From Candidatus Latescibacterota bacterium (lineage in GTDB: Bacteria; Latescibacterota; UBA2968; GCA-2709665): a stretch of DNA of 64,000 nt. Positions within the stretch are counted from its first letter, which is position 1. Each line of letters opens with the position of its first letter. Shown piece by piece: positions 1 through 64,000 of this stretch. The stretch covers positions 736,001-800,000 of the forward strand of contig OZ241917.1 of NCBI GenBank assembly GCA_965203805.1. Direction: 5' to 3'. The translations under genes and the position numbers were made by a program. The notes under the pieces were generated by a model. The model worked only from the letters and a program-made list of their open reading frames with translations, searched no databases and had not been told where the DNA came from.

Positions 1-1026
1 CGCCGGCCGCTGCTGGTAACGGATCGGGGTCTGTCCGATCTGGGTATCCCGAAACGCATCGGGCTGGGCGAGGCGCCGGTCTACAGCGGCGTCAGGACGA
101 ATCCCTCGGAACACCAGGTCGTGGAAGCCGCGCATCGGTACCGCGTGGAAAGTTGCGACGGAATGGTCGCCGCCGGGGGCGGATCGTCCATGGACCTCGC
201 GAAATGCGCCGGTATTCTGATTGGACACGACAAGCCGCTCGCGTCGTACGCAATGCGGGAGGGCGGCGCGGCGCGAATCACGCGCCCGATCCCGCCGGTC
301 GTCGCCGTTCCGACCACGGCCGGCAGCGGAAGCGAGGTGGGCAGAGCCGCCCTCGTCACCCTTTGTTCAGGTGACAAGGTGGGCTTCCTGAGCCGATTAT
401 TGACGCCGTCGGCTGCGGTTTGCGACCCGGAACTGACGCTGACGATGCCGCCTCGTTTGACTGCCGGCACCGGGATGGACGCGATATCTCACTGCGTGGA
501 GACCTTCTGCAGTACGCGGTGCAACCCTGTCGCGGATGCGATTGCACTCGACGGGCTGGAACGCGGCTGCCGCCACATTGGCGCGGTGTTTCGTAACGGG
601 AGAGACACGGAAGCAAGGAAAGGAATGATGATGTGCGCGCTGCAGGGAGGCCTGGCGTTTCAGAAAGGCCTGGGCGCCGTTCACAGCCTCAGCCATCCAT
701 TGGGGTCGCTGGACAGATCATTGCACCACGGTACGCTGAACGGGCTGTTTCTTCCTGCAGTGCTGAGATTCAACGCCGATTTTTGCAGGGAAAAATTCAG
801 CGCGATGGCCCGGCGGCTGCGGCTGGATAGGGGTTCCGATCTGCCGGACTATTTTGAGGCATTGAACCGGCGGTTAGGGATGCCGTCGTCCCTGTCGGAA
901 TTGGGGGTCACTCCGGAAGAGCTGGAACCGCTCCCGGCGAAGGCGGCGTCGGACCATTGCAGCCCGACAAACCCAAGGCCGCTGGATGAAGCGGCGTGCC
1001 GGGATCTGTACACGTCTGTTCTATAG
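1..1026 (+). CDS. Iron-containing alcohol dehydrogenase (5' truncated by window edge)
   Basis: GGGS-MD-AK, PTTAGSGSE, GMDAISH and HSLSH/HG metal motifs; frame is open from base 1 (RRPLLVTDRG). Confidence 0.9.
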   Translation, partial: RRPLLVTDRGLSDLGIPKRIGLGEAPVYSGVRTNPSEHQVVEAAHRYRVESCDGMVAAGGGSSMDLAKCAGILIGHDKPLASYAMREGGAARITRPIPPVVAVPTTAGSGSEVGRAALVTLCSGDKVGFLSRLLTPSAAVCDPELTLTMPPRLTAGTGMDAISHCVETFCSTRCNPVADAIALDGLERGCRHIGAVFRNGRDTEARKGMMMCALQGGLAFQKGLGAVHSLSHPLGSLDRSLHHGTLNGLFLPAVLRFNADFCREKFSAMARRLRLDRGSDLPDYFEALNRRLGMPSSLSELGVTPEELEPLPAKAASDHCSPTNPRPLDEAACRDLYTSVL

Positions 1027-1057
1027 CGGGATTTTGAGACAGGTTCATTGGGGGCAT

Positions 1058-1912
1058 ATGATGGCAAACGTCACGCAGATGGACGAATCCGGTTTGAAGG
1101 AGGCATTCGATCGTGACGGCTACGTGGTCATGAAAGCGTTTCTGTCGCCGGACGTGATCGAAGGGGTGCGCGGGGAACTGGATGTTCTGGTCGACCGGGA
1201 GGCGGATCGGCTGATGGCCGCCGGAAGAATATCGGACGATTTCAGCGATGCGCCGTTCGAAACCCGTATCGCACGGTTGTTCGAACACTGCATGGACGTG
1301 GCGCCAACGTCGTTCCGCCCCGAATTGCACGGACCCGGGTTATTCGATCTGTTCTTTCATCCGCAACTTCTGGATGTTGTACAATTGCTCCTCGGGCCCG
1401 AGATCAGGCTGTATCCGAATTACACGGCGCGGCCGAAGTTTCCGGAGTGGAAGGGAACGCTGGTTCTGTGGCATCAGGACGGGGGATACACGGCGCAGGC
1501 GGCCGACGGCGTGGCGGCTCTCAGGATGGTGAACGTGTGGGCGCCCCTCGTGCCCGCAAGCGTGAAGAACGGCTGTATGCAATTTGTGCCCGGGACGCAC
1601 AAACTGGGTGTTGTGCCGCACGAAAAGAGGGAGTACTACCTCGAAATCGCGCAGGAGGAGCTGGACCTGCGCCTGGGACAGGCCGTCTCGATCGAAGTGG
1701 ACCCGGGTGACGTGGTCCTGTTCCATAACCTGATGTTTCACTGCGGTCTGCCCAACCGGACCCGTATGGTGCGCTGGAGCATGGACTGGCGGTACCAGGA
1801 CGCGACCCAGCCCACGATGCGGACGCACAGTGGGCACATGGCAAGGAGCGTGAAAGCGCCGGAGAATGTCGTCGCGAACCGGAAGGAATGGGCGGCCCGG
1901 AAATTCCAGTAG
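1058..1912 (+). CDS. Phytanoyl-CoA dioxygenase (PhyH) family Fe(II)/2-oxoglutarate dioxygenase
   Basis: F-RDGYVV start, WHQD (HxD) motif, NGC...PGTH, GDVVLFH..MFH distal His; start moved to ATG 1058. Confidence 0.85.
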   Translation: MMANVTQMDESGLKEAFDRDGYVVMKAFLSPDVIEGVRGELDVLVDREADRLMAAGRISDDFSDAPFETRIARLFEHCMDVAPTSFRPELHGPGLFDLFFHPQLLDVVQLLLGPEIRLYPNYTARPKFPEWKGTLVLWHQDGGYTAQAADGVAALRMVNVWAPLVPASVKNGCMQFVPGTHKLGVVPHEKREYYLEIAQEELDLRLGQAVSIEVDPGDVVLFHNLMFHCGLPNRTRMVRWSMDWRYQDATQPTMRTHSGHMARSVKAPENVVANRKEWAARKFQ

Positions 1913-2041
1913 CACGTTCCCCGTAATCCGCCGGCAGGCAGGCGGTTAACCGATCGAAACAAACGAGGGAAAGGACATTGGGCGGACGGCCCGGAACCGG
2001 CGAAGGCCATTCGCCGCACCGGCGCCGGAAACTGCCGGAAG

Positions 2042-2857
2042 CTACAGGCCCCGGATGGCGTCGTATAGAGACAGTACGAAACCGGCGCCGGTGATCAGGA
2101 GGAGGAGCAACGCGACCACGACGGTGAGGCGGCCTTCGCGCCAGCGCGCACTCGAGACCAGGAGTCGCGACGCGATCCATCCGCCGGCGAATCCGCCGAA
2201 GTGCGCCCAGTTGTTGACGCCCCGCATGAGAAGGCCCAAAATGAACAGCATGATTGCCCACTGCCATATCTGACGCGTCATCAGGGCGGCGAAACTGGTC
2301 TTCTGGCTGCGGCCATAGACGATGAGGGCGGCCAGGAGTCCGAAAATGGATCCGGAGGCGCCGAGCGTCGGGTCCCCGGATACGGCGTTGGAAAGGAGAA
2401 AACCAACGACGCCGCCCGTCGTGAAGATGATAAAATAGCGCGCCGGACCGTAGAGATTGCCGACTTCCGGGCCCAGTTGCCGGATCCAGAGCACATTGAA
2501 GAGGATGTGGAACAACCCGCCGTGCAGATAAATGGCCGTGAACAGGGTCCACCACGGGCCGTTGCCGTAGGTCATGCCCAGGGCGACCATTGGAAACGGA
2601 CCGGGCGAGAGCATGTTGAAAAAACCGCCCCTCAGTGCCAGCGCCGCGTCCAGGTCCAGAAGCAGGCTGAGCACATAGAGGACGATACACGCCGTGGGAA
2701 TCAGGGTCAGGACGTCGATTTTCGAACCGAAGAGCCGGCTCAGAGCCGGACCGAGTCCCCACAGACCCGGTCGGTAGGCGCCGCAGTACGGGCATTTCTT
2801 TTCTTCTGTGCTAATGAGGTTGCGGCAGTCCGGACAGACCATCGACGTAGGCGGCAT
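2042..2857 (-). CDS. Rhomboid intramembrane serine protease with N-terminal zinc ribbon
   Basis: H-F-N motif (HILFN), catalytic GASG and NNWAH; CPDC..CPYC ribbon; several hydrophobic helices. Confidence 0.9.
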   Translation of the reverse strand: MPPTSMVCPDCRNLISTEEKKCPYCGAYRPGLWGLGPALSRLFGSKIDVLTLIPTACIVLYVLSLLLDLDAALALRGGFFNMLSPGPFPMVALGMTYGNGPWWTLFTAIYLHGGLFHILFNVLWIRQLGPEVGNLYGPARYFIIFTTGGVVGFLLSNAVSGDPTLGASGSIFGLLAALIVYGRSQKTSFAALMTRQIWQWAIMLFILGLLMRGVNNWAHFGGFAGGWIASRLLVSSARWREGRLTVVVALLLLLITGAGFVLSLYDAIRGL

Positions 2858-2977
2858 ATTATCCCTCGCCAGGAAAGATCGACTACAATCATATGGTGAG
2901 AACGCGGCGTTGCGTTTCTCAAGACCTTCGCCGCGTTCAGCCGCACCATTCGGAAACCGCCGCGCCGACGGCATCCA

Positions 2978-4159
2978 TCAGGTGTCGCCGGGGGTTGCGC
3001 CGGAACGGCGGGATCCGGTGGGTATATTGAACCCCCAGTGATCGAGAATCTGCGACAACCCCTCCAGAACCCGCTCCATTTCCGATTCCGAGGTGCTGCC
3101 CATCGCGGCTATCCGGATGACCCTATCCCGCATCGGTCCGTACCCCGGCGCGATCTGGACGTTCAGCAGGGTCTTCGCCGCCCGGACGAATTCCGGCGCC
3201 GGGATGGAATCGGGCATCAGGATGGCGGTGACGGTCGGGCTGTAGTATTCGGGTTGCGCAAGCAGATTCAGGCCCTGCTTTTCGGCCCAGTCGCGCTGCA
3301 TTCGCGCAAGGTTCCGATGCCGCTCGAAGCGGGCTTTGCCTTCGTCCAGCATCTCCTCGAGGCGGGCGATCAGGCAGCGTATCATGAGATCGGAAACCGT
3401 CACCGGCGTTTGCGCGGTTTCTGCGCGGGACCGCCACTCGATCAGGTCCAGCACGTACCCGCGTCGCTTCGTGCGGCGTGCGGCCTGGAACGCGCGGTCC
3501 GAGACGATCATCACCGAACCGATGGCGGGTATCGCGAAGTCCTTCTGGAGGCTCCAAAGATAGTAGTCCGGCCGCAATGTGCCAATGTCCAGCTCGACCG
3601 CCCCGGCGATGCTCACCCCGTCGACGGCGATTAACGTCTCCGCCGCGTGCCTCCGCGCGTCCTCGCAGAGGGTATCGACGGGCAGCGCAACCCCCGTCGC
3701 GGTTTCGTTATGTGTCAGCAGCGCAACGGAGTAGCCGCGCCGCATCGCCTCCCGCCACGTATCGGATCCGATTCCGTGCCCCCACGGCGCCTTCAGCACG
3801 TCGACGGTGCGGTCGAGTCGCCTGAACACACCCGCCCAGCGGGCGGAAAATGCGCCTATGTCGAGACCCAGGGCGCGATACGCGGTCGGTGTGTTGACCG
3901 CGACCATCTCCCAGTTGTAGCTGGCGGCGTGTCCGAACACGAGGGGCGTGAATGTATCGGGAACGTGGAATGCTTCGCGCAGAAGATCCACCGCACGGGC
4001 GTATACGGTCTTGAAGTCGGTTGAACGGTGGGAAAACGTCGCCCGGTAGGTTCTGAGGACCCGCTCGACCGCGGGCGTGAGGGCGTGCGGTCCCGGGGTC
4101 CAGAGGGCGGTGTCCGGCAGGCGAAGGCAACTGAATCCGTCGTGCGTATCGGCATTCAT
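2978..4159 (-). CDS. PLP-dependent class V aminotransferase (alanine/serine-glyoxylate type)
   Basis: TPGP, SHRS..F, HNETATGV, VDGVS, SLQK (PLP lysine), RIAAMG. Confidence 0.85.
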   Translation of the reverse strand: MNADTHDGFSCLRLPDTALWTPGPHALTPAVERVLRTYRATFSHRSTDFKTVYARAVDLLREAFHVPDTFTPLVFGHAASYNWEMVAVNTPTAYRALGLDIGAFSARWAGVFRRLDRTVDVLKAPWGHGIGSDTWREAMRRGYSVALLTHNETATGVALPVDTLCEDARRHAAETLIAVDGVSIAGAVELDIGTLRPDYYLWSLQKDFAIPAIGSVMIVSDRAFQAARRTKRRGYVLDLIEWRSRAETAQTPVTVSDLMIRCLIARLEEMLDEGKARFERHRNLARMQRDWAEKQGLNLLAQPEYYSPTVTAILMPDSIPAPEFVRAAKTLLNVQIAPGYGPMRDRVIRIAAMGSTSESEMERVLEGLSQILDHWGFNIPTGSRRSGATPGDT

Positions 4160-4254
4160 CGGGGCGCCTCGGACACCGAATCTCCAGGGTGGCCGACACA
4201 AAATAGGAGCGCCCGCTAAACGGGCAGGTTTAACGGGCCTTCACGTACAGGAAA

Positions 4255-4329
4255 TGGAGCGGGAAACGGGACTCGAACCCGCGACCCCAACCTTGGCAAG
4301 GTTGTGCTCTACCACTGAGCTATTCCCGC
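4255..4329 (-). tRNA. tRNA-Gly(GCC)
   Basis: Reverse complement GCGGGAATAGCTCAGTGGTAGAGCACAACCTTGCCAAGGTTGGGGTCGCGGGTTCGAGTCCCGTTTCCCGCTCCA; cloverleaf with encoded CCA. Confidence 0.97.
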
Positions 4330-4361
4330 TCCCAATCATCTGAGATGTCAGACGAAGTGGA

Positions 4362-4390
4362 AAATTAAGCAAAGGACCGCGGGATGTCAA
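4362..4390 (-). promoter_or_regulatory. Sigma-70-like promoter for tRNA-Gly
   Basis: TTGACA-17 nt-TAATTT on the minus strand about 30 nt upstream of the tRNA. Confidence 0.65.
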
Positions 4391-4671
4391 GGCATAATGC
4401 GTACACGGGGCTCCCGGACCGAACGGCTATCGGCCTCCGAAAGCACGTCCGGTACACAAGCAATGGAATCATCGTCCAGGCGGGCAGAGACATCCAGGTT
4501 TGACGCGTGATGAACACCCGTTTGAGTTGACTTTCGCGATAACGAAGCGCATATTTACGATCCGCCCGGCAGGGGTTCCGGTCCGGGTCGAATGCATGGC
4601 TTGGCGCGTCGCCGGATTCGTGGCGACTGGTACTGCGATTGCCGCGGCTGGTCGGAATGGAGCGAGGTGGA

Positions 4672-6759
4672 ATGGTCGAAGAGCGGTATGTCCTGGCAAT
4701 TGACATCGGCGGCACATTCACGGATCTCGTTCTTCTGGAGCGCCGAAGCGGTCGGCAGGCGGTTGCCAAGGTGCCTACGACCTATCCGGACCCTTCCGAT
4801 GCCGTGCTGAACGGGATAGACTCGGTACTGGATTCCGACGACACGGGGGTTGTTCAACGCGTCATTCACGGAACGACGCTGGTGACCAATACGCTGATCG
4901 AACGCAAGGGTGCGCGAACCGGGCTGGTCACCACGGCCGGATTCCGGGACGCACTGGAAATCGGGAGGGAAGGTCGGTACGACATTTACGATCTTGGGCT
5001 GGAATTGCCCGAACCTCTGGTGGAACGCAGATTGCGATTCGGCGTGCCCGAGCGGATGAACGTCAGGGGAGACGTACTGAAGCCTCTGGATGAGGCGTCT
5101 GTACTCGACGCGTGCAGGTTGTTTCTGGATGAACGCGTCGAGGCGGTTGCCATCTGTTTTCTGCATGCGTACGCCAATCCGGAACACGAGCGGCGGGCGG
5201 CGGGGATTGTCCGGGATGCGATGCCCGAGGCTGCGGTCTCGGTCTCACATCAGGTATCGCCCGAACTGAGGGAATACGACCGGACGTCCACGACCGTTGC
5301 CAACGCTTACGTGCAACCGCTTGCGCGGCTGTACCTTGCGGGATTGTCCACAGGACTGGCGGCAAAAGGAATCGTCGCTCCCCTGCATATCATGTTGTCC
5401 AACGGCGGGGTCTGTTCCGCGGAGACTGCCGCGGCCTTTCCGGTACGTCTCGTGGAGTCCGGTCCGAGCGGCGGCGCCTTGTCCGCCGCCTATTGGGCGC
5501 GCCGTTCCGACCGGCGGGAGGTGCTTGCGTTCGATATGGGCGGGACCACGGCAAAGGCCGTGCTCAGCAGCGAAGGCGGGTTTCCGGTCACAAACGAATC
5601 CGAGGTTGCGCGCGTCTATCGCTTCAAGCGCGGCAGCGGGCTACCGCTCCTCGTGCCGGTGCTGGACATGATCGAGATTGGCGCGGGCGGCGGCAGCATC
5701 GCGCATCTCAACCGGATGGGCCTGCCCGCGGTCGGTCCCGAAAGCGCGGGATCGGTTCCCGGCCCGGCCTGTTACGCGAACGGCGGCGACGACCCCACTG
5801 TCACGGATGCCGATCTGTTACTGGGCAAGCTGGATCCCGGATATTTTCTGGGTGGAGCGATGGCGCTGGACGTGGACCGCGCGCGGCACGCCGTCCAACG
5901 GCTGTCAGTGCGACTCGGCATGGACGTGAATCGGATGGCCTGGGGCATCCACAGAATGGTGAATGAGAATATGGCCAATGCCGCGCGGGTTCACGCGGCC
6001 GAACGGGGAACCGATATCCGGGCCTATACGATGGTGGCCACCGGGGGCGCGGGGCCGGTACACGCGTGCGGCGTCGCCGAACGGCTGGGCATCGCCACCG
6101 TTATCGTGCCGCCCGCCGCTGGCGTGAGTTCTGCGTTCGGTCTGATGCTGGCTCCGATTTCATTCGACTTTGCAAGGAGTTACGTCTCGCGGCTCGGCGC
6201 GCTGGATTTCGAACGGCTGAACGGCCTGTTCGAAGAGATGGAAAACGAAGGCAAGGGCGTCTTGCGAGAGGCCGGCGTGGCCCCCTTTGAGATGCGAATT
6301 GAACGCACTGCCGACATGCGTTACGTGGGACAGGGCCACGAAATCCGAATCCCGATTCCGCCCGGCAGACTGGATTCCGATCGGCTGGACGAGATACGCG
6401 CGGGTTTCGAAACGGAATACACACGCAAATTTACACGCACCTGCGAAGGCGTTGAAATCGAGTCCGTCCACTGGCGGGTCCGGATGTCTGCGCCGGAACC
6501 CGATCCGGGCGACGTTGAGACCGGCTCCGTGGCGGCCGGTGACGCGAAAAAAGCCGTTCGCGGCGTTTTGTTCAACGCGGAGCAGGCGCCGGAAGAGACG
6601 CCGGTATTCGACCGGTACCGGCTCGCGGCCGGCTTCTGCGCGGCGGGTCCCGCAATCGTGGAAGAAGCCGAGTCGACGGCCGTCGTACCTCGCGGCTGGG
6701 TGATGAGCGTGGAAGCTTGCGGCAACTTGCTTCTTACGCGCCGGGAGGGTTCGCGATGA
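4672..6759 (+). CDS. Hydantoinase A / 5-oxoprolinase subunit A (ATP-binding)
   Basis: IDIGGTFTD, HGTT..TN, ESGP, DMGGTT, IGAGGGS, PGPACY. Confidence 0.92.
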   Translation: MVEERYVLAIDIGGTFTDLVLLERRSGRQAVAKVPTTYPDPSDAVLNGIDSVLDSDDTGVVQRVIHGTTLVTNTLIERKGARTGLVTTAGFRDALEIGREGRYDIYDLGLELPEPLVERRLRFGVPERMNVRGDVLKPLDEASVLDACRLFLDERVEAVAICFLHAYANPEHERRAAGIVRDAMPEAAVSVSHQVSPELREYDRTSTTVANAYVQPLARLYLAGLSTGLAAKGIVAPLHIMLSNGGVCSAETAAAFPVRLVESGPSGGALSAAYWARRSDRREVLAFDMGGTTAKAVLSSEGGFPVTNESEVARVYRFKRGSGLPLLVPVLDMIEIGAGGGSIAHLNRMGLPAVGPESAGSVPGPACYANGGDDPTVTDADLLLGKLDPGYFLGGAMALDVDRARHAVQRLSVRLGMDVNRMAWGIHRMVNENMANAARVHAAERGTDIRAYTMVATGGAGPVHACGVAERLGIATVIVPPAAGVSSAFGLMLAPISFDFARSYVSRLGALDFERLNGLFEEMENEGKGVLREAGVAPFEMRIERTADMRYVGQGHEIRIPIPPGRLDSDRLDEIRAGFETEYTRKFTRTCEGVEIESVHWRVRMSAPEPDPGDVETGSVAAGDAKKAVRGVLFNAEQAPEETPVFDRYRLAAGFCAAGPAIVEEAESTAVVPRGWVMSVEACGNLLLTRREGSR

Positions 6760-8492
6760 AGTCTGCGGAAAAGCTGGATGCAGTCCTCCTGGAGGTGTTG
6801 TGGAACCGGCTCATCTCCATCGTAAACGAACAGGCCGCGGCATTGATGCACGCTTCGTTTACAACCGTGGTGCGGGAAGCCGGCGACCTTTCCGCGGGCA
6901 TTTTCAACCGTCGCGGTCAGATGGTCGCGCAGGCGGTAACGGGCACGCCGGGTCACATCAACACGATGGCGACTTGCGTCCGCCATTTCGCGAGAGCCCA
7001 TCCAATAGACAGTCTGAAGCCAGGCGATAGCCTGCTCACCAACGATCCATGGCTGGGGTCGGGACATCTGCACGACATCACCGTGGTCACTCCCGTCTTC
7101 CATAGAGAAAAGGCCGTGGGCTGGTTCGCCAATACGTGTCACGCCATGGATATCGGCGGACGGACGCTTGGCGCCGACGCGCGCGAGGTCTTTGAGGAAG
7201 GCCTCCACATTCCCATCATGTTCCTGTTCCGTGAGGGTTCGGTCAATCGCGATCTTATGGAAATCGTACGGGCTAACGTCCGCACACCGGATGCCGTTGT
7301 GGGAGACCTCTATGCGCAGCAGGCAGGCAACGACGTGGGGGCCGCCAAGCTCTCGGAAATGATGGCGGAATACGAGATGGAGGACATCGAGTCCCTCGCG
7401 TCAATGATTCTGGACCGTTCGGAAGCCGCCACCCGCGAAGCGATCGCGGAGATTCCCAACGGCAGGTACCGGGATGAAGTGGTCATCGACGGCTTCGATC
7501 ATCCCCTGAAGATCGTGGTCTCCATAGATGTACGGGAGCGGGAGCTTGTGGTGGACTACGACGGCACGTCGCCGCAGGTGGACCGCGGCATCAACGTGGT
7601 CTACAACTATACACACGCCTATACAACCTATCCGCTCGCGTGTTCAATCAGTCCCTCCGTTCCGAATAACGCCGGCAGTTTTCGCCCCGTCACGGTGACG
7701 GCCCCGGAGGGCAGCGTACTCAATGCCAGGTATCCATGCGCCGTCGGCGCCCGGCACCTGATCGGGCACTTTCTGTCCCAGGCGGTATTCGGCGCGTTGT
7801 CCGGAGCCATTCCCGAGCGGGTGCTCGCGGACGGTTCGGCCGGACTCTGGAACACGCAACTGGAGGGCCACGACCGGGACGGACGGGTGTTTTCCTATAT
7901 CTTTTTTTCCGCCGGGGGCATGGGCGCGAGGCCCGCGTCGGACGGGCTCTCGGCCACGGCCTTTCCCAGCGGTATCAAGGGAGTTCCCGCCGAGGCGATC
8001 GAGGCGGTCTCGCCTGTACTGATGCTGAAGCGGGAGCTGCGTCCGGATTCCGGCGGCGCGGGCAAGTACCGCGGCGGCCTGGGGCAGGAGATGGTGCTGG
8101 GCATGGATACCGATACGGCGGTGTTGCATTCGTGTATGTATGACCGCACGAGGAGCCCGGCGCGCGGTTTCCGGGGGGGAGGCAACGGCGCCGTTGGCGA
8201 GGTGGTCCTTTCGGACGGGTCCCAACCGCATCCGAAGGGAAAATACGAACTGCAGCCGGGACAGACCGTGACCCTGAGGCTTCCTGGCGGGGGAGGTTTC
8301 TTCTCTCCCAAGGCACGCGATCCGAAGCGGGTGCTGAACGACGTACGGCAGGGGCGGGTGTCCCCGGAAGCGGCCCGGGAGGTGTACGGAGTGGTTGTGG
8401 ACACTCAGAAACTGGTCGTGGACGCTGCCGCGACCGAAGCGCTCAGGGATGCTTCCGCCGGCCCGGTGGACAGAACGGGTTCCCCGCCGTGA
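6756..8492 (+). CDS. Hydantoinase B / 5-oxoprolinase subunit B
   Basis: TNDPW..GHLHD, HAMDIGG, DSGGAGKYRGG, PGGGG; ATGA overlap with subunit A. Confidence 0.92.
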   Translation: MKSAEKLDAVLLEVLWNRLISIVNEQAAALMHASFTTVVREAGDLSAGIFNRRGQMVAQAVTGTPGHINTMATCVRHFARAHPIDSLKPGDSLLTNDPWLGSGHLHDITVVTPVFHREKAVGWFANTCHAMDIGGRTLGADAREVFEEGLHIPIMFLFREGSVNRDLMEIVRANVRTPDAVVGDLYAQQAGNDVGAAKLSEMMAEYEMEDIESLASMILDRSEAATREAIAEIPNGRYRDEVVIDGFDHPLKIVVSIDVRERELVVDYDGTSPQVDRGINVVYNYTHAYTTYPLACSISPSVPNNAGSFRPVTVTAPEGSVLNARYPCAVGARHLIGHFLSQAVFGALSGAIPERVLADGSAGLWNTQLEGHDRDGRVFSYIFFSAGGMGARPASDGLSATAFPSGIKGVPAEAIEAVSPVLMLKRELRPDSGGAGKYRGGLGQEMVLGMDTDTAVLHSCMYDRTRSPARGFRGGGNGAVGEVVLSDGSQPHPKGKYELQPGQTVTLRLPGGGGFFSPKARDPKRVLNDVRQGRVSPEAAREVYGVVVDTQKLVVDAAATEALRDASAGPVDRTGSPP

Positions 8493-8595
8493 TCGGCGGT
8501 GCGGGCATATCGCCGGGATGCGGGCTCGCATTTGATTGGAAATTTAAAACATTCCTGAAACTGATTGCAAGACAACTGGTTGTGCAGGAGATTCA

Positions 8596-9990
8596 ATGGG
8601 GAAACGCGAAACCGCCGACGGCTACCGGGGGATCTGGTGGTGGGACACGCCCGCGGAAAACGAGTACAAATTCGTCTATTATAGTGGAGGATTCGCAACT
8701 TACACCGCCAAACACATTCCGCTGGCCTATTATTCCGATGTCGCGCAAAAGACGTTTTTCTGCTACGGGGGGACGTACAGGGACAGGAACCGGATTCTGG
8801 CGATGGTCTCCTGTTACGATCACGCCACCGGGACGGTTCCGCGGCCGACCATCCTGATGGACAAGGGCACGGCAGACGCGCACGACAACCCGGTGCTGAT
8901 GCTCGACGACGAAGGCTATATCTGGGTTTTCGTGAGCGCACACGGCACGGCACGGCCGGCGTATATTTTCAGAAGCCGGGAACCCTATTCCGTGGACGCA
9001 TTCCAATGCGTGCGGAAGACGAATTTCTCCTATCCCCAGCCGTGGCATATACACGGCAGAGGATTCCTGTTTCTGCACACCCGGTACGCTGGCGGCCGAT
9101 TCCTCTACATGCATACCAGCCCGGACGGGTTAAACTGGTCCGAACCCAGGGCGTTATCGAAAATCCGCCACGGCCACTACCAGGTCAGCTGGCGCGCCGG
9201 CACCCGGGTCGGCACCGCGTTCAACTACCATCCGGTCAGGAAGCCGGGTCCACCCCGGACCAACCTGTATTACCTGCAGACGGACGATTTCGGCGAGACC
9301 TGGAAAAGTGCCGCGGGTGAGCGGATGGACCTCCCCCTGGATTGTCCGCGCAACGGCGCGATTGTTCATGACTTCGAGCGGGAGGATCTGCAGGTATTCG
9401 TAAAGGACCTGAATTTCGACGCTCATGGACATCCCGTCATCCTGATTCTGACCAGCCGGGGGTTGGAGACCGGCCCTCAGAACGACCCGCGCGTCTGGAT
9501 GACGGTACGGTGGACGGGCGATGCCTGGGTTGTTCGTGAGGCATTCCGGTCTGACAATAACTACGACGCCGGGGGATTGCACGTCGAGTCGGATGGGGCC
9601 TGGCGGATTATCGCGCCTACGGAAACAGGTCCGCAGCCCTACAATACCGGCGGTGAAGTGGCGGTGTGGACCAGCGGCAATGAAGGCGACACGTGGGAGA
9701 AGATCCGGCTGGCAACGGGGAACAGCAGTTACAATCATACCTATGTGCGCCGGCCGGTAAACGCTCACCCGGAATTCTATGCCTTCTGGGCGGATGGACA
9801 CGCGCGGCAGCAGTCGGAATCCCGCCTGTATTTCTGCAACAGCACGGGCAAGCACGTCTTCCGTCTCCCCTCGCTGATGTCGGGGGACCACCAGAAACCC
9901 GCGAGGGTCGTCCCACTCAAGGACGCGGAGGCTCCCGAGAACGCCGGCGAAGCGGACTCCGGTGGATACTCCGGAAAGGCGGAACAATGA
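8596..9990 (+). CDS. BNR-4 / Asp-box beta-propeller protein (putative glycosidase or lyase)
   Basis: DAHDNP, FSYPQ and Asp-box repeats (SPDGLNWS, TDDFGETW, SGNEGDTW). Confidence 0.7.
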   Translation: MGKRETADGYRGIWWWDTPAENEYKFVYYSGGFATYTAKHIPLAYYSDVAQKTFFCYGGTYRDRNRILAMVSCYDHATGTVPRPTILMDKGTADAHDNPVLMLDDEGYIWVFVSAHGTARPAYIFRSREPYSVDAFQCVRKTNFSYPQPWHIHGRGFLFLHTRYAGGRFLYMHTSPDGLNWSEPRALSKIRHGHYQVSWRAGTRVGTAFNYHPVRKPGPPRTNLYYLQTDDFGETWKSAAGERMDLPLDCPRNGAIVHDFEREDLQVFVKDLNFDAHGHPVILILTSRGLETGPQNDPRVWMTVRWTGDAWVVREAFRSDNNYDAGGLHVESDGAWRIIAPTETGPQPYNTGGEVAVWTSGNEGDTWEKIRLATGNSSYNHTYVRRPVNAHPEFYAFWADGHARQQSESRLYFCNSTGKHVFRLPSLMSGDHQKPARVVPLKDAEAPENAGEADSGGYSGKAEQ

Positions 9991-10859
9991 AAGGCATCAT
10001 TCTTTCGGGCGGGCTGGGTACCCGGCTGTACCCGCTTACGGTCTCGATTTCAAAGCAGATTATGCCCATCTTCGACAAACCGATGATCTATTACCCTCTT
10101 TCGGTGCTGATGCTGGCCAATATCCGTGAATTTCTGATCATATCATCGCCTGAGCATATCGAGCTTTACCGGAATCTGCTGGGAGACGGCAGCCGGCTGG
10201 GTCTCCGTTTCGACTACGCAATTCAACCCCGTCCGGAGGGCGTTGCCCAATCTTTCATAATCGGGGAGAATTTCATCGACGACGAACCCTGCGCGCTCAT
10301 TTTCGGAGACAATTTCTTCTACGGCCACGGTCTTTCGGGATTGCTGGAGCATGCGGGCAGACACGAAGAGGGCGGGCTGGTCTTCGCGTATTACGTGCAG
10401 GACCCGGAGCGATACGGTGTGGTTGAGTTCGATGATCGCATGAACGTGGTAGGCATCGAAGAGAAGCCGAAACGACCCAGATCGAATTATGCGGTGACCG
10501 GACTTTATTTCTATGACGGAAGCGTGGTGGAGATCGCGAAGAGGCTGAAGCCGTCGGACCGTGGGGAACTGGAAATCACCGATTTGAACAACGAGTACCT
10601 CAGACGGGACAAGCTGCGGGTTCAGTTGCTGGGGAGGGGAATTGCCTATCTCGACACGGGAACCCACGAGAGCCTGCTGGAAGCGAGCAACTTTGTACAG
10701 ATTGTCGAAAACCGGCAGGGGCTGAAAATTGCGTGCCTGGAGGAAATCGCGTTTCGAAAAGGCTACATCGGCGCGCGCCAGCTCGAGGACATCGCGAACT
10801 ATTCGGAAGAGAATGCGTATTGTCAGTATCTGAAACGGTTGCTGGCTTCCGGGACGTGA
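9987..10859 (+). CDS. rfbA: Glucose-1-phosphate thymidylyltransferase
   Basis: MKGIILSGGLGTRLYP, SKQ..P.FDKPMIYYPL, EEKP, RGELEITD, LDTGTHESL. Confidence 0.95.
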   Translation: MKGIILSGGLGTRLYPLTVSISKQIMPIFDKPMIYYPLSVLMLANIREFLIISSPEHIELYRNLLGDGSRLGLRFDYAIQPRPEGVAQSFIIGENFIDDEPCALIFGDNFFYGHGLSGLLEHAGRHEEGGLVFAYYVQDPERYGVVEFDDRMNVVGIEEKPKRPRSNYAVTGLYFYDGSVVEIAKRLKPSDRGELEITDLNNEYLRRDKLRVQLLGRGIAYLDTGTHESLLEASNFVQIVENRQGLKIACLEEIAFRKGYIGARQLEDIANYSEENAYCQYLKRLLASGT

Positions 10860-11055
10860 CGAGCCGCAGGCCGCGACAACGGCCTCCAACCGGCCGACGC
10901 GTCACATTGGGACGGCGATTTACAGATCGCCCGAACCATTGCCGCTGAAACTTCCGGGTTTCCACCGTCCACCGTGATCCTGGAGCTTTCCGACGAGGTC
11001 CAGCCGGGGGGACGCACGGCGACACCGCTTCGCGCAAATCCATGAAAGGCTCCCC

Positions 11056-11394
11056 ATGTCGAGGATATTTTGCATCCTGGCTGTTCTGGCGTCGCTTGTT
11101 CACTGCGGAGACGCCCCGTTGTCCCCGGAAGAGGCAATAGTCGGTACGTGGAAACTGACGCTCGCGAGGGACGAATCCGTTACGGTGAATTATACGCTGA
11201 CATTTGAACGGAACGGAAATTATACGTTCATCAATACGATTTTCGACGGGAGTCAGATCACGTCCACCGGGATCTGGCGAATCCAGAATAACACACTGTT
11301 CCTCGATACCCTGGACTTCGGATTCTCCATAGAAGAGGACGCACTTACGCTGTATGCGATAGACGGTACGGTGTTCGTCTATACGAAGCAGTAG
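11056..11394 (+). CDS. Small lipocalin-like lipoprotein
   Basis: Signal peptide ending LVHC; IVGTWKL lipocalin-like motif; beta-rich sequence. Confidence 0.6.
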   Translation: MSRIFCILAVLASLVHCGDAPLSPEEAIVGTWKLTLARDESVTVNYTLTFERNGNYTFINTIFDGSQITSTGIWRIQNNTLFLDTLDFGFSIEEDALTLYAIDGTVFVYTKQ

Positions 11395-11451
11395 TTCCCG
11401 AGGGGATTTCCGTTTCATGGTGAAGAACACCGTATTGCTCCCGGAGAGCCG

Positions 11452-12828
11452 ATGCGCGTCGATCCATCCATTCGCCTGAAGGATCTGGAGTCCAGGCTGA
11501 ACCGGTGCTTCGAACTTGCGAGACGCAAGATAACCTCTATCTCCGAGACCTGGGATCCCGATGACGGCGCGCCTGTGTTTACCGCAGGCGGGAAATACAC
11601 CACCAGGGGTTGGACGGAATGGACACAGGGATTTCAGTACGGCTGTGCAATATTGCTGTTCGATGCGCTGAGGGAAAAGCGGTTCCTGGATATCGGACGG
11701 CGAGGGACAACGGGCCGGATGGCACCGCACCTGACCCACACCGGCGTGCACGACCACGGATTCAACAACATTTCGACCTACGGCAATCTCAGGCGGCTGA
11801 TGCTCGAAGGGGTCACCGCGGGCGATCAATGGGAAGCGGGATTTTACGAGCTTGCCCTGAAGACCTCCGGGGCGGTCCAGGCGGCGCGCTGGTCGAGGAT
11901 ACGAAACGGAAAGGGGTATATTCCGTCTTTTAACGGCGCCCATTCTCTGTTTTCCGACACGATTCGCACCTGCCGTTCCCTTGGGCTCGCACACGAATTG
12001 GGCCACGTGTTGATGGGCGAGAACGACCGAGCGATTTCGCTCCTGGACCGGATGATCCAGCACGCCGAGACGACGGCGACGTACAATGTCTATTACGGCC
12101 GGGGGCGCGATTCCTACGACATTCGGGGTCGGGTGGCCCATGAATCGATTTTCAATATCGCGGACGGAAACTACCGATGTCCGAGCACACAACAGGGATA
12201 CTCACCCTATTCCACCTGGACGCGGGGTCTCGCCTGGATCGTGACAGGATACGCGGAATTGCTGGAGTTCCTGGAGGTCGTCGACGATGACGATCTTTCG
12301 GCCTGCGGCGGTCGAGACCTTATAACGGCGTTCATGACCCGGGCGGCCACCGCCGCTGCCGATTATTTCGTCGACGGCGCTTCCGCGGCCGACGGCATTC
12401 CGTATTGGGATACCGGCGCCCCCGGATTGGCCCGAATGGGAGACTATCTCGGCCGCAATGCCGATCCATTCAATGAATATGAACCCGTTGACAGTTCGGC
12501 CGCAGCAATTGCCGCACAGGGTCTTTATCGCCTGGGGAAATACCTTGGCGCCCAAGACGGTGCGCCGTACACGCGCGCGGCCTTAACGGTCTCGCGCACG
12601 TTATTCGATTCACCGTACCTGTCGGAAGATGCCGATCACCAGGGACTGATCCTGCATTCCGTATACCACCGGCCCAACGGATGGGACCGTCGACGGGCCG
12701 GACAAAGCGTGCCGAACGGAGAGGCTTCGATGTGGGGAGACTATCACGCATTGGAACTGGCGGTGTTATTGAAGCGTGAAATTACCGGACAGCCGTACCT
12801 GACGTTTTTCGACAACCTCGGCGTTTGA
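11452..12828 (+). CDS. Glycoside hydrolase family 88-like (alpha/alpha)6 protein
   Basis: WT.WT.GF, HDHGF, QG....STWTRG.AW, PYWD, DSSAAAIAA, WGDY. Confidence 0.8.
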   Translation: MRVDPSIRLKDLESRLNRCFELARRKITSISETWDPDDGAPVFTAGGKYTTRGWTEWTQGFQYGCAILLFDALREKRFLDIGRRGTTGRMAPHLTHTGVHDHGFNNISTYGNLRRLMLEGVTAGDQWEAGFYELALKTSGAVQAARWSRIRNGKGYIPSFNGAHSLFSDTIRTCRSLGLAHELGHVLMGENDRAISLLDRMIQHAETTATYNVYYGRGRDSYDIRGRVAHESIFNIADGNYRCPSTQQGYSPYSTWTRGLAWIVTGYAELLEFLEVVDDDDLSACGGRDLITAFMTRAATAAADYFVDGASAADGIPYWDTGAPGLARMGDYLGRNADPFNEYEPVDSSAAAIAAQGLYRLGKYLGAQDGAPYTRAALTVSRTLFDSPYLSEDADHQGLILHSVYHRPNGWDRRRAGQSVPNGEASMWGDYHALELAVLLKREITGQPYLTFFDNLGV

Positions 12829-12882
12829 CGCGAACTTTCGTCGGACCTATCGAACGCCTCACGCTCATTCAGGCAGAAGGAC

Positions 12883-13755
12883 ATGAAGCCCATTCTTGAC
12901 TCAGCCGTCCCAACGACGGGGCGGGTTCGTCGCGCAATTCCTCTTGGATTCGTAGCAGGGTTGGTTCTGGCGATCGCTTTCTGCGAGTCCCCGGTACAGG
13001 GTGGAAAATCGACCGGGTTCGATTTCGGGCCCCTCGACCGACTGCTGGGCAGGTTCGTGGATTCGCGGGGATGGGTCGACTACGCCGGAATCAAGGCCGA
13101 GCCTTCCGACCTCCGGCAGCAGTTGGCCCGCCTTCGGGCGATCAGCCCGGAGAGCCACCCCGGCATGTTTCCCGATCGGGTGGATCGGCTGGCATATTGG
13201 ATCAATGCGTACAACGCGCTGGTGATTGCGGGGGTGGTCAATGCGTATCCCGCAACCAGCGTGAAAGACATCCACCCGCAACCAGGATTCTTCAAGGTAT
13301 TCCACGTCGTTGGCGGCAAATCGCTTTCACTGGACGACATTGAACACAATATTGTCCGAAAAAGGTTCGGAGATCCGCGAATTCACGCTGCTCTGAATTG
13401 CGCCGCCGCATCCTGTCCCAGATTGCAACCTGAGGCCTACCGTCCGGATCGGCTCGATAGCCAGCTGGATGCTGCTGTCCGGGAGTTCATCCGCGACCCG
13501 CAGCATGTACGCGTTGACCGTGACAGCAGGACGCTGGTGCTTTCGAAAATCCTGGATTGGTTCGAAGGAGATTTTACCGGCTGGTACAAACGCGCCTTTA
13601 AGGTGAAAGACGCTGGAATAACGGATTATCTGATTATCCATCTTGGCGAGAAAGATCGCGCCTATCTGCAATCACGCCCGAAGGTAGCCATTCGCTACGT
13701 ACCGTACGATTGGATGCTCAACGACCGGGCGTTGTACGAGAACGCGAGTCGTTGA
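12883..13755 (+). CDS. DUF547 family exported/lipoprotein
   Basis: VDY, LAYWINAYNA, SLDDIEH, DPRIHAALNCAAASCP, SKILDWF..DF, YDW.LN. Confidence 0.88.
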   Translation: MKPILDSAVPTTGRVRRAIPLGFVAGLVLAIAFCESPVQGGKSTGFDFGPLDRLLGRFVDSRGWVDYAGIKAEPSDLRQQLARLRAISPESHPGMFPDRVDRLAYWINAYNALVIAGVVNAYPATSVKDIHPQPGFFKVFHVVGGKSLSLDDIEHNIVRKRFGDPRIHAALNCAAASCPRLQPEAYRPDRLDSQLDAAVREFIRDPQHVRVDRDSRTLVLSKILDWFEGDFTGWYKRAFKVKDAGITDYLIIHLGEKDRAYLQSRPKVAIRYVPYDWMLNDRALYENASR

Positions 13756-13885
13756 GTTCATAACGACCCAACAATTGCCCGGATGTCCACGTTTCGGCAA
13801 TGACACGGTTCGAGCCGGTCTGACCGGTACGAACGGTTGAGCGACGGGTATCTTCCCGTCTGAGGTCAACGCAAAGGAGGGGGAA

Positions 13886-14899
13886 ATGGGAGCGGCGTCC
13901 GAACTGCTGGCGATTCAACCCCGTGATCGGGAACCGGCGCCGGCCAAACGCCTTCCGTTCGGGGAGCGTCTGAAGGGAGAGGGTGTCGATCTGCGGCGTG
14001 AGACGCTGGAGACGCTCCAGATCAACGTGGGAAAACTCTGCAATCAGGCGTGCAGGCATTGCCACGTGGATGCCGGCCCGAACCGGACGGAGGTCATGAC
14101 GCGCGACACGATGCGGTCGATCCTGGCGTTTCTCGCCTCGACGGATATTCCAGTGGTGGACATTACCGGCGGCGCGCCGGAGGTGAACCCCGATTTCAGG
14201 TTTCTGGTTCATCAGATCCGTGTGCTTGGACGACAGGTGCTGGTCCGGTGCAATCTTACCGTGATTTTCGAACCCGGTCTGGAGGACCTGCCTGACTTCT
14301 ACCGCGAACATCAGGTGGAACTGGTGTGCTCACTCCCCTGCTATCTTGAGGAAAACGTGGACCAACAGCGCGGAAAGGGTGTGTTCTACGATAGCATCGA
14401 GGCGCTGCAACGCCTGAATGCGATCGGATACGGAAAGCCGGATTCAGGCCTGAGGCTCCACCTCGTATACAATCCGGTCGGGGCCTCGCTTCCGCCGCCG
14501 CAGGCCGAACTGGAGGCGGACTATAAACAGGTTCTGGCAGAGCGGTACGACATTTCGTTCAACCGACTCCTGACGATAACGAACATGCCGATCAGCCGGT
14601 TTAACGACTATCTGAAACGTCGGGGGGAGTACGAAGGCTACACGCAGACGTTATACGATCATTTCAACGCCCAGACCATCGATCGCCTGATGTGCCGTTT
14701 TCTCGTGAGCGTAGATTGGGAAGGCAATATTTACGACTGCGATTTCAATCAGATGCTGGACATGCATCTGTCGGGCCGGCCGAAGAAACTGTGGGAGGTA
14801 TCGCCAGGATGGTTGGTGGACAGAAGGATCCGGATTGCCGACCATTGCTATGGTTGTACGGCAGGGGCGGGAAGCAGTTGCGGAGGCGAACTGGCCTGA
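13886..14899 (+). CDS. arsS: Arsenosugar-biosynthesis type radical SAM protein (ArsS-like, DUF3641)
   Basis: LQINVGKLCNQACRHCHVDAGP (CxxxCxxC), DITGGAPE, YDCDFNQML, C-terminal HCYGCTAGAGSSCGG. Confidence 0.85.
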   Translation: MGAASELLAIQPRDREPAPAKRLPFGERLKGEGVDLRRETLETLQINVGKLCNQACRHCHVDAGPNRTEVMTRDTMRSILAFLASTDIPVVDITGGAPEVNPDFRFLVHQIRVLGRQVLVRCNLTVIFEPGLEDLPDFYREHQVELVCSLPCYLEENVDQQRGKGVFYDSIEALQRLNAIGYGKPDSGLRLHLVYNPVGASLPPPQAELEADYKQVLAERYDISFNRLLTITNMPISRFNDYLKRRGEYEGYTQTLYDHFNAQTIDRLMCRFLVSVDWEGNIYDCDFNQMLDMHLSGRPKKLWEVSPGWLVDRRIRIADHCYGCTAGAGSSCGGELA

Positions 14900-14985
14900 G
14901 AAGACGCGTTTCCGGTTTCAGGCGGAACGCAGGTGAGGGGGTCGGCCGATTCGAGCGGTCGACCCCGAACCGTTACGCGCCGGGT

Positions 14986-15411
14986 TCATTCGAAATGACC
15001 CCCGCCGGTTTCCAGAAACTTGAGAATCCGGTCGTGTATCTGGTCTCTGACCCTTCGAAAGACCGACATCCGCTGTTCGTCGGTTCCACGTGCTTCGGCC
15101 GGGTCGTCGAAGCTCCAGTGGAGACGTGCGGTCGCGCCGTGATAAACGGGGCAGCTTTCGTTTGCCCGATCGCACACGGTGATGACGACGTCCACGTTCG
15201 AGTCCGCGAAGGCGTCGTGCGCCTTCGATCTTTGGACGGATATATCGACGCCGATTTCGGCCAGCGCCTTGACCGCCATCGGATTCAGGGTCGTGGGACG
15301 TGTGCCCGCGCTCAGAGATTCGAATCGGTCTCCCGCGAGTTGACGGAGGAGTCCTTCCGCCATCTGGCTCCTGCAGGAATTCCCGGTGCAAAGGAACAAT
15401 ACGCGTTTCAT
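14986..15411 (-). CDS. arsC: Thioredoxin-type arsenate reductase / LMW-PTP family
   Basis: VLFLCTGNSCRSQMAEG P-loop, ITVCD..ESCP, HWSFDDP, FRRVRD. Confidence 0.85.
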   Translation of the reverse strand: MKRVLFLCTGNSCRSQMAEGLLRQLAGDRFESLSAGTRPTTLNPMAVKALAEIGVDISVQRSKAHDAFADSNVDVVITVCDRANESCPVYHGATARLHWSFDDPAEARGTDEQRMSVFRRVRDQIHDRILKFLETGGGHFE

Positions 15412-15427
15412 GGCATAGGTGTGCGCT

Positions 15428-17917
15428 TCATCCGCGCAATTCGGACGCGACGACGTCAACGGAAAGGCTTATCGACGAAGGCGGCAGACACCGGGTGGCA
15501 TCGCATGCCTGAAAGTCCAAGACCAGGTCCAGCCGTACGTCACCTGGCGGCAAGCGGTCGATTTCGAGGATTGCAGGTATCGTGACGTCGCCTTCGTAAA
15601 CCGCCAGAGGCCGATCGGCGAACGGGAACCGGACGATCTTTGCCGACGGGTATGTGACCTTGATGGTCTCCAGCAGATGTTCGGAATAGACGCTGAGCGT
15701 GGTCGGAACCAGATACTCCAATGAAGCGGGGTTGGCGTTGATATGCCAACCTTCCTTTACATTCAGCGTCACCATGAGTTCCAGCCGCCCGCCGTCTCCG
15801 CGGGGCGGGATGCGCACCGTTGCCGTGGCTCTTACGGTCTCATCGCCTGCCGCGTTGCGCGAATCGGTGGATGTCGCCTGCCGGGTGGCGACCGACTGGG
15901 ACTTCAGGGACTTCATCTCCCGGTATCGCAACAAGCCGCGGTACATATTGTTGAAACCCCCGGGGCTCTGCCGGAACAACGGGCCGAAGGCATTCAGCGA
16001 ACGCCACGCCAGATCCATATATTCCGACTTACCCGTCGCCTCGTATAGGCTGAGCAAGGCGTGCACGGCAACCGAATTTCCCGAGGGAATGGCGCCGTCG
16101 TAGGGTTTCTTGGTGCGGGTGATGAGGTGTTCGACGCCGCTGGTGAAATAAAACCCGCCGTCTCCCGCGTCCCAGAAGAGGGTGCGCATGCGCTCGGTCA
16201 GAGCCTCGGCATCTCTGAGGTATCCCGGCTCACCCGAAGCCCTGTAAAGAGACATGAGGCCCTCGACGAGAAACGCATAGTCCTCCTGAAAACCCGGGTT
16301 CCCGGTCGTTCCCTTTCGATAGACGCGAAAGAGGTCGCCGCTACCGTTTCGCATGCGGCCCAGGACAAAGTCCGCGGCCCTTCGCGCGGCGCGCAGGTAG
16401 GCGCTGTTTTTCAAGACCGTGGAGGCATCGGCAAAGGCCGCAATCATCAGACCGTTCCATGCGGTAATTATCTTGTCGTCCAGCAGCGGCCGGACTCGCT
16501 GCTCTCTGGCGGCAAGCAGCTTCCGCTTGAGCGGCCGAAGCCGGTTCCGGAGACTCGCTTCGCTCATGGCCATGGCGTCGGCCACCGCGTTCAGCGCTGT
16601 TGGCAGGTAGAGGACCATACCGTCGCCTTCAGGCATTCGTGCAAGGCTGTAGACTTTGAGGAAGACATCTGCGTCCGAGTTGAGAATGCGTCGGATCTCG
16701 TCTGGTGTCCAGAGATAGTATTCACCTTCCCTGGCGCTTGTTTCAGAGTCCAGGGCGGAGTAGAAAGCGCCTTCGGGCGAGGTCATTTCCCGCAATACGT
16801 ATCGGAGAATTTCCTCGGCCGTATGTCTATGGTCCGGATTGCCGGTCGTCCGATAGGCGCGGACGTAAATCCTGGCCAATTGGGCCTGGTTGTAGAGCAT
16901 TTTCTCAAAGTGCGGTATTCGCCAGGCCCCGTCCACGGCGTAGCGATGAAAACCGCCGCCCAGGTGGTCGAAAATGCCGCCCGCGGCCATATTGTCCAGC
17001 GTGCCGGTCACGATTTCAATGAGGTCGGGGTCGCTCCGGCGAATGTGTTGTGATATGAGCAGGTCGAGCGCCTGATCGGGCGGAAATTTCGGCGCGCTGC
17101 CAAATCCTCCGTGAACGGGGTCGTAGGTCTGTTTGAGTCTGTCGACGACGCGGCTCAACGTGTCGTTGCCCGGTACGCCCGCCTGTGCGACGGCGCCGGG
17201 AACCGTATGAATGCTCCCCACCGCCGAGGATACGTACCGCGCGTGGTCGATGACCTCCATCCTTCGGTTTTCCCAAGCGTTCCGAACGACTTCGATCACA
17301 CGGGGAAAGCCGGGCCGATCGTACCGTGGATCGTCTTTCGGCGGGAAATAGGTGCCCGCGAAAAACGGATCGAGTTCAGGGGTGAGAAAGACCGAGTTCG
17401 GCCATCCGCCGTGCCCCGCGATGATCCTGGTCGCCGTCATGTAAATTTCGTCGATGTCGGGCCGTTCTTCCCTGTCGACCTTGATATTGACGAAGTTCTC
17501 GTTCATCTGTTCGGCAATCGCCGGATCGGAAAAGACCAGGCGTTCCATCACATGGCACCAGTAGCAGGTGGCATAGCCAACGGAAAGGAAGATGGGCTTG
17601 TCCTCGCGGCGCGCCCGTTCGATGGCCTCGGTTCCCCACGGATACCAGTTCACCGGGTTGTGCGCGTGCAGCAACAGGTAGGGACTGGTTTCACGGACGA
17701 GCCGGTTGGCATACTTCCAGGATCCGTCCGCTTCCTTCAGGGCGGGTGCAGTTCCATAGGTGTTCGAGTCGGGCGCAGATTCGGAATGAACGCCGCCGGG
17801 CGTCGGCCGCTGCCCAGAAACACTCGCGCCACAGCGGAGTCCGACCGCGACAGCAACGACCGCCGCCGCCAGAAACGCGTAGCGAACCGGTACATGTGAT
17901 TTCGGATTGTTCGTCAT
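15428..17917 (-). CDS. DUF255/YyaL (SPATA20-like) thioredoxin-domain protein with signal peptide and C-terminal DsbD-N-like domain
   Basis: [37 protein letters not shown]; tail GWHINANP...[11 protein letters not shown]. Confidence 0.88.
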
Positions 17918-18021
17918 GGCGGGAGCGAGGGGATGGGTCGGATGCCGGCGCCATCCGTCTCGCCGCGATCAACAGGGTTTGCGTGACTGACGGGACGAAG
18001 GGTCATCGATCGACGGGGGGA

Positions 18022-19269
18022 TTAACGGGCAAATGCACGCTTGATCTTGCCCACGGCCTCTACGATGTCGTCCATGTCTTCCCGCGTTCCCAGGAGCATG
18101 GACTGATAGAACCATACGCTGTGCCGGCAGACGTGTTCAACCCGCGGACACGGCAGTCTGCGTACGCGTTCGGGGTATGCTTCCGAGACGCTCTTCAGCG
18201 CGCCTTCGTCGGTGAGCGGTCGCTGGTAACCGGGTGTGCAGTCTATTCCTTCAGCGGAGAGGGCGCTGACGAATTGCTCTCTGCTTCGGCCGCCGAATTG
18301 ATGGGGATCGTAGAGCGTCATGTAGAGATGATACCCATGCCGAGTTGTCCAGGGACGCGTCCCCGGCGGCGTGACGCCGCCGATACTTGTCAGTTCCCGT
18401 GTGAGATAGGCCGCGTTTCGACTTCGAACCCCGGTCTGAAGCTGCAAACGTCTGAGCCGTACCAGAAGGATGGATGCGAGGTACTCGGAGGTGCGGTAGT
18501 TCCATCCGTGGCGCGGGTATTCCCACCGTTCGCCCCCGGGGCGCCGTCCAACGTCCTTGAATGCGCAAGCCCGTTCGTAAATGTACCGATGGTTGGTGAC
18601 AAGACAGCCGCCCTCCCCGACCGTCAGGTTCTTGCTGGACTGGAAGCTGTACGCGCCGACATGGCCCAGCGGGCCTGCCTTCCTTCCGTTGTGCTCCGAG
18701 CCGTGGGCCTGCGCGGCATCTTCGACAACCACCAGCCCGTGTTTTTCGGCGATGGCGTTCAGGGCGTCCATATCCGCGGGGTGCCCCCCCATGTGCACCG
18801 GAAGAATCCCAACCGTCCTTCCGGTTATGGCCGCCTCTACCGCGTTTGGGTCGAGGGTGAAACTCACCGGGTCGATGTCCGCCAGTGCCAGCCTGCAACG
18901 TACCGAAAGGGCCGCACTGGCCGTGGCGATGAAGGTATAGTTCGGAATGATGATCTCCCCGCCCTCACCAAGACCGTCCAGGTCGAGCGCGCCGGCTAAG
19001 GACGCGGAAATCGCGTCGGTTCCATGCGGCATCATCAGGCCATAGCGTGCGCCGCAATATGCCGCGAACGCCTTGCCGAACCGGTCGCTAATGTTTGCCG
19101 GAAGCCCCTCTGTCCTGCCCAGATAGACTTCACGAAGGGCAGGTTCGATTTCGTTTTCCCACTCCGTTTCGGTGTTGTGTGGCCAGGAAGGCCACGGTTT
19201 CTCTTTGGGATCGCGAACGGGCGTGCCCCCGTCCACTGCCAGCCGGTTCGATGAAATTACATCTGGCAT
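18022..19269 (-). CDS. DegT/DnrJ/EryC1/StrS family aminotransferase
   Basis: YTFIATA, VVEDAAQAHG, YSFQSSKNLTVGEGG, GWNYR. Confidence 0.9.
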   Translation of the reverse strand: MPDVISSNRLAVDGGTPVRDPKEKPWPSWPHNTETEWENEIEPALREVYLGRTEGLPANISDRFGKAFAAYCGARYGLMMPHGTDAISASLAGALDLDGLGEGGEIIIPNYTFIATASAALSVRCRLALADIDPVSFTLDPNAVEAAITGRTVGILPVHMGGHPADMDALNAIAEKHGLVVVEDAAQAHGSEHNGRKAGPLGHVGAYSFQSSKNLTVGEGGCLVTNHRYIYERACAFKDVGRRPGGERWEYPRHGWNYRTSEYLASILLVRLRRLQLQTGVRSRNAAYLTRELTSIGGVTPPGTRPWTTRHGYHLYMTLYDPHQFGGRSREQFVSALSAEGIDCTPGYQRPLTDEGALKSVSEAYPERVRRLPCPRVEHVCRHSVWFYQSMLLGTREDMDDIVEAVGKIKRAFAR

Positions 19270-19405
19270 CGGATCTCCTGTGGATGCGCCCGAAAACTCC
19301 CCTCCTCATCGGAGCCTGCCGGAGTGACATCTCTGTTGCGGAAAGCCCGACGTTGCGGGCAGCGGGAGTCCAGGGACGCGCGTGGTCGAGAGCCGGCCAT
19401 TTGTA

Positions 19406-20683
19406 TCAACCGGCCACCATTTCGCAGGCGGCCGCGCGGACCAGCCGCTCTCCTTCTACCGCAAGGCCGGCATACCTGGGTTCCATGCCGCCTTCCCTGT
19501 GGGCCCGGGGGGTACTCAGATAACCGACGTCCGCGGTCGGGCCGGAAAGGACGATCGTAAGTGGAGCGCGTGCCGCAGACTTGATCGCAGACGCGGTTTC
19601 AACGAAGATCTCGCCTGGAAGATGGACAATTTCAACGCCGGACGCGGAAACACGCGTGATCGTGTAGTCCAGGGTTCGCCTGCCGGTTGCGTAATGCCTG
19701 CTGCCGTAGGCCTGAAAACGCTGAAGCCCGTCCGACCGTTGCGACGTCGACTTCAGTTCTGTCTCGACCGAATCCGGATCTTCGTACGAAAATGTGGGCA
19801 ACCGAATGGTCTTCTGCGAGACGCCGAAGTTCCCGGAACCGTTCGTGTCCGCCTGTTCCAATGCGTAGAGTGCCGCTCCTCCGACACTGTGGCCCACGCG
19901 CTTATAGGTCCGACCGGCGCGGCTGACCGGCACCACGTTTCCGATACTCCCTGGCAGAAACAGCGTGCCCACGCCCGCCGCCTCGACCACGTGCCGGGCG
20001 ACGCCGGGATAGTCGGCGGAGACGTGCCCGTACTTGTCGGTGTTGCAAAGTGCGTGACACCCGAATACGATGGCGCAACGAATGGGATTGCCCTCCAGGT
20101 CGTCGATTCGGAGCGCGTAGACGTTGTCGTCCACATCGTCATAGGTGAGTTCGGGACGGGGGTAGGGAAACTTGAAATTGCTCATCACCAGATTGCCGTT
20201 CCGGTCGTATGAGCGCCGGTTGTACAGGATGTTGGGAGCGGAACTGGCGCCTGCGCCCAATCGGGAGGGCGCCATGGCCCCGGCGGCTTTGCGGATGGCC
20301 GCCGCCATGTTTTCCGCGAAAAAATCCTCCCTGCCGTAGTACTTGAGCGCTTCGCACGGAATGTTGACGTAGGATTGGAATAAAATCGGCGTGGTGCCCA
20401 CATGGGACGCGCAGGGCAGGATGTGGTTCAGATTCAGCCAGGCGATATCCCGGAGTCGTTCCCTGACACGATCCATGATATCCTCTTCGATGCTGAAACA
20501 ATCTCCGGCCAGAAAGGTGACGTTGGTTTCCCGGTCCCGCAGGATCAGGGCCCGGAAGGAGATCGGATCGTACACGCGGAACGAGCCGTCCCGCGGTTCC
20601 TGTGGCGTAAAGTCCTGGATGCCAAAGCCGGTTTCCATCACGTCGGGCCTCCACGGCAGCGGTGTATGCAGGAAAACGGTCAA
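19406..20683 (-). CDS. Hypothetical protein, neutral/alkaline ceramidase-like amidohydrolase fold
   Basis: YDP...RAL, ASH..TTP, NRR, GCHA, SADYPG, PGE.F, GY....A..EGG.E pattern; start uncertain. Confidence 0.6.
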   Translation of the reverse strand: MTVFLHTPLPWRPDVMETGFGIQDFTPQEPRDGSFRVYDPISFRALILRDRETNVTFLAGDCFSIEEDIMDRVRERLRDIAWLNLNHILPCASHVGTTPILFQSYVNIPCEALKYYGREDFFAENMAAAIRKAAGAMAPSRLGAGASSAPNILYNRRSYDRNGNLVMSNFKFPYPRPELTYDDVDDNVYALRIDDLEGNPIRCAIVFGCHALCNTDKYGHVSADYPGVARHVVEAAGVGTLFLPGSIGNVVPVSRAGRTYKRVGHSVGGAALYALEQADTNGSGNFGVSQKTIRLPTFSYEDPDSVETELKSTSQRSDGLQRFQAYGSRHYATGRRTLDYTITRVSASGVEIVHLPGEIFVETASAIKSAARAPLTIVLSGPTADVGYLSTPRAHREGGMEPRYAGLAVEGERLVRAAACEMVAG

Positions 20684-20751
20684 TTGATAGGGTAATATTC
20701 ACGGGGCGTCAAGCGTTTTCCTGCCGTGCATTCGCTCGCGGACGGCGGACC

Positions 20752-20780
20752 TTGACGTATCCGCAGGGATGGGTTACATT
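20752..20780 (+). promoter_or_regulatory. Sigma-70-like promoter
   Basis: TTGACG-17 nt-TACATT. Confidence 0.5.
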
Positions 20781-21151
20781 ATCGTTCGTCCACGCCCGCG
20801 TACGGGATTCGCGTCGCCTTGAAACGCCGTGTGAGGGCACGACGAACGGTTCCCTTCCACCTGGCGATCGCTGCGGATTCCGCACGAGGCGAATTACGGG
20901 AGACTAACCATGATTCGTCAGTTTTCGGGGACGTCAATTCGAAGTATACGCAAGTTGATAAAGGCGAATTGACATCGGATTTCCAGGAACCTTCAGGTCA
21001 CTGGACGTGAACGGAAGAAATGTGCTTCCGGACGACCTCTTCGGCCCGTTGAGGAAATAACTTCAGGGTCGCGGCGTTACGACACACGCGGTTTCTCACG
21101 GATGCCGTTTGTGGCCAATTTTACGGTTATCTATTTTCGAATTGAGGCTAA

Positions 21152-24019
21152 ATGCAGGCCCTGATTTCGGCACTTGAAAGAGAACTGTCCGGCGAAGTCC
21201 GGTTCGATCGGGCGTCGCGGATCCTCTACAGCACTGATGCAAGCATGTATCAGATTGAACCGGTCGGGGTCGTCCTGCCCAGGCATCGGCAGGATGTCCT
21301 GCGGGTCATGCGCCTCGCCGGGGAGTTCGGTGTGCCGGTGCTGCCGCGCGGCGGCGGCACGGCGCTTGCGGGGCAATGCGTGGGCCCGGCGGTAATTATG
21401 GATCTGTCCAAATACATGAATAAAATCCTCGAACTGAACGAGGACGAGGGATGGGTGCGGGTACAACCCGGCGTGGTACTGGACGAATTGAACTCGTTCC
21501 TGAAGCCCCATGGTCTCCAGTTCGCCCCGGATGTGGCTACGAGCAGCCGGGCGACGATCGGGGGAATGATCGGCAACAATTCGGCGGGCGCCCATTCGGT
21601 CATCTACGGGAAGACCATCGACCACGTACTCGAACTCAACGTGGCCCTCGCGGACGGTACGGAAACGCGGTTCACGGACATGTCGGACGAGGAAGTTGCC
21701 GGCAAGACGGAACAGACGGACCTGGAGGGGCGGGCATACAGGGAAGTCGCCCGGCTCGCCCGGCGGCACCGCGCTGAAATCGAACGGAGGTACCCGAAGA
21801 TTCTGAGACGGGTGGGCGGCTATAACCTGGATGAGTTCACGAAACCACAAAGCTTCAATATGTCGCGTATGATCGTGGGATCGGAGGGCACCCTGGCCAC
21901 GGTCCTGGAAGCCAGGCTGCGCGTGATTTCACTTCCGCGCGCCAGGGTACTGGGGGTTGTGCAATTCGAGGATCTGATTGACTCGATGCGGGCGGTCGCG
22001 CCAATTCTCGAAACCGGACCCGCGGCTGTGGAACTGGTGGACCGCATGATTCTGGAGCAGACCAGGGGCTCGATTGCATTGTCCGGGGCGCGCGGGTGGG
22101 TTGAAGGAGACCCCAAAGCCGTACTCGTGGTGGAATATTTCGGCGACTCGTCAGACGAACTGACAACGCGCCTGGATGCGCTCGAGGCCGCCATGTCCCG
22201 GCACGGGCTCGGGTATGGATTCCGGCGGGCCGTGTCGGCCGAGGAACAGGCGAATGTATGGAATGTGCGCCGGTCGGGTCTCGGTTTGCTGATGGGCGTC
22301 AAGGGCGATACGAAACCCGTCGCTTTTGTGGAGGATTCCGCCGTTTCACCCGAAAAGCTTCCGGATTATATCGACGATTTCGAGCGGATTGTGCGCGAGC
22401 ACGATACGACCGCCGGCTATTACGCGCACGCCAGCGTTGGATTGCTGCACATCCGGCCGATGGTGAATCTGAAAACAGCGGCCGGAGTGGCCAAAATGCG
22501 GTCGATCGCAGAGGCCGTGCGCGAACTGGTACTGAGTTATGGCGGTGCGATGAGCGGCGAGCACGGGGACGGCCTCGCCCGCAGTTGCTGGAACGAGAGG
22601 GTATTCGGGTCCACGCTCTACAATGCGTTCCGGGAGATCAAACGTGCGTTCGATCCGCATGGCCTGATGAATCCGGGCAAAATCACAGACGCGCCGTTGA
22701 TGACGGAAAACCTGCGTTTCGGTCCCGCGTACCGTGCTATTGAGCCGCGCACCCACTTCGACTTCTCGGCTGACGGAGGATTTCACCGGGCGGTCGAAAT
22801 GTGCAACGGCGTGGGCGCCTGCCGGAAGAAACTCCACGGGACAATGTGCCCTTCCTACATGGCAACACTTGACGAGGCCCATTCCACACGCGGACGGGCG
22901 AATGCGCTCCGTGCTGCCATTTCGGGCGGACTCGAGGACGGCCTCGCCGACGAACGGGTCTACGAAATCCTGGACCTGTGTCTGGAGTGCAAGGCGTGCA
23001 AGTCGGAGTGCCCGTCCAATGTGGACATGGCCAAGATCAAGTATGAATTCCTCGCACACTATTACGAAACGCGTGGAAGGCCGTTGCGGGAGTGGCTCTT
23101 CGGCAACATCGAAACGCTGAACCGTGCCGGGTGTGCACTGGCGCCACTGTCGAATTGGTTTGCCGACACTTCGATTGCCAGACTTGGGCTGCAGTTCCTG
23201 GGCATCGCGCCGGAACGGGCACTGCCGCGGTTCGCACCCCGGACGTTCACGGATTGGTTTTCGCGGCGAGACAAGCGAACGCGCGAGCGGAAGGTGGTGC
23301 TGTTCAACGACACGTATCTCACGTTCAACGAGCCCGAAATCGGCATTTCCGCCACGCGCTTTCTGGAGGCCGCCGGATATGAGGTGATCCTGCCTGCAAA
23401 GCGGTGTTGCGGAAGGCCGCTCCTGTCCAGCGGAATGATCGGGCAGGTCAAGGAAAATCTGGAATTCAACGTTCGCCACCTCCATGCATACGTCGCGCAG
23501 GGGTATGATATCGTGGGATTCGAACCCAGTTGCGTCTCGATGTTGACGGACGATTACCCCGATCTGAACGCGGATCCCCGCGTCCGGGAGGTGTCGGAGA
23601 GATGTTTTACCCTGGAGTCTTACCTGAGCCGGCTGGCGCAACGGCGGGAGCTCCACGTGACATTTACGGATCTGAAAAAGGAGATCCTCGTCCACGGGCA
23701 TTGCCATCAGAAAGCGCTCTGGGGCATGGCGCCTTCGCTCGAGGTATTGAATCTTCCACCCGGATTCTCGGCATCGGCCATCGATTCGGCCTGCTGCGGA
23801 ATGGCCGGCGCATTCGGTTATCAGGCAGAACACTACGACATCTCGTTGAAAATGGGGGAAGACCGGCTATTGAACGTTGTGGGTCGGGCGGACCCGGAAA
23901 CGGAGATAGCCGCTTCCGGGCTTTCGTGCCGGCAGCAGATCAGCCATGCAACCGGACGGACCGCGCGTCATCCGATACAGATTCTGTGGGAGGCGGTCGC
24001 GCCCGCCGACGAAGCATGA
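21152..24019 (+). CDS. FAD-linked oxidase fused to 4Fe-4S and CCG domains (GlcD/GlcF-like alpha-hydroxy-acid dehydrogenase)
   Basis: YSTDASMY, PRGGGT, GSEGTL, SGEHGDG, CNGVGAC, CLECKACKSECP, CCG repeats. Confidence 0.9.
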   Translation: MQALISALERELSGEVRFDRASRILYSTDASMYQIEPVGVVLPRHRQDVLRVMRLAGEFGVPVLPRGGGTALAGQCVGPAVIMDLSKYMNKILELNEDEGWVRVQPGVVLDELNSFLKPHGLQFAPDVATSSRATIGGMIGNNSAGAHSVIYGKTIDHVLELNVALADGTETRFTDMSDEEVAGKTEQTDLEGRAYREVARLARRHRAEIERRYPKILRRVGGYNLDEFTKPQSFNMSRMIVGSEGTLATVLEARLRVISLPRARVLGVVQFEDLIDSMRAVAPILETGPAAVELVDRMILEQTRGSIALSGARGWVEGDPKAVLVVEYFGDSSDELTTRLDALEAAMSRHGLGYGFRRAVSAEEQANVWNVRRSGLGLLMGVKGDTKPVAFVEDSAVSPEKLPDYIDDFERIVREHDTTAGYYAHASVGLLHIRPMVNLKTAAGVAKMRSIAEAVRELVLSYGGAMSGEHGDGLARSCWNERVFGSTLYNAFREIKRAFDPHGLMNPGKITDAPLMTENLRFGPAYRAIEPRTHFDFSADGGFHRAVEMCNGVGACRKKLHGTMCPSYMATLDEAHSTRGRANALRAAISGGLEDGLADERVYEILDLCLECKACKSECPSNVDMAKIKYEFLAHYYETRGRPLREWLFGNIETLNRAGCALAPLSNWFADTSIARLGLQFLGIAPERALPRFAPRTFTDWFSRRDKRTRERKVVLFNDTYLTFNEPEIGISATRFLEAAGYEVILPAKRCCGRPLLSSGMIGQVKENLEFNVRHLHAYVAQGYDIVGFEPSCVSMLTDDYPDLNADPRVREVSERCFTLESYLSRLAQRRELHVTFTDLKKEILVHGHCHQKALWGMAPSLEVLNLPPGFSASAIDSACCGMAGAFGYQAEHYDISLKMGEDRLLNVVGRADPETEIAASGLSCRQQISHATGRTARHPIQILWEAVAPADEA

Positions 24020-24297
24020 GCTCCCGCCGACGGGTTCATTTACGGGCAACGGGCGTTGTTCAGGGAGTGGGTTTTCGTTTCTTCGTGTGTCGCGTGGCGC
24101 GGCAGCTGGGTCTCGTCGGGTACGTGCGCAATCGCCCCGACGGGAACGTGGAGCTCGAGGCGGAAGGAGAATTCTCCGACGTATCCGCCCTGATCGATGC
24201 TGTCGGCAAGGGGCCGTCAGGCGCTTGTGTACGGAAAACAACGGTACAGGCACAACCGGTTCAGGGATCCGAATCCGAATTTGAGATACGATGGTAG
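24016..24297 (+). CDS. acyP: Acylphosphatase
   Basis: GVVQGVGFR and GYVRN..DG.VE; ATGA overlap with the upstream gene. Confidence 0.92.
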   Translation: MSSRRRVHLRATGVVQGVGFRFFVCRVARQLGLVGYVRNRPDGNVELEAEGEFSDVSALIDAVGKGPSGACVRKTTVQAQPVQGSESEFEIRW

Positions 24298-24312
24298 GGA
24301 GCGGGGTGTATC

Positions 24313-24825
24313 GTGGATCTATTGAGATATATTCGTGAAGTACCCGATTTTCCGAAACCGGGCATCCTGTTCAAGGATATCACGACGCTATTGAAGGAAC
24401 CAGCGGCGCTCGACGCCGTCGTTCGACAGCTTGCGGACCCGTACCGGAATGCGGGCGTGTCACTTGTGGCCGGGATCGAGTCCAGGGGGTTCATCCTCGG
24501 GGCGGCCGTGGCCCGGGATCTGGGTGCGGGATTCGTGCCCATTCGAAAATCCGGAAAGTTGCCCGCAGAGACGGCTTCGGTGAGTTATGAACTTGAATAC
24601 GGCGCCGACAGCATTGAAATTCATACCGACGCGATCGTTCCCGGTCAGCGCGTACTCCTCCTGGACGATCTGCTGGCGACCGGCGGCACCATGGAGGCCG
24701 CGGTCAGACTCGTGAAGGGACTCCGCGCCCGGGTTGTGGGTATCGCATTTCTGATCGAATTGACCGCGCTCGACGGGCGCTCCAGATTGCCGGGGGAAAA
24801 CGTGATGGCGCTGGTTGCCGGTTAA
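24313..24825 (+). CDS. apt: Adenine phosphoribosyltransferase
   Basis: PDFPKPGILFKDITTLL, ESRGF, RK.GKLP, LEYG, DDLLATGGT. Confidence 0.96.
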   Translation: MDLLRYIREVPDFPKPGILFKDITTLLKEPAALDAVVRQLADPYRNAGVSLVAGIESRGFILGAAVARDLGAGFVPIRKSGKLPAETASVSYELEYGADSIEIHTDAIVPGQRVLLLDDLLATGGTMEAAVRLVKGLRARVVGIAFLIELTALDGRSRLPGENVMALVAG

Positions 24826-24931
24826 CCTCGGGAAGCGACTTGCGGGCATACGTCCGCCGGCAACTCGCCGCTGATATCTTACGCTGTTCGAAACGAAAAA
24901 ATCGCCGATAGTGCCCGCCTTTCCGGTCTAT

Positions 24932-25004
24932 GCCCCTGTAGCTCAGAGGATAGAGTAGCGGATTCCTAATCCGTTGGTCGCAGGTTCGAGTCCTGCCAGG
25001 GGCA
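24932..25004 (+). tRNA. tRNA-Arg(CCT)
   Basis: GCCCCTGTAGCTCAG...GCGGA-TTCCTAA-TCCGT...GGTTCGAGTCC...CAGGGGCA; CCA not encoded. Confidence 0.95.
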
Positions 25005-25231
25005 TTGTATACATTCGGAACGGGCGCGGGCGTCCGCCCCGCAGACAGGATATCATCGGGTCAAACCTCATGGGACGTTGCGTTTCCGTGCCCCGCAGGC
25101 CCGAATAAACGAACTTCAATCGCTCCGTCCGGCGTCGGTTGCAGCGTCGAATTCCACCCCTGAGCCATTCGACGGGCGCGCCGAACCGCGTTTCACGTGG
25201 GCATTACATTTTTCACCTGGACTTGGCCGTT

Positions 25232-25672
25232 GTGGGCTTTCAGATCAACGAGGCGTTGCTGTTACATTACCCACGTGAACACGTGTTCGGGTTCTTTTCC
25301 GACGCCGGAAATCTGGACCGGCTCACTCCGCCATGGCTCGGGTTTTCAATAAGGAGCAAGCTGCCGATCGAATTGGCACAGGGGACGGTCATCAGATACG
25401 GGATCAGGATTCGGGGCGTGCCCATGAATTGGGAAAGCGAGATTACCGATTGGCGGCCGCCGTTCGAATTCTGCGACGTCCAGCGGAAGGGGCCGTACCG
25501 TTACTGGATCCATCGGCATATATTCGAAGAAGCGCAAGGCGGCACCTTGGTGACCGACAGGGTCGATTACGCCGTATACGGGGGCGCACTGGTGAATCGT
25601 CTGTTCGTAGCACGCGACCTGATGAAGATTTTCGAGTACCGAAAGGCGAAGCTGATCGAGCAGTTTCCCTGA
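25232..25672 (+). CDS. SRPBCC family protein
   Basis: VF.FFSDA.NL..LTPP, W.SEIT.W.PP..F.D.Q.KGPY..W.H.H.F; start uncertain. Confidence 0.85.
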   Translation: MGFQINEALLLHYPREHVFGFFSDAGNLDRLTPPWLGFSIRSKLPIELAQGTVIRYGIRIRGVPMNWESEITDWRPPFEFCDVQRKGPYRYWIHRHIFEEAQGGTLVTDRVDYAVYGGALVNRLFVARDLMKIFEYRKAKLIEQFP

Positions 25673-25712
25673 GACACATACGCGCGCGTACGGTCCGGAA
25701 AAACAGCCCGGG

Positions 25713-26795
25713 ATGAACGCCGGCGCGGCCGCGGGACGAATGCAGAAAATGGCGCGAATCAGGTCGGTCAGAGCAATTCAGCCGGCATCAGCCGGGAGCC
25801 CGAACGACTGGCGGACATCGATGGGTCAGATCGCGGTCGGCGTTCAGACGGACGACGGTTTGACGGGCTATGGCGCCGGCGGCGGGGGTGCGGCGGGCGT
25901 TCACGTTGTTGAGACCGAACTTCGCAGGATTCTGGTCGGCAGCGACGCGTCCCGGGTCGAAGATCTGTGGGACGAAATGTATCGGGCGACAAGGCCCTTC
26001 GGGCGCAAGGGCATCGCGGTGATGGCCATCAGCGGCGTGGACCTTGCGCTGTGGGATTTGAGAGGAAAACGCGAAGCCAAGCCGGTCGTTGAACTGATTT
26101 CCGGCGTCAGCGCGCCTGCCAGGACAGTTCCCTGCTACATGACGGGCTTCTCGATCGACGAGATTATCCGTAACGGCGCCAGGGGGTTTCGAGCGCTCAA
26201 GTTTCACGCCGGGTTCGTCCGGAATCAGAACGTCGCCGACGTCGCCGCACCGATTCGACGCGTACGGGACGCCCTCGGACCCGATGTATGCCTGATGGCG
26301 GACGCGGCGATGAATCTGGACGTTGAATCGGCGCTGCGACTGGCAGACGCCCTGCAGGGATGCAAACTTGAATGGCTCGAGGAACCGCTTCCGCCGGAGG
26401 ATCTGGAAGGGTATCGGAAACTGCGCGATCAGAGTCCGATACCCATCGCGGGCGGAGAGCATGAATTCACGGCAGACGGTTTTGACGTTCTGATGAGGGA
26501 ACGTCTGCACGCAATCGTACAACCGGACGCCACGTGGTGCGGCGGCCTTACGGAATTGCTGAAGATCTATGAAATGGGCGAAAAATACGGGATTCGGGTC
26601 TGTCCGCATCGTGGCAGCGAAATCTGGGCGCTGCACGCGATCTCGTCCCTGGATCCCCATCCGTTGGCCGAGTCGGGAAGACCGTGGATTGACTGGGTGA
26701 ACGGGCAACCCGAAATCTCAGGTGGCAGTGTCTCTATCGGCAACGCACCCGGCTTCGGGGTGCGGCTTCCCGTTCCTGGTGGGCAAAAGGGTTGA
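25713..26795 (+). CDS. Mandelate racemase/muconate lactonising enolase family (acid-sugar dehydratase-like)
   Basis: AISGVDLALWDL.GK, MADA, WLEEP, GGEHE, QPD, PH. Confidence 0.88.
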   Translation: MNAGAAAGRMQKMARIRSVRAIQPASAGSPNDWRTSMGQIAVGVQTDDGLTGYGAGGGGAAGVHVVETELRRILVGSDASRVEDLWDEMYRATRPFGRKGIAVMAISGVDLALWDLRGKREAKPVVELISGVSAPARTVPCYMTGFSIDEIIRNGARGFRALKFHAGFVRNQNVADVAAPIRRVRDALGPDVCLMADAAMNLDVESALRLADALQGCKLEWLEEPLPPEDLEGYRKLRDQSPIPIAGGEHEFTADGFDVLMRERLHAIVQPDATWCGGLTELLKIYEMGEKYGIRVCPHRGSEIWALHAISSLDPHPLAESGRPWIDWVNGQPEISGGSVSIGNAPGFGVRLPVPGGQKG

Positions 26796-26820
26796 CATCG
26801 AAGCGGGAATGCCATACTAT
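26792..26820 (+). promoter_or_regulatory. Sigma-70-like promoter
   Basis: TTGACA-17 nt-TACTAT overlapping the enolase stop codon. Confidence 0.65.
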
Positions 26821-26941
26821 TTGGTGGCGTTGCCGGCTCTGATTGGACGCGCTTTCGTGAGTGCAGGGGACATGCTCAACTCGCGGCCGGGACGCCCCGT
26901 GGGCGCATCCCCCCATGTTCCGAGATTTCGGGAGAGACGTG

Positions 26942-27289
26942 ATGTCTCCTGACCGTGACGAATATCTGGAAGACGATCGGATATTGGCGCTTCTCGAAGA
27001 TCCGGTCGATGCCGAGGCGTTTACGAACCTGATGGAACACGCGCACCAGAGGGGCATGAGCGCCGCGGATTTTGTCCGCGAAGTACCGGAACGCACGTCC
27101 CGAAAGGCCATTCGGAGGCTGTGCCTGAAAGACAGGAAACGAACGTTGCGCGCAAGATTGTCGTCCTTCGCCCGGAATCTGTGGGCGCGCCCCGCCGAGG
27201 ATCCGGAGACCGGATACATACAGACACTCTACCCGCCACGAGACGGGCCGCCGATGCCCGGCGGAAACGGACAGAAGCCCAAACAATGA
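26942..27289 (+). CDS. Hypothetical protein
   Basis: GGGAGAG RBS, promoter upstream, ATGA coupling to the next ORF. Confidence 0.55.
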   Translation: MSPDRDEYLEDDRILALLEDPVDAEAFTNLMEHAHQRGMSAADFVREVPERTSRKAIRRLCLKDRKRTLRARLSSFARNLWARPAEDPETGYIQTLYPPRDGPPMPGGNGQKPKQ

Positions 27290-27468
27290 CGCGGGAAAAG
27301 CGACAGGCGCTGCAGGTGCATATTCACGAATTGGAAGAACTGGTCGAAGCCATGCTTGTACATGCGCGGTCCGGAAATCAGGAGGCCAGAGAACGGCTGG
27401 TTCACGTGCATCGAGAGGTGATGAATAAACGGCATCGTCTAAAGGATCTGTCCAGGCAGGACGGCTGA
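27286..27468 (+). CDS. Small hypothetical helical protein (60 aa)
   Basis: ATGA overlap; coiled-coil-like MTREKRQALQVHIHELEELVEAML. Confidence 0.5.
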   Translation: MTREKRQALQVHIHELEELVEAMLVHARSGNQEARERLVHVHREVMNKRHRLKDLSRQDG

Positions 27469-27563
27469 GGCAGGGATTCATCAGGCGGAATATGGCGGGT
27501 GGGCTCACGGGCCAATCCGGGAGGTATACCCCATGTTTCGCTCTTTTTATATGAGGGTCGGAA

Positions 27564-27986
27564 GTGCGTGTACTTGCGGTTGACTACGGCACGAGGCGCG
27601 TGGGCATGGCCGTTTCAGACGAACTCGGTGTGGTCGCGCGTGGGTTGCCAACGGTGAATGCGGGCGCACGGAACTCGGCGGTGCAATCGGTCGCGAAGGC
27701 GGCCTCAGACGTCGGAGCGGCCGCGCTGCTCGTCGGTCTGCCGCTCAATATGGACGGGAGCCGGGGGCCGATGGCTGAAGCTGCCGAAGCGTTCGCCTCC
27801 GAACTGAATCGAATAACGGGCTTGCCCGTTCGGCTCTGGGACGAGCGGCTGACCACGGTTGCCGCGCGTCGTGCGATCCGCGAGACAGGGTCGAGGCAGG
27901 GGGGAAAAAAGGGCACGGTGGATCGAATGGCGGCGGTCCTGCTGCTGAATAACTATCTGCAAGCGCAGGATTCAGAGATAACCTGA
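27564..27986 (+). CDS. ruvX: RuvX/YqgF Holliday-junction-resolvase-like pre-16S rRNA nuclease
   Basis: LAVDYGTRRVGMAVSD, VGLPLNMDG, WDERLTT, VDRMAA. Confidence 0.95.
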   Translation: MRVLAVDYGTRRVGMAVSDELGVVARGLPTVNAGARNSAVQSVAKAASDVGAAALLVGLPLNMDGSRGPMAEAAEAFASELNRITGLPVRLWDERLTTVAARRAIRETGSRQGGKKGTVDRMAAVLLLNNYLQAQDSEIT

Positions 27987-28009
27987 CACAATTCAATGGG
28001 AGAAACAAC

Positions 28010-29077
28010 GTGGTGCCGGTCGGTCCGGACGGCCGTCGATCCTGGATGTCTCACAACCTCGGATCGGCGATCGTCCGTTCAATTATCGCGCTCGCGTGCA
28101 TTGGCGCCGTGGGCTTCGTACTGCTGGTCCTGACTTTGAACCGGCCCACGGGGTGGGGACCTGGAGACGTCGTCATTCAGAAGGGCATGTCGGTCGAACA
28201 AATCGGCGGGTTTTTGCATAAGGAGGGCGTCATCAGGAGTCCGCGGCTGTTCATTCTGTTTTCCCTCGTCAACCGTAACAGCAGAAACCTCAAAGCCGGA
28301 ATTCACCATTTCCCGGACGGCATGGACACCTGGGAAATCTTGCAGGAGCTTACGGTGTCCAAAGCCGAATTCCACGAGGTGACCATACCGGAAGGGAGGA
28401 CACTCCTCCAGACGCTAAAGCGCCTTGCGGCAACAGCAGACCTCGACGAGCGCGAGTTAAGGCGAATCGCAACCGACCCCGGGTTCTGTCGCCGGCTGGG
28501 TGTCGATGCGGACAATCTCGAGGGCTACCTCTTTCCCGAAACCTATCGGCTTTCGCCGACGATGGACGAAGAACAGGTCATCCGGATGCTGATCGCGCAG
28601 TTCTTCGCGGTCTTCAACGGAAGACTGAATGAGCGCGCGCAGGAAATCGGAATGTCGGTGCATGAAGTTGTCACGCTGGCCTCAATTATCGAAGGCGAGG
28701 CACAACTGGATGCAGAACGATCGACAATCTCGGCGGTGTATCACAACCGGCTCAAGCAAGGGATGTACCTCCAGGCCGACCCCACGATTCAATACGCCAT
28801 CGAAGGGGGCCCGCGCAGGTTGTTTTACAGAGATTACAAGATTGACTCCCCCTACAATACCTATCGGCACAGAGGGCTTCCGCCGGGCCCCGTAATGAAT
28901 CCGGGGGCGGCGTCGCTGACGGCGGCGCTGTTCCCGGCGAACGTGGACTACCTCTATTTTGTGGCGAGAGGCGACGGATCGCACGTGTTCAGCAGGACCT
29001 CCCGGGAACACGACCAGGCGAAGCACAAGACAAGGCGCGCCAGAAGACGCAATTGGAAGCGGTTAGAGACGCCTTGA
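28010..29077 (+). CDS. mltG: Endolytic transglycosylase MltG
   Basis: TIPEG, LEGYLFPETY, LASIIEGE, LQADPT, SPYNTY...GLPPGP, YLYFVA. Confidence 0.95.
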   Translation: MVPVGPDGRRSWMSHNLGSAIVRSIIALACIGAVGFVLLVLTLNRPTGWGPGDVVIQKGMSVEQIGGFLHKEGVIRSPRLFILFSLVNRNSRNLKAGIHHFPDGMDTWEILQELTVSKAEFHEVTIPEGRTLLQTLKRLAATADLDERELRRIATDPGFCRRLGVDADNLEGYLFPETYRLSPTMDEEQVIRMLIAQFFAVFNGRLNERAQEIGMSVHEVVTLASIIEGEAQLDAERSTISAVYHNRLKQGMYLQADPTIQYAIEGGPRRLFYRDYKIDSPYNTYRHRGLPPGPVMNPGAASLTAALFPANVDYLYFVARGDGSHVFSRTSREHDQAKHKTRRARRRNWKRLETP

Positions 29078-29094
29078 AACAGGAAAGCAAGGGT

Positions 29095-31329
29095 ATGCAA
29101 GCCATTCTGGAGGGGTTGAACGAACAGCAGAAAGAAGCGGTGAGCGTGGTGGATCGCCCGGTTCTCGTCCTGGCGGGGGCCGGGTCCGGAAAAACGCGCG
29201 TGCTGACCCACCGACTTGCGTACCTGATCGAGGTCTGCGGCGTGAGCCCGGGCGCAATCGTGGCCATGACGTTCACCAACAAAGCAGCGGGGGAGATGAA
29301 CGGCCGCGTCGAGGAACTGTTGAACCGAAACACCCGGAGCATGTGGCTCGGAACCTTCCACTCCCTGTGCGCGCGCATTTTGAGGAGGGAGTCCGCGGCG
29401 GCAGGCCTCGACGCCGATTTCTCCATCTACGATGCCGACGATCAGCTTGCGCTGATGCGGCAGGTACTCCGGGATCAGGAGATCTCGGAGCGGCAGTTCC
29501 CACCACGGCAGGTTCGGGCGCGCATCAGTTCCGAGAAAAGCCGGATGGTCGATCCGGCTGCCTTTGCGAAGCGTGCGGGGAACTATTACGAGCAACAGGT
29601 CGCCCGGATATATCGGCAGTACCAATCGGCCCTGCAACGGAACAATGCAGTAGATTTCGACGATCTGCTCATGCTGACGGTAAAGGTTTTCAGGGAAGTT
29701 CCGGAGGTCCTGGCAAAGTACCAGGAACGGTTCACGCACGTCTTGATCGACGAGTACCAGGATACCAACCGGCCGCAATACCTTTTCGCGCGTCTGCTTG
29801 CGGAAGGACACGGACGCATCTTCGTGGTCGGGGACGACGACCAGAGCATTTATGGGTGGCGCGGCGCGGACCTGGGGAATATCCTGAATTTCGAGAAGGA
29901 TTTTCCCGATGCGTATGTCATCCGCCTCGAACAGAACTATCGTTCGTCTCAGGTGATTCTGGATGCGGGAAACGCGGTGATTCGCAACAACGTCGGACGC
30001 AAGGGGAAGAAACTCTGGACGGATCGTGACGGCGGGGATCTGATTCAGGTTTCGAGTTGCGCGGATGAATCGGACGAGGCCCGATGGATCGCTCATGAAT
30101 TGAAGCGTCTGAGAACGCAATACAGCTACAATCAGGTCGCTGTATTGTATCGTACGAACGCGCAGTCCCGCGCGCTGGAAGACGGACTGAGGTTCCAGGC
30201 GATCCCGTATGTGATCGTGGGCGGCGTTCGCTTTTACGATCGACTGGAAGTCAAGGACGTGCTTGCGTACCTGAGGCTGATCGTGAATCCCGGTGACTCA
30301 ATCAGCTTCTACCGGATAGTCAATACCCCGCGCCGCGGGATCGGCCGAACCTCACTTGAAAAGCTTGAGTCCTTTGCAACGGGCGAGGGCATGACGCCTT
30401 ATGAGGCATTGTCTCACGCCAACAGCGTTGACGGCCTCACCGCCCGCGCGAGACGTGCGATGAGTGAGTTTCACGGCCTGATCGATGGATTCCGGCGCCG
30501 TCTGGAGGAAGAGCCCGCCCACCTGCTTGCAGCCCGCGTCGTCCGGGAAACCGGATATCTGCAGACACTGGATGACTTGACGCCGGCCGAGAATGTCTCC
30601 CGCACGGAGAATGTGCAGGAACTGCTGGCGGCCATCGAGGAATTCGCACAGCGATCCGACGTGCCTTCATTATCGGCATTTCTGCGGGAAGTCGCGCTGA
30701 TCACCGACGTCGACCAGTGGCGCGACGAGGCCGAGGCCGTGACGTTGATGACGCTGCACAGCGCCAAGGGCCTCGAGTTTCCCGCGGTCTTCATTGCGGG
30801 CCTGGAAGAGGGCCTGTTCCCTATCCTCAGGGATCAGGACGATCCGGTTGCCGAAGCGGCGGCCGTGGAGGAGGAGCGGCGGTTGTTCTACGTGGGGGTG
30901 ACGCGGGCGCAGGACCGGCTCCACCTGACCCATGCCGCTCACCGCCGGCGGTACGGTGGCTCACCGGTCAATGCCGAATCCAGATTCCTGCGGGAGATTC
31001 CCGGCAATCTGATCGATCGCGGCCTTGCCTTCAAGAAGGACGTTTCTCCGCCCGACAGCGTGGAAAAAACCACCGCCGGCGCTCCCGTTCCAAGGAGAGC
31101 GGGCGCCGCCGTTCGAAAGGATCCTCCAACATCCGAGCCGATGAGCAAGTCGAATGACGGCGAACCGTTCCCGATGGAAGCGGGTACCGCCATTATCCAT
31201 CCTACGTTGGGGCGGGGGCGTATTCTGGATCGGACCGGAAGCGGTCCTGATACGAAACTCACGGTAACCTTTCAGAATGGTTCCACGAAAAAGCTGGTTG
31301 TCCGTTTTGCCCGTCTTCGACCCGGGTGA
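29095..31329 (+). CDS. pcrA: UvrD/PcrA superfamily 1 DNA helicase
   Basis: LAGAGSGKT, TFTNKAA, DEYQD, VGDDDQSIYGWRGA, LEQNYRS, TLHSAKGLEF, EERRLFYV; C-terminal Tudor-like domain. Confidence 0.95.
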   Translation: MQAILEGLNEQQKEAVSVVDRPVLVLAGAGSGKTRVLTHRLAYLIEVCGVSPGAIVAMTFTNKAAGEMNGRVEELLNRNTRSMWLGTFHSLCARILRRESAAAGLDADFSIYDADDQLALMRQVLRDQEISERQFPPRQVRARISSEKSRMVDPAAFAKRAGNYYEQQVARIYRQYQSALQRNNAVDFDDLLMLTVKVFREVPEVLAKYQERFTHVLIDEYQDTNRPQYLFARLLAEGHGRIFVVGDDDQSIYGWRGADLGNILNFEKDFPDAYVIRLEQNYRSSQVILDAGNAVIRNNVGRKGKKLWTDRDGGDLIQVSSCADESDEARWIAHELKRLRTQYSYNQVAVLYRTNAQSRALEDGLRFQAIPYVIVGGVRFYDRLEVKDVLAYLRLIVNPGDSISFYRIVNTPRRGIGRTSLEKLESFATGEGMTPYEALSHANSVDGLTARARRAMSEFHGLIDGFRRRLEEEPAHLLAARVVRETGYLQTLDDLTPAENVSRTENVQELLAAIEEFAQRSDVPSLSAFLREVALITDVDQWRDEAEAVTLMTLHSAKGLEFPAVFIAGLEEGLFPILRDQDDPVAEAAAVEEERRLFYVGVTRAQDRLHLTHAAHRRRYGGSPVNAESRFLREIPGNLIDRGLAFKKDVSPPDSVEKTTAGAPVPRRAGAAVRKDPPTSEPMSKSNDGEPFPMEAGTAIIHPTLGRGRILDRTGSGPDTKLTVTFQNGSTKKLVVRFARLRPG

Positions 31330-31461
31330 TCCGAAGCCGTACGAACATCCGGCTGTTCGCCTCCATCGCCAGAATCCTCTTGATTTCGAGGTAAATTTGC
31401 CACATATTACAATCGCAGTGAAGGCCGGATATAACGCCATTCCATTTCCATGGGATTGTTG

Positions 31462-31749
31462 ATGTCGGTTACGCTGGAAGACGTCCGAAAGGTGGCGCAA
31501 CTTGCACGGCTGAGGTTCGACAGGGAAGAGGAAAAACGGCTGGTTGTCGACCTGAATCAAATGCTGGATTATGCGACCGCCCTCGAAAATCTGAATACCT
31601 GCGGCGTTTCGCCCACGTCGCACGTACTGCCTGTAAACAACGTGTTTCGAGAGGATATTCCCGTTCCCTGTCTTTCACAGACGGAGGCCCTGTCGAATGC
31701 GCCCAGTTCCGGCCACGGCCATTTCAGGGTTCCCAAAGTTATCGACTGA
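31462..31749 (+). CDS. gatC: Asp/Glu-tRNA amidotransferase subunit C
   Basis: V.KVAQLARL, V.PTSH, NVFRED, NAP, F.VPKVI. Confidence 0.93.
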   Translation: MSVTLEDVRKVAQLARLRFDREEEKRLVVDLNQMLDYATALENLNTCGVSPTSHVLPVNNVFREDIPVPCLSQTEALSNAPSSGHGHFRVPKVID

Positions 31750-31806
31750 CTCCCGGCGGTGGTTATATCTACACCGCCGTTTTTTGTAATGTGTGTGGAG
31801 GAGCGG

Positions 31807-33594
31807 ATGGTCAAGCGGAGTGATTACAACGGCCCCAAATACATCGTCGTCGCCGGCGGTGTGATGAGCGGCGTAGGCAAGGGACTTGCCACGGCGTCCA
31901 TCGGCAAAATCCTGCAGCAGCATGGATACAAGGCGACAGCGATAAAGATCGATCCCTATCTCAATTATGACGCAGGCACCTTGCGTCCGACCGAGCACGG
32001 CGAAGTGTGGGTAACGGACGACGGCGGCGAAATCGACCTGGACCTCGGGAACTACGAGAGATTCCTGGGGCTCGATCTTCCGAGGACGAACAACCTGACC
32101 ACGGGCCAGATCTACCATACCGTTATCGAGCGGGAACGCCGCGGAGAGTATCTGGGCAAGACCGTTCAGCCGATTCCACATATCACCGATGAGATCAAGC
32201 AGCGAATTACCGATTCGGCGAACGGGTTCGACATCGCGCTGGTAGAAATCGGCGGCACCATTGGCGACGACGAGAATCGGCCCTTTTTGTTTGCAATGAA
32301 AAGCCTGGAACGGGAGGTGGGCGAGGAAAACGTCATATACGTGCTGGTTACCTATCTTCCGGTGCCCGGTCACGTGGGCGAGATGAAAACCAAGCCCACT
32401 CAGCATGCGATCCGGTCCTTGAGCGAAAACGGCATATTCGCGGACTTCATCATCTGCCGCGCGGTTGAAGCGCTCGACGACGTGAGGAAGCGAAAAATCG
32501 AGATTTCGGCGAATATCTCGGCGGACCGGATTATCTCTGCACCCGACGTGGACAGCATCTACCAGGTTCCGCTGGAATATGAAAAGGACCGGCTGGGCGA
32601 GAAAATCCTGGATGAGTTCGGCCTGTCTCCCAGGAAGACCCCGGACTGGGAGCGATGGTGTGAGTTGCTAAAGATGATTCGCGTACCGACGGAACGGGTG
32701 CGCGTGGCGATGGTAGGCAAATATGTCGGGATAGGGGATTATGAATTTCAGGATTCCTATATCTCCGTCAACCAATCCCTCGAACACGCGGGCGCCCTGC
32801 TTGACACCAAGGTGGAAATCGACTGGATAGATTCCAACCGCCTGGAACGTCACGATGTTGGCGAGGTGCTCGCCGGATATCACGGCATTATTGTGCCCGG
32901 TGCGTTTGGAGAGGGTGGGGCCGAAGGCGCCATCAACGCCGTCCGTTACGCCAGGGAAAACCAGGTGCCCTTCCTGGGGCTTTGTTACGGCCTGCAGATG
33001 GTCGTGGTGGAATACGCGCGCCACGTGGCCGGATTGAACGACGCGAATTCCGTTGAAATGGATCCCGATTCGCCGCACGCAGTCATCGACATTCAATATG
33101 CGCAGCGGCAGATCATCGAAGAAAACCGATACGGCGGCACCATGAGGCTGGGAGGGTACGCGGCCGTATTGCGGCGGGAATCCCGGGTACTCGACCTTTA
33201 CGAGCGAACGGGAAGGCTGGAGGAGGATTCGTGGCGGATCCGGCAACTGTGCGAGCGCCCCGATCAGATGTTCCGGTGCGGCGTGATCCTCCCCAGCGAG
33301 AAAGCGGTGGTTGAGCGGCATCGGCACCGGTATGAAGTTGCGCCCAAATACGTGGACCTGCTTGAGGAATACGGGCTGTTCTTTTCGGGATTTCACCGCA
33401 GGGAGGACGGCACCAAGCTAATGGAGTTCGCGGAACTGCCCGATCATCCGTTTTTTGTATCAACCCAGGCGCATCCCGAGTTCAAGTCGCGTCTGGAACG
33501 CCCTGCGCCGCTGTTCTATGGACTGATCAACGCGTCCATCCGCTATTCCGGAACGGACCGGGAGGAGTCCGTGCAAATCGAGATCGAGACATGA
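31807..33594 (+). CDS. pyrG: CTP synthase
   Basis: GGVMSGVGKG, KIDPYLN, HGEV, DLGNYERF, KTKPTQ, LGLCYG, ERHRHRYEV, QAHPEF. Confidence 0.96.
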   Translation: MVKRSDYNGPKYIVVAGGVMSGVGKGLATASIGKILQQHGYKATAIKIDPYLNYDAGTLRPTEHGEVWVTDDGGEIDLDLGNYERFLGLDLPRTNNLTTGQIYHTVIERERRGEYLGKTVQPIPHITDEIKQRITDSANGFDIALVEIGGTIGDDENRPFLFAMKSLEREVGEENVIYVLVTYLPVPGHVGEMKTKPTQHAIRSLSENGIFADFIICRAVEALDDVRKRKIEISANISADRIISAPDVDSIYQVPLEYEKDRLGEKILDEFGLSPRKTPDWERWCELLKMIRVPTERVRVAMVGKYVGIGDYEFQDSYISVNQSLEHAGALLDTKVEIDWIDSNRLERHDVGEVLAGYHGIIVPGAFGEGGAEGAINAVRYARENQVPFLGLCYGLQMVVVEYARHVAGLNDANSVEMDPDSPHAVIDIQYAQRQIIEENRYGGTMRLGGYAAVLRRESRVLDLYERTGRLEEDSWRIRQLCERPDQMFRCGVILPSEKAVVERHRHRYEVAPKYVDLLEEYGLFFSGFHRREDGTKLMEFAELPDHPFFVSTQAHPEFKSRLERPAPLFYGLINASIRYSGTDREESVQIEIET

Positions 33595-34148
33595 AATCCG
33601 GCCGGATATCCCCGGTCCCAAACGGGATATGCCTGATTGTCGCTTTGATGGCGGGCTGTTCGCCGTCTTCCCGGCATTCATCTTCACACGAAATCTCCAA
33701 ACCGCCGGATCAGGAGGCCTGGGGATGGAACACGGTGGTCACCCGAAACGGCAGAAAGCGCGCCGAGGTGACGGCCGGTCATTTCCGGAAATACGATCGC
33801 ACTTCAATGGCCCTCCTCGACAGCGGGGTGGCGGTTTCCTTTTACGACGGGACCGGGCGGAACAGAGTGTCGGTATTGACCGCGCTGCAGGCGGAGATTC
33901 ACGAAGCGTCCGGTGAATTGGTGGCCATGGGCGAGGTCGACGTCGTCGCCAGCAATGGAACCAGGCTGGAAACCGATACGCTGCGCTGGAACCGTGAAAC
34001 GGATCGCATCAACGGACACGGGAGGATGACCCTCAGGCGTCCTGACGGAGAAGAGACCGGGATTGGATTCGAGGCGTCATCCGATCTGACATGGTGGAAA
34101 ATGCACCAGGTCTCTACGCGCCTGGGCGGGTCAGATTCCCTCCGGTAA
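33591..34148 (+). CDS. lptC: LPS export ABC transporter periplasmic protein LptC
   Basis: Lipoprotein signal (MAGC), beta-jellyroll pattern (V.F.D, LETDTLRW, G.GFE); synteny with lptB. Confidence 0.8.
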   Translation: MKSGRISPVPNGICLIVALMAGCSPSSRHSSSHEISKPPDQEAWGWNTVVTRNGRKRAEVTAGHFRKYDRTSMALLDSGVAVSFYDGTGRNRVSVLTALQAEIHEASGELVAMGEVDVVASNGTRLETDTLRWNRETDRINGHGRMTLRRPDGEETGIGFEASSDLTWWKMHQVSTRLGGSDSLR

Positions 34149-34190
34149 CTGCTCGTCCGTCCGCTCATCGTCCCCTTCCCCTCCTTCTCT

Positions 34191-35516
34191 ATGCGCTTCT
34201 CCGTTTATTTTTTTTTTCATTTCCTCGCCACGGCCTTCCCTGCACACGCGACAGAGCTGATTCGTGCCGATCGCAGTGAAACCATACTGCGTGATTCCGG
34301 TGTTTTGCGGATTGAAGCGGGCAACGTGTCGTATCGGCAAACGGAACGGCTGCTCAGCGTCAATGCAGATTCCGCACGTCTGTGGATTCCTGACAAGGGG
34401 TTGTCGGAAGCGAAATTTTTCGGTCGGGTCGTTTACCGGGATTCAGTGAGACAACTGGACGCCGCCAACCTGACGTACCTTCCCCGCACGGACGTGGCAA
34501 CCTTTTCGGGTAAGGTGAGGGTCACCGAAAACAACCGCCTCCTGACGGCACGGCGGGTGGCATACCACAAGAGTGAGCATCGGATGGATGCCGAGGGCGG
34601 GGTGACGTTGAATTACGGCCGGCAGGGGATTCTTCTGCGCGCACCGGAAATGACGTATCACGTGTTGGCGGATTCGGGCTCCGGCATAGGCGGCGTTCAA
34701 GCCGTATGTACACCGGATACATCGGGCGATTCCCTGACCGTTCGGGCGGATTCGATGGTTTTCGCCAACCAGGGTGACCGCATCGAGTTTCGGGGCCGGG
34801 TTGGAGTGGAACACGCCGGAATGGTGGCGTTTGCGCCGCGCGGCCGCTATTTCAGAGCGTCGGACCGGCTGGAACTGGACGGAGGGACATCCGCTGTCTG
34901 GATTCAGCATAGTGAAGCTCGGGCCGATTCCGCGACATTGAACGGCGAGCGGATGCACGTTCACGGCGCCGGCGGGAATACGCTGGATGAAATAGTACTG
35001 GTTGGCGACTCGCGGCTGCGGATGGAATCCGCACAGCCGGAGCGTGACGGAACGCAAACGGTTAACGGAGACTCGGTTGTGCTGGGCATGGATGGGGGAA
35101 GGATCGCCGTCATCGATGCATCAGGCGAGGCGTCGGCGATGGTGACGGCGCGAAATGGCGCCACCGTGGACCTTAAGGGTCAACAGATTTCCATGGACTT
35201 TCTGAATGGGGTTCTCGACAGCCTGACGGTTCAGGGGATCGGCAACGGGATCTACGTCTCATCTGACAGCACGACCGTAAGTCGGATTTCCGGCGGCACG
35301 ATCGCTTTCGGATTCGACCAGGGCGCCGTACGAAAAGTCGCGATCATTGAATCCGCCCGATGTACGCACCGTTCGGAAACCGATAAAACCGGAGACATCC
35401 AGCTCTCGGGAGATCGGGTGAACCTGGTCTTCGACGGCGACAGGCTAACCGATGTTCGAGCCGAAGGCGGGGTTCGAGGCCGATACAGGCCGGTTGAAGC
35501 CGGAGAGGCGCCGTGA
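34191..35516 (+). CDS. Extended LptA/OstA-like beta-jellyroll protein
   Basis: Signal peptide, repeated F.G.V / L.A motifs, position between lptC and lptB. Confidence 0.7.
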
Positions 35517-36235
35517 TCCTTAGCGCTCGAAACCTTGTGAAGTCATACCAGCGCCATCGGGTTGTCGATGGCGTCGGCGTCGAGGTGAATCCCGGAGAGG
35601 TCGTGGGTCTTCTGGGCCCGAACGGGGCCGGGAAAACCACCACTTTTCACCTGATTGTGGGTCTGGTACCGTGCAACCAGGGGGAGATCTTCCTCGGCAA
35701 CGAGGAAATAACCGGCCTGCCGATGTACATACGGGCGCGAAAGGGCATCGGTTATCTCGCCCAGGAACCCTCTGTCTTCCGAAAACTCTCCGTGAGGCAG
35801 AACATCCTCGCGGTGCTGGAAACACTTCACCTGACGCACGCAGAACGGGAATGCCGCCTCGAAGAACTCCTTCACGAACTGGGACTCTCCAGTCTCGCGG
35901 ATCGCAGGGCGGACCGGCTCTCGGGCGGCGAAGCCCGCAGACTGGAGATTACCCGCGCTCTCGCCCGGCGTCCCAGATTCCTGCTGCTGGATGAACCGTT
36001 CGCCGGTATCGATCCGAAGGCGGTCGAAGATATCCACGCAATCATCCAGACGCTGAAAAGCCGGCGCATCGGACTTCTGATCACCGATCACAATGTGCGC
36101 GAAACCCTTGCAATCACCGACAGGTCCTATATACTCTCCAGCGGCAGGATTCTTACCTCCGGCAGCCCGGTCGCATTGGCGGAGAACCCGGAGGTACGGC
36201 GCGTATACCTCGGGGACAGGTTTCGATTGGACTGA
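35513..36235 (+). CDS. lptB: LPS export ABC transporter ATPase LptB
   Basis: [56 protein letters not shown]. Confidence 0.96.
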
Positions 36236-36341
36236 CCGAAAAATGGGATTGTCAGGAGATCAGATTTTCCTTATTATTTGGTCACGCAACCAACGGGCGT
36301 CGGATTGAATATCGAACAGGCAAACCGGCACGGCCAGGCGA

Positions 36342-36360
36342 GTGTTGCAATTTGCAACAC
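36342..36360. promoter_or_regulatory. Perfect palindrome upstream of rpoN (candidate operator)
   Basis: GTGTTGCAA-T-TTGCAACAC, 51 nt before the rpoN start. Confidence 0.5.
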
Positions 36361-36411
36361 TTTGATAATACAGATCTTAAACGACTTTTCATCAGGGATC
36401 CTGAGATACCT

Positions 36412-37881
36412 ATGATTCAACTGACCCAGACCGTTTCTCTCCAACAGAAGCTGGCGCCCCAACTCATTCAATCCTTGCGGCTTCTGCAGATGCCCTCGCT
36501 GGAATTGGAACAATTGATTCAGCAGGAACTGCAGACGAATCCGCTTCTGGAAATCTCCGAAGAGACCGGTCGCGACGACGAGGAATGGGACCTGGAGTCG
36601 GGTCGTTCGGATGCGGAAGACATCGACACCGGCAGAAAGGACCCGGACGACGGAGACCCCCCGGAGCTGGAATTCGGCGACGCGGCAATGGCCGACGGCC
36701 GGTTCGATGAAAACCAGTGGAACGAACTCCTGAACGACGCCGGATATACCGCGCCCCGACAGGAGTTCGACCCCAATACCGAAGATTGGGAGTACGACGG
36801 CGCGGGGCAGCAGTCATTGGAAGCGGAACTGCGAGCCCAGCTCTCCCTTACCGACCTGGACGATGAAGAACGACAGATCGGCGAGTACATCATCGGCAAT
36901 ATCGACGAAGATGGATTTCTGCAGGCACAAGTCGGGGACGTTGCCAACGTGCTCGGCGAAGAGCCGGGGACCGTGGTACGGATTCTGGATGTAATACAGA
37001 GCTTCGATCCACCTGGGGTTGGTGCACGGAATCTCCAGGAATGCCTGGCGATCCAGCTCCGCGAGCAGGGACTGGAGGATTCGCTCGCGATGCGGATCGT
37101 GTGCGACCTCTGGGACGACCTGGTCAACCGCCGATACATGAAGATAGGCAGGTCACTTGGGGCGGACCGGGCGGCAATTGCCCACGCCGAAGGCGTGATC
37201 TCCGGCCTGAATCCCAAGCCGATGATCTACAGGGAAGGCCGTATCAATCACAATCTGGTTGTACCCGACCTCGAGGTTCAGAAGGTCGGCGACGAGTATG
37301 TGGTGTCTCTGATCGACCGCTCTCTGCCCACCCTGCGGGTCAGCCCGGTATACAGGACACTGTTGAGCAAGTCGGGCAAACCGGGGAGCCAGGCCAGGAA
37401 ATTCGTGGTGGATCGCCTGAATTCGGCCCGCTGGTTCATCAGCGCCATCAACCAGCGCCGTACCACCATGCTCAAGGTGATGCGGTGCATTGTCGACAAC
37501 CAACGCGCATTCTTCGACAAGGGCGTCGGATTCCTTAAGCCCATGGTCCTGCAGGAGGTTGCCGACCGGGTCGACATGCACGTTTCGACGATCAGCCGCG
37601 TCAGCAACGGGAAATACGTACAGACGCCACACGGTGTATTCGAATTGAAGTACTTTTTCGACGGCGGGTTGTCGCGCAACAACGGCGAAGACATTGCCGC
37701 GCGCAGCGTAAAACAGAAGATTGCCAGGTTTATTGCTGAGGAGAACACCAGCAGGCCCTTGAGCGATCAGAAAATCGCCAACCTGCTCAAGGACGACGGT
37801 ATCGCTATTGCCCGCCGCACTGTTGCCAAGTACAGAGATCAGCTGAAGATCAATCCGGCCAGGTACAGAAAGTCTATCTGA
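36412..37881 (+). CDS. rpoN: RNA polymerase sigma-54 factor
   Basis: Q/L-rich region I, DPPGVGARNLQECL, HVSTISR, RpoN box ARRTVAKYR. Confidence 0.97.
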   Translation: MIQLTQTVSLQQKLAPQLIQSLRLLQMPSLELEQLIQQELQTNPLLEISEETGRDDEEWDLESGRSDAEDIDTGRKDPDDGDPPELEFGDAAMADGRFDENQWNELLNDAGYTAPRQEFDPNTEDWEYDGAGQQSLEAELRAQLSLTDLDDEERQIGEYIIGNIDEDGFLQAQVGDVANVLGEEPGTVVRILDVIQSFDPPGVGARNLQECLAIQLREQGLEDSLAMRIVCDLWDDLVNRRYMKIGRSLGADRAAIAHAEGVISGLNPKPMIYREGRINHNLVVPDLEVQKVGDEYVVSLIDRSLPTLRVSPVYRTLLSKSGKPGSQARKFVVDRLNSARWFISAINQRRTTMLKVMRCIVDNQRAFFDKGVGFLKPMVLQEVADRVDMHVSTISRVSNGKYVQTPHGVFELKYFFDGGLSRNNGEDIAARSVKQKIARFIAEENTSRPLSDQKIANLLKDDGIAIARRTVAKYRDQLKINPARYRKSI

Positions 37882-37912
37882 AAACGGGAAGGCAGCCAGC
37901 ACCGGAATAAGA

Positions 37913-37970
37913 AAACCGGCGGTTCCTGGAGCGCATGCGGATAGTCGCTCCGGTCCCGCCGGTTTTTTTT
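37913..37970 (+). terminator. Rho-independent terminator after rpoN (possibly bidirectional)
   Basis: AAAACCGGCGG...CCGCCGGTTTTTTTT between convergent genes. Confidence 0.75.
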
Positions 37971-38009
37971 CTGTGTACGGCTTGTCAACGCCGCCCGGAG
38001 TTACGGCAT

Positions 38010-38795
38010 TTAACCGCCGGATTGAACGGCGCTGATTTCGTCCTTTGAAATCTTGTGGACGCTCTTGGGATTGAAGGTCTGCCGTGTTCCCGTCCGAAGC
38101 GCAACTTCGATTCTTCCTCCTGTCAAAACGAAAAACTGGAGCAGGAACCCACCGCCCTGCATCGACTCGACCTGGCATTCGTCAGAGTCCATGCTGCGAA
38201 CCCATTCAGGAAGCCGCGCCGCGAATCGGGCATCGGCGCAAACGGTTTCCGGCAGTGCCATGACCAGCGCACCGGGTGACTGGCCGAGGGCCTCACCGAT
38301 GGTCCTTCGGATCCGTGCCAGATAGGGAATCACCTTCCCCGCATAATCGAAATCGTCTTCCGCGCCGCGCCCGGGCGGAACGATGCCCCACGTCATATGG
38401 TGGATGAAAGGATTGCCGTGACCCTGGGCGAGCATGTGGTCACGGGCCGCCTCATCCACGGGATGAACGACCGCGACGTAGTCAAACCAGCCCATTCCAC
38501 GGGCGGGGCTGTCCTCGGGGAGTCCCGACGGCACGTTTATGTAGTCGTGCCCGTCCACCGGCGACGGATAGCAACGGGTGTCCCAGCCGGAAACATAACC
38601 GATACGCTTCAAACGGCCGGCAACGAGGTGCGGGGGATCGACGAATATGGCCGCGTGGTCAGGATTCGGCAACAACGGGACGCCGGCGGCTGAGATTTTT
38701 CGAGCGACATCGAGGGCCTCACACAGCCGCTCCGGCGCATTGGAGATACCGAGTTGCTCGTTGAAATCGTCAGGCAGGATCACGTCACCGGGCAT
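38010..38795 (-). CDS. Hypothetical protein with HPPD/VOC-like metal-binding motifs
   Basis: AAGGAG RBS before ATG 38795; DHAAI, IHHMTW, LLQFF, IEVALR. Confidence 0.7.
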   Translation of the reverse strand: MPGDVILPDDFNEQLGISNAPERLCEALDVARKISAAGVPLLPNPDHAAIFVDPPHLVAGRLKRIGYVSGWDTRCYPSPVDGHDYINVPSGLPEDSPARGMGWFDYVAVVHPVDEAARDHMLAQGHGNPFIHHMTWGIVPPGRGAEDDFDYAGKVIPYLARIRRTIGEALGQSPGALVMALPETVCADARFAARLPEWVRSMDSDECQVESMQGGGFLLQFFVLTGGRIEVALRTGTRQTFNPKSVHKISKDEISAVQSGG

Positions 38796-38807
38796 CTTTC
38801 TCTCCTT

Positions 38808-38866
38808 TAGTGTTCTGTCCCGAAAATAAGTTGCCTGAATTCGGCCGTCGAGTCGCCCGGCCCGCA
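38808..38866 (-). mobile_element. Partial copy of IS630-related MITE
   Basis: TAGTGTTCTGTCCCGAAAATAAGTTGCCTGAATTCGGCCG..GAGTCGCCCGGC.CGCA closely matches the reverse complement of the right part of 60563-60730. Confidence 0.8.
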
Positions 38867-38995
38867 TCCTTCGACAGGCTCCGGACCCAGCGTCTGCCTG
38901 CCGCCTGCCTGCGCCGCTACGCTTCCCGCGGCAGGCAGGTGCTTCGCTTGGCCTGTCTGCCGTTCCAACGGGACAGGCAGGCGCAGGCAGGCAAC
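38867..38995. repeat. Nested REP-like palindromic repeats (CTGCCTGC/GCAGGCAG)
   Basis: GCCTGCCTGCGCC..GGCGCAGGCAGGC and CTGCCTGCCGC..GCGGCAGGCAG inverted pairs, plus CCTTCGACAGGCTC. Confidence 0.6.
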
Positions 38996-39304
38996 GCCGT
39001 ATTTCGGTCACGAGGGCCGGACGCAGCCCGGATGCATTCTTTCGACGGGCCGTTTGCGAAGGGACGGCCGCGATCATCCAGGAGTTGCCGATCAAGGAAA
39101 ACAGACGACGGGCTTTGACAGGAAACACGGGCGCCACCGGCGTGTAAAATTGCCTGATGCCGGCGCGGTGTCAAGCGGATTCCGGTTTGGGGAGGCGAAA
39201 GGGCATCGATCTGACGGCAGTCATTCGCGCATCGGACGCATCTGCGCGAAGATCCGTTGAACCAATAATTGGTACACGGGGCGGCAGCCTCGCGGAAACA
39301 CCTC

Positions 39305-39333
39305 CACGACCGTGAAACCGGTCGTGTTTTTTT
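39305..39333 (+). terminator. Rho-independent terminator with no upstream plus-strand CDS
   Basis: CACGACCG-TGAAAC-CGGTCGTG followed by T7. Confidence 0.7.
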
Positions 39334-39461
39334 GGTTCGCAGGCAAGTTTTCAAATTCGGGATCCATTCTGAAAACTCTATTCAAACCAAAACGGAATGC
39401 GTCCGCGGTTCTCCGATTGCAACCCTTTGATAAATTTTCATTTACGTTCGGTCATTAAAAC

Positions 39462-39477
39462 TGGCACAGTGATTGCA
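39462..39477 (+). promoter_or_regulatory. Sigma-54 (-24/-12) promoter
   Basis: TGGCAC-AGTGA-TTGCA exact consensus, 42 nt before the GTG start, preceded by an AT-rich tract. Confidence 0.8.
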
Positions 39478-39519
39478 ACCCACTGATTTGCGTGTCGGTA
39501 CGTACGGAAGGAGAATCGC

Positions 39520-42500
39520 GTGAAACAGGTCTTTTTTCTCATTGTCGTGTTTCAGTTCCTGGGACAGAGCGCGTTGCGGGCCGGGATAATCGCGACGCCG
39601 GATACGCTTCGCTTCGGCCCAACGCGCACGGGGACTTCCGTCATGGACAGTGTCGTTGTGGTGAACAGAGGGCAGGCCGACCTGGCATTTTCCTCCGTGG
39701 ACATTGACGGGACTGCCTTCCACTTGCCGGACGGTCTCCATTACGACGAAGGCGTAACGCTGCCGCCCGAACAAGGCATTGGCGTGAAGGTCCGGTTTGC
39801 ACCAGAGGACCAGGCTGACTATTCCTCAACTCTGACCATCGGGATCGGCAGCGGCGTCCTGAGTATAACCCTGGAGGGCGAAGGCGTTCGCGAAGTCGTT
39901 GTTATTCAGGAGGTTCTTGCCGACCCCCCGGCAGACGCGGACGGTGACGCCAACAGGGACGGGACTCGCCACTCCGCTCAGGACGAATTCGTGGAACTGC
40001 TCAACATCGGATTCAGGACGGTCGAGTTGAGTGGATGGCAACTGACCGACGCGGGGACTGCGCCGGCGTCGAGGTTTACGTTTCCGGATAACACCGAGTT
40101 GGGACCCGGCGAGCGTGTGGTGTTGTTCGGGGGTGGCTCACCCACGGGTTTTTCGGGATCCGTGTTCGCGGATGACGGATCGATTGGCGGCGGTCTGAGA
40201 AACGGGGGCGACTCGGTTTTCCTGATCGATCCAACGGCGCCGGATACCATTGCGTCCGCGGCCTATGGTTCCGAAGGAAACAAGAATCAATCGCTGGTGC
40301 GCCAACCGGAAGGAAGGGGTCCATTTGTTCTCCATAGTGCATTTCCCGGTGACGGCGCATTGTTCTCGCCGGGCCGGGCGCGATCGGTCACTGAGCCGGC
40401 GGAAGTCGCACCCGGCGATACCTCCGCGGCCCCCATCGGCAAAGACACCGGGCAAGCGCCTGTTCCATCCGGAAGCGCGGGGGCGCGCGTTGTGATTGAT
40501 GAAATCCTGGCGGACCCGGCTGCCGGTCCGCCGGGCGACGCCAACCGGGACGGTGTCAGAGACGGCAAGGCGGACGAGTTTGTGGAAATCTGGAATGTTG
40601 ACTCGAAGCCGGTGACAATAGGCGGCTGGTGGCTAAGCGACGACGACGTGGGGACCAACGGGCGGTTTTATTTTCCCGAAGGCCTGGTACTTGAACCTGG
40701 AATGCGCGCGGTATTGTTTGGCGGCGGAAATCCGCGAGATCTGCCCGGTCCCGTATTTGTGGACGACGGCAGCATTGGAAACGGGTTAACCAATAAAGGA
40801 GATCTGGTGCTGTTGGTCGATCCGGTCTCCGATGATACGGTGGCAGTTGCCCGGTTCCAGGTAGCAGGAGACCTGAACCGATCCGTAGTAAGATTCGCGG
40901 AGGGGGTTTACGTTCCACATCCCGACCTGCCGGGTGGCGGGGGCATTTCGCCCGGTCTGCCGCACCCGAGACCCGCGCCTCCGGGTGGATCCGAACGATC
41001 TCTCCGACCCGAGTTTCTGGATGCACCGCCATCCTGGTGTCGGGTTGGCGCCCTCTGTCGGTTCGCGCCCAGAATCCGCAATCTGAACGGCGGATTTGTG
41101 CATCTGGAAACCCGCGCGCAGGGCGTTGTGTGGGATCGATTCACGGGTGAGATACGATGGCGGCCGGATAAGGAAGGGCGTTTTCGTTTCTGGCAGACCG
41201 CGGTCAGTGGCTCGGGGGCGAAGACCGTCAGGCAGTTTGACGTGCGGGTCGAACCCCGGCCGCAGATTGCAATTGTCGAAATTCTGGCCGACCCTCCGCC
41301 GGGTCCGGCCGGAGACGTGAATCGGGACGGGACCCGGGACAGCCAGGCGGATGAATTCGTGGAGATCCAGAATAGAGGGCCGGCTCCGGTCTGGATTACA
41401 GACTGGCGGCTGAGCGACGACGATGTCTCGTCACGCCGGCAATTCAGGTTTCCAGAATTCTCGAGACTTCATCCTGGCGAACGCGCCGTCCTGTTCGGGG
41501 GAGGTCGACCTGAAGGATTCGAGGGCCAGGTTTTCGTGGACGACGGCAGTATCGGCAACGGATTGACCAACACGGCGGACGTGATCCTGCTGATAGATCC
41601 CGTGTTGAACGATACACTCGCCAGGGCAACCTATAACACTGAAGATGATATTGACCAGTCTCTGGTGTGGGACGGGGACGGCTGGGTCCCCCACCGGACA
41701 CCTCCGGGAAAAGGGGCTTATTCACCGGGATTGCCGTCTGAATCGGGGATGGTGTTCGCGGAAAACGACGAAAACCGGCAAACCGGCGGAACAGACAGCG
41801 ACGGTGCAGGGCCGAATGCCGGAGACGCAGGACCTGACGATCCGTCGGGGCCGGCAGCGGTTATCATCAGCGAAATACTCGCGAACCCCGCCTCCGGTAC
41901 CGGCGGCGACGCCAACGCCGATGGAGAACGTCACGGATATCGGGATGAATTCGTCGAACTGTGGAACCCGGGGCCCGACACAGCCCGCCTCGAAGGATGC
42001 AGGCTTGGGGACGACGATACCCCGTGGAACCGTATGTTTGGATTTCCCGCTGGTACGATGCTTCCGCCGGAAGGGTTCCTGGTTCTCTTTGGCGGTGGAA
42101 CGCTCAAGAATTTCACGGGGGCCGCATTTGCGGATGACGGTCGGATCGGCGACGGCCTCTCGAATTCGGGCGATACCGTCTTCTTTCTGTCACCCGACGG
42201 CGAGGACACGCTGGACGCGGTCAGCTTTGGGAGCGCTCCCTCCGGAACCTCGCTGGTGCGCCACGAGGATGCCACGCTCCATCGTCACGATCTTCTGCCG
42301 TACACCGGATTGATCTCGCCGGGCCGAGCTGCCCCGTTGCTGGTCGCCATTCGCGTCGTGCCTGACACGATTGGCATGGAACCCGGGTCCGTCCGCACCG
42401 TCGCCGCGAACGGATTATTCGATTCAGAAGACCTGGTGGATGTAACGGACGAACTGACCTGGATCGTGGAGGACTCCACCGTAGCCCGACTTGAATCCGG

Positions 42501-43911
42501 GTTTCAGTTGCGTGCTCTGGCGCCAGGTGAGACGTCGGTACATGCCCGATTCGGGCGCGTCACGTCACAGGCCGTCGTCAGTGTCTTTTCTGAGAAGACG
42601 GACGAAAGCGGCGGTGCGGATTCCACTGCAAATCTTCCGCCAGTGATCCTCTCACGCCCCGATACGCTTGTCATCGCAGGCCTCAAGTATGCGTACCTGC
42701 CGGTCGCCGAGGATCCCGAGGGCGATTCCGTGGTCTTTTTTGCACCACGGAAACCGGCGTGGCTGCACTGGACGGGATCCCGATTGGACGGAACACCTGA
42801 AGATGCCGGTCTATGGCCGGTTGCCGTCAGGGCGACCGACGGTCGTGACACGACAGAACAGGCGTTCACCATCCAGGTTGTAAGACCCGGCGCCTCACGG
42901 GAAGGCCGACCGGACAGCATCGCCTACGTCGGTGTGACATGGCGGCTCTCTCTGGATCTCGGCGGCGGGATTCAGGTTCAGGCAGAAGGCGGACCCGTTC
43001 CCGAAGCTTCGGGCGAATCCCTGGTGTGGCGCCCCCAATCCGGCGACGAAGGCCGGCGTGAAATCACGGTTTCCATGAGTGGACACGGCTCCGCGAGCCT
43101 GGTCCTGACATTCCGGATCATGGTCCATCCACGGCCGCAGATCGAGGTCACGGAGATCCTTGTCGATCCGGTAGAGGATGTAAGCGGAGATGGAACCCTG
43201 GACCGTTTCGGCGATCAATTCATCGAATTGTTCAATCCCGTCGAGTTTGAGGTGGACCTGTCCGACTGGACGCTCGGTGATGACGACGGGGAGCCGTTTG
43301 AGTTCCCGAGGGGAACGGTATTGAATGGGGGTGAACGTTTGACCCTATTCGGGGGCGGGCTGCGGGAGGCCCGAGAGGGCCGGTTCAGCGCAGGCGGGCG
43401 AATCGGAAACGGGCTGGACGAAGCGGACCGGCTCCTGCTGATCGCGCCGGACGGACCGGATACGCTGGTCGAGACCCGCTATACCGGCGGTCTTATCGGC
43501 GCGTCTCTAGTTCCCGACCCGAAGAACCCCGGCGGTTGGCTGCCCCACAACCAGATTTCCAGCCTGTTGTTTTCACCGGGGCTTGCCACACCGGCAGCGG
43601 ATTCCGCTGCGGCCCACGCGGAAAACGCCGCCAATGGCGTTGAGTCTTTTCCGGCTCACCCGTTTCCAAACCCGTTCAATATTCACACGACCATCGGGTT
43701 TCGCAGCACCGGCGATCCGGCTGAATTGACGGTATACAACATTCTCGGACAACCCGTACGGCGGTTTCCGGTCGCAGACGGCGCGGGTTTTCAGCAACTG
43801 GTGTGGGACGGATGCGACGACCTGGGGCGACCTGTCGGAACGGGCGTATACCTCATTCGAATTCGAAACGGATTGCACGTCCGCACAATGCGAGTGTTGC
43901 TGGTAAAGTGA
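39520..43911 (+). CDS. Secreted multi-lamin-tail-domain protein with Ig-like domains and C-terminal FlgD/T9SS-like sorting domain
   Basis: Signal peptide; five I.EILADP...GDAN.DG....DEFVE..N...W.L.D...F.FP...LFGGG...IGNGL repeats; terminal PNPFN..T.I...VYNILGQ.VR...WDG.D..G..V..GVY. Confidence 0.85.
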   Translation: MKQVFFLIVVFQFLGQSALRAGIIATPDTLRFGPTRTGTSVMDSVVVVNRGQADLAFSSVDIDGTAFHLPDGLHYDEGVTLPPEQGIGVKVRFAPEDQADYSSTLTIGIGSGVLSITLEGEGVREVVVIQEVLADPPADADGDANRDGTRHSAQDEFVELLNIGFRTVELSGWQLTDAGTAPASRFTFPDNTELGPGERVVLFGGGSPTGFSGSVFADDGSIGGGLRNGGDSVFLIDPTAPDTIASAAYGSEGNKNQSLVRQPEGRGPFVLHSAFPGDGALFSPGRARSVTEPAEVAPGDTSAAPIGKDTGQAPVPSGSAGARVVIDEILADPAAGPPGDANRDGVRDGKADEFVEIWNVDSKPVTIGGWWLSDDDVGTNGRFYFPEGLVLEPGMRAVLFGGGNPRDLPGPVFVDDGSIGNGLTNKGDLVLLVDPVSDDTVAVARFQVAGDLNRSVVRFAEGVYVPHPDLPGGGGISPGLPHPRPAPPGGSERSLRPEFLDAPPSWCRVGALCRFAPRIRNLNGGFVHLETRAQGVVWDRFTGEIRWRPDKEGRFRFWQTAVSGSGAKTVRQFDVRVEPRPQIAIVEILADPPPGPAGDVNRDGTRDSQADEFVEIQNRGPAPVWITDWRLSDDDVSSRRQFRFPEFSRLHPGERAVLFGGGRPEGFEGQVFVDDGSIGNGLTNTADVILLIDPVLNDTLARATYNTEDDIDQSLVWDGDGWVPHRTPPGKGAYSPGLPSESGMVFAENDENRQTGGTDSDGAGPNAGDAGPDDPSGPAAVIISEILANPASGTGGDANADGERHGYRDEFVELWNPGPDTARLEGCRLGDDDTPWNRMFGFPAGTMLPPEGFLVLFGGGTLKNFTGAAFADDGRIGDGLSNSGDTVFFLSPDGEDTLDAVSFGSAPSGTSLVRHEDATLHRHDLLPYTGLISPGRAAPLLVAIRVVPDTIGMEPGSVRTVAANGLFDSEDLVDVTDELTWIVEDSTVARLESGFQLRALAPGETSVHARFGRVTSQAVVSVFSEKTDESGGADSTANLPPVILSRPDTLVIAGLKYAYLPVAEDPEGDSVVFFAPRKPAWLHWTGSRLDGTPEDAGLWPVAVRATDGRDTTEQAFTIQVVRPGASREGRPDSIAYVGVTWRLSLDLGGGIQVQAEGGPVPEASGESLVWRPQSGDEGRREITVSMSGHGSASLVLTFRIMVHPRPQIEVTEILVDPVEDVSGDGTLDRFGDQFIELFNPVEFEVDLSDWTLGDDDGEPFEFPRGTVLNGGERLTLFGGGLREAREGRFSAGGRIGNGLDEADRLLLIAPDGPDTLVETRYTGGLIGASLVPDPKNPGGWLPHNQISSLLFSPGLATPAADSAAAHAENAANGVESFPAHPFPNPFNIHTTIGFRSTGDPAELTVYNILGQPVRRFPVADGAGFQQLVWDGCDDLGRPVGTGVYLIRIRNGLHVRTMRVLLVK

Positions 43912-44099
43912 CCGGGGGTAACATCGATGCGCAACCGCGTCAGTACAAGAAAAACACCGCTATTGTGGACGTTGTGTACGCCGCTGGCGGTTGCGACAGG
44001 CCGCCGCCTTGCCGACGATGAGAACAGGCGGAGTACTTTGCCGGCATATGCTCGACAGCAACAAGCACGAAAAACCATCGCGGAAAGGGGGTGGATTTC

Positions 44100-44360
44100 A
44101 TGGCGCAGCCCGAGATTACGTTCAGGCATGGTTCCTGCAGCGCTTCGATATTTGAGAACGAATACAACCGCGGCAAGGAGAGCTTCAACGTCCGAACGGT
44201 TTCGTTTCAGAGGAGCTACCGGGACAAGCAAGGCGAGTGGCAGCGTTCCAGCAGCCTGCGGGTGAACGACATACCGAAAGCGATTCTGGTACTCAACAAA
44301 GCCTATGAGTACCTGACGTCCAACGGTCAGGCCGAAGTCGAGGAAGAAGCTGCAAGCTGA
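44100..44360 (+). CDS. Small hypothetical protein, possible PC4/SpoVG-like nucleic-acid-binding fold
   Basis: GGGGGTG RBS; ASIFEN...TVSFQRSYRDKQGEWQRSSSLRVNDIPKA; acidic tail; own terminator. Confidence 0.7.
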   Translation: MAQPEITFRHGSCSASIFENEYNRGKESFNVRTVSFQRSYRDKQGEWQRSSSLRVNDIPKAILVLNKAYEYLTSNGQAEVEEEAAS

Positions 44361-44383
44361 AGCAGGATATACCGTAGGTTGCG

Positions 44384-44424
44384 AAGAGGGATAACCGGTT
44401 CCATTTCCCGGTTATCCCTCTTTT
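44384..44424 (+). terminator. Rho-independent terminator
   Basis: 15-bp perfect stem AAGAGGGATAACCGG / CCGGTTATCCCTCTT ending in a T run. Confidence 0.8.
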
Positions 44425-44700
44425 GCATAATTTAGCCTTAATGCGACAAATTCAGCAACTCGGCGTCGCGACAACACCTTTCGAATTGGGCCGAAAAGGT
44501 CGTCCGGAAGGGCATTTTTTCCGTTCACGTCCAGTGACCTGAAGGATCATAGAAATCAGCAGTTAAATCGCCTTTATCCGCTTGCATATACTCGAATTAA
44601 CGTCCCCGAAAAATGACGGATCAAGATCAGGTTCTATTGTTGTTTCCAAGACGATTTGTTCGTATCTTCGGTGGAACGTGAATAGGAAGGGCTAACGAGC

Positions 44701-45636
44701 ATGTGGAGCGTTCTCATGGAAGACGAGCAGATCAATGTTGAGAAATCTCTGCGTCGGCTGACCGGCGAAATGCAGAATTTCCAGGACATCGTCAAGCATA
44801 TCAAGCCGCCTTCGGGTGAAATCCCGGAATTGGACGGAATCGATATTTTCGGGGAAACCATTCCGCTGTACGACCAGATCGGCGGGGACCACATTATATA
44901 TATCGACTTTAAGAAACGTTACGATCTGGAGGCGCGAGTCAGGCAGGCTGAGAACGAGGGCCGCAACTGTGTAGCCGCAAACCTGAGAAGATGCCAAAGG
45001 ATGGCCGGGATTGCGCTTGTGGATGTGTCGGGTCACCAGATCACCGATGCGATGCTGGCAGGCATGCTGCACGGCGCATTCCTGCTAGGCGCGATATATG
45101 AATTGGACCAGTTTGGAATTATAACCGAGAGACTCTTCGAGAACCTGAACACCAGGATCTACAATTCTTCCAGCGTGAGCAAGTTCCTGACGATGATCTA
45201 CGGGGAAATCAGCGAAGACGAGACGTTCAAGTTCCTTTCTGCCGCACACCCGATGCCGATTGTCTTTTCCAATGCCCAGAATCGGATTATGGACATCAGT
45301 GAAGACCTGTTTGTGAATTTTCCTCCGATAGGAACGTTGCCATCGAAAGAGGATATCGACCGGGACGCGGTCCAGAGTGTTCTCGGCTTCAAGGAGAAAT
45401 ACGAGATTAATGAATGGACGCTGAAGGGTTCCGGAGACATCCTTTTGTTGTATACCGATGGATTGACGGACCACCGCCGGGGAGACGAAGAGTACTTCCC
45501 CATTGGCCTCGAAACCGTACTCCGCAGGGAAAAAGAGCGCTCGGCGCGCGGAATTTTCGATGCCATCAAGAAGGACCTGCTCGACTTTGCCCAACCCGTA
45601 GACGATATCAGTCTTGTTGTAATAAAGAGGACATAG
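44701..45636 (+). CDS. PP2C/SpoIIE-type Ser/Thr phosphatase (stand-alone)
   Basis: IGGDH, LVDVSGH, FLTMIYG, SAAHP, LYTDGL, DDISLVVIK. Confidence 0.85.
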   Translation: MWSVLMEDEQINVEKSLRRLTGEMQNFQDIVKHIKPPSGEIPELDGIDIFGETIPLYDQIGGDHIIYIDFKKRYDLEARVRQAENEGRNCVAANLRRCQRMAGIALVDVSGHQITDAMLAGMLHGAFLLGAIYELDQFGIITERLFENLNTRIYNSSSVSKFLTMIYGEISEDETFKFLSAAHPMPIVFSNAQNRIMDISEDLFVNFPPIGTLPSKEDIDRDAVQSVLGFKEKYEINEWTLKGSGDILLLYTDGLTDHRRGDEEYFPIGLETVLRREKERSARGIFDAIKKDLLDFAQPVDDISLVVIKRT

Positions 45637-45712
45637 CAGTATCCCTCCGGCCGCGGGCGTCGAAGAGCCGGACCGGATCCGAATCGGACGGAATACCGCA
45701 GGAGGCAATGCC

Positions 45713-47122
45713 ATGAAGATGTTTGTCAATTCCCGCTGGACGGACAAGAGTGAGAAGATCGAAGTGCTGAATCCGTACGATGGCTCTGTGATCGACACGG
45801 TACCACGGGCCGATGGCGCCGACGTACAGGCCGCCCTCGCGACGGCGGTCAGGGGCGCCGAAATCATGGGGGCGATGCCGGCACACGAGCGATACCGCAT
45901 TCTTCACCGCGCCGCGGAGTTGATGGCTGACCGTCAGGATGATTTCGGGTGGACCATCTCCGCCGAAGAGGGAAAGATCATATCCGAGGGGCGCGGGGAA
46001 GCCGCACGGGCGGTCGATACGATGACGCTATCGGCGGAAGAAGCGAAACGGCTTTACGGAGAGACGATTCCGCTGGACGGCGCGACCGGCGCGGAGGGCA
46101 AGTTCGGGTTTACCGTAAGGGTTCCCTGCGGCGTTGTCGTTGCCATTACGCCTTTTAATTTTCCGTTGAATCTGGTCTGCCACAAGGTTGGCCCGGCGCT
46201 GGCGGCTGGAAATTCCGTGATCGTAAAGCCGGCCACCGACACGCCTCTTTCTGCCATGAAACTCGTGGAGGCGCTTCTGGATGCGGGCGCACCGGCCGAA
46301 GCCGTGCAGTGTATCACCGGACCCGGGGGCGAAATCGGAGACATCCTGTCGTCTGATTCCAGAGTACGTAAGATCTCCTTCACGGGCAGCAGAGACGTCG
46401 GCGAACGAATCTGCAAAGCGGCGGGGTTGAAGAAGGTGACGATGGAACTGGGGTCCAATTCGCCGCTGATTGTAATGCCGGACGCCGATCTGGAAAAGGT
46501 GGCTGAAGCGACAGCCGCGACCGGATTTGCAAATGCCGGGCAGGTCTGCATTTCAGCGCAGCGGGTAATGGTAAACAAGGCGGTCTATGAGGACTTCATC
46601 GAGGTACTCCTGCCGCGAGTGGAGGCCATGACAACGGGCGACCAACTGGATGAATCCGTATCCATGGGGCCGATGATTCGAGAGATCGATGCGGAGCGGG
46701 TAAGCGACTGGATACACGAGGCGAGCGAAGGCGGAGCAAGGGTAATCGCGGGCGGTGACCGGAACGGTACATTACACGCACCCACAGTGGTCGCGGACGT
46801 CGATCCCAGGATGCGGATTTCCTGCGACGAACTCTTCGGTCCGGCCGTCGGACTGACTCGATTCGAGACCATCGATGAGGCCATCGCCTCGGCAAACGAC
46901 AGCAATTACGGATTGTCGGCCGCCCTGTTCACTGAGAATCTGGACCACGCGATGCAGTTCGTCAACAAGGTGGAGTCAGGCAATATTATGGTGAATTGGG
47001 GCCCTCAATGGCGGGCTGACCTGATGCCTTACGGAGGACTCAAGGAAAGCGGGATGGGCAAGGAAGGGCCCAAGTACGCCGTGGAGGAAATGACAGAGCT
47101 GAAGATGGTGGTTTTTCATTAA
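45713..47122 (+). CDS. NAD(P)-dependent aldehyde dehydrogenase
   Basis: ITPFNFP, KPA, SFTGS, MELGSN, AGQVCIS, ELFGP, PYGG.K.SG.GKEG. Confidence 0.95.
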   Translation: MKMFVNSRWTDKSEKIEVLNPYDGSVIDTVPRADGADVQAALATAVRGAEIMGAMPAHERYRILHRAAELMADRQDDFGWTISAEEGKIISEGRGEAARAVDTMTLSAEEAKRLYGETIPLDGATGAEGKFGFTVRVPCGVVVAITPFNFPLNLVCHKVGPALAAGNSVIVKPATDTPLSAMKLVEALLDAGAPAEAVQCITGPGGEIGDILSSDSRVRKISFTGSRDVGERICKAAGLKKVTMELGSNSPLIVMPDADLEKVAEATAATGFANAGQVCISAQRVMVNKAVYEDFIEVLLPRVEAMTTGDQLDESVSMGPMIREIDAERVSDWIHEASEGGARVIAGGDRNGTLHAPTVVADVDPRMRISCDELFGPAVGLTRFETIDEAIASANDSNYGLSAALFTENLDHAMQFVNKVESGNIMVNWGPQWRADLMPYGGLKESGMGKEGPKYAVEEMTELKMVVFH

Positions 47123-47397
47123 TCGCGGGGGCGTGAACCAGCCGACTGCAGGACGGTGGTGCGGGTCGCTTAAAGAGGTGCGCGACGCCTGCATGACCGC
47201 GTGTGAAGTGCGCGAATTTGTGAAATCCAGCCCGTTTTCGGGCATTAAAAAAAGCGGGGTGCCCTGGTTGGCGCTCCGCTTTCTGCGTTTGCATTGGATC
47301 TATCTGGACGTGCGGCCGGCTGTTTTTTTGACGATTGAACCCCGATGTGACGGGTTGCCTGCCGAACCGGCCGGAAATTTCGTAAGATCAACAGGCG

Positions 47398-47712
47398 TCA
47401 GGAACCCTGACGTTCGGTTGGATCAAGGGGCCGGTGGAGCGCTTTTTTGATGAGCACGCCGGCCTTGAAATAGCTCTTCTTCCGTGCGGGCACATACACG
47501 ATTTCACCTGTCCGGGGGTTGCGCGCCGCAGGTTTGGGCTTGGTATTCTTTACGCCAAGAACGCCAAACCCGCGAATTTCGATGCGATCTCCTGAAATGA
47601 GGCTCTCGCGCATAGCCTTGAAGAGCGTGTCTACAACCTCGTAGGCGAGTTGTTTCCTCACGCCCAGGCGTTCGGAAATCTCGAGCGCCAGATCTTTCTT
47701 GGTTGTCGTCAT
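47398..47712 (-). CDS. HU/IHF family DNA-binding protein
   Basis: TKKDL, IEIRGFG, ARNPRTGE, FKAG; GGAG RBS. Confidence 0.93.
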   Translation of the reverse strand: MTTTKKDLALEISERLGVRKQLAYEVVDTLFKAMRESLISGDRIEIRGFGVLGVKNTKPKPAARNPRTGEIVYVPARKKSYFKAGVLIKKALHRPLDPTERQGS

Positions 47713-48091
47713 TTTCTCCTCCCGATTGGCCTGCTCGATTGAGCCGAATCGTAATATAGAACCAAAGTGTCGATTGTTGCAAGAAAAAAATTTACTAGAA
47801 GTTACACGGATTTCCACCACACCGGAACCCGCCTGCACGATTTGGACTCCCTTATAATTGGTTGTTTTTAATAAACTTACATGGGAATTAATATATCTTA
47901 TTGAAATTTAATCACTTACACGAATTATTTCTCTTTTGGATTTTTCTTCGAACGCGCCAACAGGACGCGGGGGAGGCGTGTGGACCCTGAACAACGTGGC
48001 GAACTTCGGACGGAAATGCCCGCAATCGCCGATGCCCGGGCTGGGCATCGTTAACGAGCTTTCGCACGAGGGCCGGAGTATTTGCCGGAAC

Positions 48092-49306
48092 TCAGCCGAT
48101 TCGCTGTTCGCGCAAGGCTTCCAGCAGGCAGTCGACGTGGTCGAATCCGTTGATGATGTGGGTAGACACCCGGATCCAGTGGGCCCCGTCTATCCTTTCC
48201 ACCGGCACGGTGATCCGAAATCTATCGTAAAGGTCGAGGCTCTCGAAGCCCGCAACGTGGAATGCAGAGATTAAACCCGACATGCCGGCGCCGGACGGTG
48301 TGAGCAGTCTTGCCCATCCGGTTGCCGCCATGCCTTCCCGAAGATAGGCCGCCAACGCCCTGCCTCTATTCAGAATACGATACTTGCCAACCTGTTCCTG
48401 GAAATCGACGGCTTCAGCTACGGCGGCGAATACGGCCTGATCCCGGGTGCCCCAGTTCTCAAGCCCCCACATATACGGACGGTCGCCCAGTCTCAACACG
48501 CCGTCCGCATCGCGTCTTGGGCCCTCTCGGTTGTATCCCCAGCTTACGATGACGTGATCCAGATGCTCTTGCGCGAGCGGAGACGCGTAGAGGAACCCCG
48601 TACCCTTCGGCGCGCATAGCCACTTGTGACAGTTTCCGCCGTAAAAATCACAATCCATGGCATTCAGGTCCAGGGGGATCATGCCCGGGGCATGGGCGCC
48701 GTCGACTGCAATCATCGCACCTCTCTGGCGGGCAAGGCGCGCCAGCGCGCCAATTGGCGCGATCAGGCCGGTGCGGGTGAAAATGTGACTGCAGAGGACC
48801 AGCCGTGTGCGGCCGGTAAACCCCTCTTCAAAGGCATCCACGATATCGTCGGGATTGTTCGTCGTCAGCGGAATCCTGGCGCGCTTCACGACAACCCCGC
48901 GTCGTCGTTCCACATGGTGGAGGCAGTGATCGATTGCACCATATTCCTTGTCAGAGGCGAGGATTTCATCTCCGCGGCGCCAATTCAGACCATTGATCAC
49001 CATATTGATCGCGACTGTAACGTTGCAGGTAAACGCGATGTTCTCCGGCGGCGCGTTGATAAAGCCACCCAGCCGGCGGCGACCTTCGTCCACGGCACCC
49101 GCGTGTTTTGCACGATTTCGGATCGGGCTGCGTTCAACGTCCTCGAGAATCGCGGTCATTTGCTCGAAGACCCGCCTGGGCTGAACGCCAACGGATCCGG
49201 TGTTGAGATAGATCTCGTCGGCGCCGATCATAAACGATTTGCGAATCTTTCGCCAATAGGCTTCCTCGGCCGTGGAAGTGGGCCAGGCCGCGTCAGGAGA
49301 GTGCAC
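48092..49306 (-). CDS. Class V PLP enzyme (isopenicillin-N epimerase / cysteine lyase-like)
   Basis: YLNTGS.G, EY, VDGAHAPG, NCHKWLCAPKGTG, GTRD, IRVSTH; GGAGGT RBS before GTG. Confidence 0.85.
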   Translation of the reverse strand: MHSPDAAWPTSTAEEAYWRKIRKSFMIGADEIYLNTGSVGVQPRRVFEQMTAILEDVERSPIRNRAKHAGAVDEGRRRLGGFINAPPENIAFTCNVTVAINMVINGLNWRRGDEILASDKEYGAIDHCLHHVERRRGVVVKRARIPLTTNNPDDIVDAFEEGFTGRTRLVLCSHIFTRTGLIAPIGALARLARQRGAMIAVDGAHAPGMIPLDLNAMDCDFYGGNCHKWLCAPKGTGFLYASPLAQEHLDHVIVSWGYNREGPRRDADGVLRLGDRPYMWGLENWGTRDQAVFAAVAEAVDFQEQVGKYRILNRGRALAAYLREGMAATGWARLLTPSGAGMSGLISAFHVAGFESLDLYDRFRITVPVERIDGAHWIRVSTHIINGFDHVDCLLEALREQRIG

Positions 49307-49682
49307 CGGTACCTCCCGGTCTGAAAGCGTACAACGGTTTGAGCCAGCGACAGCTGTGGCCCGGGAAAGGACGGACTGCGGGTTGCCGCACAATTGTAAA
49401 TTCCAGACCGTCTGCAATCAAGTCCTTTGTGCGCGAAACCGGGATCGTTCCCGGGAATGCCGGGCGCATCGCCGGGGTCCGCTGCCGTGTCGTTCTCCTT
49501 GCGGAAACCTGGACGACTGAACACGTTCGGCGAGACCTGCAGGTGTTTCGGGTGCGGCGCGGGCCGGAATCCTTCACGAGGTCGCAACCCGGCCGATCGG
49601 GGACTTTCGATCGGCGAGGCGCGTCGGGGTCCGGCGTGATTGTCCCGGCGACACCACGAGGTTCGGTCTGCTGTAACCTACC

Positions 49683-49711
49683 TTGACAGCGTAATTTATC
49701 TTGTCTATATT
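49683..49711 (+). promoter_or_regulatory. Sigma-70-like promoter for the formate dehydrogenase operon
   Basis: TTGACA-17 nt-TATATT, about 280 nt upstream of the first CDS. Confidence 0.65.
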
Positions 49712-49991
49712 ATCTTGAGCAATCGCCGGCGGCTGCCGTTTGCAAGGCGTTTGACTGCGGTTTTCGCTGGTGCACGCAAGACGGGCAATCGATGTCTTCA
49801 TTATCCGTCGATCGCTTCAGGAATCATTCCGTATCGTTGCACTTGTTTCTGTTTGGATTCGGTGAACTGAAGCGCGGCCGGTCGACGATCTGAAATCGTC
49901 TTTCTGGTTCCGGCCGATTCCCGGCGAAAGCAGCCTGGTCGATCCGGATTCAGGCGGGTGGTTTGCCAACAGGCATCGATGGGAGCGTACA

Positions 49992-51653
49992 ATGGGGGGC
50001 CTTCGAGACGACGAGCTGGTTCGACGCTGGAAAGACGAGCCGGCGCCCCTGCTGCCATTGTTGCACGCGTTCCACGACCGGGATGGATATGTCTCCGATG
50101 AGGCCATCCGATCCATATCCGCGGGCTTGAAAACACCACTGGCGGATCTGTTTGGAACCGTTACGTTCTACCATCACCTATCCCGCAAGCCCGGGGGCCT
50201 GGATGAATATCGGGTGTGCACCGGCCCGGTATGCGCGCTTCGGGGAGCGCGGGAGATGTGCGATGCCCTTAACGGGGTTCCAATGGCATGCCCGGGCAGG
50301 TGCGATCAACCGGTACCCGTAATTCAGAACCACCGCGTACTCGTGGGTTCGAATGCAGGGTGCCTGCGGGAGGTCCCGACGCCACTGCCGGAAGACAACC
50401 CGGGCGGCTTCGATGAATGCGTCTTTCGTCATATTCGCGCGTCGAGCCGCTCGGAACTCCAGGGGTATCGCGAAACCCGCGGATACGACGGTCTGGAAGA
50501 AGCCGTAACCAGGATGGCGCCATCGGAGGTCGTGGAACGGGTCAAGGAGAGCGGGCTGGCGGGGCGCGGAGGGGCAGGCTTCCCCACGGGCGCAAAATGG
50601 AAGGCGGTTGCGGACGCCGGCGGCGGTACGAAGACGGTTGTATGCAACGCCGACGAAGGGGAACCCGGCTGCTTCAAGGATCGTGCCCTGATGGACTATG
50701 ATCCCCACTCAGTGCTGGAGGGAATGGCCATTGCCGCCTACGCAACCGGCGCCAAACGGGGGTTCATCTATCTTCGGTACGAGTACCCGCAGACGTTGAA
50801 CGTCCTGGAACGCGCCATCGGAGAAGCCGAGGCCGCCGGATTGCTTGGCAACGGCATTATGGGGACTGACTTCGACTTTCGGGTACATCTTCGGCGCGGG
50901 GGAGGGGCGTACGTGTGCGGAGAAGAGGGGTCGCTGCTCAACAGCCTGGAGGGCAAACACCCGTTCCCGAGAAACCGCCCGCCCTATCCCGTAACACACG
51001 GGTTCGAAGATATGCCCACGGCGGTAAACAACGTTGAAACGCTGGTTGCCGTACCTCAAATCCTCCGGAAAGGTGCGGATTGGTACCGGGCACTCGGACT
51101 GAACGGACATCCAGGCACCAAAATTATCAGTCTGTCGGGCGATATATCGAAGCCGGGGAATTACGAGGTCCCATTCGGCCTGCCGCTGAAGACCCTGCTG
51201 TACGATTGGGGTGGCGGCGCGCCCGGGGGTCGGAGCATCCAGGCGGTCACCATGGCCGGGCTGTCCGGAGGGTTCATCGCGGGTGAGGCACTGGAAGCCA
51301 CGCTGGATGAACCCGGCCTCCGCAGTTTCGGTTCTTTTCTGGGCGCCGGTGGCATCATCGTCTTTGACGCCAGCCGGAACATGGTCGAGGTTGCCCACGG
51401 CGCGATGGCCTTCTTTGCAGACGAGTCCTGCGGCAAGTGTTTTCCGTGCCGCATCGGGACTCGCCGGCTGTCCGAGAGGCTTAAGGGCGACGGCCCCCGG
51501 CATGCCGGGCCGTGGCGGGCGGAGGTCCATGATATCGGCCAGACCATGATGGCGACCAGCGCGTGCGGATTGGGCACGGCGGCGCCTCTGGTGACCGAAA
51601 GCCTCATGAAGTACTTTCCGAATCAGGTGGAGACGCACATCGCACGCCAGTAG
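49992..51653 (+). CDS. NAD-linked formate dehydrogenase diaphorase subunit (NuoE-NuoF fusion)
   Basis: TFYH..CTGPVC..CPGRCD (2Fe-2S), GRGGAGFPTG.KW, NADEGEPG, YVCGEE, ESCGKCFPCR..C. Confidence 0.9.
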   Translation: MGGLRDDELVRRWKDEPAPLLPLLHAFHDRDGYVSDEAIRSISAGLKTPLADLFGTVTFYHHLSRKPGGLDEYRVCTGPVCALRGAREMCDALNGVPMACPGRCDQPVPVIQNHRVLVGSNAGCLREVPTPLPEDNPGGFDECVFRHIRASSRSELQGYRETRGYDGLEEAVTRMAPSEVVERVKESGLAGRGGAGFPTGAKWKAVADAGGGTKTVVCNADEGEPGCFKDRALMDYDPHSVLEGMAIAAYATGAKRGFIYLRYEYPQTLNVLERAIGEAEAAGLLGNGIMGTDFDFRVHLRRGGGAYVCGEEGSLLNSLEGKHPFPRNRPPYPVTHGFEDMPTAVNNVETLVAVPQILRKGADWYRALGLNGHPGTKIISLSGDISKPGNYEVPFGLPLKTLLYDWGGGAPGGRSIQAVTMAGLSGGFIAGEALEATLDEPGLRSFGSFLGAGGIIVFDASRNMVEVAHGAMAFFADESCGKCFPCRIGTRRLSERLKGDGPRHAGPWRAEVHDIGQTMMATSACGLGTAAPLVTESLMKYFPNQVETHIARQ

Positions 51654-51693
51654 CTGGCGCGTATTAACCGTAACCGAATCCGGAAGGCGGGGA

Positions 51694-54423
51694 ATGATGG
51701 TTGCAGATGGGGATAAAGCCGATACCGCCACAATGACGCTGGACAGCCAGACGGTCGGGTTTTCCGACGGGGAAACCGTTTTTGACGTTGCGCAAAGGCA
51801 CTCGAAATTCGTGCCGACCCTGTGTTACGATTCCCGCCTGAAACCCTTCGGCAGCTGCCGCCTCTGCGTGGTCGACGTGGAAGGCGAGCGAACCCCCCTT
51901 GCGTCGTGCACGACGCCTGCAACGCCCGGGATGGTGGTTCGCACGCAAACGGATGCAATACAGAAACACCGTAAGGTGTTGCTGGAGTTGGTGGCCTCCG
52001 AAAACCCTGAAGTGGATGTAGACCCCCTTAGCGGCTATGCCTCCCAGGAACTGGCCACGCTTGTCGATCAATACGGCGCGCGGACGGGCCGGTTCAGAGG
52101 CGACCGTTCCGGACGCAGCAAGCCGGAGGACGACAACCCGTTTCTGCTGCGAGATTACGACAAGTGCATTTCCTGTTACCGTTGCGTCCGGGTGTGCGCC
52201 GAGCAGGAGGGTGACGACGCAATCAGCGTGATGAACCGCGGCTTCGACACTCAGATCGTTACCGAATTCGACGGCTTGCTGAAAGCGTCGTCGTGTACAT
52301 TCTGCGGGCAGTGTATTCAAACGTGCCCAACGGGCGCCCTTGCGGACCGGAAAGCGCTCCGGGCGGCCGGCGAACCGGGAAAAATAGAAAAGATCCGGAC
52401 TGTCTGTCCGTATTGCGGGGTGGGTTGTTCGGTTGACATGATGACAAAAGGGGAGAAGATCGTAGGCATCCAGCCCGCTATGGACGGTCCTGCGAACCTG
52501 GGTGCGCTTTGTGTAAAGGGGCAGTTTGCGTTCGATTTCGTGCAGCACCGCGACAGGTTGCAGACGCCGCTGGTGCGGCGGGAAGACGGCAGGCTGCACG
52601 AATCCGGCTGGGAGGAGGCGCTGGATCGTGCGGCGCAGGGATTCATGGATGCGCGGGCGGCACATGGAGAACTGAGCGCGTACGGCATCGCGTCCGGCCG
52701 TGCGCCAACGGAGGCCGCTTATGTGATGGGCAAATTCATCCGCGCCGGATTCGGTACCAACTATATAGACAACTGCAGCCGTGCCTGACACGCCCCTACG
52801 GTTGCCGGTCTGGCAGCCACGGTCGGACGGGGCGCGATGTCGAATCCGCTGGTCGACATGGAAAAGCCCGATGTGTTCTTCTGCATCGGGACGAATATGA
52901 CCGAGTGTCATCCGGTGGCGGCCACGCGGATGAAGAAAGCGGTACGCGGGGGTGCGAAGCTGATCGTGGCGGATCCTCGGCGCATCCCGCTGGCGGAGAT
53001 GGCGGATCTGTATCTTCCGTTGCGTGTGGGGTCGGATGTTGCCCTTCTGCTTGCGATGGCGCACGTGATTGCGAGGGAGGGGTTGATCGACAGGGGGTTT
53101 GTCGAGAACCGGACGACGAAGGCCGCGGACTTTCTTGAGCACGTGAAGGAATATCCCCCGGAGTGGGCCGAACGGATTACGGGGGTGCCGGCGAAGGATA
53201 TCGAACTCGCCGCGATCTGGTACGGCATGGCGGACAAGGGCGCCATCTACTATACGCTGGGCATCACAGAACACATCTGCGGCGTCGACAACGTTCAGAG
53301 CCTGTGCAACCTGGCGCTGATGACGGGAAACGTGGGCCGCGAAGGTACAGGCATCAATCCCATGCGCGGTCAGAACAATATCCAGGGCGCGGGGGATGCA
53401 GGCGCTATCCCGGACAAATTCCCCGGGTTCCAGGCGTGCGATGATCCCGGGACGGCGGCGAGATTCTCGCGAATTTACGGACGGCCTCTGAAACCGGAAA
53501 AGGGAATAACGAAGGTGGCGGCGCTGAACCTGTGCGGAGACCGCATCCGCGCCATGATGATCGACGGCGAGAACACGGTCGTATCCGATCCTGACAGGGC
53601 GCACTGCGAGCGCGCATTGCAGAGCCTGGACCATCTGGTCGTGATCGACATCTTCCTGACCGAAACGGCCAGACTTGCCGACGTCGTGCTGCCGGCGACG
53701 GCATGGGGCGAAACGGACGGGACGTGTTCGAACACGGAGCGGCGCGTCCAGCGTCTGCGCGCCGCGGTCCCGCCCCCCGGTGAGGCCCGCCCGGATTGGT
53801 GGATCGTCAGCGAGATTGCGAAACGGATGGGAGCGCAGGGGTTCGACTTCACTTCCGCGAAAGACGTGTTCAACGAACTGTGCGCCGTGTCCCCGATATA
53901 CGCGGGATTGAATTGGGATCGAATCGAACATGGCCAGTACCATTGGCCGGTCCCTGACGCCGATCATCCGGGCACGCCGATGCTGCACGAAGGCGAATTC
54001 GTGAATGGCCGAGGCATCTTCACAAAGCATCGCTATCGCAATCCGGCGGAGACGGTCAGCGAAGACTATCCCGTATGGTTGACGACCGGCCGCAGACTGC
54101 ACGCGTACCATACGCGGACTCAGACCGGAAGGGCCGCGGGGATGGACTATTTTCTTTCCGAAGAGTCGCTGGAGGTGCATCCGTCGGACGTAGCGGCCTG
54201 GGGGCTTAGCGACGGCGGCTGGTGCCTGATGTCGAGCGCACGCGGTTCCATCCGGATCAAGGTCAAGGCGACCCGGCAGTCTCCCCGGGGGACTGTGTTC
54301 GCCAGTTTCGGCTTCAACGACGTTCCGGTGAATATCCTGACGGGTTCGGGCTACGATCCGGTGACGGAAACGGCCGAATTGAAGGTATGCCCGGTTCGTA
54401 TTGAATCAGTTGTGCCAAAATGA
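51694..54423 (+). CDS. fdhF: Formate dehydrogenase alpha subunit, selenocysteine-containing (TGA 52786-52788 read through)
   Basis: ORFs 51694-52788 and 52837-54423 share one frame; DNCSRA-U-HAPTV active site; N-terminal Fe-S clusters, CPYCGVGC, RGQNN.QG. Confidence 0.93.
52789..52834 (+). promoter_or_regulatory. Bacterial SECIS element
   Basis: GGTTGCC-GGTCT-GGCAGCC hairpin begins 11 nt after the TGA; lower stem CGCCCC/GGGGCG. Confidence 0.85.
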
Positions 54424-54444
54424 TTTAATCCCGAAAGTTAAAGG

Positions 54445-55275
54445 TTGAATTCAGGCATTACACAGCGCGACGTGTCGAGGGTGAACAACGGCTTTCCGGC
54501 GCGTCCGGTTCAGGACGATATCGCGGTTGAAGAGCCCCTGGAAATCCGCGTGGCCGGGGATCCCGTTGCCGTAACGATGCGGTCGCCGGGAGACGACGCC
54601 CGGCTTGCGGTGGGATTTCTCTTTTCAGAAGGGATTATTGCGTCCATCGAGGACGTCGGACGGGTATTTCACTGCGGAAGGCCGGGGACGGAGGGGTACG
54701 GAAACGCGATCGACGTGCTGCCCGCGCCCGGCCACAGCCTGGATATCGAGCGGGTCGCCGCCAGCCGCCGGGGAACACTCACGACGTCGGCGTGCGGGGT
54801 CTGCGGGCGCCAGGGCGTCGAAGACCTGATGGCGCGTTGTTCTGTTTTGCCGCCCGGGCCGCGGATATCGGCAGAACTGCTCCTGGATACGATTGAACGG
54901 ATGACGCGGATTCAGCCCACGTTCACCCATACCGGCGGCGTGCACGCCGCCGCCGCGTTCGGCCGGGACGGCCGCCCGCTTGTGTGTTCTGAAGACGTCG
55001 GCCGCCACAATGCCGTGGACAAGACGATCGGCGCCCTGCTGTTCGACCGTCTGGTGGGCGCGTCATCGGGCGCGGCCCTGCTGGCCGTAAGCGGCAGAGC
55101 GAGCTTTGAAATCGTGCAGAAAGCGGCGGTCGCGAAAATCCCGATTGTCGCAAGCGTTTCCGCGGCCAGTTCTCTCGCGGTCGATCTCGCAGCCGATGCG
55201 GGCATCACCCTTGCGGGTTTCGTACGCCGCAAGGGCTTCAACCTGTACGCGCACCCCGAACGGATCGGACAATAA
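54445..55275 (+). CDS. fdhD: Formate dehydrogenase accessory sulfurtransferase FdhD
   Basis: VEEPLEI, TMRSPG, SACGVCG, TGGVHAA, EDVGRHNAVDK, SGRASFE. Confidence 0.95.
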   Translation: MNSGITQRDVSRVNNGFPARPVQDDIAVEEPLEIRVAGDPVAVTMRSPGDDARLAVGFLFSEGIIASIEDVGRVFHCGRPGTEGYGNAIDVLPAPGHSLDIERVAASRRGTLTTSACGVCGRQGVEDLMARCSVLPPGPRISAELLLDTIERMTRIQPTFTHTGGVHAAAAFGRDGRPLVCSEDVGRHNAVDKTIGALLFDRLVGASSGAALLAVSGRASFEIVQKAAVAKIPIVASVSAASSLAVDLAADAGITLAGFVRRKGFNLYAHPERIGQ

Positions 55276-55503
55276 ATGCCTATCTTCGAGTTCATCTGCG
55301 GCAGTTGCCGCCATCCCTTCGAGGCGATCATTCAGGGGTCCCGGGAGCCGCGCTGTCCGTCCTGTGGCAGCGCCGAACTTGAGAAGCAGCTTTCGGTTTT
55401 CGCTGTCAGCGGGGGCAGCGGTCGGACGGAGGCGCCCGCGCCCACGGGACCATGCAGAACCTGCGGAGACCCCAGGGGCCCGGGCGCCTGTTCGATCAGC
55501 TAG
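55276..55503 (+). CDS. FmdB family zinc-ribbon protein
   Basis: MPIFEFICGSC...CPSCGS..LEKQLSVF; Cys-rich tail. Confidence 0.88.
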   Translation: MPIFEFICGSCRHPFEAIIQGSREPRCPSCGSAELEKQLSVFAVSGGSGRTEAPAPTGPCRTCGDPRGPGACSIS

Positions 55504-55571
55504 GAGCCCGTCCCGAAAATATGTCACCATCCATCCGCCGATTCATCGCGACCCGGCGCCCGAATTCAGGC
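55500..55571 (+). mobile_element. Internally deleted, degenerate copy of the IS630-related MITE
   Basis: CTAGGAGCCCGTCCCGAAAATATGTCACCATCCATCCGCCGATTCATC resembles the MITE left end; CCGAATTCAGGC matches its right part. Confidence 0.65.
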
Positions 55572-55606
55572 GATCGGTCTCCGGTACGGAACACCGGACA
55601 TCATAG

Positions 55607-55633
55607 CCCGGTTCATAACACCGGGTTTTTTTT
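55607..55633 (+). terminator. Rho-independent terminator of the fdh operon
   Basis: CCCGGT-TCATAAC-ACCGGG followed by a T run. Confidence 0.75.
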
Positions 55634-55870
55634 GTGTACATAAAACGAGGAATCAACACATTTTCAACCGAACCCCATGAACTCGGAGATCGTCTTCCGC
55701 GTTAACGTTGCAAGAATTGCATTTGTGCATTCTGACATACGAACCTATCTTTGGCGGCGTCGGCTGATTCTTACGTTGTCCCGCGAGATTGACCGCGTGA
55801 ACGCATGTTTTGCGTGGTCCCGGTCGAACCGGAACGAACGCGGTCCGGCCTTGCCCGGGGAGAATGCTGT

Positions 55871-57607
55871 ATGAGCGGCCTCTACTCGAAAGCCTACCAG
55901 CGGATACGACGACTGTTCGCGGAGGACCGTTGTGTGATTCTGGACGGCGGCGTCGCAACGGAACTGGAACGCATAGGGCGTCGGGACCACGCCGTCAGCG
56001 ATCACAGCCTCTGGGGGACGTCGGCGCTGTACCATGAACCCTATTCGGTTCTTGATGTACACAGACGGTTCGCAGAGGCCGGCTGCGACCTGATTTCAAC
56101 CAACACGTGGGGGATCCTCGACGCGGCGGAGATGGGCGGACAAGGGTTGGACTCCGTGGCCGGCATCTCGCACTGGATGGACGTTGCGCGACGTGGTATC
56201 AGGTTGGCGCGACAGGCGAATCGGGAGTCGGGCCGGGAAAACGAGTGTGCGGTGGCTTTCAGCATGAATGGAGACATTGATACGCCCCAACGTCTCGAAC
56301 GACTGCAGCTGCTTTCGAGGGTATTTACAGACGACCCGCCCGATCTCATTCTGCTGGAGACGATGTCCATTATCCGGGACGATCTCACGCTGCCTGCCGT
56401 CGAGCTGATGATCCAATCGGGGATTCCGGTGTGGCTGAGTTTTCGGCGCTGCCGGAAGGGGCTGTGCGGGGTCCACGGACAGCATTGGGGCGGTCCGGAA
56501 GGCGATTATTTCGGCAGATTGGCCGGCCGTTTTGAACGAATGAAAATAGGCGCCCTCCTGATCAATTGTCTCCCGGTGGACCACGTACCGGGCATGATCT
56601 CCTGGCTGAGGGATTTTACGGATCTCCCGCTGGGCGTGTACCCGAACCTGGGGCGTTACCTTGACCCGGGGTGGAAATTCGACGAGACCGTCGGCCCCCC
56701 GAGTTTTGCCGCGCTGGCCCTTGCATGGCGCGACGAGGGCGCGCAGATCGTCGGCGGGTGCTGTGGCGTCACACCCGATCACATTGCCGCAGCACGGGAG
56801 GCGCTGGCCGGTACCCTGCCGGGACGAAAGCGGGTCCGGCCGCAAACAACCCCGGCGGCCGGAAGCCGGAAGGACGAACCGGTTGTTCCGCGCCCGTGGG
56901 TGGACACGGACGGGGGGGCGCTCTTTCCGCTGCCGTTCCCTGAGATTATGTGCGACCCGGGAGTATTCGCACCCACGCAGGGGAGCTTTCTGATCTGGAA
57001 GCACCTCTTTCGAACGGGCGCCGGGCAGGGCAAACGCTGTCTGGACGTGGGTTGCGGCACCGGAATCCTCTCCGTGCAACTCGCGTTGAACGGAGCGGAA
57101 CAGGTTGTGGCAATCGATATCCAGAAAGAAGCCATCGGCAACACGATGACGAACGCATTTCGAAACGGCGTGGCCGACCGTATTTCCGCGCGGGTCGAGG
57201 ACCTCTACACCTACACTCCGGAAGAGCGGTATGACCTGGTGATCGGCAGCCTCTATCAGATGCCCGTGGATCCTGTCCGGCATACGACCGGGCACCGACC
57301 CGCGGATTTCTGGGGCAGGAATCTGTTCGATCATCTCATTGCGCTGCTGCCTGAGATGCTGGCTGATGACGGTGTCGCCTACCTGATGCAGATATCGGCC
57401 TTGAGTCAGCTTCGGTCATCCGAACTGATTTCAGCCGCCGGTCTGAAAGCGAAGGTCATCGACTTCAGCTTTTTTCACTTCGGCCCGGTATTCAATGAAA
57501 ATTCCGATCAGATCCGGCGGGTCGCCGAGCTGTCGGACGCCTTTTACCTGAGCTTTGGCCGGGACAACGTCATGGTGATGTACCTGCTTGAGATCAACTC
57601 GAATTGA
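55871..57607 (+). CDS. Homocysteine S-methyltransferase domain fused to class I SAM-dependent methyltransferase
   Basis: ILDGGVATEL, W....L, AGCDLISTNT, ETM, INC, YPN, VGGCCG; Pro-rich linker; then GVF.P, LDVGCGTG, IDI. Confidence 0.85.
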   Translation: MSGLYSKAYQRIRRLFAEDRCVILDGGVATELERIGRRDHAVSDHSLWGTSALYHEPYSVLDVHRRFAEAGCDLISTNTWGILDAAEMGGQGLDSVAGISHWMDVARRGIRLARQANRESGRENECAVAFSMNGDIDTPQRLERLQLLSRVFTDDPPDLILLETMSIIRDDLTLPAVELMIQSGIPVWLSFRRCRKGLCGVHGQHWGGPEGDYFGRLAGRFERMKIGALLINCLPVDHVPGMISWLRDFTDLPLGVYPNLGRYLDPGWKFDETVGPPSFAALALAWRDEGAQIVGGCCGVTPDHIAAAREALAGTLPGRKRVRPQTTPAAGSRKDEPVVPRPWVDTDGGALFPLPFPEIMCDPGVFAPTQGSFLIWKHLFRTGAGQGKRCLDVGCGTGILSVQLALNGAEQVVAIDIQKEAIGNTMTNAFRNGVADRISARVEDLYTYTPEERYDLVIGSLYQMPVDPVRHTTGHRPADFWGRNLFDHLIALLPEMLADDGVAYLMQISALSQLRSSELISAAGLKAKVIDFSFFHFGPVFNENSDQIRRVAELSDAFYLSFGRDNVMVMYLLEINSN

Positions 57608-57741
57608 AGGGGTCTGCAGACGCCGCGCACCGGCATTGTGCGGTTCGATAGACTGCGCGGCGGTATCGCGCATCTCCGTACCCGGCGTACAGGAGCGATT
57701 TGCCCGGGCAGAGCGAATTCGATAGACACGGGGAATGCAAG

Positions 57742-58572
57742 ATGGACGATCGGTTCCTGAAGGGACGCGCCGCGATTGTCACGGGAGGCGCAAGTGGACT
57801 CGGCAGGGCAATCGCGTTGCGCCTGGCGCACCGCGGCGCGGACGTCTGCATCATGTCCCTGAGCAGCCAGCGGGTGGAGAAAGTCGATAGCGAGGTCAAA
57901 TACTTCGCGGACGTCGGCGAAATCGAGACGACCCGTCGGGAGATACGGGAATCGGGTGTACGGTGTATCGGTCTGGACGGAGACGTCAGTTCGACGTCGG
58001 ACGTAGAGGATATGATCGTTCGGACGGTCGAGACATTCGGCAGGCTGGACGTCCTGGTGAACAATGCCGCGACAAACGTGATCCATCCCGTCCTCGGCCA
58101 CGACAACCGGGCCTGGCGGCGAGTGATCGATGTCAATCTGTTCGGTCCCTACCTTTGCGCGCGGAACGCGCTGCCCCATATGATTGAGAATGGCTGGGGA
58201 CGCATCGTCTCAATCGGTTCCACAAATTCCCATGTCGGCGCGTCCAGTTACAGTGCCTACGCCGCATCGAAGCACGGGCTGCTGGGGTTCAGCCGATCCC
58301 TCGCGCTGGAAGTGGCCCACTACCACATTACGGCCAACACCATCAGCCCGGCGACGATCGAGACGCCATCCGGGCGGATGCATCTGCTCCGGTGGGCAAA
58401 GGACCAGGGCCTTTCTCCCGAAGCCATGCGCGGAGAGTTCATGAAGTCCTATCCGCAGGGGAGATTCCTTCGCCCGGAAGAGATCGCAGACCTGGTTGTC
58501 TATTTGTGCCGGGAAGAAGCGCGGGGAATCAACGGCGAAGATATCCGTGTGACAACGGGCGCGATGTACTGA
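57742..58572 (+). CDS. Short-chain dehydrogenase/reductase
   Basis: TGGASGLG, NNA, S..S, YAASK, SP. Confidence 0.92.
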   Translation: MDDRFLKGRAAIVTGGASGLGRAIALRLAHRGADVCIMSLSSQRVEKVDSEVKYFADVGEIETTRREIRESGVRCIGLDGDVSSTSDVEDMIVRTVETFGRLDVLVNNAATNVIHPVLGHDNRAWRRVIDVNLFGPYLCARNALPHMIENGWGRIVSIGSTNSHVGASSYSAYAASKHGLLGFSRSLALEVAHYHITANTISPATIETPSGRMHLLRWAKDQGLSPEAMRGEFMKSYPQGRFLRPEEIADLVVYLCREEARGINGEDIRVTTGAMY

Positions 58573-58619
58573 GATGAACCGCAGGGTCCTCTCACGGGTT
58601 TCCGATTGTTGAGGAGACG

Positions 58620-59405
58620 GTGATGGATCTGGGATTGAAAGGCCGCCGGGCCCTGGTGACAGGCGCGAGCAAGGGGATCGGCCGGGCAATTGCATACGAG
58701 CTGGCAACGGAAGGCGCGGACCTGGCAATCTGCGCCCGCGGACCGCGCGCCCTTGAGGATACGGCGGCGGCGTTGGAGGCGGCAACGGGCGTGAACGTGT
58801 TCGCGGGCACGGCGGATGTAACGGTTGACCGCGAAGTCCGGGCTTTCGTGGACGAGGCCGCCGCCGCGCTGGGCGGGCTCGATGTCCTCGTGAACAACGC
58901 CGGGAGTGCGCTTCCGGGCACCTTCGAAGAGGTGGACGAGGGTCGCTGGCGCGCGGACCTGGACGTAAAGCTTTTCGCCGCGATGCGATGCGTGCGTACC
59001 GCCCTTCCTCATCTGAAACAGAGTCCGCAGGCCAGGATCATCAATATAAACTCGATTGTCGGACGCCAGATTGCACCGGAATACATCGCCAACAGCACCG
59101 ATCGAGCGGCGTGTCTGGCGTTCAGCAAAGGCCTGGCTGACAATCTGGCAAAGTACGGCATTCTTGTAAACAGCGTGAATCCCGGCAACGTCAGAAGCCA
59201 GGCATGGGACAGCACGCTGGACTACTTCGCGCCGGACGCGGAACTGGAAGACTATTACGTCCAGGCGAGCCGGGAAACGCCGCTGGGCAGGGTGGCGGAC
59301 GCGGGCGAGATTGCCGCGGTGGTGGCCTTTCTGGCCAGCAAGCGGGCAAGCTACATCACGGGAGCCTCCATCGATGTGGACGGCGGACTGGTGAGGTATA
59401 TCTAG
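58620..59405 (+). CDS. Short-chain dehydrogenase/reductase with atypical active site
   Basis: TGASKGIG, NNAG, PG, TPLGR, YITG...VDGG; canonical YxxxK replaced by NSTDR. Confidence 0.88.
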   Translation: MMDLGLKGRRALVTGASKGIGRAIAYELATEGADLAICARGPRALEDTAAALEAATGVNVFAGTADVTVDREVRAFVDEAAAALGGLDVLVNNAGSALPGTFEEVDEGRWRADLDVKLFAAMRCVRTALPHLKQSPQARIININSIVGRQIAPEYIANSTDRAACLAFSKGLADNLAKYGILVNSVNPGNVRSQAWDSTLDYFAPDAELEDYYVQASRETPLGRVADAGEIAAVVAFLASKRASYITGASIDVDGGLVRYI

Positions 59406-60565
59406 TGTTTCGTCCCAGGAGTAACTTGCAAAAATAGTTCACTTGCCATAGATTCCCTATAGCGAAAGGAGGAATCTATGGCCAGGGGACGTCCGTTAGC
59501 GCCACTGAGTATTGGGGATGAGGTTCGTGCGCAACTGGAAACCATTTCCCGTTCAAGAAGCATGTCGCACAGTCTTGTGTGCCGGGCGAAGATCGTTCTG
59601 ATGAGTGATCAAGGGCTGTCGAATCAGCAGATCGGACGACAGCTTGGTCTGTCGGGAGCCACAGTCGGGAAGTGGCGCCGTCGGTTTTTAGAACAAGGTC
59701 TGATGGGGCTTTATGATGAATTGCGCCCCGGGGGGCCCCGCTCGATCAGCGATGAGCGCATCGCCTCGCTGATTCATGCAACGCTCAAAGACAAGCCGTC
59801 GGGAGCCACCCACTGGACCTGCCGCTCTCTGGCAGCCCAGACGCAACTGTCCAAGTCCACGGTTCAGCGCGTGTGGAAAGCGTTTGGTCTACAGCCGCAC
59901 CGGCAAAAACACTTCAAGCTGTCCAATGATCCGTTCTTTGTCGAGAAGGTACGTGACATTGTCGGACTGTATCTGAACCCTCCCGACAACGCGATGGTAT
60001 TATGCGTTGACGAAAAGAGTCAGATCCAGGCATTGGAACGAACGCAGCCGATATTGCCTTTGGGGTTGGGCTATGTGGAAGGGGTCACCCACAATTATAT
60101 CCGGCACGGCACCACGACCTTGTTCGCCGCGCTGGAGGTCGCTTCCGGCAAGGTGCTGGCCCAATGCAAACCCCGACATCGACACCAGGAATTTTTACAA
60201 TTCCTCAAATATATCGACCAAAACGTCCCGAAGGACCTTGACATTCATCTCGTCGTCGACAACTACGCCACGCACAAGCACGAAAAAATCAAACGCTGGA
60301 TCGCAGCCAGGCCCCGATACCACGTTCACTATACACCGACCTATGCGTCCTGGCTCAACCAGGTCGAGATCTGGTTCGGCATCATTACCCAGAAAGCCAT
60401 CCGACGCGGGACCTTCAAAAAGGTGAAAGACCTCATCGCCAACATTCAGGATTTCACCAACCATTATAACGCCAACTCACGACCGTTCGTCTGGACCGCC
60501 ACCGCAGAATCGATCCTTGACAAGATTACCAGACTTTTTGAACTAATTCATGGGACAAGACACTA
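59403..60565 (+). mobile_element. IS630 family insertion sequence
   Basis: TA-GTGTTTCGTCCCA ... TGGGACAAGACAC-TA inverted ends with TA duplication in a CTAG context. Confidence 0.92.
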
Positions 60566-60566
60566 G
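59478..60566 (+). CDS. IS630 family transposase (intact single ORF)
   Basis: HTH region (RAKIVL, TVGKWRRRF), DDE triad VDEK / VDNY / NQVE; AAGGAGG RBS; stop lies in the right end. Confidence 0.95.
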   Translation: MARGRPLAPLSIGDEVRAQLETISRSRSMSHSLVCRAKIVLMSDQGLSNQQIGRQLGLSGATVGKWRRRFLEQGLMGLYDELRPGGPRSISDERIASLIHATLKDKPSGATHWTCRSLAAQTQLSKSTVQRVWKAFGLQPHRQKHFKLSNDPFFVEKVRDIVGLYLNPPDNAMVLCVDEKSQIQALERTQPILPLGLGYVEGVTHNYIRHGTTTLFAALEVASGKVLAQCKPRHRHQEFLQFLKYIDQNVPKDLDIHLVVDNYATHKHEKIKRWIAARPRYHVHYTPTYASWLNQVEIWFGIITQKAIRRGTFKKVKDLIANIQDFTNHYNANSRPFVWTATAESILDKITRLFELIHGTRH

Positions 60567-60730
60567 TGTCCTGTCCCAAAAATACCTCACCATTCTTCCG
60601 CAGATTCATCCCGTCTCGCGGCGTTGCCATCGCTCGCCGACCGTGCCAGGTCGCCTGCGCTCCGGCGCCTTGCGAGCCGGGCGACTCTGCGGCCGAATTC
60701 AGGCAACTTATTTCTGGGACAAGACACTAG
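60563..60730 (+). mobile_element. Non-autonomous MITE with IS630-type ends
   Basis: CTAGTGTCCTGTCCCA ... TGGGACAAGACACTAG; right end identical to that of the adjacent IS630; no transposase. Confidence 0.85.
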
Positions 60731-62985
60731 TGTCCAATCCTCGTTTCGAGAGACTGTCGCCCGTCCCCGGCCTCGGGCTGGAGGGCTACGCCGACGAGAT
60801 GACGATCCCGGCCGGAGCGGAAATCGCGTTCAAGCTGGGCGGACCGCCAGGTGAGGTGGACGTGAACGTCGCGAGACTGATTCACGGAGACCCCGATTCC
60901 CGCGGACCGGGTTACAGGGAAGAACGTGTCTCGTGGGGGCAGCCGGATCGGGTTGCGGTAGAGGAACGGGCCACGGATTACGGATCGTTTGTCGAGATTC
61001 CACACGCCGCAACCCTGAATCCGGCAGACGCGTTTACCCTGGCGCTCTGGTTTCTGCCGACGCTGGGCGGCGGGGGATGGCGCGCCCTTATGGTGAAGTG
61101 GGCGCGCGAAAATCTGTGCTACGGGATTTTCTTCGCCGGCGAGCGTTTTCTGACCGCTGCCGTGTCTCAGGACGGGAGGAAGACGCACTGGGCAACGGCC
61201 AGAGAGAACATCCATATTGGCAACTGGCAGTTCGCGGCGTTCTCGTACCGCCCGGAACCGGGTGAAATTCGTCTGTACCAGCTGATCGGGGACACCGCGG
61301 GTGTGGTCGAAACCCGTTCGTCTTCCGATGCGCTGAGTTGCATATCGAAGAAAACCGGAACAGGCCCGGTCTTCGCGGGAACCGCGCCGCTGGTGTTCGG
61401 CGCCTGTCCGGACCCAGACCGGAAAGGCAGCCACTGGGCGCATTTTACGGGAAAGATAGGACACCCGGTGCTTTTTGGTACCGCTCTGGATCGGGAGGCG
61501 ATCCATGCCCTCGCGGGGGGACAGGACCCCTCATCCCTCGGCCCGCTGCTGGGTTGCTGGCATCTGGGCGAGGAGGTGACCGGCGCCCGCGTCGTCGATC
61601 TTTCCGGAAACGAGAATCACGGGCACGCCGTAAATGCGCCGGGGCGTGCGGTTACGGGCCCGTTCTGGCGGGGAATGCCATCCCGGCTCTATACCGATCG
61701 GCCCGGGGATTACAACGCGATCTATCTGCACGAAGACGACCTGGAAGACGCAGGATGGCCGACTTCCTTCCTGGCCGAAGTTCCCGCCGACGCCAGGTCA
61801 GGCATCTATACGCTCCGCGCCGAGACGGGTGCGGACACACTCTTCGTTCCGTTCATCGTGACGTCGAAGAAACCGCTGTCGGAACTGGCATGCCTGATCC
61901 CCACGCTTACGTGGCAGGCCTACGGAAGCAACCGCGCGGCGTACAGTTTTACGGAAGACGGGGTGCTGGACCGCACCCTGTGCACCTACGACGTTCACAG
62001 CGACGGGTCGATGGTAACCTATTATTCGCGACTGCAGCCCACGCGGGGCTGGAACCCCGGTGCGGGCTTCCAGAACTGGGGCGCGCACAATATCACCGCG
62101 AATCTCTACCTGATTGACTGGCTGGAAGCGCTTGACTTCGAATACGAAGTCTTTGCGGACGAAGACCTGCATCGCGGCGGCGCCGGGCTCCTCTCGAAAT
62201 ATCGGTGTGTAATTCTGGGCAGCCACCCCGAATACCACACTGAAACCATGGTGGACAGCCTAGCCGCGTACGTGCGAAACGGGGGCCGCCTCGTCTATCT
62301 GAGCGGCAATGGCCTGTACTGGGTGATGTCCATCGACTCCCGCCGTCCGCACCTGATCGAACTTCGCCGGGGAGGAGAAGGCGACTACGGCCCCACGTAC
62401 GATCCCCCACCGGGTGAATCCCAGCACAGCACGACGCTCGAACTGGGGGGCCTGTGGGCAAGGCGCGGGCGTCCGCCCCGCAGGACGGTCGGCGTCGAAC
62501 ATGCGTCCAATTCCTGGATAGAAGCCGGAGAAAAAAGGGGATTCCGTCGCCTGCCGTCGAGCAAAGACGCCAGGTACGCGTGGATTTTCAACGGCGTCGG
62601 TGACGATGAGGCCATCGGAGACTTCGGCCTGAATCTGGGCAGCGCGGCCGGATTTGAAATGGATGCCGTGCAGTCCTGGGCATGGGACGAGTCCACACCC
62701 GAACCCGTGGTACTCGCACGGGCGGCGCATCCCGGATTCACCCCCGCCCGTCGCACGCACGTTCCGCCCACCGCGGACATGGCCATTATGGTATATCCGG
62801 GGGGAGGCGCGGTCTTTTCGGCGGGTTCCGTAACCTGGACCGGAAGCCTCTCCCACAATGATTATCGGAACAATGTTTCCGCCATCACCCGAAACGTGAT
62901 TCGCAGATTTCTGGAAGCGCCCGAAGGAGGCACGGTGCTCGAAGGCGCCGTTGATACATCACCGCCGGGCGCATCCTGGACATGA
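60730..62985 (+). CDS. N,N-dimethylformamidase large (beta) subunit family protein with LamG-like insert
   Basis: GYAD, L.HGD, H.DDL.DAGW, SGIY, PTLTWQAY, YD.HSDGS, GSHPEY, YLSGNG.YW, AAGFEMD, GAVFSAGS..W; GTG start inferred. Confidence 0.85.
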   Translation: MSNPRFERLSPVPGLGLEGYADEMTIPAGAEIAFKLGGPPGEVDVNVARLIHGDPDSRGPGYREERVSWGQPDRVAVEERATDYGSFVEIPHAATLNPADAFTLALWFLPTLGGGGWRALMVKWARENLCYGIFFAGERFLTAAVSQDGRKTHWATARENIHIGNWQFAAFSYRPEPGEIRLYQLIGDTAGVVETRSSSDALSCISKKTGTGPVFAGTAPLVFGACPDPDRKGSHWAHFTGKIGHPVLFGTALDREAIHALAGGQDPSSLGPLLGCWHLGEEVTGARVVDLSGNENHGHAVNAPGRAVTGPFWRGMPSRLYTDRPGDYNAIYLHEDDLEDAGWPTSFLAEVPADARSGIYTLRAETGADTLFVPFIVTSKKPLSELACLIPTLTWQAYGSNRAAYSFTEDGVLDRTLCTYDVHSDGSMVTYYSRLQPTRGWNPGAGFQNWGAHNITANLYLIDWLEALDFEYEVFADEDLHRGGAGLLSKYRCVILGSHPEYHTETMVDSLAAYVRNGGRLVYLSGNGLYWVMSIDSRRPHLIELRRGGEGDYGPTYDPPPGESQHSTTLELGGLWARRGRPPRRTVGVEHASNSWIEAGEKRGFRRLPSSKDARYAWIFNGVGDDEAIGDFGLNLGSAAGFEMDAVQSWAWDESTPEPVVLARAAHPGFTPARRTHVPPTADMAIMVYPGGGAVFSAGSVTWTGSLSHNDYRNNVSAITRNVIRRFLEAPEGGTVLEGAVDTSPPGASWT

Positions 62986-63016
62986 ATGGTGACGTCACAC
63001 GGGAGAGCACGATCCC

Positions 63017-64000
63017 ATGAAAGCCGTACATTCAGAAGCCCCCCGGGACCTGATGCAGCGCCTGGACGAAGACGGAGTCATATGCGCAGAGGGATATCTG
63101 TTTGAACTCGAGCGTCGAGGGTATCTGCAGGCGGGCCCTTTCGTGCCTGAAGTCGTGCTGGAGCATCCCGAGGTCGTCGCGGGGTTGCATCGGGAATTCT
63201 GGCGCGCGGGTTCGGACGTGATCGAGGCGTTTACCTATTACGGACACCGCGAAAAGCTGCGACTTATCGGCAAGGAACACCTTCTGGAACCCCTGCAGAA
63301 GCGCGCGCTGGCGATCGCGAAATCGGTAGCCGCCTCGGTCGACGGAGAACCCCCGCTGGTTGCCGGAAATATCTGCAATACCAACGTCTGGGATCCGGCC
63401 GATCGCGCGACCGACGCTCAGATTTCGGAGATGTTCGACGAACAGGTAGCCTGGGCGGCCGATGCCGGCGTCGATTTCATGATTGCCGAGACTTACTCCT
63501 TTTTCGGCGAGGCCGCACTGGCGTTGAAAGCCATCAAGCGCGCCGGCATGACGGCGGTGGTGACGTTTGCCCACCATCGGGAGAAAGGGCTGCGGGACGG
63601 CGTCCTGCTTGATGAGGCCGCAAAACGTCTGGAACAGGCCGGCGCCGAGGTGGTGGGGGTAAACTGCACCAGAGGGCCGCAGACGATGTTGCCCGACGTG
63701 GAACGCATTCGGCGTGCGGTATCCTGTCACGTGGCGGCATTGCCGGTGCCGTATCGAACCACTGAGGACCAGCCCACGTTTCAGGCGCTCCGGGAGGCGG
63801 GTTCCGAACCTCTTCCCGAGGGGCGTTCGTTTCCGACGGCTTTGGATCCCTTTACCTGCCACCGGTACGAAATGGCCGCGTTTGCTCGTCGGGCCTTCGA
63901 AATGGGTGTCCGGTACCTGGGTGTCTGCTGCGGGTCCGGACCCCATCACGTCCGATCCATCGCCGAAGAACTGGGGCGAACCCCGCCGGCCAGCCAATAC
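63017..64000 (+). CDS. Betaine-homocysteine methyltransferase-like protein (3' truncated; absent from ORF track)
   Basis: Manual translation: ICAEGYLFELERRGYLQAGPFVPEVVLEHPE, AGSDVIEAFTYY, VGVNC, LGVCCG; frame runs off the window end. Confidence 0.9.
   Translation, partial: MKAVHSEAPRDLMQRLDEDGVICAEGYLFELERRGYLQAGPFVPEVVLEHPEVVAGLHREFWRAGSDVIEAFTYYGHREKLRLIGKEHLLEPLQKRALAIAKSVAASVDGEPPLVAGNICNTNVWDPADRATDAQISEMFDEQVAWAADAGVDFMIAETYSFFGEAALALKAIKRAGMTAVVTFAHHREKGLRDGVLLDEAAKRLEQAGAEVVGVNCTRGPQTMLPDVERIRRAVSCHVAALPVPYRTTEDQPTFQALREAGSEPLPEGRSFPTALDPFTCHRYEMAAFARRAFEMGVRYLGVCCGSGPHHVRSIAEELGRTPPASQY

Follow-up and report, generated by a model that had tools for sequence, protein, structure and literature searches.

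The dimethylformamidase (DMFase) of Paracoccus, DmfA1A2 (PDB 6LVB, 6LVC and 6LVV), has a three-domain large subunit that, according to PMC7686228, is inactive on its own; the same source describes the release of formate as a product. The pAMI2 context of the enzyme consists of a LuxR-type regulator, dmfA1 and dmfA2 only. The AceAB acetamiprid amidase of Pigmentiphaga, a DMFase-family amidase with two subunits and a xenobiotic substrate, does not hydrolyse DMF as described in the review PMC11573777, and the family therefore cleaves other C–N bonds as well. A further relative, N-acetyl-(R)-beta-phenylalanine acylase (PDB 8HUY, 8I59 and 8I5A), is represented by entries that list one molecule only, suggesting that this enzyme has no small subunit.

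The interval described here, at the end of the window (the whole stretch of DNA that was analysed, 64,000 nucleotides), is part of a genuine but composite gene cluster, probably catabolic, and is more than a chance assemblage because its gene order is kept in other genomes. All five co-oriented genes of the first-pass annotation are present on the + strand, from 55871 to 63017 onward, but a sixth ORF, the transposase of an IS630-family element, had been overlooked; it lies, together with a MITE, between the second short-chain dehydrogenase/reductase (SDR) gene and the amidase gene. The cluster extends past base 64000, the end of the window, with genes for an acetolactate synthase (ALS)-like ThDP enzyme (TPP), a sarcosine-oxidase-like flavoenzyme (DAO) and a protein with the chorismatase fold, built from three RidA-like domains. 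No enzyme of the cluster reached an equivalog cut-off in the NCBIfam profile search, and literature searches found no matching characterised pathway, in agreement with the earlier view that the gene set is not a named one. Contigs of X18, an RNA library, cover every cluster gene within the window, a weak hint of expression with which DNA carry-over would also be compatible.

The amidase, termed DMFL (60730..62985, + strand; 751 aa, GTG start), belongs to the DMFase large-subunit family and carries PF20254 (DMFA2_C; 231 bits) and Laminin_G_3 domains. An 811-aa ORF starting at 60550 was rejected as the DMFL gene, since it runs through the MITE, whereas the GTG at 60730 fits the 751 aa of orthologs P0001-P0006. 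DMFL matches the DMFase large subunit (6LVB) over its whole length and has its three-domain architecture (E 5.7e-82, residues 4-756, identity about 30%); the N-acetyl acylase (8HUY) is matched almost equally well (E 5.1e-80; 272.6 bits, aligned 76-788). The WQAY, YDVH and HPEY motifs, which had been read as a 2-Tyr-1-Glu iron site, are indeed present and correspond in the alignment to Y399, Y440 and H519/E521 of the Paracoccus subunit, as these residues are named in PMC7686228. DMFL thus keeps equivalents of six DMFase catalytic residues named there, i.e., the Fe ligands Y399, Y440 and E521 together with H519, N547 and E657, and all but one of them are invariant in A1. In contrast, the F693 constriction of DMFase has no aligned residue in DMFL. 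As reported by the first-pass annotation, no gene for a small alpha subunit adjoins DMFL, and none was found genome-wide, unlike the situation in DmfA1A2 and in the two-subunit AceAB; DMFL, moreover, is encoded in a conserved multi-gene cluster. The absence of alpha had been taken as a hint at a substrate other than DMF, but an alpha subunit is also lacking for 93 of 104 distant homologs; because most of the family lacks it, its absence says little about the substrate.

Upstream of the amidase lie two SDR genes. SDR1 (57700..58572, + strand) is a classical SDR (Pfam adh_short, 172 bits) with TGxxxGxG and YAASK motifs and an insertion, following the second strand, that is conserved in the ortholog alignment; its best NCBIfam matches fall under the cut-offs, and of the two candidate starts, TTG 57700 and ATG 57739, the latter is more likely. 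SDR2 (58620..59405, + strand), which has a Pfam SDR domain, lacks the catalytic Tyr/Lys: the earlier description of an atypical SDR is borne out by N...R in place of YxxxK in all seven aligned orthologs, drawn from four phyla, and the motif NSIVGRQxxPEYIANSxDRAAC is likewise conserved in 7/7. SDR2 may be a partner subunit.

The SDR2 stop codon (TAG, 59403-59405) contains the TA target of the insertions that follow it. The IS630-family insertion sequence occupies 59405..60563 (+ strand; transposase 59478-60566, NCBIfam NF033545, 273.8 bits versus a cut-off of 100) and is flanked by TA at 59403-4 and 60564-5. Six further full-length copies, 99-100% identical, occur in the genome, and the element is missing at the SDR2–amidase site in all six relatives read, being specific to this strain; in runs X9 and X4, DNA contigs join 59401 to 60563. 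Inserted exactly between SDR2 and DMFL, this copy splits the transcription unit in the strain. The MITE (60566..60727, strandless; 162 bp, with IS630 terminal repeats) occupies the entire SDR2–amidase spacer; the genome contains eight copies of near-full length and roughly 20 shorter matches. It is present at the same site in two other genomes of the genus (G001 and G012), not in four others, and is older than the neighbouring IS630 copy.

The first-pass annotation had staked its proposal on synteny in other genomes, and the cluster genes are syntenic elsewhere, in several phyla. Within the genus, the full order FdhA-FdhD-fusion-SDR1-SDR2-DMFL-BHMTL-TPP-DAO was found in 13 of 13 long loci, followed by the RidA-like gene in 12 and an ABC-2 gene in 12. 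SDR1 and SDR2 lie upstream of DMFL in 23 of the 25 genome loci whose DMFL is at least 54% identical. These loci come from Latescibacterota, Bryobacterales, Alphaproteobacteria and Acidiferrobacteraceae, and kin among them are not independent observations; the two without the pair are a contig without upstream room and a locus with a transposase directly upstream. The pair was also found in all three long metagenome loci. At 40-53% DMFL identity, no match to SDR1 or SDR2 exceeded 36% identity in any of seven loci, and four had weak SDR-family matches (26-36%). The conserved core is SDR1 and SDR2 followed by an alpha-less DMFL. Its companions in Latescibacterota and Bryobacterales are a methyltransferase of the BHMT type, the flavoenzyme resembling sarcosine oxidase and the ALS-like ThDP enzyme; in Latescibacterota the chorismatase-fold triple-RidA protein accompanies it as well.

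The methyltransferase, BHMTL (63017..64000 within the window, + strand; 355 aa, ending at window-equivalent position 64084), has a PF02574 domain (140 bits) and matches rat and human BHMT with E 1e-54 over residues 7-348; BHMT residues Cys217, Cys299 and Cys300, which we take to be the Zn ligands, align with Cys. The catalytic barrel of animal BHMT (PDB 1UMY and 1LT7; 406-407 aa) is thus shared, but the animal C-terminal part is missing in BHMTL, and the rhizobial-type BHMT equivalog model gives only 86 bits against a cut-off of 338. Beyond the window, the nearest relatives of the flavoenzyme are beta subunits of sarcosine oxidase and proline dehydrogenase, and those of the ThDP enzyme are catabolic acetolactate synthases. 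The 415-aa RidA-like protein superposes on chorismatases with Z 23.1 and rmsd 3.1 over 280 residues, versus Z about 14 for single RidA chains, and shares with the FkbO/Hyg5 type (PDB 5AG3, 5A3K and 4BPS) a fold of three concatenated YjgF/RidA-like domains; sequence identity is 12%, and a common fold is no proof of chorismatase activity. Pfam detects just its middle domain, and no internal repeat is detectable at the sequence level.

Taken together, these enzymes suggest the breakdown of an organic acid that is N-methylated and bears an amide, a reading that we put at about even chances. DMFL would hydrolyse an amide C–N bond at the 2-Tyr-1-Glu iron site, and BHMTL would pass the methyl of an onium N or S of the betaine type to homocysteine. 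The amine so formed, whether free or still N-methylated, would be oxidised to an imine by the flavoenzyme, hydrolysis of the imine or enamine would fall to the triple-RidA protein, and the ThDP enzyme would decarboxylate or ligate the 2-oxo acid, with the SDR pair responsible for hydroxyl/carbonyl redox steps. The substrate would be the methylated amide acid itself, not DMF. Known hydroxyproline-betaine/proline-betaine clusters encode demethylases and flavoenzymes of the D-amino-acid oxidase type, and the pathways use Rieske-type demethylases; their enolase-superfamily enzyme is the HpbD epimerase. They resemble the route proposed here in N-methyl removal, in DAO-family oxidation followed by imine hydrolysis and, in the versions of other lineages, in an enolase-superfamily enzyme. 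However, that gene is missing in the source genus and is elsewhere nearest to sugar-acid dehydratases and cycloisomerases, and to our knowledge the betaine pathways contain no DMFase-family amidase, SDR pair or ThDP enzyme.

The strongest competitor, which we consider unlikely, is that the amide and methyl chemistries are neighbours by descent or transfer with no common substrate: SDR1, SDR2 and DMFL would degrade an N-acylated compound (for example, an amino-sugar acid or an N-acylated amino acid) without methyl chemistry, and BHMTL and the flavoenzyme would make up a conventional demethylation module of the betaine/dimethylglycine type. The sugar-acid affinities of the enolase-superfamily partner fit such a division, as does the BHMTL family, which is very large and highly conserved (63-75% identity across phyla; E <= 1e-30 for 7999 of 8000 candidates scored); this size fits a general betaine methyltransferase that may be independent of DMFL. 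PF02574 genes number 11 in the genome, two further tandem pairs among them. The core of three proteobacterial loci is without BHMTL or flavoenzyme, and in Bryobacterales these two stand together as a separate pair at a distance of 1.4 to 7.5 kb from DMFL. Conversely, BHMTL lies within the locus in 21 of the 25 (the exceptions being the three proteobacterial loci and one truncated locus), across two phyla and in varying internal orders, and merely 31 bp separate it from DMFL in the source genus. Moreover, an onium methyltransferase of the MttB family, unrelated to the BHMT type, is found near the amidase in Acidiferrobacteraceae-like contigs; an MttB-family gene lies 4.8 kb from DMFL in L041 and in L109, and a truncated one upstream of the cluster in L033. 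The earlier idea of amide cleavage combined with demethylation thus finds some support in the BHMT-type or MttB-family genes near the amidase, and the accompanying roles for the fusion and formate dehydrogenase (FDH) do not.

Those roles belong to the integrated pathway of the first-pass annotation, which puts all five genes, the fusion among them, to work on a single methylated compound of N-formyl or ring type and has the released formate oxidised by an adjacent NAD-linked selenocysteine FDH; we regard it as improbable. The FDH operon is as had been described: a NuoE/NuoF-like diaphorase subunit (49992..51653, + strand; 2Fe-2S_thioredx, Complex1_51K and NADH_4Fe-4S), the catalytic FdhA (51694..54423, + strand) and, as its final gene, the sulfurtransferase FdhD (54445..55275, + strand; PF02634, 223 bits; TIGR00129, 168.6 bits versus a cut-off of 140.9). 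A single FdhA reading frame spans an in-frame TGA (52786-52788; ...NCSRAUHAPTV...), with a SECIS_3 match at 52783-52841 (53.9 bits, E 2.6e-10, under the gathering score of 63) that is also seen in L012 and L013. An aldehyde dehydrogenase gene lies upstream of the operon. Formate is a product of DMFase, as PMC7686228 has it, the flavoenzyme could release formaldehyde, and adjacency of FDH and cluster is kept in four Latescibacterota genera, though the genes between FdhD and SDR1 are exchanged; an HMT-type gene occupies the same boundary in genus g2 (L045). However, FDH does not directly precede the cluster: 596 bp separate FdhD from the first gene, and within them lies a terminator-like hairpin with a T-run (55605..55637, + strand; 8-bp stem with 5 G-C pairs, then TTTTTTGTGT). 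A homologous hairpin stands at the equivalent position in L012; the scan found none in L013, and L107 has a weak site only (6-pair stem, 3 G-C pairs, without T-run). The adjacency is confined to one Latescibacterota family, and neither the four Bryobacterales nor the three proteobacterial loci have FDH near the cluster (FdhD match in 0/4 and 0/3). The FDH operon is a unit separate from the cluster, and the supply of formate to it is unsupported. The near-equal similarity of DMFL to an N-acetyl acylase, and its lack of a counterpart to F693, which restricts DMFase to small amides, also speak against the integrated pathway.

The HMT::SAM-methyltransferase fusion (55871..57607, + strand; 578 aa; PF02574 and class I SAM methyltransferase domains, Cys motifs INC and GGCCG) fares no better as a member of the conserved set. 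Its homologs number 2653 at E <= 1e-10, with 61-69% identity in several phyla; in G015 it lies 1.13 Mb from the cluster, and G017 and G020 carry it without an amidase ortholog. Of the amidase, BHMT-like and fusion genes, the first two occur together in Latescibacterota and Bryobacterales, but the fusion adjoins the cluster in one genus only, and is a widespread independent gene.

The cluster of this genome has no uptake transporter, and the ABC-2 system next to it resembles an exporter. That the cluster makes a methylated small molecule for export by this system is very improbable, since SAM-dependent methyltransferase domains (in the fusion, and in a class I methyltransferase of 259 aa encoded in L033 and L107), a possible carboligase role for the ALS-like enzyme and an ABC-2 system without an importer are set against an amidase, an amine-oxidase-like flavoenzyme, RidA-type domains and BHMT-type demethylation, all typical of breakdown, a lineage-variable gene content resembling catabolic islands, and the absence of core biosynthetic enzymes (NRPS, PKS, ligase).

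The proposed catabolic cluster appears in several versions. The DMFL gene carries a frameshift in G011 and in G015 and an in-frame TGA in G019, so that in some lineages the cluster is either dispensable or in decay. Latescibacterota and Bryobacterales may have the block in common through gene transfer. Other versions carry genes for an acid-sugar-dehydratase-like enolase-superfamily enzyme, a LarA-like racemase, phosphotriesterase-like and isochorismatase-like hydrolases and PhyH dioxygenases, all of which are lacking in the source genus; since the partner genes differ between lineages, the chemistry of the cluster may differ too.

The gene set is centred on DMFL, a homologue of the large subunit of dimethylformamidase (DMFase), which is preceded by two short-chain dehydrogenases (SDR1 and SDR2) and followed by a betaine-homocysteine methyltransferase (BHMT)-like gene (BHMTL), an acetolactate synthase-like ThDP enzyme (TPP) and a sarcosine-oxidase-like flavoenzyme (DAO). 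In our best reading, to which we give about an even chance, these genes form a composite cluster, split by an IS630 element in this strain, for the catabolism of some N-methylated, amide-bearing organic acid.

Within the genus, the order FdhA-FdhD-fusion-SDR1-SDR2-DMFL-BHMTL-TPP-DAO was identical in all 13 long loci, where FdhA and FdhD belong to a formate dehydrogenase (FDH) operon and the fusion joins a homocysteine S-methyltransferase (HMT) to a SAM methyltransferase. A RidA-like gene accompanied 12 of these loci (all except L039), as did an ABC-2 gene. The comparison was extended to 25 genome loci whose DMFL is at least 54% identical, from Latescibacterota, Bryobacterales (four), Alphaproteobacteria (one) and Acidiferrobacteraceae (two). 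SDR1 and SDR2 were located upstream of DMFL in 23 of them (locus L029 has no upstream sequence, and in L037 a transposase lies directly upstream), and BHMTL was present in 21; closely related loci do not count as separate observations here, and gene transfer may link the blocks of Latescibacterota and Bryobacterales. Among seven loci with DMFL at 40-53% identity, no SDR1 or SDR2 match above 36% and no BHMTL, TPP or DAO match were detected; weak SDR-family matches (26-36% identity) occurred in four. That two unrelated modules simply lie side by side is possible, if doubtful.

The content of the cluster varied among lineages. Outside the genus, an enolase-superfamily gene lies 5' of SDR1; its best PDB matches were of the galactonate dehydratase and anhydro-galactonate cycloisomerase types, and the best 60, all of sugar-acid dehydratase/cycloisomerase types, speak neither for nor against a role as an HpbD-type betaine epimerase. 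The SDR2-DMFL interval contains a LarA-like racemase, in some cases joined by a phosphotriesterase-like hydrolase, in other Latescibacterota, and an isochorismatase-like hydrolase and a PhyH dioxygenase in Bryobacterales and Proteobacteria. Three long metagenome contigs (L107, L108 and L109) repeat the three patterns. L107 represents the fullest Latescibacterota form, comprising FDH, the enolase-superfamily gene, SDR1, SDR2, the LarA-like gene, DMFL, BHMTL, PhyH, one further gene, TPP, a class I methyltransferase, DAO and the RidA-like gene. The enolase-superfamily, LarA-like and phosphotriesterase-like genes have no ortholog in the source genome, and its best PhyH match lies elsewhere; the absence of the first three indicates that the version in this genus is a reduced derivative. 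Sequencing runs bearing this DNA were labelled as sponge, coral or marine metagenome.

DMFL (60730-62985, + strand) starts with GTG and encodes 751 residues, as in six orthologs (P0001-P0006); searches used 60733-62985, i.e., 750 residues without the first. In the numbering of a longer ORF, residues 373-773 matched PF20254 (DMFA2_C) with 231.3 bits against a cut-off of 27, and residues 75-790 aligned to residues 4-756 of the Paracoccus DMFase large subunit (6LVB; E 5.7e-82). The match to an N-acetyl-(R)-beta-phenylalanine acylase (8HUY) was nearly equal (E 5.1e-80). According to the DMFase study (PMC7686228), Y399, Y440 and E521 are the iron ligands, H519, N547 and E657 are essential, F693 of the neighbouring subunit forms a constriction that keeps larger amides out, and the large subunit is inactive on its own. 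DMFL has identical residues at all six catalytic positions, and the WQAY, YDVH and HPEY motifs reported in the first-pass annotation are present; the equivalents of five of the six (Y399, Y440, H519, E521 and E657) are invariant in 14 DMFL orthologs. In contrast to the Paracoccus enzyme, DMFL has no alpha subunit. F693 falls in an insert state with no DMFL residue aligned to it, and loop alignments at 30% identity are unreliable.

The alpha subunit was sought by tblastn with two queries, P. aminophilus DmfA1 (pAMI2) and its small-ORF homologue on an A. vitis plasmid, which are 37% identical to one another (E 2e-26). No such gene was detected in the whole genome (best E 0.77), in 27 loci of at least 54% DMFL identity, or in 11 loci at 40-53%, and the spacers around DMFL are too short to hold one. 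An upstream alpha gene was present in only 11 of 104 homologs below 40% identity, indicating that its absence is normal for the DMFase family. The subunit that the first-pass annotation noted as missing is indeed absent, and this absence, being the rule, is a weak hint to the substrate. DMFL lacks the adjacent small subunit of N,N-dimethylformamidase proper (EC 3.5.1.56, alpha2beta2), and that label is misleading for it. A review (PMC11573777) notes that DMF is not hydrolysed by AceAB, which is DMFase-like. On an Agrobacterium vitis plasmid (NZ_CP056050.1, L106:8603-12589), a small-subunit-like ORF overlaps the start of a DMFase-beta-like gene; this pair lies beside a sugar ABC transporter and solA (N-methyltryptophan oxidase), an instance of amidase and amine oxidase together, with alpha present.

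The source genome encodes five PF20254 proteins, of which DMFL alone has the full three-domain length. Among the 41 genomes searched, DMFL orthologs were detected in all 14 other genomes of the genus (81-95% identity) and in two further Latescibacterota genera, g2 and g5 (64-70%; cut by contig ends in genome G018), while genera g3 and g4 and the sister family contain only paralogs at 39% or less. The ortholog is frameshifted in G011 (L044:10001-12210), split by a frameshift in G015 (L045:10001-12207) and interrupted by an in-frame TGA in G019 (G019:C238:3934-6156); the cluster is eroding in some lineages.

Of the two short-chain dehydrogenases, SDR1 (57700-58572, +) retains the classical motifs (TGxxxGxG and YxxxK) as VTGGASGLG and YAASK in seven of seven orthologs. 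Following its second strand it bears a conserved insert of some 25 residues (in 57739-58572), and its top models, 3-hydroxybutyrate dehydrogenase and mycofactocin-coupled SDR, both scored under their cut-offs; the insertion and these models may hint at a tightly bound cofactor. SDR2 (58620-59405, +) has the Rossmann motif VTGASKGIG and lacks the catalytic YxxxK: its sequence reads ...PEYIANSTDRAAC..., with N and R at the Y and K positions as placed by hand alignment to the classical SDR pattern. This motif is conserved in all seven orthologs aligned, which, together with the constant adjacency of the two genes, suggests, though it does not show, that SDR1 and SDR2 form a heteromer.

In this strain SDR2 is parted from DMFL by an IS630 insertion sequence (about 59405-60563), which has imperfect terminal repeats with ends TAGTGTTTCGTCCCAGG and CATGGGACAAGACACTA, TA on either side, and multiple copies, as is typical of the family. 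The left TA is part of the SDR2 stop codon, TAG. The DDE_3 transposase (59478-60566, +; NF033545, 273.8 bits, cut-off 100) was left out of the five-gene list of the first-pass annotation (fusion, SDR1, SDR2, DMFL and BHMTL), whose gene and domain calls were otherwise correct. A MITE of 162 bp with the same ends follows (60566-60727). Six further full-length copies of the IS (99-100% identity) occur elsewhere in the 5.87-Mb genome, together with eight near-full-length copies of the MITE and about 20 shorter matches. One of the six IS copies is likewise adjoined by the MITE repeat, and the pair (window 59405-60727), whose two members have identical ends, recurs at G000:C1:5511111-5512411 with 99% identity; either TA sites beside MITEs are preferred targets, or the pair is mobile as a unit.

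In G001 and G012, the two closest relatives, the whole SDR2-DMFL spacer consists of the MITE, while four further genomes in the genus show a normal spacer of 90-200 bp and a TTG start for DMFL. Hence the 811-aa ORF that opens at 60550 is an artefact. Runs X9 and X4 yielded DNA contigs free of the IS, which join 59401 to 60563, while X1, the run that best matches this DNA, has it. Its absence from these contigs and from the relatives marks the insertion as recent and strain-specific. An original overlap of the SDR2 stop with the DMFL start (TAGTG) was considered and rejected, given the plain spacer and TTG start in four of six relatives. One X4 contig joins 59401 to 60727 (side 21, seven ambiguous letters), a hint of an empty overlapping site that is too short to be trusted.

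Two methyltransferase genes flank this core. The upstream fusion (55871-57607, +; 578 aa) comprises a PF02574 homocysteine S-methyltransferase domain (131.6 bits) and a class I SAM methyltransferase domain, and scored 108.2 bits against the MmuM/YagD equivalog NF007020 (cut-off 215). It has 2653 homologs at E <= 1e-10, including some at 61-69% identity in proteins labelled by source as Poribacteria, Acidobacteria, Planctomycetes, Tectomicrobia and others. Although first taken as a pathway member, the fusion lies outside the conserved gene set: it is 1.13 Mb away from the cluster in G015, and is present in G017 and G020, where the DMFL ortholog is absent. An S-methylmethionine cycle is known from plant biochemistry, and by analogy the fusion might, as a thought, accomplish such a cycle in one protein, SAM methylating methionine and the methyl group then passing to homocysteine.

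BHMTL (355 aa, +) extends from 63017 to window-equivalent 64084, beyond the window. It matched PF02574 (139.6 bits), and its alignment with BHMT of rat and human covers residues 7-348 (E 1e-54). Its GVNC and GVCCG motifs align with Cys217 and Cys299/300 of the rat enzyme, the zinc ligands; judged by sequence, BHMTL possesses both the barrel and the three cysteines of a BHMT. Animal-type BHMT is a nearer relative than the type of NCBIfam equivalog NF005718, against which BHMTL scored 86.3 bits (cut-off 338), and none of the cluster enzymes reached an NCBIfam cut-off for equivalog naming. The family is very large: 7999 of 8000 candidates scored at E <= 1e-30, and relatives at 63-75% identity were found in many phyla. 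In total, 11 PF02574 (HMT/BHMT-type) genes were observed in G000:C1 (e.g., 2550230-2552045 and 2515580-2517449), including two tandem pairs besides the cluster. Bacteria mostly have one or two such genes, and against that background the number represents a marked expansion.

MttB-family genes, of the trimethylamine methyltransferase superfamily, occur near DMFL on Acidiferrobacteraceae-like contigs (L041:17039-18589 and L109:17107-18582, both on the - strand), and a truncated remnant lies upstream of the cluster in a Latescibacterota genus (L033:3176-4108).

The window sits within a single contig of 5,865,457 bases, and after BHMTL there follow, in order, the ThDP enzyme (534 aa), the DAO-family flavoenzyme (451 aa), a 415-aa protein, an ABC ATPase, the ABC-2 permease and an RND-type gene. 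No uptake system was found among the cluster genes read, including those beyond the window. The ThDP enzyme is nearest to catabolic acetolactate synthases (E 9e-73), and the weak nearest matches of the flavoenzyme were the beta subunits of sarcosine oxidase and proline dehydrogenase (E 2e-16). In the 415-aa protein (L001:12425-13672, window-equivalent 67425-68672), Pfam detects one RidA domain, the middle one, and no internal repeats were found by sequence (blastp E >= 0.11; hhalign probability <= 0.5%). Its AlphaFold model (pTM 0.78, mean pLDDT 74) superimposed, over model residues 18-401, on the FkbO/Hyg5-type chorismatase 5AG3 with Z 23.1 and an rmsd of 3.1 Å for 280 residues, versus Z of about 14 for single RidA chains. 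The modelled protein thus has a chorismatase-type fold of three concatenated YjgF domains, visible by fold only. The gene is kept in the genus, is 58% identical in L107 and is missing in L039. The ABC-2 permease (1123 aa; L001:14683-18054, window-equivalent 69683-73054) has a C-terminal Golvesin_C domain and is syntenic with the cluster throughout the genus.

Upstream of the fusion, the FDH operon encodes a NuoE/F-like subunit (49992-51653, +), FdhA (51694-54423, +) and FdhD (54445-55275, +), preceded by a SpoIIE phosphatase, an aldehyde dehydrogenase and a class V aminotransferase. FdhA is a selenocysteine formate dehydrogenase: a TGA at 52786 lies within its single frame (...NCSRAUHAPTV...) and is accompanied by a SECIS_3 match at 52783-52841 (53.9 bits, below the gathering score of 63; E 2.6e-10). 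Elsewhere in the window, 39520-43911 (+) encodes a 1463-aa protein that has five Lamin Tail Domain repeats and an FlgD-Ig-like end.

The first-pass annotation proposed that an N-formyl pathway, the fusion included, delivers formate to this FDH. The adjacency was confirmed, with an FdhD match in 15 of the 25 loci, all Latescibacterota, and in L107; the coupling was not. FdhD matches were absent from all four Bryobacterales and all three proteobacterial loci, and a 596-bp gap containing a hairpin and T-run (55605-55637) lies between fdhD and the fusion gene. L012 has a hairpin that matches it; none was found by terminator scan in L013, and L107 has a weak site only. At the fdhD-SDR1 boundary, g2 has a stand-alone 311-aa HMT and g5 a truncated MttB-family remnant. 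The notion that a methyltransferase always occupies this boundary proved false, since L107 has none: here (L107:4447-5616), and in the matching stretch of L033, the interval from fdhD to the enolase-superfamily gene contains small ORFs, named by eye as an Abm-like (120 aa), an FmdB-like zinc-ribbon (75 aa) and a cupin (109 aa) ORF. The adjacency of FDH and cluster has outlived the exchange of boundary genes, which leaves room for a functional tie, and descent alone explains it equally well; the FDH-coupled pathway as proposed is unlikely.

No riboswitch or other RNA element was detected ahead of the cluster in L001, L012, L013 or window 49000-64000 at E <= 0.1; apart from the SECIS, the sole match was to an sRNA, at chance level, over the terminator. 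A sigma-70 promoter scan gave one site, within the IS, fewer than in shuffled sequence. Contigs of X18, a run recorded as RNA and from the same sample as X9, matched the NuoE/F-like gene, fdhD, the fusion/SDR1 junction (57548-57900), SDR1/SDR2, DMFL (three contigs) and BHMTL, all at 99% likeness or more. RNA-library contigs do not prove transcription, and these only hint at expression. The bin 55081-55551, between fdhD and the cluster, was covered in X9 and not in X18; contigs cannot show absence, and this carries no weight.

Overall, the observations of the first-pass annotation hold in part (genes and motifs; the transposase was missed), and its interpretation is partly supported. That the genes serve biosynthesis rather than catabolism is a highly improbable alternative, conceivable for a set without an uptake system and set against amidase-family, oxidase-like and catabolic-type enzymes. 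We found no paper describing this gene set, none linking dimethylformamidase to sponges, none on beta-phenylalanine acylase and nothing relevant on BHMT pocket residues; a search for BHMT with sponges or symbionts gave nothing relevant by title or abstract, and six pathway terms are all absent from a paper on sponge Latescibacterota. The enzyme families are all known; what is new is the conserved combination and the alpha-less DMFL clade with its Tyr/Lys-less SDR partner.

Beyond catabolism of an N-methylated amide, a wider and rather unlikely reading would see a hitherto undescribed breakdown route common to marine host-associated as well as free-living bacteria from four or more phyla. Here, an alpha-less iron amidase of the DMFase family and a heteromeric SDR pair, one subunit catalytically silent, would open an amide, tertiary or cyclic, in a methylated natural product or osmolyte; methyl groups would be salvaged into methionine via a lineage-recruited onium methyltransferase of BHMT, HMT or MttB type; the chorismatase-fold triple-RidA enzyme would perform a new enamine or enol-ether hydrolysis; and, in Latescibacterota, the released C1 units would be oxidised by the neighbouring selenocysteine FDH.

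Annotators would be misled here by the name "N,N-dimethylformamidase", by the 811-aa gene model and by the notion of an operon linked to FDH. As far as found, the characterised activities of the DMFase family concern DMF, acetamiprid and N-acetyl-beta-phenylalanine, and two of these substrates are man-made. A DMFL clade within a gene set conserved over four phyla of uncultured bacteria points to a natural substrate and role for the 2-Tyr-1-Glu iron amidase. Once named, that substrate would also explain what the SDR partner without Tyr/Lys and the chorismatase-fold protein do, and would add a route for the flow of carbon, nitrogen and methyl groups in such communities.
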